DNA of 57,466 nt, from NCBI GenBank assembly GCA_038209745.1, contig JBBQXJ010000022.1:1-57466 (forward strand), in the 5' to 3' direction. This document shows positions 1 to 57,466 of this stretch, piece after piece. This stretch comes from Verrucomicrobiota bacterium (lineage in GTDB: Bacteria; Verrucomicrobiota; Verrucomicrobiia; Limisphaerales; CANJSG01). The notes under the pieces are model-generated. The model was not told the DNA's origin, searched no databases, and saw only the letters and a list, made by a program, of their open reading frames with translations. A program made the position numbers and the translations under genes. The number at the start of each line of letters is the position of its first letter. Within the stretch, counting starts at the first letter, position 1.

Positions 1-549
1 CTCGCCGTCGTTGAACATCGCCACCTTGTTGATCGCCTTGGCCTCGCTGTGGCTCCAATAGGTGCGCAGCTCGAAGACCCTGGGATGATCGGCGGACGGC
101 GCCACCGGGACTTCGAGGTGGTGCATCGCGTCGAAGGCCACGCTGACCGAGCTCTGGATCCGGACATAGGCCGGGTCTGATTTCGGGGCGTCGAGGTAGC
201 CCGCTCCGGCCTTCTGGTAGGCGGCGTCGGCGGCCAACTTGGCGGGCACGGCCGCCATCGATTCCAAGGAATCGTGCGCGATCAACACGTAGACATGGTT
301 CGTCGCCGAGGCCTCTGTTTCCGTGAAGACGCCCACTGGACCGGCACCCAGCCGTCGATAGGCCGGCACGGCGGCATCATGCCAGAAGGCGTCGATGCGC
401 TGCTGCTGCGCCTCGGACTTGGTGGTGTAGACGCGCAGTTCGAAATACTGCGGCTTAGCGGCATCGGCCGCGACGGACAACGAGGGAACCGCCACGGCCC
501 AGAGGAACGCGCCGGCGAAAAGGAACTTGGTGAGGAGATTTGCTTTCAT
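1..549 (-). CDS. NIPSNAP-family protein with N-terminal signal peptide (3' end truncated by window)
   Basis: Hand translation from ATG 549: MKANLLTKFLFAGAFLWAVAVPSLSAADAAKPQYFELRVY...PRVFELRTYWSHSEAKAINKVAMFNDGE. Two F-E-L-R-x-Y NIPSNAP motifs. Absent from the ORF track because the stop lies outside the window. Confidence 0.85.
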   Translation of the reverse strand, partial: MKANLLTKFLFAGAFLWAVAVPSLSVAADAAKPQYFELRVYTTKSEAQQQRIDAFWHDAAVPAYRRLGAGPVGVFTETEASATNHVYVLIAHDSLESMAAVPAKLAADAAYQKAGAGYLDAPKSDPAYVRIQSSVSVAFDAMHHLEVPVAPSADHPRVFELRTYWSHSEAKAINKVAMFNDGE

Positions 550-607
550 GGTTGGGAAGGTGCTCGTGGGAAGACTCCCCCGTCCCGCATCCATTTTCAA
601 TCCCAGG

Positions 608-1129
608 CTACTTCCTCAGCGGCATCAGTCCGAAGTGGAGCGCCAACCAGATCGGCACGGCGCAGACGGCGATGGCCGCCACCCGGTCCCATGACCATTC
701 CAAAACCCGGGTCTGGATCGGGAAGATCGCGATCATGAAGTAGGCGCTGAAGCGGGTGTGCCCGATGAACCGCATCCCTTTCGGATACTTCCGGCGCAAT
801 CCGGACCACAGGGCCACCACTCCGAGGAGCAGGACGAGAAAGGTCACCGCGACGTTGACCGCGAGGAGACTCGTCGCATGGAGCGTCCGCGGCCGCGCCA
901 CTTCTCGCATCACGCCGGGATGTTCCTGGAAGAACAGCCACGTCCAGTTGGCGCCGGCCCAAAGGAGGCCGAATCCGGTTTGAAACGCGGTGTGGAAAGA
1001 CGGCTTCGAGGAGGTCACCTCGTTCACGATCCAGCTGAAGTAGAGCGGCACGATGCCCCAGACCATCGAAGCGTGCTGGAAGGGCACGACGAGCAGTTCG
1101 ACAAAGGTGCTCCAAAGTGAGTGCGACAC
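608..1129 (-). CDS. Hypothetical integral membrane protein
   Basis: 173 aa with about 5 hydrophobic segments; co-oriented downstream of folB. Confidence 0.7.
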   Translation of the reverse strand: MSHSLWSTFVELLVVPFQHASMVWGIVPLYFSWIVNEVTSSKPSFHTAFQTGFGLLWAGANWTWLFFQEHPGVMREVARPRTLHATSLLAVNVAVTFLVLLLGVVALWSGLRRKYPKGMRFIGHTRFSAYFMIAIFPIQTRVLEWSWDRVAAIAVCAVPIWLALHFGLMPLRK

Positions 1130-1179
1130 GGCGGGAATGTGGGGATTCTAAAGCCGGACTCAATCCCCGGGACGACGGT

Positions 1180-1539
1180 TCAACTTTCGGTCGTAGTCTC
1201 GCGGTGGATCTTCACCGCCACATGCCGCGCTTCGGGAATGATGAACTTCTGCACTTCGACCGCCACCGCCGTCGCGCCGAACTCGCCCAAAACGATCCCG
1301 GCGATTTCTTCAGCCAGGGTCTCGATCAGCTTCCAGCTCCGCCCTTCTCCGAGCTTCAGCAGGCGCTGGGACACGGCGTAGTAGTTGATCGTGTGCTGGA
1401 GATCGTCCGTCGCGGCCGCCTGCCGGAAGTCGCGGGCCATCTCCACACTGACCAGCAGGCGTTGCGGCTCGGCCCGTTCTTCATCGGGCACGCCCACGTG
1501 GTAGAGAGCCTCCAGATCGCGGATGATGATGGTGTCCAT
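1180..1539 (-). CDS. folB: Dihydroneopterin aldolase
   Basis: MDTIIIRDLEALYHVGVPDEER...Q, TINYY, LIETLAEEIA, VEVQK: FolB signature motifs; 119 aa. Confidence 0.93.
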   Translation of the reverse strand: MDTIIIRDLEALYHVGVPDEERAEPQRLLVSVEMARDFRQAAATDDLQHTINYYAVSQRLLKLGEGRSWKLIETLAEEIAGIVLGEFGATAVAVEVQKFIIPEARHVAVKIHRETTTES

Positions 1540-1548
1540 CAGAGTGTT

Positions 1549-2634
1549 TCAGGGGGTCTGCCCGCGACGAGCGACGAGCGCGTCGAGCAGGATTCGGGTC
1601 GGCGAATTGAGATCCAGATTCAGCGCGTCTTCCAGAGACGTCCACCGGAAGTCCTGGGCTTCCTCGTTGAGCACCACGGCTTGAGTCCCAAGAGCACGAC
1701 AGACGTAGTTGAGCAGCAGGAAATGCGCGTCCCGGTAGAACTCTTTCGAGTGGATGCAGTCCTGCACCAGGACGAACTCCACGTCCTCGACCACGAGGCC
1801 CGTCTCCTCCAAGACTTCCCGCCGCAGCGCGTCTTTGCTGGCCTCGCCCCACTTGATCTTGCCGCCCGGAATGCCCCACATCCCCGACCATTTCTCGGTC
1901 CGGATCATGAGCAAATCGCCCGCGTCGTTGAAGATGGCCGCTCCCACCGTGGAGATCGGCATCGGCCCGGCGCCGTTGGCCGGCACCGGAAGTTGGCCCG
2001 GCATGCGGAAGGCGTCGCGCTCGAACATCTCCCGCAATTCCCCGAGATGCTCCACGATCAGATCCGGCTCGCTGAGGCGCAGTTGCTCAAGGCCGTTGTA
2101 GCCGGTCAACACCGCCACAGAGTGCAATCCACCGTGCTTGGCCGTGTCGATGTCGTGCTGCATGTCGCCGATGAACAACGTGTGCGCCGGATCGAGCGCG
2201 TGTTCGGCGAGAATCTCATGGATCTTCCGGCGTTTGTCCCAGACTCCAAGATAGGGATGGTCGATGAATCCGCCGAAGCCGGTCGCCGCCGCCTGCACCG
2301 CGAAATGATCCGGATGGACCGCGCTCAGGAGGAAGGTGCGGATGCCGTGGCGACGGCACAGTTCGAGGAATTCTCGGGCGTGGGGCAGTCCGACGACACT
2401 GTCCTGCACTTCGCGGAAACGGCCGTGGAACCACTCCTCCAGTCGATCCATCGGCACGTCCGGAGTGTAGCGTTGGTAGAAGCCGTCGAACGGCAATTGG
2501 AACTCGGCGCGAAACTGGTCCAAGGTCAGCTCCTTCACACCCGCCTGGGTGAAGACGTGGTTCGACGCCCGCCACACGGCCGGCAGGTCGTCCACCAGCG
2601 TGCCCGACCAGTCGAAGATGATGTTCCGGATCAC
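1549..2634 (-). CDS. HAD-family phosphatase fused to a NUDIX hydrolase
   Basis: HAD motif I (IIFDWSGTLVD) and motif IV (IGDMQHDI); C-terminal NUDIX box GGKIKWGEASKDALRREVLEETGL. Start placed at GTG 2634. Confidence 0.88.
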   Translation of the reverse strand: MIRNIIFDWSGTLVDDLPAVWRASNHVFTQAGVKELTLDQFRAEFQLPFDGFYQRYTPDVPMDRLEEWFHGRFREVQDSVVGLPHAREFLELCRRHGIRTFLLSAVHPDHFAVQAAATGFGGFIDHPYLGVWDKRRKIHEILAEHALDPAHTLFIGDMQHDIDTAKHGGLHSVAVLTGYNGLEQLRLSEPDLIVEHLGELREMFERDAFRMPGQLPVPANGAGPMPISTVGAAIFNDAGDLLMIRTEKWSGMWGIPGGKIKWGEASKDALRREVLEETGLVVEDVEFVLVQDCIHSKEFYRDAHFLLLNYVCRALGTQAVVLNEEAQDFRWTSLEDALNLDLNSPTRILLDALVARRGQTP

Positions 2635-2748
2635 GGAGGCGACACTACCGGGGGATGATGCCGAGGCAAATAGGCGGATCCGTGAAAATTCCAGCCGGCC
2701 CAGATTTGATCGCCGCAAAGCCGACCAGCATGACGGACTGAATTCTCT

Positions 2749-4029
2749 TCAATCCTCCCGCACCCAACGTTTGGCCTTCAGCTCGAATCGAGGCAGCGAT
2801 CCAGCCACGGCCATCTGCACCGGAATCCTTAGATTGAACGCCGTCTGCAACGCATAGCCGATTCTCCGGGCCAAGTCCTGCGGCGCATCCGGCGTCGACT
2901 CCACCGTCAGCTCGATCTCGCGCAGCGCCCCGTTGAGCCGGACTCGCACGCGGTATTCCGCCACTTCGGAAAACCCACGGAGCACGTCTTCGACAGCGCT
3001 GGGAAAGACGTTCACGCCCCGGACCACGACCATGTCGTCGGACCGGCCCAGGATGCCTCCTTCCAGCGCGACCTCGTGCCGTCCGCACACGCAAACTTCC
3101 GCCAGTGCGGCGCGAACAAGATCACCCGTGCGGTAGCGCAAGAGCGGCGAACCCAGACGACCCAGTGTCGTGAGAATCAATTCGCCCGTCTCTCCGCGCG
3201 ATACCGGCTGGCAGGTTTCCGGATCGAGAATTTCGGTAAGGTACGAGGTCTCGATGACATGGATCGTGCCGGGGCGCTCCGGGCATTCGAAGCTGACGGG
3301 CCCCACCTCGGTCATCCCGTGATGATCAAAGATGCGAGCGCCGTTCCAGAGCTGGGCCAGCCGCTCGCGAACCGCCGGGACACTGCCGCCCGGTTCGCCC
3401 GCCACGCAGATCGTGCGGATCTTGCCGGCGTGCAGATCGATGCCTTCCTTTTCTGCCGTTTCCGCGAGGTGCAACGCATAGGTGGGCGTGCAGCAAAGGA
3501 CGGTCGCGCCGTGGTCGATGATCGAGCGCAGCCGCGCCACGGTGTTCATGCCGCCGCCGGGCAGGCAGAGGCAGCCGATGCGCAACGCCGACTCGAAGGC
3601 CGTCCAAAATCCGAGGAAGGGTCCGAAGGAGAACGCGAAGAAGACCTTGTCGGCCGCCGTCGTGCCGGCGGCCCGATGGACCACTTCCCAGTTCCCCAGC
3701 ATCCACGCCCAGCTCTCGTTGGTGTCGAGCCAGCGGAGCGGCTTGCCCGTGCTGCCGCTCGTGCCGTGGCAGCGGGTGTAGCGCTCGAGCGGATAGGTCA
3801 AGTCGGAGCCATATGGCCCGTTCGCCGCCTGGTCGGCGACGAGTTCGGACTTCGTGGTGAAGGGAAACCGCGCCGAGAACTCGGCCAAGGACCCGGGCGA
3901 CAACAGCGCTTCGTCGCCCCCCAGTTTTGCGCGGTAGAACGGATTGTCCCGCAGCGCGTCCAGCAGCTTGCACAGATGCTCGAACTGATCGCGGTCGATC
4001 TTCGCTCGGGTGGCGAAAGCCTCGGGCAT
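2749..4029 (-). CDS. Phenylacetate-CoA ligase family (PaaK-like) AMP-binding protein
   Basis: PFTTKSEL, TSGSTGKP, AGEPG, HGMTEVG, RYRTGDL, GRSDDMVVVRGVNVFP motifs. Confidence 0.88.
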   Translation of the reverse strand: MPEAFATRAKIDRDQFEHLCKLLDALRDNPFYRAKLGGDEALLSPGSLAEFSARFPFTTKSELVADQAANGPYGSDLTYPLERYTRCHGTSGSTGKPLRWLDTNESWAWMLGNWEVVHRAAGTTAADKVFFAFSFGPFLGFWTAFESALRIGCLCLPGGGMNTVARLRSIIDHGATVLCCTPTYALHLAETAEKEGIDLHAGKIRTICVAGEPGGSVPAVRERLAQLWNGARIFDHHGMTEVGPVSFECPERPGTIHVIETSYLTEILDPETCQPVSRGETGELILTTLGRLGSPLLRYRTGDLVRAALAEVCVCGRHEVALEGGILGRSDDMVVVRGVNVFPSAVEDVLRGFSEVAEYRVRVRLNGALREIELTVESTPDAPQDLARRIGYALQTAFNLRIPVQMAVAGSLPRFELKAKRWVRED

Positions 4030-4032
4030 CGA

Positions 4033-4617
4033 TCAGCCGTTGGCGGATGGCGAAACGGCCGCGCTCGCGGAAGCCGGTTTCTTGGGAGCCATGTTCGCCG
4101 GATTGAACCGGGCGACCATGTAGCCACCGGCCACTGCCAGCAAGATGCCCAGATAAAACTGCGGCTTGACCGAGCCCCATCCGTTCAAGGGAGGGTGCAT
4201 CAATGTCGAGAGCACCGCGTTGATCAGCGGAGCCCCGGCAAACACCAGCGACATCACGACGACCGGAGTGCCCCTGGCCCCGAACGCCAGCAGCACCCCG
4301 AAGGCCCCGATCGCACCGGCCATTCCGGCGATGAGCGACCACCATGCACCGGACGATGTATAACCGGTAAAGGCCTGACCCTTGTTCATCAGGAGTAACA
4401 GGGGCGCCAGCACGGCAACGAGAAAGTAGGCGATGCCGACGAAAAGAAACGCCTTGTAACGGAGCGTCGTGGCATCGGCGGCCGTGTCGCCGGGAACGCG
4501 CATCAAGGTCTGCCCTTTGTGCAGGAGGATCCCGTAGACGCCCCACGTGAGGACGGTCAGGAGAGTGTAGAGGAGCCAGGTGTTACCGACTGCTGGAGCG
4601 GGAGCGGATGGATTCAT
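4033..4617 (-). CDS. Small multi-TM membrane protein, DMT/EamA-like
   Basis: TWGVYG, GAIGAFGVLLA, VMSLVFAGAPLINA; about 5 TM helices. Likely start MNPSAP at 4617. Confidence 0.75.
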   Translation of the reverse strand: MNPSAPAPAVGNTWLLYTLLTVLTWGVYGILLHKGQTLMRVPGDTAADATTLRYKAFLFVGIAYFLVAVLAPLLLLMNKGQAFTGYTSSGAWWSLIAGMAGAIGAFGVLLAFGARGTPVVVMSLVFAGAPLINAVLSTLMHPPLNGWGSVKPQFYLGILLAVAGGYMVARFNPANMAPKKPASASAAVSPSANG

Positions 4618-4678
4618 ACGTATGCGGATGATACGAACCGGCCCCGCTTCGACAACCGGATTGTTGGAGGGCCCACCG

Positions 4679-5020
4679 CTACCCCGCCCGTTTCGCTCCG
4701 GATCGACATTCCTGCACTTGATGATTCCGGTCGACGAGCATCGTTCGCGCGCCCCACGGAACGTGCGCTGGTTCCATTTGGCTTCCGGATGCACCGCGCG
4801 CCACCCCCTGACCCTCCCCATGTCGCCGACCTGTTAGATCCGGAATTCCGACCGATCCGCCCAGTCGTCCTTGTGCTCCACCACCCTGCGGGAGCCTTCC
4901 TCGATTTCCCTTCGAATGCTGGCCTGTAGGTCGGCCTCCAGCGGTTTCGGCTTGTCGCAGGCCGCCGTCACCACCCGCAAAGTGACGACGGCCCGCACCG
5001 TGACAGCAAGTCGGCGCACC
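4679..5020 (-). pseudogene. Decayed small lipoprotein-like gene
   Basis: VRRLAVTVRAVVTLRVVTAACDKPK...DWADRSEFRI, in-frame TAA (4834-4836), QVGDMGRVRGWRAVHPEAKWNQR, then a frameshift into HVPWGARTMLVDRNHQVQECRSG. Confidence 0.45.
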
Positions 5021-5041
5021 GATGTGCGCGGAGAGAACCGG

Positions 5042-5503
5042 TCAGCCTTCGGTCTGCGGCGCTTCGCCGGGCTGGGGCGGCTGGCCTTGCTGGCCGGGCT
5101 GGCCCTTCTGGGGAACAACCACGACGGGCAGCGGATAGCGGAGTTTCATCACGTCGTCCACCAGCACCTCGAGATAGTAGGCGCCGGCGGTCTCGAACTT
5201 CACGTTCTGGAGCACGGTGACATTGATGGCGATGCTGCCGGGACCGTCGAGGGCCAGCTTGCCGGAGTTTTGGCCGAGGACCGTCTTCATGTCCGGCGCG
5301 ATGAGGCGCACGGTCTGGTTGAACTGGCCGATGCCGGCCACCCAGCGATTGAAGATAAGGAGCTGCGGCGCGACGACCGGGAGCTGGGGCACCTGGATGA
5401 CGTTGATGACGCCAATGAGGATGAAGCTGCCGGAGGTTTCCTGGCGGACCTGCTCGCAGACGAGCGAGCACTGGAGATCGGGAAGAATGCGGGTGGGAGT
5501 CAT
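5042..5503 (-). CDS. Conserved hypothetical protein (DUF6941-like)
   Basis: SLVCEQVRQETSGSFILIGV; beta-rich with Gln/Pro tail; 30 nt downstream of folD. Confidence 0.7.
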   Translation of the reverse strand: MTPTRILPDLQCSLVCEQVRQETSGSFILIGVINVIQVPQLPVVAPQLLIFNRWVAGIGQFNQTVRLIAPDMKTVLGQNSGKLALDGPGSIAINVTVLQNVKFETAGAYYLEVLVDDVMKLRYPLPVVVVPQKGQPGQQGQPPQPGEAPQTEG

Positions 5504-5533
5504 TTGGATTTGTTTTCTTGGAGGTAAAGCGCT

Positions 5534-6415
5534 TCAGCGTGTCGCCATCTCGGCGGCGCGCACGGTGTTCTGCATAAGGACGGCGATGGTCATCGGACCC
5601 ACGCCACCGGGATTGGGCGTGATCTTCCCGGCAATCGGCTGGATCGCGGCGAAGTCGACGTCGCCCACGAGCCGCGATCCATTCTTCGCCGAAGGATCGG
5701 CGATGCGGTTCACGCCCACATCCATGACGACGACTCCCGGCTTGACCATGTCGGCCTTCAGGAACTGCGGAACGCCCATCGCCGCCACGATGATGTCCGC
5801 GCGTCGGCAATGGTCCGCGACGTGGCGTGAAGCCGAGTGGCAGACCGTGACCGTGGCATTGGCGTGTTTGGACTTCTGGAGGAGGATCGCGGCCATCGGC
5901 TTCCCGACGATGTTGCCCCGACCGAGTATCACAACTTCGGCGCCGTCGACCTTGACGCCCGAGCGGATGAGCAGTTCATGCACGCCGGCCGGGGTGCAGG
6001 GCTGGAATCCGTCGCTATCGCCGAGCATCAGCTTGCCGACATTTACCGGGTGAAAGCCGTCCACGTCCTTCGCCGGCGACACTGTGGCGTAGACGGCGGC
6101 CTGGTCGATGTGCTTGGGCAACGGCGCCTGTACGAGGATGCCGTGGACCTTCGGGTCCGCGTTCAAGGAGTGAAGCAGGGCGATGAGTTCAGCCTGGGTG
6201 GTGGACTCGGGCAGGACACGCGTCTCTGAGAAGATGCCCAGTCGGACGGAAGTCTTTTCCTTCATCCCCACATAGACCTTGGAGGCGGGATCCTCGCCAA
6301 CCCGGACAAAGACCAACCCTGGCTGGATTCCCCGGGCGGACAGCGCGGCGACACGCTGGGCGGTTTCGACGTGGAGCAGTTCCGCGATGGCTCGGCCGTC
6401 GATGAGGTTGGACAT
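5534..6415 (-). CDS. folD: Bifunctional methylenetetrahydrofolate dehydrogenase/cyclohydrolase
   Basis: LIDGRAIA, VGEDPASKVYV, HGILVQAPLP, KDVDGFHP, PCTPAG, GRGNIVGKP, TPNPGGVGPMT. ATG overlaps the upstream TGA. Confidence 0.97.
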   Translation of the reverse strand: MSNLIDGRAIAELLHVETAQRVAALSARGIQPGLVFVRVGEDPASKVYVGMKEKTSVRLGIFSETRVLPESTTQAELIALLHSLNADPKVHGILVQAPLPKHIDQAAVYATVSPAKDVDGFHPVNVGKLMLGDSDGFQPCTPAGVHELLIRSGVKVDGAEVVILGRGNIVGKPMAAILLQKSKHANATVTVCHSASRHVADHCRRADIIVAAMGVPQFLKADMVKPGVVVMDVGVNRIADPSAKNGSRLVGDVDFAAIQPIAGKITPNPGGVGPMTIAVLMQNTVRAAEMATR

Positions 6416-7440
6416 CAGTTCGGCAAGGTGGCGTGTTCCACCTCGATCACCGGTGTCCGCTTCCATCGCGCATCAAGATACTCCTCGCCCCGGACGATCA
6501 CGACCGAGCCGACGAACGGCCCGAGATCAAGTTCCGGATTGCTGACGTAGAGGTAATTGATGAGGCGCCCGTGGTATTTGTCCACGAGCTGGAAGTATCC
6601 GGGCGTGTTGACGTTGAAATCCCTGCGGAGAATGCCTTCACGGACCACGATGCGACGGCGGGGCGCCGCCGGAGTGATTTCCACCGGCGCACTTTCAGTC
6701 GGCGGAACAACCGGAGCGGCAACAACCGGAGCGGCAACAACCGGAGCGGCAACAACGGGCGCGGCAACAACGGGCGCGGCAGGCTCCGCAACAGGGGGCG
6801 TTTCTGGAGCCTTGGGCTTGCTTTCAACCGCAGCGACGAGCGGCGCGGATTCGACTACCGTGGTTTCTGTTGGCTTAGGCACCGGGGGAACTGCCGCCAC
6901 CGGAGCCGGTTTGTCCGGAATGGTCTCGACCACCGTGGCCTCCACCTTGGGCGCAGTGGCGGCCGGAAGGTCTCCCTTCACGGAAAGCAACGAAGCCACC
7001 ACGTAGGCGACGGCGTTGGTCGGCGGATGAATCTCGATCCAGTCGTCCACCGTCCGGATTGGCTCGACCACGTCACCCTTCACCAAACGGGCAAGAACGC
7101 TGTAGTTCTCGCCGGGGCCGCCGCGGACGTTCAGCTTTGAACCTGCAACAGTGTTGCTCGACGAAATAAAATGGGTGTTTACCCAGACCGGAGTGTTGGC
7201 GGGCAGAAGGATCTTTAGCCAGTTGGCCGGCTCACCTTTGCCCGGCTTCGACAAAGTGATCGTATCAAGCACGACCACCGTTTCACCCTTGCGAAGCTGG
7301 GTGACGACTTCGGCTTCGGTGCCCGCACCGCCACGGACGTTGACGCGATCCCCTTCGACCATCGCTGTTCCCTGCGCCAACACAGTGGTGGCGGAAGCGA
7401 TCAAAAGGACGGCGAATCGTGCAACAGGACCAGATGTCAT
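6415..7440 (-). CDS. Secreted protein with two bacterial SH3 domains and a Pro/Ala-rich linker
   Basis: Signal peptide; VNVRGGAGTEAEVVTQLRKG and LNVRGGPGENYSVLARLVKG repeats. Confidence 0.85.
   Translation of the reverse strand: MTSGPVARFAVLLIASATTVLAQGTAMVEGDRVNVRGGAGTEAEVVTQLRKGETVVVLDTITLSKPGKGEPANWLKILLPANTPVWVNTHFISSSNTVAGSKLNVRGGPGENYSVLARLVKGDVVEPIRTVDDWIEIHPPTNAVAYVVASLLSVKGDLPAATAPKVEATVVETIPDKPAPVAAVPPVPKPTETTVVESAPLVAAVESKPKAPETPPVAEPAAPVVAAPVVAAPVVAAPVVAAPVVPPTESAPVEITPAAPRRRIVVREGILRRDFNVNTPGYFQLVDKYHGRLINYLYVSNPELDLGPFVGSVVIVRGEEYLDARWKRTPVIEVEHATLPN
6706..6780. repeat. 5 x 15-bp coding tandem repeat (AAPVV units)
   Basis: aacaaccggagcggc x3 followed by aacaacgggcgcggc x2. Confidence 0.95.
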
Positions 7441-8150
7441 GGGGCTGAAAGTAGAGATTTTACCTCGGCAGCTGTCAACGCCCGCCATTTTCCAGCCGGA
7501 AGCTCCCCCAGCTTGGTCCGACCGATCTGCGTTCGCACCAGACGTGTCACCTCGCGGCCGATCGATTCGAACATCCGCCGCACTTCCCGATTTTTGCCCT
7601 CTCCCAAAACCAACTCAACCACACTCCTGGAGTTGGTTGCGTCTAGCACCTTGGCCTTTTCGGCCCGTAGGACCTCTCCCTCGCTTTGGACACCCTTGAG
7701 CAATGGCGCCAAATCCGCCGGCCTCAGACGCCCGTCCACCATGGCGATATAGGTTTTTTTCACCCCGTAACGCGGATGCGTCATGCGGAGGCAAAAATCT
7801 CCGTCGTTGGTGAAGAAGATGAGCCCTTCGCTATCAAGGTCGAGCCGACCGACCGGATAAAGATCGCTCCATTCCTTCGGAAGCAGGTCACCGGCGAGAC
7901 GCCATCCTCCCGGCTCCGACTTGGAACAGAGGTAGCCTTGGGGTTTGTGGAGCGCGATATGGAGCTTGCGCTTGGCCCGCAGCGTCTTGCCATCGACCGC
8001 GACCTTGTCCGACTCGGTGACTTTGGTCCCGAGTTCGGTGACGACGCGACCGTTCACCTTCACACGACCTTCCAGAATAATGGCCTCTGCGGCGCGACGC
8101 GATGCGACGCCGGCTTCGGCAAGGAACTTCTGTAGGCGAATGATCACCAT
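7437..8150 (-). CDS. rluB: rRNA pseudouridine synthase, RsuA/RluB family
   Basis: S4 domain RLQKFLAEAGVASRR; catalytic VGRLDLDSEG; EGKNREVRRM. Confidence 0.85.
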   Translation of the reverse strand: MVIIRLQKFLAEAGVASRRAAEAIILEGRVKVNGRVVTELGTKVTESDKVAVDGKTLRAKRKLHIALHKPQGYLCSKSEPGGWRLAGDLLPKEWSDLYPVGRLDLDSEGLIFFTNDGDFCLRMTHPRYGVKKTYIAMVDGRLRPADLAPLLKGVQSEGEVLRAEKAKVLDATNSRSVVELVLGEGKNREVRRMFESIGREVTRLVRTQIGRTKLGELPAGKWRALTAAEVKSLLSAP

Positions 8151-8180
8151 GGGAGTGTGCGGTCAATGCTTGCGGCTAAC

Positions 8181-8215
8181 AAAGAAAAAGGCTGGCGGAC
8201 CGAGGTCCGCCAGCC
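8181..8215 (-). terminator. Rho-independent terminator of the S8 protease gene
   Basis: GGCTGGCGGACC/GGTCCGCCAGCC inverted repeat followed by TTTTTCTTT on the minus strand. Confidence 0.85.
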
Positions 8216-8233
8216 GTGATAGGGACCCGATGA

Positions 8234-11200
8234 TCAACGAGCCAACCTGAAGAACATCATGCTTCCCGTCGTGGAATTCGTGACCACGTTCTCTTCGCCA
8301 ATCACAACAGGGGCCGGATTGGTAATCGCCGACCAACCTTCTCCCCCGAGAACATCGGTGGCGGCTTCCAGGAGGAATCCTGTGGCCCAGGTCGGCCAAG
8401 TCACGATCGCGTCGGATCCGGAGGCGCTGATCTTCAGGGTCGGTTGTTCGATCTCGGAGCGGAGGTTCAAGATCCAGCCACCACCGATCCCACCCTGGTC
8501 GCCCGACGTATGGTCGTTCACGTAGAGTGACCAGACGCCATTGGCCTGGGTGCCATTGAAGTCCCAGAGATGGGTCGAGTAAGGGCCCGCAGGCGCCGGG
8601 GAAGGCAGATCCGCCGTCGCATCCCAATCGGCCGGGATGTAGGTCCCGCTCCGGAGGAATCCGCGCGGCACGGGGGCGCTGGCCGATGAGCGGAACGTCA
8701 GATTGAGACCCGACACGGAATTGCCGGCACCCGCATCGGACATCAGCATCACCTTTTTTCCATCCGGGCCGACCAGAAGCACGTCCACATCCTTGGGGAA
8801 GGAGTGGCTGAAACCGAGGAGCGTTACGGACACGTAGCCGATCGAGTTTGTCACCCCCGATACCGTGATCGTCGAAGGATACGGCGAGGCAGCTCCAAAT
8901 TGCGGGATGGAGATCGGGAGCGGATTCTCGGTAACACCCTCGGGCAGGCCCACCGTCGCGGAGGCTTGGGCGAAGTTGTTTGCCGAATTCGGGTCATTGT
9001 CCTGCGACGTCACACTGGCCGAATAGGAGAACGATCCCAGGATTGTCGGAACAGCGGTCACCTGCATGGAGGCGGACGACTTGAGCGGCATCGGTCCAAC
9101 AGACCAGATGATCTGGTTGCCGGACATCCTATACGTTCCGGTCGACACCGAGACAGATTGAACTCCCACGAGATCGGGAACGGTGTTTGTCACAAAGGCG
9201 GCGGTCGCATTGGTGGGTCCGATGTTGGTGACCAGGGTCGATACGATAAAGGCGTTATCTCGTTTGACCGATGCCGGCAACGCCAAGCTGACGGCCAGAT
9301 CGTTCACGAAATTGTTGCCCAAGAACACCTCCAGGCTCCATCCGCCGAGAATTTCGCCGGCATTGTCGCGAGCATGGTCCGCAACAAACAACTGCCAGGT
9401 TCCGTTCGGATCCACCCCGTTGAAAACCGCGAGTGATGTCGCGTAGGGCGGGGCCGGGGCGATGCCGCCGATCGTAGCGGTATGGACCCCGTAGTCCGTC
9501 GGCCGGTAGGTGCCATTGTTGATGGTCCCCAGCGGAATCACCGGACCGGAATCGTCGAACACAAGGTTCAAGCCACTGATCGATGTCCCGGGGCCCGCAC
9601 TCGACATGAGGATTACTTTTTGGCCAAGCGGCCCAACGAGAAGGATGTCAAGATCCCGGGCGTAGCCGTGGCTCAAGCGGTTGATGCGAACCACCACTTT
9701 GTTGACCACCCCGGACACTCCACTGATAGCCACGGTGGAAGGATAGGGATCCGACACGCCCATCGTCGGGATGAGGATCGCCGTCGGATTCGAAACAAAG
9801 CGGCTCCGGGAGGTCCCGGTGGCTACCACGTTGTTCTCGGGATACGAATCCAGCTCAAGCACCGCGTTTGTGAGGCTGGCTTGGGCGACTGTGACGATGT
9901 CAAGCGGCTGAATCACCTTGGCGATGACCTTGATCGTGGCCATGTCACCGACTTCCATAGCGCCAAGGGCGAAGGTCAAAACCTGCCCGTTGGTCGTGTA
10001 GGTCCCTTGGGAGGCACCGACCTTTTGCAGGCTCAGAGCCGGCGAGAGAGTCTCCGTCAGATTCACTGCGGAGGCGGGATTCGGTCCCCGGTTGGTCACC
10101 GAAATCGAATAGGTCACCAGCTCGTCCGGAAGCACGTTTTCAGGTGTCGCGGTCTGGGTGACTCCAATGTCGGCGACGTTGCGATTGCAGTAGGTGCGGC
10201 GATCCGTGAGCTTGATGCTCCATCCACCCCGGACGTAGCCTCCGCTCGATCCACCACCGAACCGGGAGGATCCCAAGCTGGTATAAAGGAGGAGGCGCCA
10301 TTCACCATTCGGATCTCCCTGGGCCAGCTCGGTCAGCGTCGAGACAAAGCGGGTCGGCAAGACGCCAGGGGGAAGGGTCGCAGGAATCTCGCCCGACAAG
10401 GCACCGGCACCGTTCGGCAGAAACGTCCCGTTGGCCAATCGAGCAATCTTGCCAGCAGCGCTGTCGCTGAAGGTGACGACATAGGTGTTGGTCGAAAAGA
10501 AGCCGCCTAGATTCTGGAACAGGATGACTCCCTGACCGCGGGAGTTCGCCAAGACACCCACCGCCTGCGACGGGACCTCGTGGAAGATGTTGCTCAAAGT
10601 GACGCTGACCCCGGTGACTCTGCCGATCTTTGGATCGGTTTCAAACCCGGAGACCTGCAGGGCCGAGGGGAATGGAAGAGCCGCACCATGGTTCACGAAG
10701 GTGATCTTTCCCGGATTCGCGAACGAGTAGGAATTGGTGAGCTGCAAACCCACAAACATCGGGAAGGACAAGATCCCCTTTTCGATGTCGCCGTCGGTGA
10801 TCTTGAACTGGACCACGAAGTTCGAGCCGCAGGGCGCGTCCGGGCTGACGATGAACGAGAAGCGGTTTGTTCCGGGGATTCCGTTGGTGGACAGCGCGCC
10901 GTAGTCCTTGCTTAGGGTGATCGGCGTCACGAAGGCGTTTGTGAGCATGGTCGCAACCACGTTTGTGGCGTCCAACAGACCCACGTTCTTGAACGAGAAG
11001 TCGAACGTCTCGGTTTCTCCCGAGTCGATGAACCCGTTGTTGAATCCGTTGGTTTCGGAGATGAACGTCGCGAAATCGGTGACGATGATCGGAATCGGCG
11101 ATTCATACATGTTGCAGGCGATGAGCGCGAAATCTTGATCAAGCGGGTCCATGTCGCCGGGGACGCCGTCGGAGTTGATGTTCGCAGCCGTCACAAAGAT

Positions 11201-13588
11201 GGCGACCTCGCCCTTCGTCCCGACCGGAAGAAAGACACTTTCAACGTTGTTGACCGCGTCCGGCGCGCCGTCGGGGGCCGAGAACTCGCCTTTGAAGACG
11301 TTTCCGAGATAGGGGACGCCATTTACGTAGACCTTGAGGTTCAGATCGTTGTTGTAGGCGGCGGCGACCGTGCTGCCGGGCGCATCGCTCCAAGCCAATG
11401 TCACCCGGAAAGGAAGGTTCGTATCCGTGATGTAGCCCGTGTAGAGCCGCCGCTGGCCGGTCGCGGTGAACTTGTTCGTAGAATCCTGGTCCTTGATCAC
11501 GCGATCCTTGTCCTCGAGCGCAGTGCCCAGATTGACCATGCCCATGCCCTGCTCATCGGACCAGAGATCGTCATTGGCGGCCTGGCCCCGCATGTAGCGG
11601 GCGCTGTTCATGATGATGGCTTTGGTGAGGGCCGGACTCGGCGCGTTGCTTCCTAGGTCGCGGAGATGCTGGTAGATCAAAGCGGCAGCGCCGGCGACAG
11701 CAGGCGTCGCCTGGCTTGTGCCCGAGCTGGCGGTGTAAAACTCCTGTCCGGCCGGGAAGAAGATGTTGGTCGCCAAGCCACCACTGACCCCGGAACCGTC
11801 GAAGCAGCTGATGGCCGTGCCGTTGGTGCCCACCTCCGGAGGACCCTGCTGCGCCACGCCGCCACTGATGTGGGTGCCGGGCGCCATGATGTCCGGCTTA
11901 TGGCGGCCGTCGGCCGTCGGACCGCGGCTGGAGAAGAAGACGACATCGTCCGCGTTGTCCGCGTCGAGATCGTCGATGCCGCTATTGTCGGCCCCGCCGA
12001 AGTTCTGGACGCCCTTTGACGCGCCCACGGTGATCACGTTTTTGGCTCCGCCCGGCGAGCCGACCGTTCCGAATTGGAATCCGGCGTTGCCGGCGGCGAA
12101 GACGATGATCATCCCCTGGTTTCCTTTCGTTGCGCCGGGCTTGGCGTCCCGGACCAGGGCGTCATATTCTTGGTCGTCGATCGAGTAGGTTCCCATGGTG
12201 TCCGCGCCCCAACTGTTGGCGGAAACGCGGGCCTTGTTGTCGTAGGCCGCGCCGATCAGCTTGGTGTAGTTCGGAAAGGTGAATTCCTTCGAGTCAAAGA
12301 TGACCGATGATCCGAGCAGGACGCTCGGGGCGACGCCCCGGCCGTAGAAAAAGTCGTCGGAATCCTGATACGGAAACCCGATCCGGTTAGTGACATAGGT
12401 CACGTTGGTGTCGGTCGCGTTGGTGACCATCATCACGAAAGGACCGGCCCAGCCGCCGATGATGTGCGCGTTGATGGTTCCGTGGCCGTCACAGCCCTGC
12501 AGCGTGGTGTTGGTGTTGGGGGTGCCGAAAAGTTGGTTATAAACGACGCGGCTTTTCATGGCCAGATCTCCGCCCGGATACAGGCCGAAGTGGCCCGGGG
12601 TCTGGGTGCCGTTGTCGATGCCGCTGTCCGTGACATCGACCGCGAAGTCGAAGAGCGCGGTGTTGGTGAAGCCCTTGGTGGCCAACCAGTCGTAGTAGTT
12701 GGTTTTCTGGGGAACGACCGGGCCGTTGGTGTCGATGTTGCCGGAAATGATCAACGACTGGCGCTCCCCGAGCATTTTGGGAACGACATATGGCATCACC
12801 GAGATGACCTCGGGGCGGGCGGCCAGGGCGGCGGCGGCGGCGGGGGTCATTGGTAGGGTCAGGTTGCGATAGTGGAGGACGACCGAATCGCGCAGCACGG
12901 GCCCGGTTCGGATCTGATCGACCAAGGCCATGGTGGCCAGATTAGCCGCAGGATCGTCCACCATCTGGACCGCGTAGTAGGGGGTGGCCGGCACCGGATC
13001 GCCCGCAGCCGTGCGTGCCATCGGCATCGAGCTCAACTTGTATGCCGACAAAAGCTCGCCCTGCCATTGGACCGGGGAGGCGGCTCCGGCGACGGCGGTC
13101 TGGCCGACACCGAACGAGGCGGGTTCTCCGTAGACCAAATACGTGTTCTCCGGAACGTAGGAGATGATCTGTCCGCCCCGATTGCGGATATCATCGGCCC
13201 ACGCCCCCTTGATCGGTCCGACAAACTGCACGAGGAACAATCGCTTGCCCGGTTCATTGCTCGAAGCGGCACGCGCCGCCAGTCGCGTTGAGGTGTCGAC
13301 AACCCCGGCGTTCAGCCGGATCAGGTGGGAATCGACGATTTCCTGGGCGCTTTTCGACGGATTGGGGGAAGCCGCATCGACTTCAATCAATTGGAAACCG
13401 CCGTAGTCCTCCACGACCCGTCCTCCGCTTCCGACCAGCTTGGCGGCCTCTGAAGAATCATCGACCTTGAGAAGCTTCTTTCCCGGCTCCGCAGCCTGCA
13501 TCCCTACGGCCAACTGGAACGTTGCAAGCACCCCCAGAAAGGCGACCACCAACCGAGGGCTGGTCCAACGAAGAACATTTCGGATCAT
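8234..13588 (-). CDS. Large secreted S8 (subtilisin, KP-43-like) serine protease with P-domains and DUF11 repeats
   Basis: Catalytic triad VTDSG / GHGT / SGTSQATP, oxyanion FAAGN; about three proprotein-convertase P-like domains (NGxWxL) alternating with two DUF11-like units (VTNxGP); 1784 aa. Confidence 0.92.
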   Translation of the reverse strand: MIRNVLRWTSPRLVVAFLGVLATFQLAVGMQAAEPGKKLLKVDDSSEAAKLVGSGGRVVEDYGGFQLIEVDAASPNPSKSAQEIVDSHLIRLNAGVVDTSTRLAARAASSNEPGKRLFLVQFVGPIKGAWADDIRNRGGQIISYVPENTYLVYGEPASFGVGQTAVAGAASPVQWQGELLSAYKLSSMPMARTAAGDPVPATPYYAVQMVDDPAANLATMALVDQIRTGPVLRDSVVLHYRNLTLPMTPAAAAALAARPEVISVMPYVVPKMLGERQSLIISGNIDTNGPVVPQKTNYYDWLATKGFTNTALFDFAVDVTDSGIDNGTQTPGHFGLYPGGDLAMKSRVVYNQLFGTPNTNTTLQGCDGHGTINAHIIGGWAGPFVMMVTNATDTNVTYVTNRIGFPYQDSDDFFYGRGVAPSVLLGSSVIFDSKEFTFPNYTKLIGAAYDNKARVSANSWGADTMGTYSIDDQEYDALVRDAKPGATKGNQGMIIVFAAGNAGFQFGTVGSPGGAKNVITVGASKGVQNFGGADNSGIDDLDADNADDVVFFSSRGPTADGRHKPDIMAPGTHISGGVAQQGPPEVGTNGTAISCFDGSGVSGGLATNIFFPAGQEFYTASSGTSQATPAVAGAAALIYQHLRDLGSNAPSPALTKAIIMNSARYMRGQAANDDLWSDEQGMGMVNLGTALEDKDRVIKDQDSTNKFTATGQRRLYTGYITDTNLPFRVTLAWSDAPGSTVAAAYNNDLNLKVYVNGVPYLGNVFKGEFSAPDGAPDAVNNVESVFLPVGTKGEVAIFVTAANINSDGVPGDMDPLDQDFALIACNMYESPIPIIVTDFATFISETNGFNNGFIDSGETETFDFSFKNVGLLDATNVVATMLTNAFVTPITLSKDYGALSTNGIPGTNRFSFIVSPDAPCGSNFVVQFKITDGDIEKGILSFPMFVGLQLTNSYSFANPGKITFVNHGAALPFPSALQVSGFETDPKIGRVTGVSVTLSNIFHEVPSQAVGVLANSRGQGVILFQNLGGFFSTNTYVVTFSDSAAGKIARLANGTFLPNGAGALSGEIPATLPPGVLPTRFVSTLTELAQGDPNGEWRLLLYTSLGSSRFGGGSSGGYVRGGWSIKLTDRRTYCNRNVADIGVTQTATPENVLPDELVTYSISVTNRGPNPASAVNLTETLSPALSLQKVGASQGTYTTNGQVLTFALGAMEVGDMATIKVIAKVIQPLDIVTVAQASLTNAVLELDSYPENNVVATGTSRSRFVSNPTAILIPTMGVSDPYPSTVAISGVSGVVNKVVVRINRLSHGYARDLDILLVGPLGQKVILMSSAGPGTSISGLNLVFDDSGPVIPLGTINNGTYRPTDYGVHTATIGGIAPAPPYATSLAVFNGVDPNGTWQLFVADHARDNAGEILGGWSLEVFLGNNFVNDLAVSLALPASVKRDNAFIVSTLVTNIGPTNATAAFVTNTVPDLVGVQSVSVSTGTYRMSGNQIIWSVGPMPLKSSASMQVTAVPTILGSFSYSASVTSQDNDPNSANNFAQASATVGLPEGVTENPLPISIPQFGAASPYPSTITVSGVTNSIGYVSVTLLGFSHSFPKDVDVLLVGPDGKKVMLMSDAGAGNSVSGLNLTFRSSASAPVPRGFLRSGTYIPADWDATADLPSPAPAGPYSTHLWDFNGTQANGVWSLYVNDHTSGDQGGIGGGWILNLRSEIEQPTLKISASGSDAIVTWPTWATGFLLEAATDVLGGEGWSAITNPAPVVIGEENVVTNSTTGSMMFFRLAR

Positions 13589-13925
13589 AAAAGCGTGAAG
13601 ACGACAGGGGTTACAACAGGATCGGAACCAGCAGCACCAGCTCCCAAGCCACAGTTCCTACTAATACGTTCCCCTGCGCCTTGGGCAAGGCACACAGAGA
13701 GATGGTCAGGCGGCTCGTTTCCACAAAGTTGACGCGTTCCTCAAGCGACCGGACGAGGTTGGCTTGGAGTTTGGTGATAGGGGTTCTAACGAAAACGCTT
13801 TTCCGTTGGCAAGGGAATAGACTTGTCCCTCGCACTGCCCGCTCATCCGACTCGGAGCGGGCCTTTCCTTTTGACGCCCCCCTGCCTTGCCTTTAGCGTC
13901 GCCACCCGCTCCACTGCGGACAGTT

Positions 13926-16900
13926 ATGCTCGGAACGATTTTGAAGAAGATCCTTGGGTCAAAAAACGACCGCGAGGTGCGAAAAATTCGGCCCATGGTC
14001 GGCCGGATCAACGAGATTGAGGCCCAGCTTCAATCCCAACCGGCCCACGTCCTCCAGGACAAGACAGCCGCATGGAAGGAGAAATTCGCCAAGATCGAGG
14101 ACCTTGCGGAGCTCAAGAAGGAGCTGGACGCCATCCTTCCAGAGGCGTTCGCCGTGGTAAAAAACGCCTGCCGACGCATTGTCGGCACCAAGGCCAACGT
14201 GCGGGGCCACGATCTGACGTGGGAAATGGTCCCGTTCGACGTCCAGTTGATCGGCGGACACTCCCTCCATACCGGACACATCGCCGAAATGGCGACCGGT
14301 GAGGGTAAGACGCTCGTTGGAACCCTGCCCGTCTACCTGAACGCACTGACCGGCCGAGGCGTCCATGTGGTCACTGTCAACGACTACCTCGCCGCCCGCG
14401 ATTCCGAATGGATGGGCCATCTCTACCAATATTTGGGCCTGACCGTCGGGTGTATTCTGAACAACCAACCTCCCCAGGTTCGCAGGCAGATGTATGGCTG
14501 CGACATCACCTACGGAACGAATTCCGAGTTTGGCTTCGACTACCTTCGCGACAATGGCATGGCCTCCCGCAAAGAGGAGCAGGTCCAGCGGGGGCATTAC
14601 TTCGCCATCGTGGACGAGGTGGACTCCATCCTGATCGACGAGGCCCGGACCCCGCTCATCATCTCCGGCCCGGCCGTCATCAACGTGAACAACCAGTATG
14701 ACAAGTTCAAGCCGGTCGTGGAGTCGCTGGTCCGGGCCCAAGAAAAGCTCTGCCAACGGTTTCTGGACGAGGCCGGCGATCTCATCAAGAAACTGCACCC
14801 TTCCGACGGCTCGAATCCCAAGAACCGGGACGAGCTTGAGCGAGAGATTGGACTCCACCTTTTCCGCGTAAAAACGGGAGCACCCCGCAGTACTGGCCTT
14901 CTCCACGTCTTGGAGAACCCCGAGAACATCAAATTGATGAACAAGGCAGAGCTCTCCTGCCATGCCGACCAGTCCAAAAAGGAACTCTACGAACAGAAGG
15001 AGCATCTCTTCTATGCGATGGACGAGAAGAGCCACGAAGCCGATTTGACCGAAAAGGGACGCGAGTTCCTCAGTCCGAACGATCCGGATGCCTTCATGCT
15101 TCCGGACCTCATCAGCGCCTATCACGAGCTGGACGCCCGGCAGGATCTGGATTTGAAGCAGCGGATGGACGAAAAGACCAAGCTCCAAGGTGCTTTCGAA
15201 ACCCGCGCGCAGGCGATCCACTCCCTTTCCCAGCTGCTCAAGGCGTACAGCCTTTACCAGAAAGACGTCCAATACGTCGTCCAGGACAACAAGGTCATCA
15301 TCGTCGATGAAAACACCGGCCGTCTCATGACCGGCCGGCGTTGGAGCGACGGCCTCCATCAAGCAGTTGAGGCCAAAGAAGACGTCGAGATCGAGCGGGA
15401 GACCCAGACCTACGCCACGATCACGATCCAGAACTACTTCCGGCTCTATCACAAACTGGCGGGCATGACCGGCACGGCCGAGACCGAGGCCCAGGAGTTC
15501 TTCGACATCTACAAGCTCGGCGTCCTCACCATTCCGACCAACCGGCCCAACATCCGGAAGGACAAGAACGACTCGGTCTACAAGACCAAGCGCGAAAAAT
15601 TCAACGCTGTGGTCAAGGAGATCAAAGAAATCCACGCCCTGGGGCGGCCGATCCTTTGCGGCACCGCCAGCGTCGAGGCCAGCGAACACCTCGCCCGTCT
15701 CCTGAAGAAAGAGGGCCTCATCCACTCCGTCCTCAACGCCAAGTTCCACGAGCAGGAAGCCGAGATCATCACCCGCGCCGGGCAGCGCGGCGGCATCACC
15801 ATCGCGACGAACATGGCCGGCCGCGGCACCGACATCAAACTCGGCGCCGGCGTCGCCGACTCGGGCGGCCTCCACGTCCTCGGAACCGAGCGCCACGAAT
15901 CCCGCCGGATCGACCGCCAGCTGCGCGGCCGTTGCTCTCGTCAGGGCGACCCCGGTTCCAGCCACTTCTTCATCTCGCTGGAGGACGACCTCATGCGCCT
16001 CTTCGGCTCCGACCGGATCGTCAAGGTCATGGAGCGCGTCGGCCTCGAAGAAGGCCAGGAGCTCGAGCACTTCATGCTCAACAAGTCCATCGAGCAGGCC
16101 CAGAAACGCGTCGAGGGACACAACTTCCAGATCCGCAAGCGCACGCTCGAATATGACGACGTGATGAACAAGCAGCGGGAGATCGTCTACGGCTTCCGCA
16201 ACGAGATCATCCAGGGCGACGATCCTCGCGACCGGCTGATGGACATCATGGAGGAGGTCGTCCTCCACAAGGTCGAGAGCCACTCCGCCCCCGACACCGA
16301 TGTCGCGGAATGGAACCTCCGCGGCCTCTCCGACTGGGTGAACATGACTTTCCCACTTGGAATCTCGGAGGAAGAGATCCTCAAGATCGCCAAGACCAGC
16401 GATGAAAAGCCGCAGTCCGGCTCCCTTTACGACGGGCTTAGTCCTTCCCAGTTCGCGGTCGTAACCCACATTTCCGACGAGGTCCGCGAATCCTACGAAC
16501 TAAAGATCAGCTTCGAGAATCCGGAGGCCCTCGTGCAGATCGAGCGCTACACCATCCTCAGCGCCATCGACAAGCTCTGGCAGGAGCACCTCTACGGCAT
16601 GGACAGCCTGCGGAACTCCATCGGACTCCGGGCCTACGGCCAGCGCGATCCGCTGCTGGAATACAAGGCCGAAGCCTACAAGGTCTTCGAGGAGCTCATG
16701 GTCGGCATCAAGTCCGAGATCTGCGGCAACATCTTCCGCAGCGCCTCCAGCCTCATGGCCTTCGAGCAGTTCCTCCAGAACCTGCCCAAGCGGGCCAGTC
16801 ACCAGGAAGCCAGCGCCTTCGATTCCCAAGCGCCCGCCGCCGGCGGGTCGGGCTCCGAAATGGTGACCGAAGCCAACGAAAACTTGTCCAAAGCCAAGCC

Positions 16901-16985
16901 CGTCCGCAGTGGTCCAAAAGTCGGCCGCAACGATCCCTGCCCTTGCCGCAGCGGCAAGAAATACAAGAACTGCTGCGGCAAATAG
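13926..16985 (+). CDS. secA: Preprotein translocase ATPase SecA
   Basis: MATGEGKT, DEVDSILIDEARTPLIISG, ATNMAGRGTDI, QLRGRCSRQGDPG; C-terminal SEC-C motif GRNDPCPCRSGKKYKNCCG. Confidence 0.99.
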   Translation: MLGTILKKILGSKNDREVRKIRPMVGRINEIEAQLQSQPAHVLQDKTAAWKEKFAKIEDLAELKKELDAILPEAFAVVKNACRRIVGTKANVRGHDLTWEMVPFDVQLIGGHSLHTGHIAEMATGEGKTLVGTLPVYLNALTGRGVHVVTVNDYLAARDSEWMGHLYQYLGLTVGCILNNQPPQVRRQMYGCDITYGTNSEFGFDYLRDNGMASRKEEQVQRGHYFAIVDEVDSILIDEARTPLIISGPAVINVNNQYDKFKPVVESLVRAQEKLCQRFLDEAGDLIKKLHPSDGSNPKNRDELEREIGLHLFRVKTGAPRSTGLLHVLENPENIKLMNKAELSCHADQSKKELYEQKEHLFYAMDEKSHEADLTEKGREFLSPNDPDAFMLPDLISAYHELDARQDLDLKQRMDEKTKLQGAFETRAQAIHSLSQLLKAYSLYQKDVQYVVQDNKVIIVDENTGRLMTGRRWSDGLHQAVEAKEDVEIERETQTYATITIQNYFRLYHKLAGMTGTAETEAQEFFDIYKLGVLTIPTNRPNIRKDKNDSVYKTKREKFNAVVKEIKEIHALGRPILCGTASVEASEHLARLLKKEGLIHSVLNAKFHEQEAEIITRAGQRGGITIATNMAGRGTDIKLGAGVADSGGLHVLGTERHESRRIDRQLRGRCSRQGDPGSSHFFISLEDDLMRLFGSDRIVKVMERVGLEEGQELEHFMLNKSIEQAQKRVEGHNFQIRKRTLEYDDVMNKQREIVYGFRNEIIQGDDPRDRLMDIMEEVVLHKVESHSAPDTDVAEWNLRGLSDWVNMTFPLGISEEEILKIAKTSDEKPQSGSLYDGLSPSQFAVVTHISDEVRESYELKISFENPEALVQIERYTILSAIDKLWQEHLYGMDSLRNSIGLRAYGQRDPLLEYKAEAYKVFEELMVGIKSEICGNIFRSASSLMAFEQFLQNLPKRASHQEASAFDSQAPAAGGSGSEMVTEANENLSKAKPVRSGPKVGRNDPCPCRSGKKYKNCCGK

Positions 16986-17015
16986 TCCGACGATCCGGCC
17001 GCAGGTCCGAGTGCA

Positions 17016-17945
17016 TCAAGGCGACGCCACCCAGCGTCGCCTTTTCCTTTTCACGCCGCGCGGCTTTCCTTTCCGACCGATCCAGCCTTTGCGCAGGAAG
17101 AAGACGCCGAGGGCAAAGGCGATCCCGAAACAGATCACCCAGAACATGGCGTAGGTGTATTTTCAGTGGAGTTCCGGCAGCGGGTCGGAGTTCATCCTGT
17201 AGACCTCGCCCATGAAGGTGATCGGCATGAAGAAACTCGCCGTGATGGTCCGCACCTTCACGGCTTCGGACATGCGACTGGACACGACCGACATGTCGAG
17301 ATCGTTCCGACTCGCCGCCATTTCCCGGCACGAATCCCCGCTGTCCATCACCTGCATGGTGGGATCGGCCACGCCCCGAAGACCGGCCTTCACGCCGGGC
17401 CAAATCCCGTCCGTGTCGTCAGGATACAGGGCGTTCAAAACCTCGCGTAGGGCCACACCCAAGGTCGAAGCATGACGAGCTGGCGCTTGAGCGAATGGAG
17501 TCGGCGCTGCAACTGCGGTGTCGGATTTTTCGCGATCTCCCGCTCCAACTCCTCCAGTCGGTCGCCGTCGTTCTCCAAAATAGGAGAACACGGAACCATT
17601 ACCGGATCGTGCAGCGCGTAGAGCAAAACAGAGACGTCGGGCGTGCGCAGCCGCGACGCGGGTTTCTGCGGCCACAGCCGAATCGGATCCCCGACATCGC
17701 TGGCGCGCTCCTCCAGCGTGAGCCAAGCGTCCTCGAACAAGAAGAAGCTCAACCTGCTCCTTGGACAGAGGCTGGTCATGGAGAATGGGCATACGCGCGA
17801 CCACCAACAGATGCCCTTCGCAATGTCTCCAGCTTGAGCCGCTGTGGCGGGGAGCACGTCCTCGTCCGCCAACGCATGAAATCATACTATCGCCGCAGCA
17901 GTGCACCCCATGCGAATGGAGCCCGTGGACGTTCAGCCAGCGCAG
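17016..17945 (-). pseudogene. corA: CorA-family Mg/Co transporter pseudogene
   Basis: CorA segments split across frames (WLNVHGLH; HLLVVARM; LEELEREI..LHSLKRQLVMLR; FFMPITFMGEVYRMNS.PELH*KY). GMN motif mutated to RMN; TGA at 17163-17165 where Trp is expected. Confidence 0.85.
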
Positions 17946-18227
17946 CCGGGCTCATGACCCGCAGACTGGATTCAGATCCTCACCGAGCCGCACGTTGCAG
18001 GCATTCGCAACATTCTCGTTCGCGTTTAAAAATCCCCAATTCCCTCGGAGGCCACCGCTGCCCAAGAACGCCCGCCCACCTCGAAATGGAAGCACCATGG
18101 ATTTTCGCCCCCGCCGACGCTCTTGTTTCACTGGAAAAGAAGTGACTGGAAAACAACCGGAACTCGGGTCATATACCCACGGGCAATCTCCAAGAGACAA
18201 TCAAACGAACCCCAAATCCCATCTCCC

Positions 18228-18422
18228 ATGAATTCCAAATCAGTTTTCTCGATCAAGATCGCAGCAACCACCCTTGCGGTCGCGGCCACGGCCCTGCTGC
18301 TCGTCGCGTGCGGCAAGAAAGAAGAGCCGATGACTGATTCTTCCGCCTCAATGGCGGATACCAACATGGTTCCTCCCGCCGCAGGCGATGGCGCGCATCC
18401 CATGGGCCGCGGCTCCAAGTAA
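18228..18422 (+). CDS. Small lipoprotein (64 aa)
   Basis: Signal peptide with lipobox LVAC followed by GKKEE and a low-complexity tail. Confidence 0.7.
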   Translation: MNSKSVFSIKIAATTLAVAATALLLVACGKKEEPMTDSSASMADTNMVPPAAGDGAHPMGRGSK

Positions 18423-18582
18423 CAACTCTGGTTCCTGGCCCAAGACAACGGATCGTCTTGGCGAACCGCCCGGAATCGAGCCGGACAGTGCGTGGCCCGG
18501 TCAAAGGAGACCCACGGCTCTTCCAGGATCCGAGCCCTTGATCGGGCCGCCGCACTTCACACCGCCCCAAATGCGCACCGAT

Positions 18583-19201
18583 TCAAACCTGTTTTCGCTG
18601 CGCCCACTTCCTGCCTGCCCTCAACGCGGCCAGTGTTTCCCGTAATCGGCGCTCCGTGGTTTCGAGCTGTCTCGACGTCGAAACCCACACCAGATATTCC
18701 GCGGGCAGATCGGCTTCAGGGACCGAAAGAATTCGGCCGCGCTGGGTTTGGATTTCTCCGCCAAAGCGGCCGCGAAGAAATCCAGCACCGGCCACGTCGC
18801 GCGCTTCACTTTGGGCACCGGAGGAATCGTCGGATCGTCGGCCAGTGCGACCGCTTGCCGCGGCAATCGCCTCAGCTCCCCGGGGTCGATTCCTTCCAGC
18901 GTCGTCAGGCGGATGGACCGGATGTTCGGGTCGTCACAGCCTATCTCGGCAAGCAACCGTCCCGGATCGAGCAACGCGGTTCCCCGGAAAAAAGCAGCCC
19001 GAGACGCGTCCGGCAGCCGCTCATGCCGCACACCAGTTTGCGTTCGGAGAAACAGAGCCTGTTCCACTTGATCGCCTCCAAAAGATCAGGTTCCCAAGCG
19101 AGGATCCATTCACGCCTCCGCTCCGCCAACTTCCAGGAAAAGTCCCGGCAGGTCTCGATCCAATCGATCGGCTTTCTGGAGCGAGCCCGAGAGCAGTCCA
19201 T
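18583..19201 (-). pseudogene. YdeI/OmdA (DUF1801 + OmdA) family pseudogene
   Basis: LLEAIKWNRLCF..., FFRGTAL.DP..., AAEFFRSL..., EYLVWVSTSRQLETTERRL distributed over three frames (at least 2 frameshifts). Confidence 0.75.
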
Positions 19202-19210
19202 GTCCGAACC

Positions 19211-19618
19211 TCACCGCAAAGGCGCTTCGGCCGGCAACACCCACGCCTGTGGATGATGGGCGAATCCTACCCGGGGATAATACTCCGCCGCTTTGGGGGC
19301 CGAGAGCAGGATGAGCGTGGCGGTTCCGCCCGCATCCCGCGTTCGCCGGATCAATTCCCGGCCGATGCCCCTCCGTTGGTGCGAATCCCTGACCGCGAGG
19401 TCCGACAAATAGGTGCAATAGGCGAAATCGCTCAAACTCCGGGCAAGCCCCACCATCCGTTCTCCCTCCCAAGCGGTGACCACGAGGTTCGCGTTGCGAA
19501 GCATCGCCTCCATCCGCGCCCGGTCCGCCACCGGCCGCCGCTCGCCCAGTGTCGAGGCATGGTAGAGGTCGATGACTCCGTCCAAATCCAGATCGTTCCC
19601 GAGGCGATAGGTGATCAC
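19211..19618 (-). CDS. GNAT-family N-acetyltransferase
   Basis: VGLARSLSDFAYCTYLSDLAV, QRRGIG acetyl-CoA motif, YYPRVGF. Confidence 0.9.
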   Translation of the reverse strand: MITYRLGNDLDLDGVIDLYHASTLGERRPVADRARMEAMLRNANLVVTAWEGERMVGLARSLSDFAYCTYLSDLAVRDSHQRRGIGRELIRRTRDAGGTATLILLSAPKAAEYYPRVGFAHHPQAWVLPAEAPLR

Positions 19619-19735
19619 GGAACCGAGCGAAACGCCTCCCTTCACGCCAAGTCGATCCGAAATTCGGCTGAAGAATCCCGCTTGCCCGCAACACCGCCCG
19701 GCGCCTCGATAAACGCCCCCCACGATTCCGTTGCC

Positions 19736-20127
19736 ATGGAACGATTCCTCATCTTCCCCGCCCTGCTCTGCGTCGCCGGGACCACGTTCGCCGCCGAAGC
19801 GCCCGCCGCCACGCCGATGATGAAACCCGACGCGAAAACTTCATCCGGGACTAGCTCACGTCCGCCCCGATCAAGCTCGGACCGGAAAACGCCGGAGCCA
19901 GCTGCATCGCGGAATACCGGTTGAAGGACGAGGCGGAACTCAAGCCCAAGGTCGGCGACAAGGCCAAGGCCGAAGGCGAAGAGATCACCCGGAAAGTGAT
20001 CCACGCGAAGGACTCTTGATTCGACTTCAAGGTCATCAACGAGCTCAACCACTACCAGGGCCGCCTCCGCTCCACCGACAAGGATGCCAAGGCTTCCACG
20101 GACCACGCCGTCAAACTCGCCCCGTGA
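19736..20127 (+). pseudogene. Decayed secreted protein gene
   Basis: Signal peptide MERFLIFPALLCVAGTTFAAE, then a frameshift into ENFIRD*LTSAPIKLG...LKPKVGDKAK...KDS*FDFKVINELNHYQG...VKLAP*; two in-frame stops while codon bias is retained. Confidence 0.6.
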
Positions 20128-20131
20128 TCCC

Positions 20132-21154
20132 TCACGCCGTGCGGCGGAGGAGGAAGACGCCTTCATCGCCGCCGTCATTGGTCCATTGGGCCGACACGGC
20201 CAACCCGACCTCCGCGAACTGGGCCGCCACCCTTTCGGGCGTGTGCCGGTAGGAATAGAAAAGCCCGAAACGATCGCCCGGCTTGAAGCACCATTCCCGC
20301 CCCGCTGTTGCCAGCACACAGCTCCGTTCGAAGACGTAGTCCGCCTCGATGCGGATGAGGCCCGAGCCCTCGGGACAATCCGCCAACTGGAACTCCACCC
20401 GTCCATCACCGCGCTCGGCGCCAAGATCCAGCAGCGACGTCTGGAGCCACTCCGCCGTCAGCGCGTTTTCATAGAGCGGCAACACTTCGCGAACGCCCGC
20501 CGCATAGTCTGTCCCCGGCGCCAGATTCGCGCTGACCAGCAGGAGGTCGTTCGGGCCGATCAATCCGGCCAGCCGCGACAAGACCCGGCCCGGCGGAAAG
20601 TTCGGCATCATCCCGAAGAAGGCCACGATGCGCCTCGCACCCGGTCGCAGCACTTCGCCGAAAGCCGCGTTCCAGTCCGCGACCGTTTCGAGGTCCAACA
20701 CCAGCGGACGGCACGCCTCGGGGGCGAGTCCGGCATCGGCCCTGGCCGCGTCGCGGGCGACGAGTGTCAGTCCCACGCTCACGTCCGACGGCAGATAGGC
20801 CGCGTCGCACGGGTGGGGTCCGCGCAGCAACGACCGGAGGATCGCCACGTCCTTCTGGCCACCGCCACATCCGAGCGACAAGACGTCCACCGCCTGCGCG
20901 TCACCCAGCTCCGCCGCGGCTTTTTCGACTGCCATGTGATAGGAGAGATCCGCCGACTCGTCGCGTCGCGCCGGTGAATAGGCCTCGTGCAGTCGGAGCC
21001 AGCGCCGGGTCTGCTTGGGGGACTGGTAGTGGAAGGCGTGGTTCATCCGCCGGGTGTTCAAAGACGCCACCAGCGCCGCCTCCACCGCAGCGGGAAACTG
21101 GCTCGGATGGATCAGGACCGGGACGCTGATGGCTGGCAGGGCGGGCGGATTCAC
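20132..21154 (-). CDS. EgtD-like histidine-specific SAM-dependent methyltransferase
   Basis: IHPSQFP, FHYQSPKQ, SAM-binding LSLGCGGGQKD, FFGMMPNF, LFYSYRHT. Start approximate. Confidence 0.75.
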   Translation of the reverse strand: MNPPALPAISVPVLIHPSQFPAAVEAALVASLNTRRMNHAFHYQSPKQTRRWLRLHEAYSPARRDESADLSYHMAVEKAAAELGDAQAVDVLSLGCGGGQKDVAILRSLLRGPHPCDAAYLPSDVSVGLTLVARDAARADAGLAPEACRPLVLDLETVADWNAAFGEVLRPGARRIVAFFGMMPNFPPGRVLSRLAGLIGPNDLLLVSANLAPGTDYAAGVREVLPLYENALTAEWLQTSLLDLGAERGDGRVEFQLADCPEGSGLIRIEADYVFERSCVLATAGREWCFKPGDRFGLFYSYRHTPERVAAQFAEVGLAVSAQWTNDGGDEGVFLLRRTA

Positions 21155-21438
21155 GCTGGGCGAGTTCTGCGGTAATTCGCGCCCGTGACAAAGCACAAAA
21201 CACGCCCACGATCCAACGATAGAACACGCTTTCTCCGTCGATTTGCGGTTGGCTGCCGGGTCGATCGCCGAAACCGGGGTCAAGTCGAACGGCGCTGATC
21301 CGATGGATCTATGATGGGCCACCAGGAAATCCTTCAGCCTCGTGCCAAGGCCGCCCGACGGCCAAACAGCCTCGCGCGCCACGCGTCCTATCAGAACCGC
21401 GTCGTGAAAAGTTGGAGCGCATCCTGGAACAGCTTCCT

Positions 21439-23916
21439 ATGAGACAAGCGTCGCCGCCCCCTGAAGAAACCAAGCGCCAAGCGGCTTTGGATCGGTACGC
21501 CGTCCTCGACACCCTCCCCGAACAGGCCTACGACGACATCACCCATCTTGCCTCCCAGATCTGCGACGTGCCGATCACTCTTGTCAGCCTGATCGACCGC
21601 GACCGGCAATGGTTCAAGTCACGGGTCGGGCTCGACGCCACGGAGACGCCCCGCGACCTCGCCTTCTGCGCCCATGCGATCCTGCAGGAAGAAGTGATGG
21701 TGGTGCCGGACGCCACGGCCGATCCGCGCTTCGCCGACAACCCTCTCGTCACCGGTGCGCCGGGGATCCGCTTCTACGCGGGAACCCCGCTGATGACGCC
21801 CGATCACTTTCCGCTGGGCACGCTGTGCGTGATCGACACCGTCCCGCGGCAGCTGTCCGACGGGCAGAGGCAGGCCCTGGCCATCCTGGGCCGCCAAGTC
21901 GTGGCCCAGCTCGAACTGCGCCGCCAGCTTCTGGAGCAGCAACGCCTGGCCGAAGCGGTCCGCTGGAGCGAAAAGCGTTTCAGCGACGCCTTCGAACACG
22001 CCGTCGTCGCTACCGCGCTGGTCTCCACCACTGGACGCTTTCTCCAAGTGAACCACGCCCTCTGTGACCTTCTCGGCTACGCGGAGGACGAACTGCTCGC
22101 CCTCGCCATCCAGGATGTCACCCATCCGGACGACCTTGCATCGCAGACCAACGCCGTGCGTTCGCAGATCGCCGGCAGCCCGGGTGCCCGCCGACTCGAA
22201 CAGCGCTATCTGCACAAAACCGGCCGCGTCTTGTGGACCCGGGGAGGTCTTTCATTGATCCACTCCGGCACCGAGGAGGCCCAATTCTTCATCGCGCATA
22301 TCGAGGACATCACCGGGCGCAAGACCGCAGAGGACGCCCTGCAGCGGGCGACGGTCCTGCTCGACGAATCCCAGACCCTCGCGCGTGTGGGGGGCTGGGA
22401 ACTGGATCTGCGGGACAATTCGCTCTTCTGGACGAAGGAAACCTTTCGAATCCATGACACCTCCCGAGCCGACTACACGCCCGCCGTCGAGTCGGCCATA
22501 GAGTTCTACGCCCCGGAATCACGGCCCATCATTCGCGACGCGTTGGAGAGCGCCATCCGGGACCAGCGCGGATTCTCCCTCGAACTCGAGCTGATCACCG
22601 CCAAGGGCCGCCGAATCTGGGTCCAGGCGACCAGCCGGATCGTCTCGGAAGACGGACGGACGGTCAAAGTCATCGGGGCGTTCCAGGACATCACCGCCCG
22701 CAAACTGGCGAAGGCAGAACTGCTCCGGGCCAAGGAAGCGGCCGAAGAAGCCAACAAGGCCAAGAGCGAGTTCCTCGCCGTCATGAGCCACGAGATCCGG
22801 ACGCCGATGAACGGCGTCCTTGGCTTCGCCGACTTGCTGGACGAAACCGATCTCGGTGAAACCCAGCGCAAGTTCGTCTCGATCATCCGTCAATCGGGCC
22901 GCTCGCTCCTCGCGCTGCTGAACGACATCCTCGACTTCTCGAAGATCGAAGCCGGACGGGTCCAACTGGAAGACTCGCCCTTCGACCCGGCCCTGGCCGT
23001 TCGGCATGCAACCCACATGCTCCTCTCCAACGGGACCCAGAAGGACCTGTCCCTGACCGTCCAATGCGCCCCGGACCTGCCGGCAAGGATCATGGGTGAC
23101 ACGGCCCGAGTGCAACAGGTGCTCCTCAACCTCCTCGGCAACGCCATCAAGTTCACCCGGATCGGAGGCGTGCGCATCGAAGCCACCGTGGCAAGTGGGA
23201 GCGCCCTCAAGTTCTCCGTCATCGACACCGGCATCGGCATTGCGCCCGACAAGATCCCCCGGCTTTTCCAAAAGTTTTCCCAGGCCGACGCCTCCACCAC
23301 CCGTGAATTCGGCGGCACCGGCCTCGGCTTGGCCATCAGCCGCCGCCTCGTCGAAATCATGGGCGGCCAGATCGGAGTCGAGAGCGTTCCCGGCAGTGGC
23401 TCCACCTTCTGGTTTACCTTGCCGATACGCCTTCCGGTCAGCTCCGCCTCCTCCAACAAAGCCCCCGCCACCGCCCCCGCCACCGCCGCCACCACCGCGT
23501 CCCCGGTGCGCCGGCTTACCGGCAACCGCGTGCTGCTCGCCGAGGATTCCGTCATCAACCAAGCCCTCGTCCAAAACATCCTGGAGGATCTGGGCTGCGA
23601 ACTCGATGTCGCCACCAACGGCGCCGAAGCGGTCGCTCTCGCAACCAACCAGTCCTACGACGCCATTCTCATGGACTGTCTGATGCCCGAGATGGACGGA
23701 TTCGAGGCCACCCGCCGCATCCGCCGCGAACAGGGGATGCTCGGAAAAAGAACACCCATCATCGCCCTGACCGCCAACGCCATGTCCGGCGATCGCCAGA
23801 AATGCCTGGAGGCGGGCATGGACGACTACCTCTCCAAGCCCTTCCGCACCGCCGATCTTCGCCGTGTCCTGGACCGCTGGCTCAACGTCCACGTTCCTCC
23901 GGGCGCAGCCCGGTAG
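21439..23916 (+). CDS. Hybrid sensor histidine kinase (GAF-PAS-PAS-HisKA-HATPase-REC)
   Basis: GAF FCAHAI/IRFYAG; H-box MSHEIRTPMNG; NAIKFT, DTGIG, GTGLGL; receiver LMDCLMPEMDG. Confidence 0.95.
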   Translation: MRQASPPPEETKRQAALDRYAVLDTLPEQAYDDITHLASQICDVPITLVSLIDRDRQWFKSRVGLDATETPRDLAFCAHAILQEEVMVVPDATADPRFADNPLVTGAPGIRFYAGTPLMTPDHFPLGTLCVIDTVPRQLSDGQRQALAILGRQVVAQLELRRQLLEQQRLAEAVRWSEKRFSDAFEHAVVATALVSTTGRFLQVNHALCDLLGYAEDELLALAIQDVTHPDDLASQTNAVRSQIAGSPGARRLEQRYLHKTGRVLWTRGGLSLIHSGTEEAQFFIAHIEDITGRKTAEDALQRATVLLDESQTLARVGGWELDLRDNSLFWTKETFRIHDTSRADYTPAVESAIEFYAPESRPIIRDALESAIRDQRGFSLELELITAKGRRIWVQATSRIVSEDGRTVKVIGAFQDITARKLAKAELLRAKEAAEEANKAKSEFLAVMSHEIRTPMNGVLGFADLLDETDLGETQRKFVSIIRQSGRSLLALLNDILDFSKIEAGRVQLEDSPFDPALAVRHATHMLLSNGTQKDLSLTVQCAPDLPARIMGDTARVQQVLLNLLGNAIKFTRIGGVRIEATVASGSALKFSVIDTGIGIAPDKIPRLFQKFSQADASTTREFGGTGLGLAISRRLVEIMGGQIGVESVPGSGSTFWFTLPIRLPVSSASSNKAPATAPATAATTASPVRRLTGNRVLLAEDSVINQALVQNILEDLGCELDVATNGAEAVALATNQSYDAILMDCLMPEMDGFEATRRIRREQGMLGKRTPIIALTANAMSGDRQKCLEAGMDDYLSKPFRTADLRRVLDRWLNVHVPPGAAR

Positions 23917-23936
23917 GACGCCACGCCCCCTCCGCG

Positions 23937-24539
23937 TCAGCGGCCCATCAGATACTCCCTCAGACCGTTGAGGAACATCTGCACCGAGAGCATCACCAGG
24001 AGCATTCCCATCAACCGCTCCACGGCCCGCGCGCCCCGCTGCCGCAGGATCCGCACGATGGCCGGCGCGGACACCAACACGCAAAACGTGGCCGTCCAGG
24101 CGATCAGCACGGCCCAAAGTCCGATCCACGTCCCGTGCGGCTTGCTCGTGATCAAAATGACCGTCGCCAACGCCGAAGGCCCCGCCACCAGCGGCGTCGC
24201 CAACGGAACGATGAACGGTTCCCCCTCCTCCGGATCCACTCCTGCGGACTTCCGGCCCCGGCCGGGCAGGATCATTTCGATGGCGATCAGGAAGAGCACC
24301 ATTGCCCCCGCCATCGAGATCGCCTCCTGCTGGATCCCGAGCAACGCCATCAACTGCCGTCCTCCGACGACAAACCCCAGCATGAGGGCCAGCGCGCACA
24401 ACAACTCACGCACCACCACCGCGCGCCGCCGCTCCGGCGCCACCGTCTGGAGGATGGAGACGAAGTTCGGCACGTTGCCCAACGGATCCATCGTCAGCAG
24501 CAACAGACCCACGGCGGAGAGGAGTTCGGGATTGTCCAT
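23937..24539 (-). CDS. MarC-family membrane protein
   Basis: MDPLGNVP, VPLATPLVAGPSALAT, ERLMGMLL. Confidence 0.92.
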   Translation of the reverse strand: MDNPELLSAVGLLLLTMDPLGNVPNFVSILQTVAPERRRAVVVRELLCALALMLGFVVGGRQLMALLGIQQEAISMAGAMVLFLIAIEMILPGRGRKSAGVDPEEGEPFIVPLATPLVAGPSALATVILITSKPHGTWIGLWAVLIAWTATFCVLVSAPAIVRILRQRGARAVERLMGMLLVMLSVQMFLNGLREYLMGR

Positions 24540-24562
24540 CGTGACGCGGTGCTTGGCGCGCT

Positions 24563-25705
24563 TCAGAACAGGACCACGAACTGGCCGTCGGGCCGGGCGA
24601 AAACCGCCGGGAAGCTCCACACGGGCAGCCCGGCCATCGTCGTCGTTTCACCCACCGGTTGGCCGGTCGCATCCAGAGCGCGCCACGAGACGCTGCCCCC
24701 CTTCTGCCATCCCGTCCCCTCCGCCCAGACCACCAGCGCTTCGCCCTTCCGGTTGACGGCCAAGGACGGATGTTTGCTGCCTGGCGACGGAGCCAGCGCA
24801 ACCACCGGAGCGAACCGCTTCAGCTCCGGAGCCGAGAACGAGCCGAAGACGCGGCCCTTCGCTTCCCAAGCGGCGTAGAGCCCCTGGCTGCTGGGCGCGA
24901 AAGCGGCCGAGCTCATCGGGCAAGCACCTATGGGCCAGGAATCGGACAAGGCTTCCGCGAAGGAGGCTCCGTGATCGCGGGAGACGAGCAGGTGCATGTC
25001 CCGCTCGGCGATCTCGGCGGCGGAGCGATAGAGCACCAGCAGATTGCCCGCGGGATCGACCTGGGTCCGAAGAGCGCAACAGCCACAGACCCCGTTCGCC
25101 GGACTGACGGGCCGTTCGGCAGAGAACGTTTCGCCGTCGTCCTTCGATGCGGCGACGAAGACCCGCCGCAGCTTTTCGCCGGGAACCGATGGATCGGGCG
25201 AGGCGTGCCAGACCAGGAAGACGTTCCCCTCGCGATCCGCCGCCACCCCGCCGCCGCCGTCGAGAAAGGCGGTCTGGCCCGAAAGGTTCCGCTGCGGTTC
25301 AAAGGCATCGCCCCGATCGTTCAGACGGGAGTAGAGAAAGGGCGCGCCCTCGGCTGGCTTGGGCTCGGCGAGGGAAGACCCGTTCCAAGCGACGTGGATG
25401 CGACCGCCCTTGCCGACCGCGAGCTGGGCCCCGCGAATGGTTCCGACGGCGATCGCGCTGCCCTTCTGGCTGTTCACCCGCAGCACGACCGCTCCATTGG
25501 TCCGCCCACCCGGACGCTTCTGATAATAGACGTCGCAGGCCTTCGGGTCGCCCTGCAGCCAGACGAGATGCACGTCGCCGGCCGCGTCCACCTCCGCCCT
25601 CGGCTGCATCGCCCCGGCGGGCAGTCGCTCGATTTGGACATCGACGGCCTTCGACGAAAGGGCGGCCATCAGAAACAAGAAGGCGATGGGGCGAAGCAGA
25701 TTCAT
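24563..25705 (-). CDS. Secreted BNR/Asp-box (sialidase-like) beta-propeller protein
   Basis: Signal peptide; Asp boxes SKDDGETFS and SRDHGASF; CGCC and CPMS motifs. Confidence 0.8.
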   Translation of the reverse strand: MNLLRPIAFLFLMAALSSKAVDVQIERLPAGAMQPRAEVDAAGDVHLVWLQGDPKACDVYYQKRPGGRTNGAVVLRVNSQKGSAIAVGTIRGAQLAVGKGGRIHVAWNGSSLAEPKPAEGAPFLYSRLNDRGDAFEPQRNLSGQTAFLDGGGGVAADREGNVFLVWHASPDPSVPGEKLRRVFVAASKDDGETFSAERPVSPANGVCGCCALRTQVDPAGNLLVLYRSAAEIAERDMHLLVSRDHGASFAEALSDSWPIGACPMSSAAFAPSSQGLYAAWEAKGRVFGSFSAPELKRFAPVVALAPSPGSKHPSLAVNRKGEALVVWAEGTGWQKGGSVSWRALDATGQPVGETTTMAGLPVWSFPAVFARPDGQFVVLF

Positions 25706-25733
25706 AGTCGTTGTTCGAGTCGATCCAGAATGG

Positions 25734-26081
25734 TCACGCGGAGGTGCGGGAGAGCATCCCCCGAATCCAGCCGCTCTTCGCGCAGTCTGCCACACTTTTT
25801 CCACCACCGTTCTTCAGGCCTGGACTTACGCCACGGGCAAGAAACTCGGCGATGATCTCACGCTGGGCTTCGATCGCCTCCGGCGCACCCGATCCACCAC
25901 GACCGGTGTTCTGCACCTCGAGATGAAACAAGTTATCCCCGACGTAGATCCAATGGAAGATGCCCGACTCATCCGGCCTCGGCTTCCGCACGAGCTGCGT
26001 GGAGAACGAAGCGTCCGCCCGGAGCAGCCGCTCCACCGCACCAACGTCGTCGTCCACAATCGCTGTCAGGAGGCGGTTCAT
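25734..26081 (-). pseudogene. Ankyrin-repeat protein remnant (probable internal in-frame deletion)
   Basis: LLTAIVDDDVGAVERLL, GDNLFHL, FLARGVSPGLKNGGGKS: ankyrin-like pieces with only about one central repeat. Confidence 0.55.
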
Positions 26082-26288
26082 CGGTTCGGAAAGCCTGATT
26101 CCATCGAGCAAGCTTCTGTGGACTTGGCCCGAACCCGGCCAAGGTGGCGGACCTACAGTCTTTAGGCCGGGCTCCCCAATCCGGTTCTCACTTCAATTCG
26201 ATTGGCTCAGACAGACAAGGTCGTTTCGTCACACCAACCGCGAAACCCTCACCCTTTGATAAACCTCATGGGCGCTGCAGCGCCCTGG

Positions 26289-26717
26289 TTAGACCACGTC
26301 ATCGTGACCTTTTTTATCAACTTTCGTCGCAGCAATCTCTCGCACTCTGAATGCGATCTTGTTCTTTGAGTCGCGTGAAAGCGCAAGGTCTGCCGCCTCC
26401 ACCGCCTCCACCGCCTTATCACGACGATCAATCGCGAGCCATGCTTCAGCCAAGAGTGAAGGGGCTCTCGCCCCGTGATTCAGAGTCGTGGCAGCGGCAA
26501 GATAGGGAATCGCCTCGGTGAAACGCCGCAGCCGCATGTAGCACTCCCCGAGCAACTCGTAGGTCTTGAAATGTGGCGACTGGACCGCAGACGAATCGAA
26601 CAAGTCCGCTGCTTGTTCAAATGCTCCAGCTTCCATCAGCCGCCGAGCCTGCTCGTAGCGCTGGTGTGCTGGCGAACGCCCGCGCTCATCTACTGGCTCT
26701 TGAGCTTGAAATGTCAT
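26289..26717 (-). CDS. Tetratricopeptide-repeat protein
   Basis: ELLGECYMRLRRFTEAIPYLAAA TPR pattern; lower GC than the flanks. Confidence 0.7.
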   Translation of the reverse strand: MTFQAQEPVDERGRSPAHQRYEQARRLMEAGAFEQAADLFDSSAVQSPHFKTYELLGECYMRLRRFTEAIPYLAAATTLNHGARAPSLLAEAWLAIDRRDKAVEAVEAADLALSRDSKNKIAFRVREIAATKVDKKGHDDVV

Positions 26718-26800
26718 GGGTCGGTCGAAGTGGTCCAACCCTGATCCTTAGTTAAACTACGGGTGACCCGCTCCCGTATTTCACCCGTAAGGCCTTCTTG

Positions 26801-27997
26801 CTAAAGCCGCGTCGGGTCTTCCAGCAACTGCGCCAGGCGCGACAACAGCCGGCCGGCACCGCCGCCATCCAGCACGCGATGGTCGAAGCTCAGGGTCAGA
26901 TTCGCCTCCATCACCGGGACGAACGCCTTCTCGGCCTCGTCCCAACACGGGGCTTTGCGACCCGCTCCGAGACCCAGCACGAGGGTCTGTTCAGGGAGAG
27001 GAATGGGTGTGGCCCAGGTCAGGCCGAACGTCCCGAAGTTCGTCACCGTGGCGATGGAGCCGCCGGTGGCGTCGGGCGGCAGGCGCCGTTGCCGGGCCAG
27101 TTCCACCAGTTCGTTGTAGCGCTGGGTCAGCTCGGCCAGGGACTTCTTGTCCACGCCCCGGATGACCGGCACCAGCACGCCGTCCTCCGCCTCGACCGCG
27201 AACCCGATGTCGATGGCGGGCGGATGCACGATCTTGTTGCCGATCAAGCGACCGGCCGGCGCGCTGTTCTCCGCCAGAGCCAGGGCCAGGGCACGCAGGG
27301 CGTAGAGCGCCGGGCCGGGTTTGGGATTCTGGGAACGGCGATGCTCCAGAAGCGCGTCGAGCTTCACGGGCAAACCGACAGTGGCCAACGGCCGGGCCCA
27401 GCTGCGCCGCATCGCGTCGGCCACGGCCACGCGCATCGTCGAGGCCTGGGTCAGCCGGTGCTTCTCCAGCGAGGAGAGGAACAGCTCGAAGTCCTGGATG
27501 GTCACGCGGCCACCGGCGCCGCTGCCGGCCACGCCCGCCATGTCGGCCGCGTGCAGTCCGAGCTCGTGGATCCGCGCCTTCATGCGCGGCGACATGTAGC
27601 TGGCACCAGTGGCGTTGGCCGGAACGGGCAGGCCGCGCACGGTGGGTTCCACCTTGGCGTGGGCATGCAGTGGATCGGGCGCGGATTCCGCCCCGGTGGA
27701 AGACTGGGAAGACGGCGCGCCTTCTTCGGCCAGTCCGAGCTTTTCGGCTTCCGCAGCGGAGACCTGCAGCAGGCCGAGCTTGGCCCCGACGACGTAGCTC
27801 TGCTCCGGCACGGCGGACCAGCTGAGCACCTTGCCATTGGCGGGCGCGGCGACCGTCATGGTCGCCTTGCTGGTCTCCACTTCGATGACGTCCTGGCCGG
27901 CGGTGACTTCGACGCCGGCGTCGACGAGGAACCGGATGATGGTGGCCTCGGCGATGGACTCGCCGAGCTGGGGCATGATGAAAGGGACTTGGCGCAT
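26801..27997 (-). CDS. 2-oxoacid dehydrogenase E2 (dihydrolipoamide acyltransferase)
   Basis: Lipoyl domain MPQLGESI..VETSKA; E3-binding GSGAGGRVT; catalytic FDHRVLDG. Confidence 0.93.
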   Translation of the reverse strand: MRQVPFIMPQLGESIAEATIIRFLVDAGVEVTAGQDVIEVETSKATMTVAAPANGKVLSWSAVPEQSYVVGAKLGLLQVSAAEAEKLGLAEEGAPSSQSSTGAESAPDPLHAHAKVEPTVRGLPVPANATGASYMSPRMKARIHELGLHAADMAGVAGSGAGGRVTIQDFELFLSSLEKHRLTQASTMRVAVADAMRRSWARPLATVGLPVKLDALLEHRRSQNPKPGPALYALRALALALAENSAPAGRLIGNKIVHPPAIDIGFAVEAEDGVLVPVIRGVDKKSLAELTQRYNELVELARQRRLPPDATGGSIATVTNFGTFGLTWATPIPLPEQTLVLGLGAGRKAPCWDEAEKAFVPVMEANLTLSFDHRVLDGGGAGRLLSRLAQLLEDPTRL

Positions 27998-27998
27998 G

Positions 27999-28964
27999 TT
28001 ACCTCCTCAACAGATCGCGCGCCGCCGCCGCGATGGACTGGGCGGTCGGACGGTGGGCGGCCCACAGGTTCGGGTGATACGGAATGGGCGTGTCCTTGGC
28101 GTTCAACCGCTGCGGCGGCACGTCCAGCAGATCGAAGCCTTCACAGGCCACGCGCGCGATGACCTCGGCGGTCACCCCGCCCCAGGGCCAGGCTTCGCCC
28201 ACGCACAGCAACCGGCCGGTGCGGGCGACGGACGCCATCACGGTGTCGGTGTCCAGCGGCTTGATCGAACGGAGATCGACGACTTCCACCTCGTAGCCGT
28301 CGCCCTTCAGCTCTTCGGCCGCGGCGAGGGATTCATGGAGCATCGCGCTGTAGGTCACGATCGTCATGTCGCGGCCGGGCCGGGCGATCCGCGCCTTCCC
28401 CACGGGCAGGGCGGTGTCGGGCAGCTTGTCGGCCTTGAGATGGTAGTAGAGGTATTTGTGCTCGCAGAAGATGACCGGGTCGTCGATGGCGACCGCTTCC
28501 AGCAGCATGCTGTAGGCGTCCTCGACCGTCGCCGGCGTCATGACGATGAGACCCGGGAAATGCGCGTAGATCGTCTCCAGACTCTGGCTGTGGAACGGGC
28601 CGCCGCCGGAGGTGCCGCCGGAAGGCAGTCGCACGGTGATCGGACAGGGGACATCCGTCCGCCAATTGAGCGAGGCGGCGTGGTTGACGATCTGGTTCAA
28701 GCCGACGGTGGAGAAATCGGCGAACTGCATCTCGATGATCGGCCGTCGACCTTCGATGGCCGCGCCGATGGCGGACCCGATGATGGCGTCCTCGCTGATG
28801 GGGGCGTCGATCACGCGGCCGGGATACTTTCCGGCGAGATTCTTGGTGGCCTTGAACGCGCCGCCGAAAGCACCGACGTCCTGCCCATAGATGAAGACGC
28901 GCGGATCGTCGGCCAGGGCCTTGTCCTGCGCTTCGCGAATGGCGTCGAGGTAGGTGATGCTCAT
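27999..28964 (-). CDS. 2-oxoacid dehydrogenase E1 beta subunit
   Basis: GQDVGAFGGAF, DAPISE, EMQFADF, HSQS, DPVIFCEHK. Confidence 0.95.
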   Translation of the reverse strand: MSITYLDAIREAQDKALADDPRVFIYGQDVGAFGGAFKATKNLAGKYPGRVIDAPISEDAIIGSAIGAAIEGRRPIIEMQFADFSTVGLNQIVNHAASLNWRTDVPCPITVRLPSGGTSGGGPFHSQSLETIYAHFPGLIVMTPATVEDAYSMLLEAVAIDDPVIFCEHKYLYYHLKADKLPDTALPVGKARIARPGRDMTIVTYSAMLHESLAAAEELKGDGYEVEVVDLRSIKPLDTDTVMASVARTGRLLCVGEAWPWGGVTAEVIARVACEGFDLLDVPPQRLNAKDTPIPYHPNLWAAHRPTAQSIAAAARDLLRR

Positions 28965-29092
28965 GCGATTTCCTCCGGGACCACGACGTCCGGCTTGATC
29001 ACCGCCGCACCCCGCCGGAGCGGAACACCACCCTCAAGATCGGGGCCGGGATTCGGAAGCGTTGCGGGACCGTTCGGTTGAGCCTGGATCAT
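28961..29092 (-). CDS. Small 43-aa ORF between E1 alpha and E1 beta
   Basis: MIQAQPNGPATLPNPGPDLEGGVPLRRGAAVIKPDVVVPEEIA*. Starts 9 nt after the E1a stop; ATGA overlap with E1b. Confidence 0.45.
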   Translation of the reverse strand: MIQAQPNGPATLPNPGPDLEGGVPLRRGAAVIKPDVVVPEEIA

Positions 29093-29101
29093 ACGCAAGA
29101 A

Positions 29102-30136
29102 TCAGGAGGCCAGAGTCGTGTCGGACAAGTGTTGGGTCGCCAAGGCGCACCAGGTTTCGGTGAAGGGATTTGGCCCGTGCTCGCGCTGGACGGTGGAGAC
29201 GACCTCGTCCACTTCGTCGGTCACCGCGGTGCGCATCCGCTCCAGATCGGCCTTGTCGGCCCATTTCTCCGAAGCCAGACGCTCCTCGGCCACCGTGAGG
29301 CAATCGCGCCCGATTTCGGAGGCCTTGAGAACGGGATCGATGTATTCGGCGGTGTCGTGTTCGCCATGGCCGCAAAGACGGAGCAGCTTCGCCACGACCA
29401 GCTGGGGACCCTGCCCACTCCGGGCATTGTCCGCCGCCTGTTGAAGCGTCTCCAGACAGGCGCCCAGATCGGTACCGTCGGTCGTGTGGCCGGCCACCCC
29501 GTAGCCGACGGCGCGATCGACCAGTTCCTCGCAGGCGAACTGCCGATCCGTGGGGGTGGAGTACGCGTATTGGTTGTTGGCGACGACGAGGATGAGCGGG
29601 AGCTTTTCCACGGCGGCCTGGTTCAAGGCCTCATGGAACGAACCCGTGCTGGTCGCGCCTTCGCCGATGCAGGCGGCGCCGATGGCCGACGTGTCGCCCT
29701 TCATCCTGCGGGCCATGAGAACGCCGTTGACCACCGAGATCATCGCGCCGAGATGGCTGATCATCGGGAGAAGTCCCTCCCTGGGGCGGCCGCGATGGAC
29801 GTTGCCGTCTCGCGAGCGCATGGGGCCGAGCGGCGATCCCAAGTAGGTGCGGACCGCGTCGAAAACCGATTCTCCAAAAGCCAGCCTTCCAGCCGCGTCG
29901 CGGATGAGCGGCGCGAAGACGTCGCCCTTCCGGAGCGAGACGCCGACGGCGGCGCTCAAAGCCTCCTGTCCCTTCCCCAGAAACACGCCGCCGAAGATCT
30001 TGCCGGCGCGATAAAGCGAGGCCAGTCGCTCGTCGAGCACCCGGGCCATGAGCATGAAGCGGTAGGCGCGCAGATACTGGTCCCGGAACCCCGGATCAGC
30101 TGCGAACGAACCCGGGTTCACCTCGGTCTGAAGCAT
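29102..30136 (-). CDS. 2-oxoacid dehydrogenase E1 alpha subunit (TPP-dependent)
   Basis: GQEA; TPP motif GEGATSTGSFHEALN...NNQYAYST; RLCGHGEHD. Confidence 0.93.
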   Translation of the reverse strand: MLQTEVNPGSFAADPGFRDQYLRAYRFMLMARVLDERLASLYRAGKIFGGVFLGKGQEALSAAVGVSLRKGDVFAPLIRDAAGRLAFGESVFDAVRTYLGSPLGPMRSRDGNVHRGRPREGLLPMISHLGAMISVVNGVLMARRMKGDTSAIGAACIGEGATSTGSFHEALNQAAVEKLPLILVVANNQYAYSTPTDRQFACEELVDRAVGYGVAGHTTDGTDLGACLETLQQAADNARSGQGPQLVVAKLLRLCGHGEHDTAEYIDPVLKASEIGRDCLTVAEERLASEKWADKADLERMRTAVTDEVDEVVSTVQREHGPNPFTETWCALATQHLSDTTLAS

Positions 30137-30209
30137 GGGCGCCACATTGCCGCCGGCCCCGGGGTGGCGCAAACGTTTCTTCCTGCCCGCCTTGGGAAGC
30201 GGCGCCCGT

Positions 30210-32231
30210 TCAATCACGACGACCCGCCGGCCTCGGACCGACAGTGGAAACATCGATCGGTTTGAACCCGAACGTAAAGGCCGGCGACCCCGGCTTCAGT
30301 CCCGCTTCAGGATGCTGCGGATCCTTCAATTGCGGATCCGCGACGATCGATCCAGCTCCCTGTCCCGAAGCCTGCCAAGCCGGGAAAGTCCTGTCCGCGA
30401 AACGAAGCACCTCCGCGTTGGTGGTCGAACGCGTGTCGAACCAGACATTGCCGGCCATGACGTAGTTGTTGGTTGTCCCGTTCCAATTGCTGCCGAGCAG
30501 GGTTCCGGAATCGGCGATGACGACGTTGTTCGTGAACCAGAAGGACCGATGCTCCTCCGCCCTCGAACGCATGACGGAATGGTTGAGATTGAAGGCGAGG
30601 AGATTGTTCCGGACCACATTGTCGCGCCCGTAGTGCTGGTGGAACCCGGCGTCCTTGCAGCGGTAGACGACGTTGTTCTCCAGCAAGATTCCGCTGCTGC
30701 CTTCATCCGTGTAGAGGCCCCAGCCGCCGTAGGCGTAGCTCCGGATGTCGTGGAAGACGTTGTTGCGGATGATCGTCCCGGGCTGCGGCCCCAGCGTGTA
30801 GATGCCGCCCATGTCGCTCAGCAGCCCCTGGCCGACATCGTGGACGAGGTTGAACTCGATGACGTTCGCGCGGCACGGCGTGTCGCGATAGCCCCAGTTC
30901 CAGCCCACCGAAATTCCCGTGTAGAAGAGGTCGTGGATGTGGTTGTGCGCGATCCGGTTCGTGCCGCTCTGGAAGACGATGATCCCCACGGCGGGCGGCA
31001 TGATCCGGCCGAGCTGGTGCAGGTCGTTGTCGGTGATCGAATGGGTGTGGCAACCGGTGAAACCGTCGGGATCGCGGTCGCCTTGTTCACCGATGCGGAT
31101 TCCACCTGCGCCGAGCGAATGGAAATCGTTCCCAACCACGCGCCAATTCTGGCAACCACGCCCCAGCTCCAGCCCGTAGCCGCCGAGATCGGTCAGCACG
31201 CAGTCCTCGATCACACAATGGGTCGCGAACTCGGCCCGCAACGTCCCCCGGGTCTGGCTCGCGGCCTGGGGATCGATCCGACCCTCGGCCGGCAGCTCGT
31301 AGTCCGCATCCGTGAGCCGCAGTCCGCGCAGCGCCACATCAGTCACCGCGCGCCGAGCCTTCAGGTCTCCCTCCCAGCGAACCAGCGTGTCGAGCTTCGG
31401 CGCGACGACCCGCGCCCGGTTCGGATCCGCTCCGGCCGGAGCCCAGTAGCTGAGCACTCCGCTCTGGCGGTCGAGCTGCCATTCACCCGGTTGATCGAGC
31501 GCGTCGGGCGTGTTCTCGATCCAGTAGCGGGCATCCTTCTCGTCCATCCACTCGGCGGGCTTCGCTCCCGGGATCCGCAGCCATTTGGCGTTCGTGTCCA
31601 CGGCAAGGATCGGCACCTGGAACGACGTCCATTTCATCAACATGAAAAGCTCCCCCTGCCCGGCCCACTCGGGTCGCGCCTCTTCCGGGCGGATCGGCAC
31701 GTCGATCGGCGACGTCGGACTCAACGGCCCGGCGGCCCGGAGGAAACCCACGTTCGGCGTCCGGGCCCGCACCGCGCGCGCGCCATCCACAAAGAGCTGC
31801 CTGAAATACCATGTGCCGGCTTTCACCTCGGGGAGCGTCACCCGCCACAACGCCGCGTTCGTCTCCGACCGCTTCCAACCCGTCACACGGCGACCTCCCG
31901 ACAACTCCACCGCCGCCCCTGGCGCCGACCGGATCTCGAGGTGCGAATCCTCGGGCCGGAAGACGATCGGCGCCGCCAATTCGTAGCGTCCCGTTTCGAT
32001 CTCGATCACCGCCGCGTCGGTGGAACCGGTTCGAGCCGACCTCGCCGCCTGCAACGCCCGCCCCACGGTCGCGAAGGGTCCGTCCTTCCGAAAGAACGTC
32101 GGCTTGGACCGCGTGCCGGACCACTCGTCCCGGCCGTTGGTCGACACGTGGAAGGTGATCGGGGCCGCGGCCGCAGGCATCGCCAGCAGGAGTGAACCGA
32201 ACAGGGCGATTCTGCGGATTGCGAGGAACAT
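30210..32231 (-). CDS. Secreted right-handed parallel beta-helix protein (GH141/pectin-lyase-like)
   Basis: FHVSTNGRDEWSG..DGPFAT, LDQPGEW, LSDMGGIYTLG, GLYTDEGSS; signal peptide. Confidence 0.85.
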   Translation of the reverse strand: MFLAIRRIALFGSLLLAMPAAAAPITFHVSTNGRDEWSGTRSKPTFFRKDGPFATVGRALQAARSARTGSTDAAVIEIETGRYELAAPIVFRPEDSHLEIRSAPGAAVELSGGRRVTGWKRSETNAALWRVTLPEVKAGTWYFRQLFVDGARAVRARTPNVGFLRAAGPLSPTSPIDVPIRPEEARPEWAGQGELFMLMKWTSFQVPILAVDTNAKWLRIPGAKPAEWMDEKDARYWIENTPDALDQPGEWQLDRQSGVLSYWAPAGADPNRARVVAPKLDTLVRWEGDLKARRAVTDVALRGLRLTDADYELPAEGRIDPQAASQTRGTLRAEFATHCVIEDCVLTDLGGYGLELGRGCQNWRVVGNDFHSLGAGGIRIGEQGDRDPDGFTGCHTHSITDNDLHQLGRIMPPAVGIIVFQSGTNRIAHNHIHDLFYTGISVGWNWGYRDTPCRANVIEFNLVHDVGQGLLSDMGGIYTLGPQPGTIIRNNVFHDIRSYAYGGWGLYTDEGSSGILLENNVVYRCKDAGFHQHYGRDNVVRNNLLAFNLNHSVMRSRAEEHRSFWFTNNVVIADSGTLLGSNWNGTTNNYVMAGNVWFDTRSTTNAEVLRFADRTFPAWQASGQGAGSIVADPQLKDPQHPEAGLKPGSPAFTFGFKPIDVSTVGPRPAGRRD

Positions 32232-32341
32232 GGTCAGGCAGACGGTCGGTGGTGGCGGGTTGTTCACGGCCTGAAGGACCGAAGACGCATCCCACCCTTG
32301 GAAATTCTGTCCAGAAGGCGACACCTCGGCTGACACCGCAG

Positions 32342-33778
<1,437 letters not shown>

Positions 33779-33782
33779 GGCT

Positions 33783-36700
33783 TCATTCCTTGGTGATCGT
33801 TTCGTCGAGGTTCAGCAGCGTGCGCGAGAGCGCGGACCAAGCGGCCAGATCGGTCATGGTCGTTCCTGCGGGCAGCGGCACGGGGCTCTTTGGATCGGTG
33901 TAGGCGACGCGCGCGGCGTCGCTTGGATTGGCCGCGAATTCCTTGAGGAGATCGCCCAGCAGTTTCCGCAACGAAGAGAGCTCGGCGGCATCGGGCTTTC
34001 GCGCGGTGCAAGTCCGGAAGGCCAGGGTCAAACGCGCGTCGTCCGTCGCGACGCCGGACTCCTGCAACACCCGATAGGCCAGCCAGCGCGACGCCTGGAT
34101 GAACGTCGGTTCGTTCAAGGTGACCAGCGCCTGGAGCGGCGTGTTGGAACGGGTGCGACGCACGCAGCTCTGTTCGGCCGTCGGCGCGTCGAACAGGGCC
34201 ATTGCGGGATACGGCACGGAGCGCTTCCAGAAGGTGTACATCGCCCGGCGATACCGGTCGTCGCCTTCGCTGACGTTCCACGGGATCGGGCCGTAGCTGA
34301 GCTGCATCACGCCGTCGGGCAACGGCGGAAAGACGCTCGGGCCGCCGATCTTGGGGCTGAGCAGGCCGCTCACCGAGAGGGCGATGTCCTGGATCGCCTC
34401 CGCATTGACGCGGATGCGCGGCCCGCGAGTCAGCAGACGGTTGTAGGGGTCCGTCTCCAACAGCTCCGGCGTCACGTGGGACGACTGCCGATAGGTGGCC
34501 GAAGTGACGATCAGTCGATGCAGCTCTTTCAGGCTCCAGCCGCGATGCATGAACTCGACGGCCAACCAGTCGAGCACCTGCGGATACGGCGGCGCTTCGC
34601 TGCGAACGCCGAAGTCCTCCGGCGTGGTCACCAGACCTTCGCCGAAATACTGCTGCCAGACGCGGTTCACGATGACGCGGGCGGTGAGGGGATTGCGTTC
34701 GTCGACGATCCACTTCGCGAGGCCCAGCCGGTTGCGCGGCCAACTCTGGTCGAATGCGGAAAGCACCGCCGGCGTGCCCGGCTCCACCTCGTCCCCGAGA
34801 CGCTGCCAATCGCCACGCTTGAAGATGTGCGTCTCGCGGGGGGTCGAACGCGACACGAGCGCCAAAGTCGTGGTCTCGGCCTTCGGCCAATCGCGCCAAA
34901 GAGCCTCCCACTCGGCGGCCTTCGCCGCGACCGATGGTTCCTTGAAGAGGAATTCGCGGAACAATTCGCGGCGAATTCCAGGCGCGTCCGCGACCAGCAG
35001 CCGCCGCTGTCGTTCGCTCAATGGATCGACCTTCAGCGTTCCGGTCTCCGTGGTCAGACTGAGGCGCAGATGGCCTATGAGGTAGTTCGACACCTTGCCG
35101 CCACCGACGTCGAGTCCACCGGGAGGGTTGCAGCTCACGGTGACCAGAAGGCGCGTGCCGCCCGGGAATCCTAAAGGCTTCTCCGCCTCGAAGATGGCGC
35201 GGCGTTCTTCGTGCCGGCGACCCTCGCTCGTGGCCGAAGCCCAGCCTCCGCTGGTCACCGTTCCGTCGGTCATCCGGCCGGCGGGAAATTCCGGCGCCTC
35301 CCAGTCCGCGATGGCTTGGCGAAAGGAGATCCGGTTGGTCGTCGCGGGTGGATTGGTCGAACCGGGCACGACGGGTTTGATCTCGTCGAGCGGTGTCGCG
35401 TCCACGGTGAACTCGTTCACCATGAAGTCGCCGTCGCCCATGATGCCCGGTCCGTTGCCAGGCAGGTTCGGATGGTTCAACGCCTCCAGGCGAAAGCCCG
35501 TGATGTTCGTCTGCGACACGTCCACCCACACGCGCAGCACGCCGGTGTTGTGGATGTCGCCGCCGGCCAGCAGGGAAAGGTCCTCCTGCTTCTCATACTT
35601 CATCGGCGTGGAGTGCCACTCCTTGGCATCCATCGGGCTCCAGTCGCCCTGAGGTTTTGCAGCCGCTGTCAGCCAATCGGTGAAGGCCGTCGCAATGCCG
35701 GGGTCCGCGAGAAGGCTGTCTTCCACGGCGCGCACCTTCCCCAGGATGCCGGCCCGCTTCGCGGCTTCGTCGGGTGTCGGCACTTCGATGCGGGGCTCGT
35801 CGTCCTGGTTCAGGAACGCCATGAACTGGTAGTATTCCTTCTGCGAAACGGGGTCGTACTTGTGGTTGTGACACTGGGCACAGGCGACGGTGAGGCCCAG
35901 CCAGGTCCGGCCCACCGCGTCCACCCGGTCGATCATGGATTCGACCCGGAATTTCTCGGGCTCGATGCCGCCCTCCATGTTCATCATGGAATTCCGCAGA
36001 AAGCCGGTGGCGATGCGGAGATCGCGCCGGGACCGATCCAGGCTCTGGTCGGCGACGGAATTGGCCGGGCCGTTCGGTGCCGCGAGGATGTCGCCGGCGA
36101 GCTGCTCGATGGTGAACTGGTCGAAGGGCTTGTCGGCGTTGAGCGCGTTGATGACCCAGTCGCGGTAGGGCCAGATGGTGCGGGAACGGTCCTTCTCGAA
36201 ACCGTTCGAATCGGCGTAGCGCGCCGCGTCGAGCCACCAGCGGCCCCACTTTTCACCGTAGCGCGGCGAAGCCAGCAAGCGGTCCACGAGCGTGTCGTAG
36301 GCTTTCCGGGAATGGTCGGCGAGGAAGGCGTCGACCTCCTCCACCGTCGGCGGCAGTCCCGTGAGATCAAGCGAGAGGCGACGGATCAACGTGGACTTCT
36401 CCGCCTCGGGCGAAGGCTTCAAACCTTTGGCCTCCAATCCGGCGAAGACGAATTGGTCGATCGGATTCACCACGCGGCGGCTGTTCGTGACCTTGGGCAA
36501 AGCCGCCTCTTTCGGCGCGATGAAGGCCCAATGCGGTTTGCCGGACTTTCCGGAAGCGGCCGAGGCCGTCTCCTGTTCGGGAACCGGCGCGCCTTGATCG
36601 ATCCAAAAGCGGAGGAGATCGATCTGCTGGGCGGTGAGCCGGTCCTTCTTCTTCGGCATCGTCATGATGTCGGGATGGGTCCCGGTCACGACTTGGATGA

Positions 36701-36992
36701 GGATGCTCTTGGCGCTGTCGTCGGGAACGATGGAAGGCCCGTTGTCGCCGCCCTTCAGCAATCCTGCCCTTGAATCCATCCGCAGACCCGACTCCTGCTT
36801 CTTCTCTCCATGACACGAGTAGCAGGTGGCGGAAAAGATGGGCTCGATGTCCCGCGAGAAATCGATCTTCCGCTGGGCCGGTGCCGGGATCCCCGCCGCC
36901 TCCAGACCGCACGGCTGCATGGCCCATGCCGAGCACACCAATACGAGAAGTTGGCCAAACTTTCGGGGATTCACTGGAAAGGATTGTTCCAT
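33783..36992 (-). CDS. PSD1/planctomycete cytochrome c protein (DUF1549/DUF1553)
   Basis: CxxCH motifs CYSCH and [40 protein letters not shown]. Confidence 0.93.
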
Positions 36993-37157
36993 CCGATCGG
37001 CGCCGGGTCCATACCCCAGAACAGGTGCGTTAAATTCTGAAGTGGCCGGCAAGGTACGCGGCCAACAGACCGCCGCCCGGAAAGCGCGGGGTGAAAAACC
37101 ATCGACTTCTCCCGGACGAATTCAAAGTCGGACCTCCGCCAATGCCCGCACCTCGGG

Positions 37158-38495
37158 TCACCGGCCCATGCCGGGCATTCCGCCCATCTTGGCCATCATT
37201 TTCTGCATCTTGCCCATCTTCTTCATCATCTGCTGCATCTGGTTGAACTTGACCAGGACCCCGTTGACCTCGGACACCTGCACGCCGCTGCCCTTGGCGA
37301 TGCGCTGACGCCTCTTGGCGTTCAGGATCTGAGGATTGCGGCGCTCCTTAGGGGTCATCGCACAGATGATGCCTTCCATGCGGCGCATGTCCCTCTGGCC
37401 CTTGTCCAGATCGGCGCCCTTCATCATCTCGCCGCCCCCGGGCATGAGACCGAGGATGTTCTCCAACGGCCCGAGCTTCTTCATCATGCGGAACTGTTCA
37501 AGGAAGTCTTCCAGCGTGAACTGGCCCTTCCGCATCTTCTCCTCCATCCGCTTGGCGTCGTCCTCGTCGATGGCGGCGGCGGCCTTCTCGACCAGCGTCA
37601 CGACATCGCCCATGCCGAGGATCCGCTGGGCCATGCGCTCGGGGTGGAAGGGCTCGAAGTCCTCGGGCCTCTCGCCGATGCCCATGAACTTGATGGGCTT
37701 GCCGGTAACGGCCTTCAAGCTGAGGGCCGCACCGCCGCGGGCGTCGCCATCGAGCTTGGTGAGAATGGCGCCGGTGACGTCCAGCGCCTGGTCGAAGTGG
37801 GCGGCGACGTTGACCGCTTCCTGGCCGGTGGCGGCATCGAGCACGAGCAGGATTTCCTGCGGCTCGATCCTGGCCTTCAGCCGCACGAGCTCCTGCACCA
37901 GGACTTCATCGATCTGGAGGCGTCCGGCGGTGTCGAAGATCAGCGTCTGCCGGAGATTCTCGCGGGCGAACAGGAAGGCGGCGTCCGCGATCTTGAGCAC
38001 GTCCGTCTCGCCCTTCATGGCGAAGACCGGGACGTCGATCTGCTTGCCCAACGCTTCCAGCTGGTCCATCGCGGCGGGCCGATAGACGTCGGCCGCGACG
38101 AGCAAGGGAGCTTTCCCCTGCTTCTGCAAAAGCCGTGCGAGCTTGGCGCTGCTGGTGGTTTTGCCCGAGCCGTGCAGGCCGACCATCATCACACAGGCGG
38201 GATTCCCCGTCAGAGTGAGCGCGGCGTTCTGCGAGCCGAGCAGGTCCACGAGCTCGTCGTGGATGATCTTCACGATCTGCTGGCCGGGACTGACGCTGAG
38301 GAGGACCTCTTCGCCGAGGCTCTTGGCCTTGACCCGCTCGATGAAGTCCTTGGCGACCTTGAAGTTCACGTCGGCGTCGAGCAGCGCCATGCGGACCTCG
38401 CGCAGAGAGTCGGCCACGTTGGTCTCGGAGATCTTTCCGAGACCGCGCAAATTGCGGAAGGCGCCTTGCAGCTTCTGCGTCAGGTTGTCGAACAT
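37158..38495 (-). CDS. ffh: Signal recognition particle protein
   Basis: GLHGSGKTT, DVYRPAA, DTAGRL, TKLDGDARGG; Met-rich M domain. Confidence 0.99.
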   Translation of the reverse strand: MFDNLTQKLQGAFRNLRGLGKISETNVADSLREVRMALLDADVNFKVAKDFIERVKAKSLGEEVLLSVSPGQQIVKIIHDELVDLLGSQNAALTLTGNPACVMMVGLHGSGKTTSSAKLARLLQKQGKAPLLVAADVYRPAAMDQLEALGKQIDVPVFAMKGETDVLKIADAAFLFARENLRQTLIFDTAGRLQIDEVLVQELVRLKARIEPQEILLVLDAATGQEAVNVAAHFDQALDVTGAILTKLDGDARGGAALSLKAVTGKPIKFMGIGERPEDFEPFHPERMAQRILGMGDVVTLVEKAAAAIDEDDAKRMEEKMRKGQFTLEDFLEQFRMMKKLGPLENILGLMPGGGEMMKGADLDKGQRDMRRMEGIICAMTPKERRNPQILNAKRRQRIAKGSGVQVSEVNGVLVKFNQMQQMMKKMGKMQKMMAKMGGMPGMGR

Positions 38496-38523
38496 GGGGC
38501 GAAACTAGGGATCAGCTGGCGGG

Positions 38524-38553
38524 TTGACAAGGGGCCGACGAACCCGCTTTATT
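38524..38553 (+). promoter_or_regulatory. Sigma70-type promoter for tRNA-Tyr
   Basis: TTGACA (38524-38529), 18 nt, TTTATT; 22 nt upstream of the tRNA. Confidence 0.55.
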
Positions 38554-38575
38554 GCCCGCTCTTTGACGGCTGGGT

Positions 38576-38661
<86 letters not shown>

Positions 38662-38694
38662 CTTCTTTCCCCGGGTTTCCATCCACGATTCCGC

Positions 38695-38844
38695 TCACCG
38701 TGGGTCCGGATCCATCGGATGGTTCGGGTTCCACTTCTTCCAGCGCCAGTCGGACTGCTGTTCGGGAGAGACGGGCGAAAAACAGCCAGTCGCCGCAACG
38801 ACAAGGGCAACCATTCCCAACAGGATCGCCCACCGCCCGATCAT
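38695..38844 (-). CDS. Small lipoprotein (49 aa)
   Basis: MIGRWAILLGMVALVVAATGC lipobox followed by FSPVSPEQQSDWRWKKWNPNHPMDPDPR. Confidence 0.55.
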   Translation of the reverse strand: MIGRWAILLGMVALVVAATGCFSPVSPEQQSDWRWKKWNPNHPMDPDPR

Positions 38845-39196
38845 CTCACGTTGTCGTTGGCGCATGTCTCTGCTCTCGACGATCTCCTGTCCCCACGCAA
38901 GACCGATGCGGCACCGAGCCCGATTCTCCTCGGCCCGTGGACTGCAGCCCAAGGACGCTCCCATGACACCAGGCCCTGACCTGCCGGACGCTGCTCCAAA
39001 TTTCGGTCGCGGTCGGAGTCGTTTTCGCGGAGGCCACCGGAGTGGGCCACCTTCTCGTCCAGTCAGGCGTGGAGGAGCGCAAGCTCCTTCACATGCGGGA
39101 ATAGCTTGGGAAAAGGGCCAAACGCGACGAGGCCCACTTTACCGGGATCAACTCCAATCTCCCCCGCAATCCCGACCATTCGACTGCCGGGTCATC

Positions 39197-39225
39197 AAAA
39201 GGGCCGTCGCAGTGGTCGACGGCCC
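39197..39225 (-). terminator. Terminator downstream of lysA
   Basis: GGGCCGTCG-N7-CGACGGCCC followed by TTTT on the minus strand. Confidence 0.7.
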
Positions 39226-39264
39226 GCAGAATACCAAGGTCGAAGAACGCGCCTTGAGGCTCGC

Positions 39265-40578
39265 CTATTTCGCCGACTTCTTCAGCCACGCGGGCACGAG
39301 TTCGTTGCCCCAGAGGTCGGCGATCTTTTGACGCTTGCGAACGACGTCGGCCGACTTGCCCCGGACGAGGACTTCGGTCGGCAAGGCGCGGGTGTTGTAG
39401 TTGGAGCCCATCACGGCGCCGTAGGCCCCGGCGCTGAGCAGCGCGACGGCGTCGCCTTCTTCGACCTTCTGGAGAGGACGGTCCTTGCAGAAGTAGTCGC
39501 CGGATTCGCAGATGGGACCGACCACGTCGGAGGAAACGGTCTCGGCCTTCGAGCTGCGCTTGAGCGGGACGATCTCGTGGTAGCTGTCGTAGAAGGCCGG
39601 GCGGATGAGGTCGTTCATCGCGGCGTCCACGATGACGAAGTTCTTCTTGCCGGTCTGCTTGACGTATTCGACGCGGGTGACGAGGGCGCCGGCGTTGCCG
39701 ACGAGGAAGCGACCGGGCTCCAGCAGGATCTTCAGCCCCAGAGGCTGGAGCAGCGGGACGAGAGTCGCGGCGTAGGTGGCGGGGGTGAGGATCTTCTTTC
39801 CTTCCGGCGTGTTCCACCAGGCGGCCGAGCCGCTGGCGAGAGCGGAGTTGTAGACGATGCCGAGACCGCCACCGATGCTGAAGAACTCCAAGCCGTGGCG
39901 TTCAGAAAGTTTTCCAACCAGGGGCAGGACCTTCTTCACGGCCGCCTCGAACGGACCCACGGAAGTGAGCTGGGATCCAATGTGCATCTGGAGGCCGCGC
40001 AGCTTGATGTTCTTCAGTTTGGAAGCGCGCTCATAGACGCCCTCGATCTCCTCGAAGGCGATCCCGAACTTGTTCTCGTAGGTGCCGGTGGTGATTTTGG
40101 CGTGGGTGCCGGCGTCGATGTTCGGGTTCACCCGCACGGCGATGGGCGCGACCTTTTTCAGCGTGGCGGCGACGCGGTTGATGCGCCGGAGCTCGGGCTC
40201 GGACTCGACGTTGAAGCTGTAGATGCCCTTTTTCAGGGCGAAGGCGATCTCCTCCTCGGTCTTGCCCACGCCGGCGAAGACGCACTTTTTCGGGTTGCCA
40301 CCTGCCGCGATGACCCGCTGGAGCTCGCCGGCGCTGACGGTGTCGAAGCCGCCGCCGAGATTGGCGAAGAGCCGGATGACAGCCGCGTTCGAATTCGCCT
40401 TCATCGCGTAGCAGATCAGGTGTTCGAGCGGTGCGAGGGCCGCGTCGAGCTTCGAGAAATGGTCCGTGAGCGTGGCGGCCGAATAGACGAACAGCGGCGT
40501 GCCATGCTTCTTCGCGAGCGACTCGATGGGGACTCCTTCACAGAAAAGTTGGTCGGCGACGTAGCGAAAGCTATGCAT
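39265..40578 (-). CDS. lysA: Diaminopimelate decarboxylase
   Basis: GTPLFVYS, PLP-lysine YAMKAN, HIGSQ, EPGRFLV, GPICESGD, GAYGAVMGSNYN. True start MHSFRY at 40578. Confidence 0.97.
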   Translation of the reverse strand: MHSFRYVADQLFCEGVPIESLAKKHGTPLFVYSAATLTDHFSKLDAALAPLEHLICYAMKANSNAAVIRLFANLGGGFDTVSAGELQRVIAAGGNPKKCVFAGVGKTEEEIAFALKKGIYSFNVESEPELRRINRVAATLKKVAPIAVRVNPNIDAGTHAKITTGTYENKFGIAFEEIEGVYERASKLKNIKLRGLQMHIGSQLTSVGPFEAAVKKVLPLVGKLSERHGLEFFSIGGGLGIVYNSALASGSAAWWNTPEGKKILTPATYAATLVPLLQPLGLKILLEPGRFLVGNAGALVTRVEYVKQTGKKNFVIVDAAMNDLIRPAFYDSYHEIVPLKRSSKAETVSSDVVGPICESGDYFCKDRPLQKVEEGDAVALLSAGAYGAVMGSNYNTRALPTEVLVRGKSADVVRKRQKIADLWGNELVPAWLKKSAK

Positions 40579-40779
40579 GGGACACAAGTAGACGGGCCGG
40601 GCCGATTGCTTCCAAGCGCCAAGTTGAACGGCTCTGGCCAGTGACGTTGGCCATGGGCATCCAGCCAATGTCCCAAAAGAAATGATTTTCTCGCGGCCGG
40701 TGCTGGCAGACTTCCAGCTAAGGGAGTAACCATCGTGCGGTGTCGGAAAAGGAGTTCCGCCGTCCGATGCCGAACTAGC

Positions 40780-44211
<3,432 letters not shown>

Positions 44212-44239
44212 ACGCCTCTTTCGGCACCAGGGTCCCGCA

Positions 44240-46855
44240 TCACTCCGCGACCCGGAAAAACCGCGCGCCGTTCGTGCTCGGCACAAACCACTCGGCCACC
44301 GGAAACCGCGACGCCAAGTTCGTCACGATTTCGAACGACGAGCCTGCCTCGGCCGACGAGTAGACCATGTTGGTTCCGAGTCCGTTGCCCGGCCAGCTCA
44401 AGCGCAGCAACGATTCGTTCCAGCGCGACACGTCCAAGCGCCAAGGCTGGTTCTTCATCAGCGGATCCGTCCCCATGGCCTGCTCCGCCGCGTTGTTCCA
44501 GCCATCCTTGTCGGGATCGTCCCGGGCTCCGTAGGCCAAGGTCCCGAACCGCGCCTGCTCCCAGTTGTCGTCCAGTCCGTCGTTGTCCGTATCGACGATC
44601 GGCACCCCGCGCACCGTCAGATCCACCTCGGTCACATCGCCCACACCGCCGGCCACCTGGTCGCTCAGAGTCACGCTCCAATCGCCCCGGGCCGGCTCCA
44701 GAAACGCCTGGACGCTCACATAGGTCCAGTCCACCGGACCGGGAGCGGTGTCTTCGCCGGTCGGCTGAAGGGCCGCGATGGTTCCCGAGGGTGACTTCAG
44801 CGTGATCCGCAGCGTGCCACGTTTCGGGTGGGAAGTGCGGATGCGCACGGTGACGTGTTCGCACACAAGGTTGGTGGCGACCGGCAGCACGATCGTCGCG
44901 CCGACGGTGGCCAAGCGCGCGGAGACGTTCGTCTGGGCCAATTGCGCCGCGAGCAAAAGGCCGTCGTTCCGTCCGATCATGACCGCAGGGATCGGCGAGA
45001 AGTCCGTCAGGCCCATCAGCAAACGCTCGGTCGTCCCGACGTTGTTATAGACCACGGCGAAGCGAGCCCCCGCATCCGCCGCGAAGCGAATCTTCTCCTC
45101 GAAATTGTTGGTTCCCCTCTGGATCAACGCCGCCTTGCCGGTCAAGTCCGTGGTCAACGGCACGAGCGCCTGGCCCACATCCACCAGCGGCAGCAACGGC
45201 GTCGGTTCGTCCGCCTGCAGCGACAGGCCCGCCGTGGCGGAGAAGTTCGAGCCGCCGGGCATTTCCGGAGCCTCCAAATGAAGGCCGTCGTCGGGGATCA
45301 TCAGATTCGTCGTCACGGTCACCATGTGTTCGACCACCGGCGGCAGCGAAGGCCAGTTCCGGGCCAGTTCCACCGCCACGCCGGCATCCGGCACGCCGTA
45401 GCCGACGTTCTCGCTGAACCGCAACCCGGCGCCGTTCGTGACGATGATCGGATCGGCCAGGTCGATGTGGCGCGAGGACAGCACGAGGAGATGCTGCACA
45501 TCGCGCGCGGTCAGATTCGTGTTCACCGAAAGCATCAGCGCCACGACACCCGACACCTGCGGGGCCGACGCCGAGGTGCCGGTGAAGCCCGTGTAGTCCG
45601 CGCCGTCCCCCGTCCCGGTCGCCGTAAACCCGGCCAAGCCCGTGCGGTCGGTCGTCGGCACCTTGGGAAACCCGTCGTCCGAACTCGGTGCGGCCACCAA
45701 CAGATTGGCCCCCGGCGAACTGTAGCTGGCCACCCGACCATCGGAGCGGACCGCGGCGACGGGAATCACCGCCGTCGATGTCAGATACCCGTCCTCGTTG
45801 GCGTTGCCTGCGGAGCCGCGCTGGTTGCCGGCGGAGCGGACGTAGACCGTCCCTTTGCCGCCGCGCCCGAGGACCGCGCCCCGTTCCACCGCATCGGTTT
45901 CCTGGCCCGACGCCGACGCCTGCACGGCCGCGGCGAACCCCCAGCTATGGTTCTGCACCCAGACCACGTCGTCCCGATACCCGAACATCGTCGCCATGTC
46001 GTCGTCCGTGACGGACAGCGGAATGTCCCCGTTGGAGAAGACCCGTATCGCCACCAACCGCGCGTCCGCCGCCACGCCGCTGACCCCGATGCCGTTGTCC
46101 GTCGTGGCCGCGATGACCCCGGCCACCGCCGTGCCATGGTTGTCCGAACCGGACTGCGGGAAGACGTTGGAGTTCTTTTCCACGAAGTTCGTGTGCAGCG
46201 TGCCGGCCGCCGCGCGGGCGAGGTCGGCGTGGGTCAATTCGATGCCGTCGTCCACCACCCCCACCATCACGTTCGTGCCGCGGGTCACGGGCCAAGCCGC
46301 CCGCACATTGAGATCCGCTCCCGCACGGGATCCGTCCGCGTTGCGGTTCTCCAGGTGGAACGCCTCGGGAAAACGGGGGTCGTTCGGCGCCGGTGCATAC
46401 GCCCCGTGCAGCGCCACCGGGCGCCGCATCTCGGGATAGGCCGAGACGATCCGGGCGTCGTCCGAAAGCCGCGAAGCCAGCACGAGCGCCGCCTCAGGCG
46501 AACCGGTCTCCACACTCCACCAACCGGGCACCGCCCGGCTCGCGACCGGTTTCAACCCAGGAAGCATCTCCCCGATGGCCACTCCCGCCACGGGCTTCAC
46601 CGACACCCTCGACGACACCAGATAGACCTGGTTCGTGTCGCCCCCGGTCGGATACGCCCGCAGCCAGCGATTGGAGGAAACGGAGGGGGCGAAGAGCGAC
46701 TGCGCAATCGGACTGAGCGCCGGCAAAACGGACATCGACCGCAGATGTGGCTCGCGAAACCGGTAGGTCGGCGCTTCCGCCCCGGCGGCGGCGCACCTGA
46801 ACGAGTCCAGTCCGATGCCCAGCACGGACGCCACCAGCCAACAGATACGTTTCAC
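44240..46855 (-). CDS. Secreted kexin/furin-like S8 serine protease with PA and P domains
   Basis: VVDDG, NHGTAVAG, SAGN, FTGTSASAP; PA insert (GKAALIQRG); P domain; DTDNDGLDDNWE. GTG start overlaps the thiD stop. Confidence 0.9.
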   Translation of the reverse strand: MKRICWLVASVLGIGLDSFRCAAAGAEAPTYRFREPHLRSMSVLPALSPIAQSLFAPSVSSNRWLRAYPTGGDTNQVYLVSSRVSVKPVAGVAIGEMLPGLKPVASRAVPGWWSVETGSPEAALVLASRLSDDARIVSAYPEMRRPVALHGAYAPAPNDPRFPEAFHLENRNADGSRAGADLNVRAAWPVTRGTNVMVGVVDDGIELTHADLARAAAGTLHTNFVEKNSNVFPQSGSDNHGTAVAGVIAATTDNGIGVSGVAADARLVAIRVFSNGDIPLSVTDDDMATMFGYRDDVVWVQNHSWGFAAAVQASASGQETDAVERGAVLGRGGKGTVYVRSAGNQRGSAGNANEDGYLTSTAVIPVAAVRSDGRVASYSSPGANLLVAAPSSDDGFPKVPTTDRTGLAGFTATGTGDGADYTGFTGTSASAPQVSGVVALMLSVNTNLTARDVQHLLVLSSRHIDLADPIIVTNGAGLRFSENVGYGVPDAGVAVELARNWPSLPPVVEHMVTVTTNLMIPDDGLHLEAPEMPGGSNFSATAGLSLQADEPTPLLPLVDVGQALVPLTTDLTGKAALIQRGTNNFEEKIRFAADAGARFAVVYNNVGTTERLLMGLTDFSPIPAVMIGRNDGLLLAAQLAQTNVSARLATVGATIVLPVATNLVCEHVTVRIRTSHPKRGTLRITLKSPSGTIAALQPTGEDTAPGPVDWTYVSVQAFLEPARGDWSVTLSDQVAGGVGDVTEVDLTVRGVPIVDTDNDGLDDNWEQARFGTLAYGARDDPDKDGWNNAAEQAMGTDPLMKNQPWRLDVSRWNESLLRLSWPGNGLGTNMVYSSAEAGSSFEIVTNLASRFPVAEWFVPSTNGARFFRVAE

Positions 46856-47661
46856 GACTTTTGTTTTTCGCGCGCCGCCAATGGATCCAACGCCCAATGT
46901 TCGCCGACCCTCACGCTTTCCGCAATCGACGAGGTGATGAACTGCTTCGCCCGCGCCACCGCGTCGGGCAGTTCCCGTCCCAGCGCCAGATACGCCGTGA
47001 CCGCCGCCGAATACGTGCAACCCGTTCCATGCGTCGCGACGCCCCGCACCCGAGGCGACGTCAGCAACAGCTCCGTGCGCCCGTCGTTGAAGAAATCCAC
47101 GGCCAGATCATCCGCCGACAGATGCCCTCCCTTGACCAGAGCGGCGCAGCCGTAGCGTTCGTGGATCTCCCGCGCCGCCTCGCGCAGCGCTTCGAGCGTC
47201 CGCACGGGATGCCCGAGCAGGATCTCCGCTTCGTCCAGGTTCGGCGTCACCAGCGTCGCCAACGGCAGCAGTTCCCCGAGCAGCGTCTTGATCGCCGTCG
47301 GCTTCAGCAACCGCGACCCGGACGTCGCCACCATCACCGGATCCACCACCAGCGGCGGCGCGCCCTTCCTGGAAAACGTCTCCACCACCACCCGGATGAT
47401 CGCCGTGCTGAAGAGCATCCCTGTCTTCGCCGCTGCGGGCGGAAGTTCCGCGAAAACGGCCTCGATCTGTCGCCGCACCATCTCCGGCGTGGCCGCCTGG
47501 ATTCCGAAGACGCCCTTCGGATTCTGCGCCGTCAGGCACGTGATCGCGCTCGTTCCATGGACGCCGATCGCCGCGAAGGTCTTGAGATCCGCCTGCAGCC
47601 CGGCCCCGCCGCCGCTGTCGGAACCGGCGAGGGTCAAGGCGATGGGGAAACGTCGCTTCAT
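46852..47661 (-). CDS. thiD: Hydroxymethylpyrimidine/phosphomethylpyrimidine kinase
   Basis: AGSDSGGGAGLQADLKT, VVDPVMVATSG, TPNLDEA, THGTGCT. Confidence 0.97.
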   Translation of the reverse strand: MKRRFPIALTLAGSDSGGGAGLQADLKTFAAIGVHGTSAITCLTAQNPKGVFGIQAATPEMVRRQIEAVFAELPPAAAKTGMLFSTAIIRVVVETFSRKGAPPLVVDPVMVATSGSRLLKPTAIKTLLGELLPLATLVTPNLDEAEILLGHPVRTLEALREAAREIHERYGCAALVKGGHLSADDLAVDFFNDGRTELLLTSPRVRGVATHGTGCTYSAAVTAYLALGRELPDAVARAKQFITSSIAESVRVGEHWALDPLAAREKQKS

Positions 47662-47708
47662 TGTGTGGAGACCACGCTAGATTCGCAGCCGGACGGCCGC
47701 CAGTCCGA

Positions 47709-48488
47709 TCAGCGGATCCAAGCGACCAGGTCGAAGTTTCCGATCAACTGCACCCCCGTCAGAAAAATCAGCGCGTAGACGATCCGCAGGAACCAGCGGT
47801 CCGACATCCGGCGGTTCAGCCACAAGCCCAGCCACACGCCGACGGGGATCAAGGGCAACAACTTGAGATCCAGCCACAGCGTTTCGCCGGTGATGATTCC
47901 CTTGGCCGCGAAGAACGGCATCTTGATCCAGTTGATCCAGGTGAACACCAGCACGGTGGTCCCGACGTAGATCTCCTTGGGCATGCGTTGGGGGATGAGA
48001 AACAGGCTCGCGGCCGGTCCCGCCCCATGCGCGAAAGTCGAAGTGATCCCCATGCCGATACCACAAGGAACACCGATCGCATGGTTCGGCGCGAAGGCGC
48101 CCTCGGCCGCGAAGATCCGTTCCTTGACCCACTGGAAGACCACGAAGGTGACCGCGAGAATGCCGATCGCGAGGTTCAGTTCACGGTTCGAAAACTTCCC
48201 GACCAGCTGCACGCCGATCACCACGCCCACCACCGCGCCCGGCAGGAGATACAGCAGGTTCTCCCGCCGCCATTTCCCCCAGTAGTGATAGAGCGAAAAC
48301 ATGTCTCCGGCGCACAGCAGCGGGAGCAATGTGCCGATGGCGAACGAGGACGAATGACCCTCCCGGGCGAACGCCACCACGCACAGCGGCGTGGTCAACA
48401 TGCCCAGTCCGCCGCCGAACCCGGCCTTGGACAGGCCGATGAACACGACGGCGATCACGGCCAGCACAATGGTTGTCGCGTCCGACAC
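47709..48488 (-). CDS. TSUP (TauE/SafE) family transporter
   Basis: GLSKAGFGGGLG, AHGAGP; about 8 TM segments. Confidence 0.9.
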   Translation of the reverse strand: MSDATTIVLAVIAVVFIGLSKAGFGGGLGMLTTPLCVVAFAREGHSSSFAIGTLLPLLCAGDMFSLYHYWGKWRRENLLYLLPGAVVGVVIGVQLVGKFSNRELNLAIGILAVTFVVFQWVKERIFAAEGAFAPNHAIGVPCGIGMGITSTFAHGAGPAASLFLIPQRMPKEIYVGTTVLVFTWINWIKMPFFAAKGIITGETLWLDLKLLPLIPVGVWLGLWLNRRMSDRWFLRIVYALIFLTGVQLIGNFDLVAWIR

Positions 48489-48610
48489 CCCGGCTGTCTA
48501 GGCAGCGCAGCCCGTCAATGCGAGCCAACAGATAATGCTTCCGGTCCAACCCGCCGGCCACAGCCGGAACGAGGCAGTGGGAACCTGCGTCCGAAGCGAG
48601 GCGGAGCCCC

Positions 48611-48742
48611 GTATTACGGGCATCCCTGCCCGTCACACCGAAGTCTGGCGGTAACCACTGACCGGTGAGCGCGTAGCACGATGGGCAACCCTGGGCTCTT
48701 GCCCCGCCCCACTGGGCAGGCTGGGAGCCGACCCTGCTTTGG
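48611..48742. repeat. Cluster of REP-like short palindromes
   Basis: ACGGGCA-TCCC-TGCCCGT (48616-48633); GTAG then GGGCAA...TTGCCC (48673-48704); GGGCAGGCTGGGAGCCGACCC. Confidence 0.5.
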
Positions 48743-48862
48743 ACTGCGTCGTTCCGGCTCAGACCGCGGTTGTCCCTCGCCTCCTCCCGTGGAAAGGGCG
48801 AACCGCTCGTCGCCGCAAAATCCCTCTCCCGCTTGGGTCCGCCAAGTCCCTCGAATAGTCTC

Positions 48863-48891
48863 TTGCACTCGGAGAACGATCTCCCTAAGTT
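48863..48891 (+). promoter_or_regulatory. Sigma70-type promoter for tRNA-Leu
   Basis: TTGCAC-17 nt-TAAGTT, 20 nt before the tRNA. Confidence 0.65.
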
Positions 48892-48911
48892 CCGCCTCGC
48901 CTTTTCTGGGT

Positions 48912-48998
48912 GCCGACATGGCGGAATTGGCAGACGCGCTAGACTCAAAATCTTGTTCCCTTACGGGAGTGTGGGTTCGACCCCCTCTGTCGGCACCA
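48912..48998 (+). tRNA. tRNA-Leu(CAA)
   Basis: Acceptor GCCGACA/TGTCGGC, D loop GGAATTGGCAGAC, anticodon loop CTCAAAA, variable arm, TTCGA, encoded CCA; one U-U pair each in the anticodon and T stems. Confidence 0.95.
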
Positions 48999-49280
48999 AT
49001 TGGCTCTTCTCTGAACCTTGACCGCGAAGTTGTCGGTTTGTCCGGAATAGGGTGAAACACCACGAAGGAGAGCGCAGATCAACGACTTACGTTGGAAATC
49101 CATCCGGGCTCTTGTCCGGCTTTTCCGGGATCAGCCAATCTCGCGATTCCCTCACGTCCGCCAGAATCGACTACGCAAAGCATTGATGTTTCAACGTTGG
49201 AACTCGGCGTTTTCAAAATACCGACAGAATCGCAGTCACGAAAATGGGGGTGTAACGTGTAACGGGTGTTCCACCCCATT

Positions 49281-49577
49281 TCACCCGTTCTGCAAAGCCC
49301 CTGCACGCCGGCTGCGCTGATTCCGCATATGGGAAAACAGCCGACTTTGGAGGAAGCGGAGCCAGGCCTTGCGGGTCACCCGAGTTGCCGCCCGGCGCGA
49401 CCGGATGCCTTCGGCCAACGTCGCCTTCAGCGAGCCCTCGTCGATTAAATTCAAAAGGTGCCGTTCGCAGACCATGATCTTCTGCGACATCTCCTGAAGA
49501 GTGATCTTTGACCGTCCCGGAAAATCGAGGCTGGGATGGGCGGTCGCGAATTCCTCGATTGTCTCACGCTCTGCCAT
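49281..49577 (-). CDS. Excisionase-like (HTH_17-type) DNA-binding protein
   Basis: ITLQEMSQKIMVCERHLLNLIDEGSLKA...TRVTRKAWLRFL winged-HTH pattern; next to the putative att end. Confidence 0.7.
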   Translation of the reverse strand: MAERETIEEFATAHPSLDFPGRSKITLQEMSQKIMVCERHLLNLIDEGSLKATLAEGIRSRRAATRVTRKAWLRFLQSRLFSHMRNQRSRRAGALQNG

Positions 49578-49613
49578 GCCTGAAAGACTACCGCCGCGGT
49601 CAAGCCAACCGCC

Positions 49614-49648
49614 CCAAAGCAAAACGCCCCGGGGTTGCCGGGGCGTTT
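49614..49648 (-). terminator. Terminator ending the leftward operon, upstream of the xis-like gene
   Basis: AAACGCCCCGG-GGTTG-CCGGGGCGTTT with a T-rich tail on the minus strand. Confidence 0.7.
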
Positions 49649-49668
49649 GCCTTCCTTTATGTCCTGGG

Positions 49669-49863
49669 TCATTGACCGGCCACCGACCATTTCCAAACCA
49701 GCACGACCACACCGATCCAAAACACCGCGCACCCCGTCAACACCAGGACATTCCCCGGCTTTCTCACGTCCACCGCGCCCGGCTCGGGAAAACGGTGGAC
49801 GCAACGCGGGCAGGCCACCGCGTTGACCGCGAGCAACGCCCGACATGTGGGGCAAGTATTCAT
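49669..49863 (-). CDS. Small zinc-ribbon membrane protein
   Basis: CPTC-x10-CPRC plus a C-terminal TM helix; 64 aa. Confidence 0.65.
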   Translation of the reverse strand: MNTCPTCRALLAVNAVACPRCVHRFPEPGAVDVRKPGNVLVLTGCAVFWIGVVVLVWKWSVAGQ

Positions 49864-49899
49864 GAATCGATCACGCTTTGAAGCCAGGCCGGCAATGCT

Positions 49900-50409
49900 T
49901 CAGTTCCGCCCGGCGCAGAGCTTGGGCTCCATTCCAAGCAGGGTCTTGCCGTAGTCTGCCAGGCATCCGGACAGACGGCGGATCGCCCCCATCGGTGCGT
50001 CGTCCAGAGCCTCCCTCATCCACTGGCGGGGCGGCCCAAGTTGCCTTCGAGCCGCCACCAGAGCTTCATGCTTAAAGGAGCGCCAGGCATCCCGCTTTTC
50101 GGACCGGTCCTCCGCAACCTCCGCTTCCAGCACGGCCACATACCGACCGAGAGCTTCGCTGTTATACCGGCACACGGAAGCCCACCGTTGCAGGTCTTCG
50201 GCCGAGCTGCCCAGCAGCGCCTCTTCCATTGTCGGAACCAGCGTCGTCACCCGGAACCGCCCGCCCCCGCCGAGGCTGTCCGCCGGCCGGGCCATGTCTT
50301 TGAGCAGAGAGGGAAAACGCCGGGCGAATTCGGCGTGGATGCGGTTCATCTCCCCCACATTCCAGAGGTTCGCCCGCCCTGGATAACGAATCTCTTTCCG
50401 CGCCTTCAC
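49900..50409 (-). CDS. Hypothetical protein
   Basis: 169 aa; GTGA overlap with the upstream gene. Confidence 0.6.
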   Translation of the reverse strand: MKARKEIRYPGRANLWNVGEMNRIHAEFARRFPSLLKDMARPADSLGGGGRFRVTTLVPTMEEALLGSSAEDLQRWASVCRYNSEALGRYVAVLEAEVAEDRSEKRDAWRSFKHEALVAARRQLGPPRQWMREALDDAPMGAIRRLSGCLADYGKTLLGMEPKLCAGRN

Positions 50410-51335
50410 GCCGCCCTCCTTTCTTCCGCTTGGTTGGAGGAACGGAGACCTTGGATCGTCGCCAGCTCATCCCGCAGATGATACACGCTGGCCGCGTGGG
50501 CCAGCATCTGGTCCAGGAATTGGTCGAGGGCCGCATGGGCGTCGCTCACCATCTCGCAGTAGCCCGCCGCGAGGGTGCTCCCTTTTGGGTCGTTCTCTTC
50601 TTCGTAGCGTCCGGCGACTTCGGCGAGCAGATGCAGCAGCGCCTTGTTTTTGCGAAACTCCGTCTCGATCCAGGAACTGTCGATCCCTTGCCAATCTTCG
50701 CTCACTGCGAAGCGGAGGTTCTCCGGGACGAAGAAATCCACGAGCCAGGCGCGCGATTGCAGGCGGTTCATCGCGGCGGCCTTCGTGGTTGTGCCATCGT
50801 CGGTCAAGGTTAGGAGCCAATAAGTGTGGTCCCTGGCCTGCACAAGATCCTCGCCCAACACGGGGACGCCGGTGACCGACTCCCAACCATGCGACAGAAT
50901 ATGAGAGGAAGGCAGAGTCCGACGGAACGTCGCTTCGGGATCTGGGGCAAAGGCGCACGCTGCGTGTTCGGCGGTGTCCGGCGTGATGAGATGCCCGGCA
51001 TAGGTCTGCTCCAGGATCCAGTTGCGCGCTTCGTCCGGCGTGAGATGCCTCCACTCGATTCCATCCTCGCCGATCTGATCCTCCCTGAGCCAATGCTCCC
51101 CGTCCGTGGTCTGGCCAATGTCCGCAACGTCGCAGACGCAGTAGAATTCGCACCACCCGTTCTTCAGCGGATGCTCAGGGGGCAAGAGAACACCGGACGA
51201 AGCACTTCCCGCACCGTGCGGCAAGTGGGGATCTGGGGCAAAGGAACGCGCTGTTACATTGCTCTGCTTTTCGCGGGATTGCGCCGGCGCGGGCGTTGCT
51301 CTATTCCTTCTGGGGACTCGATTTGAGGGTTTCAT
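50406..51335 (-). CDS. Hypothetical protein with an internal tandem domain duplication
   Basis: Two FAPDP..LP..H.L..GW..D..Q..D..WL..DG..R.W units; likely start MKPSNR at 51335. Confidence 0.65.
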   Translation of the reverse strand: MKPSNRVPRRNRATPAPAQSREKQSNVTARSFAPDPHLPHGAGSASSGVLLPPEHPLKNGWCEFYCVCDVADIGQTTDGEHWLREDQIGEDGIEWRHLTPDEARNWILEQTYAGHLITPDTAEHAACAFAPDPEATFRRTLPSSHILSHGWESVTGVPVLGEDLVQARDHTYWLLTLTDDGTTTKAAAMNRLQSRAWLVDFFVPENLRFAVSEDWQGIDSSWIETEFRKNKALLHLLAEVAGRYEEENDPKGSTLAAGYCEMVSDAHAALDQFLDQMLAHAASVYHLRDELATIQGLRSSNQAEERRAA

Positions 51336-52314
51336 TGCTTTTGATCTTCTTGGTTCGGGTCTTCGGCCCGGTCGCTGTTTCAGCAGAGGCCGGGCTTTTT
51401 TGTTGTGTGGCTTCGGCTGCTTGGACCCATTCAAGCATCCGCAGAGCCGTGTCACCGCCAGGCTCGCGCTTGCCGGACAACCACACCGAGACGCTCGGCA
51501 GAGTTGCACCCAGAAAAGCAGCGAGTTCCGATTTCTTGCCGTGTTCCTCTGTGACTGCATTCAGACGGGCGAGGAGATTTGGAAGGGCCGGAAGCACGGC
51601 TTCACTGTTACCGTATGCGGTAACTGCTTGCAAAGGTAAATTTGGGGTTGTGGAAGTTTTTTCCCAGTCAGCGGGAGGCATGGTCATCAGATTGCGGATG
51701 GTGTCGACGGCGGCTTCGTAGATCCGGCGGGTGTAGGTTCTCCAGTAGAGAGGCTCCCGTGCGCCTTGGTTCCTGGCTTCGTTGTTCAACAGGATGATGT
51801 GTCGTTCGTGGAGTGCCTTGAGGTAGTTGACCGCCGTTTCCCAATGGTCGGCATCGGAGAGCTGGATGAGCTGATGGTGGGTGAATTTTCGGACAAGCTC
51901 CGCATAGCGGGGCGCCAGAACGGTCCGGTATGCCTCGCTGAAGAGCGTCCCTTCCCGGATGTGGCGCGTGGCTGGATCGGACCAAAGATCCATACACTGG
52001 CGCCTGGAAACAGGCCCATCGAATGCCTCGTCGTCGAATGGTCCTTTGGTGCCGCGCTCTTCAAGTGCCTGGTGAAACGCCTTGTGGCGTCCGGTAGCCA
52101 GCCATTCTTCTGAGATGATGAACTGGCGGCAGAACCGTAGCGCCACCTCGAACCGCAGAGGCGTCCGACACGCCTCGTAATTTGCGAGGGTGCTGCGCTC
52201 CAATCCGATCTGTGCCGCACAGGCCTTTTGTGCAAGCCCCAGAATGCTCTCACGGGCGTCCCGGAGTCGGCTGCCGATTACGGCGTCGATTTCGTCCAGC
52301 CTTGTCTTTCTCAT
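51301..52314 (-). CDS. XRE-family repressor with two HTH domains
   Basis: N-terminal IGSRLRDARE..LAQKACAAQIGLERSTLANYEA; C-terminal KKSELAAFLGATLPSVSVWLSGKREPG. Confidence 0.85.
   Translation of the reverse strand: MRKTRLDEIDAVIGSRLRDARESILGLAQKACAAQIGLERSTLANYEACRTPLRFEVALRFCRQFIISEEWLATGRHKAFHQALEERGTKGPFDDEAFDGPVSRRQCMDLWSDPATRHIREGTLFSEAYRTVLAPRYAELVRKFTHHQLIQLSDADHWETAVNYLKALHERHIILLNNEARNQGAREPLYWRTYTRRIYEAAVDTIRNLMTMPPADWEKTSTTPNLPLQAVTAYGNSEAVLPALPNLLARLNAVTEEHGKKSELAAFLGATLPSVSVWLSGKREPGGDTALRMLEWVQAAEATQQKSPASAETATGPKTRTKKIKSNETLKSSPQKE
51366..51401 (+). terminator. Antisense-oriented terminator inside the repressor 3' end
   Basis: GCCCGG...CCGGGC stem with inner GCTG/CAGC, followed by TTTTTT on the plus strand. 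Confidence 0.6.
51605..51633 (-). promoter_or_regulatory. Internal promoter and palindromic operator within the repressor ORF
   Basis: TTGCAA-17-TAACAG, 7 nt before the in-frame GTG at 51597; GTTACCG-TATG-CGGTAAC at 51607-51624. Confidence 0.55.
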
Positions 52315-52397
52315 TTAATGAAAGCTAAGCCGCACCGGAAGTGGTGGGAAAACCATTCTGTTGACAAGATGCACCCTGAATGGTTATCCATCTACCC
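52315..52397. promoter_or_regulatory. Divergent repressor/Cro switch region
   Basis: Rightward TTGACA-18-TATCCA; leftward TTCCCA-17-TAGCTT; inverted repeat AACCATTC (52351-52358) / GAATGGTT (52378-52385). Confidence 0.65.
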
Positions 52398-52592
52398 ATG
52401 CGACCCGCCGCACAACAACGCCGAGCCAGCCGGATTCCCGGCATCGTGGCCGATGCGGCCGCGTTGGGCGTCGACCGCGATCACCTCCGGCTTGTGCTCA
52501 CCGGTCGAAGGTCGTCTCGAAAGCTCTCCCAGGCCTACGCCGCACTGAAGGCGGCCCGGTCCGTCCCCGAACCCAACCCCCTCTCTCCATGA
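52398..52592 (+). CDS. Small Ner/Cro-like HTH protein
   Basis: GIVADAAALGVDRDHLRLVLTGRRSSRKL; 64 aa, basic, divergent from the repressor. Confidence 0.7.
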   Translation: MRPAAQQRRASRIPGIVADAAALGVDRDHLRLVLTGRRSSRKLSQAYAALKAARSVPEPNPLSP

Positions 52593-53113
52593 CCCTCCCA
52601 GAACTCCGCAAGATCCGCTCCGCCCACGACAGCTTCCGCACCGAGTGCGACGGCTGGGAGGGTGCCAAAGTCACCGCCGAGAAGGAGCTGGCCGTCCTGG
52701 TCCGCAAATGGGGCTTGGGCAGCTCCGACAAGGAGCTGGATCTCATCGGCCGTCTTCAGGTCAAGGCGGCTTTGCTTCCCGCCAAGATTGCGGACATGCA
52801 GTCGATCTTGGCGGAGCGCGAAACGGAACTGCGGGACGCCGTCCATCTGTTCATCCACAAGACCCTGAGCCCGTTGATCCAGGAACGGCTCGCCACGACC
52901 CGTGAGACGGTCCGCCTACGCCTGAAGGATTTGGTGACATCGCCCGAGATCTGGCTCGACCAGGAGATCGAGAAGAGCGCCCCCGTCCGCCAGCTCGTGA
53001 GCCTTTCCTTGGGCGCCACCACCGACCACGGAGACCGCTACCCGGCGGCCGTGCCCTACGCCGAAGCCATGATGAAGCTCTACAGCGAGGTCGAGTCGTT
53101 CCGCGTCAAGTGA
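52589..53113 (+). CDS. Hypothetical helical protein (paralog A)
   Basis: 174 aa; ATGA coupling to the Cro-like gene. Confidence 0.75.
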   Translation: MTLPELRKIRSAHDSFRTECDGWEGAKVTAEKELAVLVRKWGLGSSDKELDLIGRLQVKAALLPAKIADMQSILAERETELRDAVHLFIHKTLSPLIQERLATTRETVRLRLKDLVTSPEIWLDQEIEKSAPVRQLVSLSLGATTDHGDRYPAAVPYAEAMMKLYSEVESFRVK

Positions 53114-53135
53114 TCCACCCCCAAGCGATTCCCCT

Positions 53136-53564
53136 ATGAACCACCGCGAGCTGACCAATCTCCTGAACGACCGCAATGCCATTGCGGCCACGCTCACCCA
53201 GTCGCCCGAAGACCAAGCGGTTTTGGCGTCAAAAGACGCCGAGCTGGCGGCCGGTGTGAGCGCCTACTTGAATTCCACGCTCTCGCTTGAGATCCGTTTC
53301 AAACAGGAGGAAACCACCAGCGACTACGTGCGGAAGATCACGGCAGCCTTGCCCGGCGGCCTCAGTGCTTTGTCCCTCACGGAGCGCGCCGAAGCCGAAG
53401 CCGAGTTCAAGGCCATCGGTTCCAAGCCGGAAATGCAGACGCTGGCCGCGACCTCCGCCGCCGCAGACCCCGATGGAAGCGCCGCCTACGAATCCGCGGT
53501 GGCGTGGGCCGAAGCCCAGCTCGCGGCCGGCACCACCGTGGAAAATCTCACGGTCGAACTGTGA
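53136..53564 (+). CDS. Hypothetical helical protein (paralog B)
   Basis: 142 aa; similar to 52589..53113. Confidence 0.75.
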   Translation: MNHRELTNLLNDRNAIAATLTQSPEDQAVLASKDAELAAGVSAYLNSTLSLEIRFKQEETTSDYVRKITAALPGGLSALSLTERAEAEAEFKAIGSKPEMQTLAATSAAADPDGSAAYESAVAWAEAQLAAGTTVENLTVEL

Positions 53565-54277
53565 TGGGCACGCTTTCCAACCGCGCCCGCCAGATGATCG
53601 CCGACGGTCGCCGTCGGGACGGGCTTTCCTACGCGGAGAGCTGGCAGCGCGTCGCGCGCGCCTTGCCCGGAGACTTCGGGCTGCCCGAATCCGAGTCCTG
53701 TGCCATCTCGGCTTTGTGCAATCGGTTGCAGGTCGAGAGGGGTGGGAGCTTTGAAGAAAATTGGAACCTTGCCCAGGCCCAAGTCTACCTCAACGGCCGC
53801 TCCCAGCCGTCCCCCGATGCCTTGCTCATGAACCGGTCCTTCTCTCCCAGTGCCGACGGCTGGTTAGAATTGCTCAAGACCGGCGAGTTCCCCATTGCTG
53901 GTGGCCCGGTCCAGGTGATCGACGACCAGGCGTTGCGGGCGATGCTGGCCGCGTTTGATCGGGATCAAGCGCAGCCCAATTTCCCCGGACTGCTTCTCGA
54001 CTACGACCACCAGTCCTACGATGCCGCCAAGTCGTCCGAAGCCGCCGGATGGATCAATGATCTCCGTGTCGCGGGCGACACCCTGTTGGCCCGGCCCGAT
54101 TGGACCTCTTCCGGCGAAGCCGCCATTGCTGGAGGCCTGTTCCGCTTAGTCAGCCCCACCTTTCGCGCCGACCAGGTCGAGAAGCTGGGCAACAACCGAG
54201 TGCGACCGCTGCGGCTCGACAGTGTCGCCCTGACCAATTCGCCCAACATGCGCGGACTTGCGCCTCTTTCCCGATGA
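53564..54277 (+). CDS. Mu-like prohead protease (gpI family) with N-terminal helical repeats
   Basis: WLELLKTGEF, LLLDYDHQS, EAAGWI, WTSSGEAAI, LVSPTF, SVALTNSPNM: Mu-like_Pro motifs; TGATG coupling. Confidence 0.85.
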   Translation: MGTLSNRARQMIADGRRRDGLSYAESWQRVARALPGDFGLPESESCAISALCNRLQVERGGSFEENWNLAQAQVYLNGRSQPSPDALLMNRSFSPSADGWLELLKTGEFPIAGGPVQVIDDQALRAMLAAFDRDQAQPNFPGLLLDYDHQSYDAAKSSEAAGWINDLRVAGDTLLARPDWTSSGEAAIAGGLFRLVSPTFRADQVEKLGNNRVRPLRLDSVALTNSPNMRGLAPLSR

Positions 54278-54807
54278 CCGTTCCCCTCCCAGCCAATCTG
54301 CAGCACCGAGTTCATGATGCCTGGCGCAAGCTCTCGTCCGCCTTGGTTGGGACTATCCACCGCTACAACCGGATGAAGGCCGATCTGAACAAGCTGACCT
54401 TGGAAGAGAGCTTCGCAGAACAGGAGATGCAACTCCTCCATAGTGCGGAGAAAAACGGAGGTTCCTCACCTTTTATCACCGTGGCCAAGGCATCGGCGGT
54501 CGCGCGGTTGCAGACCCTGGCCGACGCCGGCGAGGCGCTGCGCCGGATGGAGCTGGCGGAATGCCGGAGCGTGCCAATTTCGGAGCTGCGCAGCCTGCTG
54601 CTGGAGATCGCCGAACACCGCGCCGCGCATCTGGCCTCGAACGGGCCGGCAACGCTCGGCGGGTTGGAGTGCTTGATCGAATTTCTTCGGGATCCGGCGA
54701 ACACCGAGCGGAACCTTGCCACCGACTACGCCACCCTTGAGATCCTCGGCAACGCACTGGGTGGCGCTGTGCAAATCCTGCCTGAAAAGGCCGTCACTGC
54801 TTCCTGA
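54274..54807 (+). CDS. Hypothetical helical protein
   Basis: 177 aa; ATGA coupling to the protease. Confidence 0.7.
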   Translation: MTVPLPANLQHRVHDAWRKLSSALVGTIHRYNRMKADLNKLTLEESFAEQEMQLLHSAEKNGGSSPFITVAKASAVARLQTLADAGEALRRMELAECRSVPISELRSLLLEIAEHRAAHLASNGPATLGGLECLIEFLRDPANTERNLATDYATLEILGNALGGAVQILPEKAVTAS

Positions 54808-54810
54808 GCC

Positions 54811-56553
54811 ATGGCCGACTTCGAGATCAAGATCACCACCCCGGCCGACCTGGCCGGCGCCAAGGGCACCGAGGAAAGCCTGAAGCGCCAGATTTCTCAA
54901 AAAAAACAGCTCAATGAGGAGTATGGGATTGAGGAGGCCCATCTCATTGCCCTGCAAAAGGCCCGCCGTTATTACGAGGAGACGCTCAAAACACCGGTCG
55001 CCCCGGCGTCTCCCGACAGCCCCGCGATCCCCAATGCGCCCGCCCCCACCGGCGGCGGCAATGCGGCGACCGACTTCCTGCGGAAGCAGTTCGCGGAAAA
55101 GCAAAAGCTCCAGCAGGAAGACCAAAAGCTGGACGAGGAAGGCGCCAAGAAGTCGATCGACTTGATCCATGGCCTCAAGGGCGCGCTCAAAGGGCTCGGC
55201 CGCGAGATCCCCGGCCTAGGCTTCCTCTCTGGCATCCTCTCCAGCCCCATCGCCCTGGGGTCGACGGCGCTGACGGTCGGGGTTGGGTCGGTTGTTTCAG
55301 AGGTCCAACGGCTCAATGCCGAGCTGAAGGAATTTAAGGCGCTCGGGGATGTCTTCCGTGGCAGCGGCCTCGCCCCATCACTCAAGGGGCTGCGCGAAGA
55401 TCTGCAAGCAGCCCGCGTGGAATCCGCCATCTGGCACGACCAGCTCAAGCGGGTGGCCGGGGCCTTTGCCGATGTCAACTCCCGCGCGGCCGAGGCGAAC
55501 AAGCTCCTCGCCGTCCAGGCCGCCGCCCTGGCCACGGTGGGCGAAGCCCAGGACTCATTGCTGAAGTCGGCCCTGGCCATCGCCAAAGCCCGAGGCCTCA
55601 TCAATGACGACGAGATCGCCCATCTGAACCGCATCCTCGCCCTGCACAAACAGATCACCGCCGCCCAGGACTCCGCCGGCGCCGAAGCCCACGCCATCGC
55701 CGAGAAACATGCCGCGCTCACCGCCGCCACCGGAGAGCTGCCCAAGCTCATCGCGGACCGCGACGCTCTGGCGGATAAACAGACCAAGGACAAGCAACGC
55801 TCCAAGGCCATTGCGGAGAAACTCGCCGAGGCCGAAGCCGCAACCACGGTCAGGCTGGTGGACGGCAAGCCCGTCTTCTCGCCCCAGGAGCAGGCGCTCA
55901 ACGATCAGGCCGCCATAATTCAGGGCAGTGGCACAGGGAAAGACGCCAAATCTGGACGGTTCCCCGAACTGGTGGGCACATCCAAAGCCGAGCGGGATGC
56001 CATCCGGGAAAGATTAAAAGCCGGTGACAAAATCAATTTTGAGACGGGTGTCAAATTTGGAGCCGCCGAACTCGACGAATTCGAGCAGATGCAGGCGCAA
56101 TTCGATGAGAACCGAAGAAAACTGAACGCTAAACGTGCGTCCATCCCGGGCCTCCGCGCCGAGCTGGAACAGACGGACAAACGGATCGGCATCCGCGCCA
56201 CCGATCTCGGCGAATTCGATGCCCGCATCGGTGCGCGCAAGCAACAGCGCGACACTCTCCCGGGTGAGATCGCCTCGGATACGGCCGCCTTCGCCGCCAA
56301 TGATGAGAGGCGCAGCCGCTCCGTCGGGCTGGGCCGACGGCAGTTCGGGCTGGAAGAGTCCATGGCGGCCCTCAATCAGCTCAAGGATGGGGCCGATGAA
56401 GCCACCACCGCCCGCGTGAATTCCCAGCTCTTGGCTTTAACCAAAGAGCTGATCTCCATCCAACTCTCAGACCGCCGGGAGAACAAAACCACGGCCGCTG
56501 AGGTGGCCGCACTGCGGAAACAGGTCTCGGTCCAACGCCCCTACAGCTACTAG
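54811..56553 (+). CDS. Tape-measure-like coiled-coil protein
   Basis: N-terminus MADFEIKITTPADLAGAK; Ala/Glu/Lys-rich coiled coil with a Gly-rich hydrophobic segment (IPGLGFLSGILSSPIALGSTALTVGVGSVV); 580 aa. Confidence 0.6.
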   Translation: MADFEIKITTPADLAGAKGTEESLKRQISQKKQLNEEYGIEEAHLIALQKARRYYEETLKTPVAPASPDSPAIPNAPAPTGGGNAATDFLRKQFAEKQKLQQEDQKLDEEGAKKSIDLIHGLKGALKGLGREIPGLGFLSGILSSPIALGSTALTVGVGSVVSEVQRLNAELKEFKALGDVFRGSGLAPSLKGLREDLQAARVESAIWHDQLKRVAGAFADVNSRAAEANKLLAVQAAALATVGEAQDSLLKSALAIAKARGLINDDEIAHLNRILALHKQITAAQDSAGAEAHAIAEKHAALTAATGELPKLIADRDALADKQTKDKQRSKAIAEKLAEAEAATTVRLVDGKPVFSPQEQALNDQAAIIQGSGTGKDAKSGRFPELVGTSKAERDAIRERLKAGDKINFETGVKFGAAELDEFEQMQAQFDENRRKLNAKRASIPGLRAELEQTDKRIGIRATDLGEFDARIGARKQQRDTLPGEIASDTAAFAANDERRSRSVGLGRRQFGLEESMAALNQLKDGADEATTARVNSQLLALTKELISIQLSDRRENKTTAAEVAALRKQVSVQRPYSY

Positions 56554-56735
56554 CGATGCCCACCAAACCCTCCAGGACGGTCCCGGAGCCCGCGAGGGGT
56601 GTCCACACCCCGCTTTGCGATCAAAGACGAAATGCAAGGGCACCACGGTGTTTTGCAAGAGGTCTGGGCAAGCGCGTCGGACTCCACTTTTTCAATTTGG
56701 TAGCCATCCGGACAGGAGCAATCGTTTGCGCTACC

Positions 56736-56779
56736 GGCTGGGCGGGTCTGTGTGGGACTCGCCCGGCCCTCACTTTTTT
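56736..56779 (+). terminator. Terminator after the rightward operon
   Basis: 14-bp stem GGCTGGGCGGGTCT/GGACTCGCCCGGCC (with GU pairs) followed by CTCACTTTTTT. Confidence 0.65.
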
Positions 56780-56928
56780 GCCGGTCCTTTTTCTGAATTT
56801 CAGTCTCGCGAGTGGCGGCTCGGTGACTGGATGGGATGCTGAACCCCGGGAGCAGTATCCCCCCGTCGGTGATCCATGCGGGTCACCGACGGGCCTTCCA
56901 TCTCCTGGAACATCGACCCACACACCCG

Positions 56929-57466
56929 ATGAACTCCACCGCCACCCAACCCGCCCGCGCCTTGCTCCAACTCCAGACATTCAATGACGCCTGCCACCGG
57001 GGACTCCCGGTCAAAGAGGCCGCCCGTCTCGCTGGCATCAGCCATCCGACCGCGTACCGCCTCCGCCAGCGCTTCAAAGCCGACGGCCTCGCCGGTCTGA
57101 ACTATCGCACCCCCCGTCCGCGACTTCCCCAGGCGCTCGCTCAGTTCGGCCTGAGCCAGGCCACAGCAGCCCTCTTGCAAAACCACCGCCTCGACTCTGC
57201 CGACGCCCGCGCAGCGATTAGAAAGGCGATAAAGAACCCTCGCTGTCGAGCCGCCGAAGCTCGGCTGTTGACTCCCTATGGGCGCGGCCGCTTGCCGATG
57301 CCTGATGTGTTGGAGCGCCTGCTCGCGCATCGGTGGCCGAAGAGGGGTAGGAAAGCAGGAGCGCATGAGGGAGGAGAACGAGCCAGGAAGAGCGTTCCGC
57401 GCGTCGTGTTGAGCGGGGTCGCCGGGAGGTTGTTTTCTTGGGAAAACCCCGCGAACGCCCGTATAA
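56929..57466 (+). CDS. HTH protein resembling a transposase N-terminal DNA-binding domain (open to window end)
   Basis: Hand translation MNSTATQPARALLQLQTFNDACHRGLPVKEAARLAGISHPTAYRLRQRFKADGLAGL...; no stop in the window, so absent from the ORF track. Confidence 0.7.
   Translation, partial: MNSTATQPARALLQLQTFNDACHRGLPVKEAARLAGISHPTAYRLRQRFKADGLAGLNYRTPRPRLPQALAQFGLSQATAALLQNHRLDSADARAAIRKAIKNPRCRAAEARLLTPYGRGRLPMPDVLERLLAHRWPKRGRKAGAHEGGERARKSVPRVVLSGVAGRLFSWENPANARI

Follow-up and report, generated by a model that had tools for sequence, protein, structure and literature searches.

tRNA-adjacent transposable elements with phage virion genes in Verrucomicrobiota, probably a new kind of phage satellite

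Known systems and the present family

In Mu-like phages the transposition genes follow directly after ner, and laboratory mini-Mu elements are engineered Mu deletions that retain the Mu ends and the transposition genes, hold no virion genes and are packaged by a helper. Among satellites, cf-PICIs encode their own portal, protease and capsid and no tail, in addition to an integrase, a small terminase and a primase. The island described here lies at the end of a window of 57,466 nucleotides, the whole of contig C22 from a Verrucomicrobiota genome bin (4.58 Mb, 92% complete, holding no contigs below 3.2 kb), and only the left part of the element is visible in this window. With a probability of roughly 0.6 we interpret the island as the tRNA-proximal 8.3 kb of an 11-15.5 kb transposable element whose family is a helper-dependent phage satellite, of a kind that has probably not been described before.

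Similar to Mu and Mu-like phages (B3, D3112), the family has a divergent repressor/Ner-type switch at one end. Its transposase has the MuA fold (best structural match 4fcy), MuB is the closest solved relative of its ATPase, the island protease belongs to the Mu-type PF10123 family, and the ends begin with TG-containing repeated words. However, the elements measure 11-15.5 kb compared to ~37 kb for Mu, have no large terminase, tail tube, sheath or baseplate, carry their transposition genes at the far end of the operon and not right after ner, insert beside tRNA genes rather than near-randomly, and encode a transposase that is not recognised by Pfam or NCBIfam. They differ from mini-Mu in being natural, conserved across 46 genera, arranged in another gene order and tRNA-homing. 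Two members, L117 and L118, resemble cf-PICIs in encoding portal, protease and capsid without a tail. In contrast to cf-PICIs, the family moves by a DDE transposase and an ATPase and not by an integrase, a small terminase and a primase were not recognised in its elements, and many members, including the island, have no virion genes beyond a protease and/or a tape-measure-like gene. As far as the available part of the cf-PICI study goes, both are small chromosomal elements (10.1101/2025.02.11.637232).

Reduced morphogenesis genes, a tRNA-adjacent chromosomal site and a repressor-controlled operon are shared with P4-like, PICI and PLE satellites, at least in the portion of their description available to us (PMC10085698), whereas integrase, AlpA, primase-replicase, Sid/Psu and CpmAB-type genes were not recognised in the family by Pfam, PHROG and NCBIfam scans and its hosts belong to another phylum. 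CAST I-D and I-B2 are Tn7-like transposons with protein-guided homing behind tRNA genes, and in CAST I-D homing is guided by TnsD to a position 30-33 nt behind a tRNA-Leu gene (PMC10293859, in the portion available). Judged by that portion, they share with our family a TnsB-fold transposase and a TnsC-like ATPase, insertion in a single orientation a few tens of nt past a tRNA gene, and several repeated words in the ends. On the other hand, no TnsA, TniQ/TnsD or CRISPR parts were found in the family elements scanned, the tRNA-proximal end is the repressor end and not the transposase-gene end, and the family carries a phage repressor/Ner switch and virion genes.

Organization of the island

As described in an earlier note on this DNA, a tRNA-Leu gene, a leftward repressor operon, a divergent small gene and a rightward operon are all present. 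The tRNA-Leu(CAA) gene (48912..48998, + strand; ARAGORN; Rfam tRNA, 50.3 bits) adjoins the repressor-side end of the element and is not a split attachment site; a second copy of its 3' half was absent from the 4.58-Mb genome. A probable left terminal region of the element (49012..49125, + strand) displays end words as in the relatives, with TGAACC at 49012 (+14 from the tRNA end), TTGTCCGGAAT at 49038-49048, a conserved CAAnGAnTTACG block around 49094 and TTGTCCGG at 49112-49119. Relatives show the left-end words in this order at their tRNA-side ends and, inverted, ~100 nt past their ATPase genes, and the left-end sequence of the island aligned with three other left ends (alignment A7). Since the end 8-mer by itself was not enriched in the window (5 observed vs 2.9 expected), the case for the left end rests on its placement and on this alignment. 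No target-site duplication was readable with confidence at the elements' ends.

The leftward operon (49281-52314, all genes on the - strand) contains genes for an xis-like small DNA-binding protein (49281..49712; ORF of 143 aa, ~98 aa from the likely Met start), a 64-aa zinc-ribbon protein with a hydrophobic tail (49669..49863; UPF0547 at E 6.5e-5, below the Pfam cut-off), a 169-aa protein without a family match (49900..50409; coding-like GC3 of 0.75), a 384-aa ORF that, judged by the ORF list and GC3, likely encodes 309 aa from the Met at 51335 (50406..51560; no match in Pfam, PHROG or NCBIfam) and, at its end, a 337-aa repressor with an N-terminal XRE-type HTH (51301..52314; Pfam HTH_3 at E 2e-8; PHROG repressor families). 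Two-domain repressor homologues occupy the same place in the relatives L079 (41%/55% identity), L085, L081 and L082. Divergent from the repressor gene lies a Ner/Cro-like 70-aa gene (52380..52592, + strand), with homologues in the same position in L085, L079 and L087. The labels xis-like and Ner-like, adopted from the earlier note, were not borne out by family matches of the two proteins themselves (Pfam, PHROG, NCBIfam) and are based on where the genes lie and on homologues in relatives; those of the xis-like protein were detected by BLASTP in L052, L053, L054 and L082, and the homologues of L054 and L082 match HTH_17.

The genes of the rightward operon (52589-56553, + strand) are joined by 4-base ATGA or 1-base overlaps or separated by gaps of 3-22 bases. 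The first, X1 (52589..53113; ~174 aa, helical), was recognised as a conserved early gene of the family by phmmer, which pairs it with a 172-aa gene of genome G715, by a profile built from five other members (E 4e-4) and by its position, as X1 is likewise placed after ner in relatives. It is followed by a gene for a 142-aa protein (53136..53564; GC3 0.79; no Pfam, PHROG or NCBIfam match) and by the gene for a 237-aa Mu-type prohead protease (53564..54277; PF10123 (Mu-like_Pro) at E 3.4e-20; phrog_328 at E 8e-23), whose domain spans residues ~86-237 and is preceded by a unique 85-aa N-terminal extension. In a 16-sequence alignment the protease keeps all conserved columns; it has no C-terminal scaffold domain, a form represented in the alignment only by P0002 besides the island's protein. 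The next gene, whose start forms an ATGA overlap with the protease stop, encodes a 177-aa protein (54274..54807; no Pfam, PHROG or NCBIfam match) and is by position a candidate for occupying a scaffold's place. Mu-type protease genes also follow X1 in L006, L122, L127 and L130.

The last gene of the operon encodes a 580-aa coiled-coil protein (54811..56553) that is tape-measure-like by build and position; its N-terminal 58 aa are conserved, and residues ~133-163 form a Gly-rich hydrophobic segment. The earlier note had counted it and the protease as the only virion-related genes; this holds for the protease by its PF10123 match, while the tape-measure assignment found no family match (Pfam, PHROG, NCBIfam), and only weak language-model neighbours of the protein are tape-measure fragments (scores 0.90-0.91). 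It has only two close homologues (76% and 74% identity), its N-terminal motif is present in 12 other genomes of the order, and no match was found among 50,697 phage records or in an IMG/VR scan with a close homologue. The gene in the same position matches tape-measure PHROGs in 6/20 relatives and in L054; a profile of 11 members of the 580-aa family matched neither the positional analogue of L054 nor that of L006. Genes of a particle-building kind are limited in the island copy to those for the scaffold-less protease and the 580-aa protein, and the absence of capsid, portal, terminase and tail-tube genes reported earlier was confirmed among the 13 island ORFs scanned (Pfam, PHROG, NCBIfam).

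Further downstream, a small HTH protein with an IS481/IS630-like N-terminal HTH (56929..57326, + strand; HTH_29, HTH_23, HTH_28) is broken ~30 codons short of its stop by the left end of a 9-copy insertion sequence (IS), which fills the final 140 bases of the window (57327..57466, + strand); 139 identical bases occur at 8 other contig ends and the opposite IS end at 9 others. The contig stops at 57466 because this IS end sits there. The coupling of ORFs claimed earlier is thus evident from the overlaps and short gaps, but not every ORF is intact, since the IS splits the last island gene, and the extent of the element is not visible in the window. Full-length homologues of the HTH protein have 154-197 aa, P0084 aligns to it up to its own residue 134 of 164, and a profile matches a 247-aa gene of L006. 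In L127 the homologue immediately precedes the transposase gene, and in the island the IS has split the HTH gene just ahead of the place where a transposase gene would be expected. GC3, on which our own gene-calling heuristic was based, was 0.65-0.79 in island genes and ~0.85 in flanking host genes. An attP circle, which had been proposed as a check, left no trace, as no excision joint was found in the three runs examined and the read depth of the island (~5-8) equalled that of the flank (6.8).

Relatives, transposition genes and insertion sites

The island shares six gene families with relatives in related genomes (repressor, Ner-like, X1, Mu-type protease, small HTH and 580-aa proteins), as well as end sequences with the bounded relatives, which measure 11-15.5 kb. 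The order of the repressor, ner, X1, protease, HTH, 580-aa and xis-like homologues is kept, so that the gene order sought since the earlier note does recur in other genomes. At one end a Ner-like gene lies opposite a leftward repressor operon, and the rightward operon comprises X1, variable virion genes, a gene for a large tape-measure-like protein and finally the transposase and ATPase genes. All 20 further loci fetched share this layout; these were not drawn at random but picked by hand among high-scoring matches with sufficient contig sequence on either side. Our repressor (REP) profile matches 16/20 and our Ner-like profile 8/20 of them. Directly past the ATPase gene, host genes follow in G715 (cyclophilin, cas genes), G639 (Hcp, toxin-antitoxin genes) and G773 (hydrolases), and terminal inverted repeats were found in these three genomes and in L115, L117, L118 and L119.

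The elements of relatives end in a MuA/TnsB-fold DDE transposase and a MuB/TnsC-like ATPase, which match phrog_310 (E 1e-18 to 1e-29) and phrog_296; the transposase was not recognised by Pfam and NCBIfam. The best solved relative of the ATPase profile is phage Mu MuB (8xvb, E 3e-7), with TnsC next. A model of the L085 transposase (pLDDT 68.6) best matched the Mu transpososome 4fcy (E 7e-13), then TnsB, and reached a TM of 0.63 against the Mu core domain 1bcm. This transposase type is present in 70/401 genomes of the order and 46/166 genera. No match to a relative's transposase was found among 50,697 phage records, and an IMG/VR scan with the transposase profile returned only two remote relatives (29-30% identity) on 24-35 kb contigs.

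A tRNA gene (Leu, Val, Glu, Arg or Asp) adjoins 10/20 further loci, the island and the elements of G773 and G639, always in a single orientation, and in about half of the copies the repressor-side end lies ~11-40 nt downstream of the tRNA; no tRNA gene was found beside the other 10/20 loci or beside the G715 element. The premise that Mu does not target tRNAs does not carry over to this family, since MuA/TnsB-type elements adjoin tRNA genes here. Because the relatives carry transposition genes and inverted ends and no integrase (none among 85 + 97 proteins in a Pfam scan of loci and elements), we conclude that movement occurs by transposition beside tRNA genes.

Virion genes and competing explanations

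Which capsid, portal, protease and tape-measure-like genes are present changes from element to element. At least one virion-gene match was found in 15/20 loci (14 by PHROG, plus the L127 protease by our own profile), and the matches include HK97 capsid, portal, S78 or Mu-type protease, tape measure and Neck1. L117 and L118 hold a coherent set of portal, protease and capsid, and L126 has protease, capsid and Neck1 together with a tape measure. No large terminase or tail-body gene was found in the elements, and integrase, terminase, TniQ, tube and sheath had no match among 97 internal proteins of 10 tRNA-bounded elements. Since small, bounded elements with few virion genes at tRNA sites look satellite-like, the satellite idea of the earlier note is supported at the family level, though not the tyrosine-integrase route, which gives way to transposition. 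The transposase and ATPase would insert the element beside tRNA genes, steered by a putative target selector, and the repressor/Ner switch would hold it silent until induction. As the elements are without large terminase and tail-body genes, they may spread in the virions of a helper phage, and their own protease, portal, capsid or tape-measure-like proteins might build or remodel helper-derived particles. The search for a Mu-like helper prophage in the island's own genome came back empty, with no Mu portal, gpT, phrog_1005 capsid or Terminase_6C, and a Mu-type portal occurs elsewhere in the genome in only 2/5 genomes with an element. Likewise, packaged copies did not emerge from viromes, as two IMG/VR scans contained no family member.

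The most serious competitor, although less probable, is a transposon of the Tn7/Mu superfamily that is autonomous, homes to tRNA genes and never becomes packaged. Its phage genes would serve as anti-phage cargo or in another cell function; the protease, portal, capsid and tape-measure-like proteins could, for example, poison head or tail assembly of infecting phages. Arguments against such a transposon are the repressor/Ner switch, which inducible phage-like elements typically have, the L117, L118 and L126 sets, which look made for particle building, and the lack of a TnsA or TniQ match among the 97 internal proteins. It would nevertheless account for the MuA/TnsB- and MuB/TnsC-like proteins with homing beside tRNA genes, for a virion gene set that differs from copy to copy, and for the fact that no small or large terminase or pac function was recognised in the loci and elements scanned. 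Moreover, the homing resembles that of CAST I-D (PMC10293859, as far as available), and systems that block tail assembly have been published from satellites and prophages (PMC11364771, likewise in its available part).

It is rather improbable that the island copy is a dead remnant whose transposition genes were removed or silenced by the IS insertion or by a later deletion that the IS mediated, with the rest decaying neutrally. The IS splits the HTH gene, and none of the 9 opposite IS ends shares a matching 9-bp target duplication with the copy at 57327, while 2 of 9 IS-end pairs match overall. Furthermore, the protease was not found in 6 genomes of the same genus. Since the 92% complete bin contains no phrog_310 match and no tblastn match to the transposase or ATPase, the island copy may have lost both genes, which may be unassembled or deleted. 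However, all other ORFs are open, translationally coupled and of coding-type GC3, the 580-aa protein has homologues of 76% and 74% identity elsewhere, and the missing piece could be unbinned, given that the bin has no contigs below 3.2 kb. A dead remnant fits either view of the family, satellite or unpackaged transposon.

We regard as very unlikely an ordinary prophage of full size (35-40 kb), transposable or integrating, of which the island would be the left end and whose structural module would lie past the contig end. The contig does end inside the element, Mu-type proteases (present in 81/401 genomes of the phylum) normally occur in full head modules, and the late region of G734, a full Mu-like prophage in the same order, includes a 580-aa family member. 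Nevertheless, relatives with the repressor, ner, X1 and large-protein order all end right past the ATPase gene, the rest of the island's genome is without capsid, portal and large terminase, and the G734 genome has no transposase-profile match at E 1e-30 or better. The assumption that a protease gene directly precedes the capsid gene also proved too strict, as a 565-815-aa ORF intervenes in 5/20 ordinary head modules of the phylum.

The P4/PICI-like model of the earlier note, with a tyrosine integrase at the far end and integration into the tRNA-Leu 3' end, is hardly credible in spite of the island's position directly behind a tRNA, its xis-like gene and an ORF after the same tRNA-Leu in two same-genus genomes that, by eye only, starts integrase-like, since the expected duplication of the tRNA 3' end is absent from the genome, none of its 8 integrase matches lies near matching IS ends or island-like genes, and the relatives have, instead of an integrase, transposition genes and inverted ends.

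The island behind tRNA-Leu and its interrupted end

The window represents the whole of contig C22 from a bin of 140 contigs (92% complete). Its tRNA-Leu(CAA) (48912-48998), the only above-threshold Rfam find, directly precedes an island whose genes have a third-position GC of 0.65-0.79 compared to approximately 0.85 in the host genes upstream of the tRNA. A leftward operon with an xis-like ORF (49281-49712), a 64-aa zinc-ribbon protein, two proteins without assigned function and an XRE-type repressor of 337 aa (HTH_3, E 2e-8) faces a rightward operon, which starts with a Ner-like gene of 70 aa (52380-52592) and the conserved early gene X1 (52589-53113), continues with a 142-aa ORF, a 237-aa protein carrying a Mu-like_Pro domain in its C-terminal 150 residues (PF10123, E 3.4e-20; phrog_328, E 8e-23), a 177-aa ORF and a 580-aa coiled-coil protein, and ends, after a 375-base gap, with a small HTH gene. 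Gene calls relied on our own GC3 heuristic, and the profile names X1, X2 and REP are our own labels. No paralogues of the island genes were found elsewhere in the genome. The gene order on which the earlier note had based its reading recurs in other genomes, where homologues of the repressor, ner, X1, protease, HTH, 580-aa and xis-like genes occupy matching positions; for X1 the alignment indicates a helical protein, the relatives being 18-23% identical to the window's copy. Judged from these sequence comparisons, it is well supported that the island belongs to a family of 11-15.5 kb elements, in which a repressor faces ner-X1, virion genes, a large protein, a transposase and an ATPase. An Akkermansia contig (locus L006) shares the window's layout, with a repressor facing an operon for the protease and a 549-aa coiled-coil protein; it also has the HTH gene, and its final ORF, which is truncated, corresponds to the N-terminal part of the family transposase.

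In the window the HTH gene is cut by an insertion sequence (IS): its nearest homologue (57% identity, 164 aa) aligns to its residue 134, and full-length homologues are stand-alone proteins of 154-197 aa. The last 139-140 bases of the window (57327-57466) are identical to eight other contig ends (C4, C61, C69, C80, C83, C90, C113 and C116), while a second group of nine contig ends carries a related inverted terminus. Both groups together represent an IS with approximately nine copies, imperfect inverted termini (CATCGGTGGCCGAAG... and CATCGGCGTCCGAAG...) and 9-bp target duplications. When IS ends were paired by these duplications, two of nine pairs matched, and none of the nine opposite ends was a partner for C22. 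The extension of the contig envisaged in the earlier note was therefore not obtained, as no matching duplication was found and all nine opposite-end contigs of the bin bear host-like genes. Synteny gave no far boundary: the same-genus genomes have tRNA-Leu in another context, and the neighbours are dispersed over several contigs in the window's genome. A sequence on contig C125 that nearly copies the end word was rejected as the far end and is attributed to chance, since it lies inside a host membrane-protease gene. The placement of the island at the tRNA stood in part, in that it adjoins tRNA-Leu and shares end words with its relatives, but the tRNA 3' end is not repeated anywhere in the genome.

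Some further features of this region were observed. At least five more repeat families, forming groups of 26, 9, 9, 8 and 8 contig ends, are present in the bin and account for much of its fragmentation. Just 5' of tRNA-Leu, a stretch of about 200 bp (48561-48779) recurs at 76-87% identity on contigs C24, C85, C118, C21 and C20, and parts of it are seen in further genomes of the genus; Rfam gives no match to it, and it may represent a small repeat element or a common regulatory/RNA region. In four same-genus genomes (G003-G006, loci L065-L068) the orthologous tRNA-Leu(CAA) lies in a different gene neighbourhood, and in G003 and G006 it is immediately followed by an ORF whose start looks integrase-like, by eye only. 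If so, different kinds of mobile elements would have inserted repeatedly at tRNA-Leu(CAA) in this genus.

Transposition genes and tRNA neighbours of the family

In five genomes, homologues of the window's repressor, Ner-like, X1 and xis-like genes sit at loci that encode a transposase of 800-922 aa (phrog_310) and a transposition ATPase of 542-566 aa (phrog_296), and both of these genes are present in all 25 relatives whose locus extends far enough. Neither a MuA/TnsB-type transposase nor a MuB/TnsC-type ATPase was found in the IS-cut window or the rest of the bin. According to its profile, the ATPase has phage Mu MuB as its closest solved relative, followed by TnsC. The transposase has no match in Pfam, NCBIfam or PDB sequences; its AlphaFold model (pLDDT 68.6, from a six-sequence alignment) best matches the Mu transpososome, followed by TnsB of Tn7/CAST elements, with a TM of 0.63 for the Mu core domain. 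A census of 401 genomes of the order with a profile built from six transposases (E 1e-30 or better) detected matches in 70 of them, spread over 46 of 166 genera, with the window's genome among the 331 lacking one. Twenty loci were picked among the high-scoring matches whose contigs offered enough flanking sequence, and thus do not form a random sample. All 20 share the repressor, ner/X1, large protein, transposase and ATPase, although in four the large protein lies between or behind the transposase and ATPase genes.

A tRNA gene co-oriented with the transposase gene directly abuts the repressor-side end in ten of these loci (Leu-GAG, Leu-CAA, Leu-TAG and Val-TAC in one each, Val-GAC in three, Glu in one and Arg in two); one of the other ten has just 4 kb upstream of its transposase gene. 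Together with the window (Leu-CAA) and the elements of genomes G773 (Val) and G639 (Asp), tRNA adjacency amounts to 13 of 24 elements with an inspectable left side; no tRNA lies beside the G715 element. As computed from coordinates, 11.3-15.4 kb separate the tRNA end from the end of the ATPase gene. By eye, seven of the ten new loci have a TGAGTC-like word that begins 11-17 nt past the tRNA end (TGAACC at 49012 in the window), and a TTGTnC(G/A)GAAT word lies at about +31 to +41 (49038-49048 in the window); the window's tRNA-Leu end precedes its left-end words by 13-40 nt. The TTGTCCGGAAT and CAAnGAnTTACG blocks of the window align with the left ends of G773, G639 and G715, the inner CAAnGAnTTACG block being common to this four-way alignment. 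In the same three genomes host genes follow directly after the ATPase gene, and inverted left-end words are found there; four further elements carry the stretch at about +22 to +35 again, in inverted form, approximately 70-110 nt after the ATPase stop. No target duplication or exact terminal base could be fixed in the elements examined. A 4-bp CTAT in G639 was rejected as a target duplication because it is too short to count, and an empty-site comparison for G773 gave no result, as the flanking hydrolase gene has no tRNA beside it in two relatives.

The modelled structure, the ends and the placement of these elements suggest that the family transposes by Mu/Tn7-type machinery and prefers sites just 3' of tRNA genes. 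The tyrosine integrase and duplicated tRNA 3' end predicted by the earlier note were both missing, as integrases were detected neither in the window's ORFs nor among 85 + 97 proteins from the loci and elements of relatives. Family and window thereby differ from P4-like elements, PICI, cfPICI and PLE, the satellite families named in a catalogue (PMC10085698), in having neither a recognised tyrosine or serine recombinase nor a tRNA 3' repeat. Like Mu-like transposable phages, the relatives carry a MuB-type ATPase and a transposase that is predicted to be of the MuA-type DDE kind, whereas they are bounded at 11-15.5 kb and have no complete head, tail and terminase module. They resemble Tn7-like transposons in their TnsB- and TnsC-like proteins, but no TniQ/TnsD or TnsA match was obtained, with TniQ and TnsA absent from the Pfam matches of 97 internal proteins from the ten tRNA-bounded elements. 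The nearest precedent for the putative homing behind tRNA genes is CAST I-D, for which TnsD-guided homing 30-33 nt behind a tRNA-Leu gene is described (PMC10293859). That such homing would occur at many different tRNA genes, with neither TniQ/TnsD nor a guide RNA recognised, points to a target selector outside the familiar kinds, possibly a divergent one, which could be of practical use for site-directed DNA insertion.

Virion-derived genes and the question of a satellite

Scans of 76 internal proteins of at least 190 aa against PHROG and of 97 of at least 95 aa, from the ten tRNA-bounded elements, against Pfam identified an HK97-type capsid in eight loci, a portal in four, an S78-type protease in five, a Mu-type protease in two (three by our own profile), a tape measure in six (matched by the large protein that, like the 580-aa protein, stands ahead of the transposase gene), Neck1 in one and RadC in five. 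No integrase, recombinase, terminase, TniQ, tube, sheath or baseplate was matched. Locus L127 has the layout nearest to the window (X1, protease, 145-aa ORF, portal, HTH, transposase, ATPase). A full virion gene set is thus missing from the bounded relatives, which have no large terminase, tube, sheath or baseplate match, and likewise from the visible 8.3 kb of the window, although the partial modules of the family sometimes comprise a full portal-protease-capsid set. A RadC-like JAB-domain gene recurs in six loci (L112, L117, L118, L122, L130 and L006), on the repressor side in some elements and as the first rightward gene in others.

The protease domain of the window scores 73.3 bits against a Pfam gathering cut-off of 25.2 (PF10123) and keeps the conserved columns. 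Its match covers profile positions 23-133 of 330, the protein stopping where the protease domain closes, so that the C-terminal scaffold part, which is included in typical relatives of 320-380 aa, is absent. An 85-aa N-terminal extension is unique to the window's protein, and among the database proteins compared the scaffold-less form is shared by P0002 only, a homologue from another Verrucomicrobiota bin. In a quick tree the window's protease, P0002 and that of L006 fell into one unresolved group (support 88%), and that of L054, a further relative, on a long branch apart from them; nothing is concluded from this tree.

For the 580-aa protein two close homologues only were found, and its first 58 residues form a motif shared with 12 other genomes of the order. 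Members of its family adjoin the transposase and ATPase genes in five genomes, upstream of the pair in G773, G639, G715 and G595 and after the ATPase gene in G714. A full Mu-like prophage (G734) has a further member among its late genes, and others occur on short contigs, followed by another large-protein family; by these two contexts it is taken as a virion-module protein. The tape-measure-like character claimed for it was upheld only by position: analogues in L054, L112, L116, L123, L126, L129 and L131 match tape-measure PHROGs, but the protein itself has no tape-measure family match in Pfam, PHROG or NCBIfam, and a profile of 11 family members reaches the positional analogue of neither L054 nor L006. 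Scans of genome, metagenome and viral contigs and a cluster look-up gave no gene context for the closest homologues P0080, P0081 and P0002, and GenBank phage records contained no match to the 580-aa protein or to a relative's transposase. A twister-sister ribozyme match inside the 580-aa gene (55819-55910, + strand; 27.6 bits against a gathering score of 34, E 0.012) is most likely due to chance.

The inducible-looking switch, the partial virion modules and the lack of large terminase and tail-body genes lead us to infer that the family consists of satellites. In the joint reading, to which we assign slightly less than an even chance (roughly 0.45), it would form a new satellite class, common in one Verrucomicrobiota order (70/401 genomes sampled), in which a Mu/Tn7-type transposase-ATPase pair would stand in for the usual integrase and insertion would home to DNA just 3' of many different tRNA genes. 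A changing mix of its own capsid, portal, protease and tape-measure-like proteins would build or re-tool particles from a helper phage, and the window's copy would be a variant with just the protease and the tape-measure-like protein. The scaffold-less protease and the tape-measure-like protein are candidates to redirect or sabotage helper head and tail assembly. The main rival is a tRNA-homing transposon that is never packaged and whose phage-derived genes interfere with phages. Against the satellite reading count the absence of transposition genes from the visible sequence of the window's copy and the lack of a helper: the Mu-like prophage for which the earlier note had proposed to search the same genome was not found (no Mu portal, gpT, phrog_1005 or Terminase_6C), and a separate Mu-type portal occurs in two of five carrier genomes only. 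Two IMG/VR scans contained no family members. An excised form did not emerge either, since in three sediment runs (one study, in contig form, probably the source sample) depth was low and even, with neither amplification nor an excision joint; a few joints listed were given no weight, as they had sides of 20-23 letters and came from other runs.

Neither Mu-type or transposase-bearing satellites nor this family were found described in the literature searched, which comprised texts outside subscription journals and supplements; the family is therefore rated as a mix of transposable phage, Tn7-like transposon and satellite. To our knowledge, the well-described satellite families all integrate by site-specific recombinases. 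A satellite lineage moving by Mu/Tn7-type transposition would hence add a new way for phage parasites to persist and spread, and would connect the evolution of satellites with that of transposable phages and Tn7-like transposons. Moreover, the phylum in which the family is frequent has been little studied, and its transposase is missed by current Pfam/NCBIfam models. 

Mu-type head modules in other genomes

Mu-type proteases occur in 81 of 401 genomes of the phylum, the window's genome counted, and in none of the six other genomes of its genus. Their usual setting is a module of portal, F, protease, a protein of approximately 140 aa and capsid. One closed 3.9-Mb genome (G243) contains four such modules (L037-L040), whose near-identical proteases suggest a multi-copy transposable prophage. 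In five of 20 fetched modules (L041, L043, L047, L048 and L050) a long protease ORF (497-802 aa) is followed by an ORF of 565-815 aa and then the capsid; these intervening ORFs, two of which have a staphylococcal-nuclease domain, may encode head-packaged effector proteins. Finally, a closed Verrucomicrobiae chromosome (L004, OY760937.1) carries at 8737-13720 an isolated cluster of six genes, which encode a Mu-type protease-scaffold and proteins of 410, 132, 306 (capsid-sized), 278 and 97 aa. With apparent host genes on its flanks, by our own gene calls, and no terminase or tail genes within 10 kb, this cluster may represent another kind of capsid-only island.
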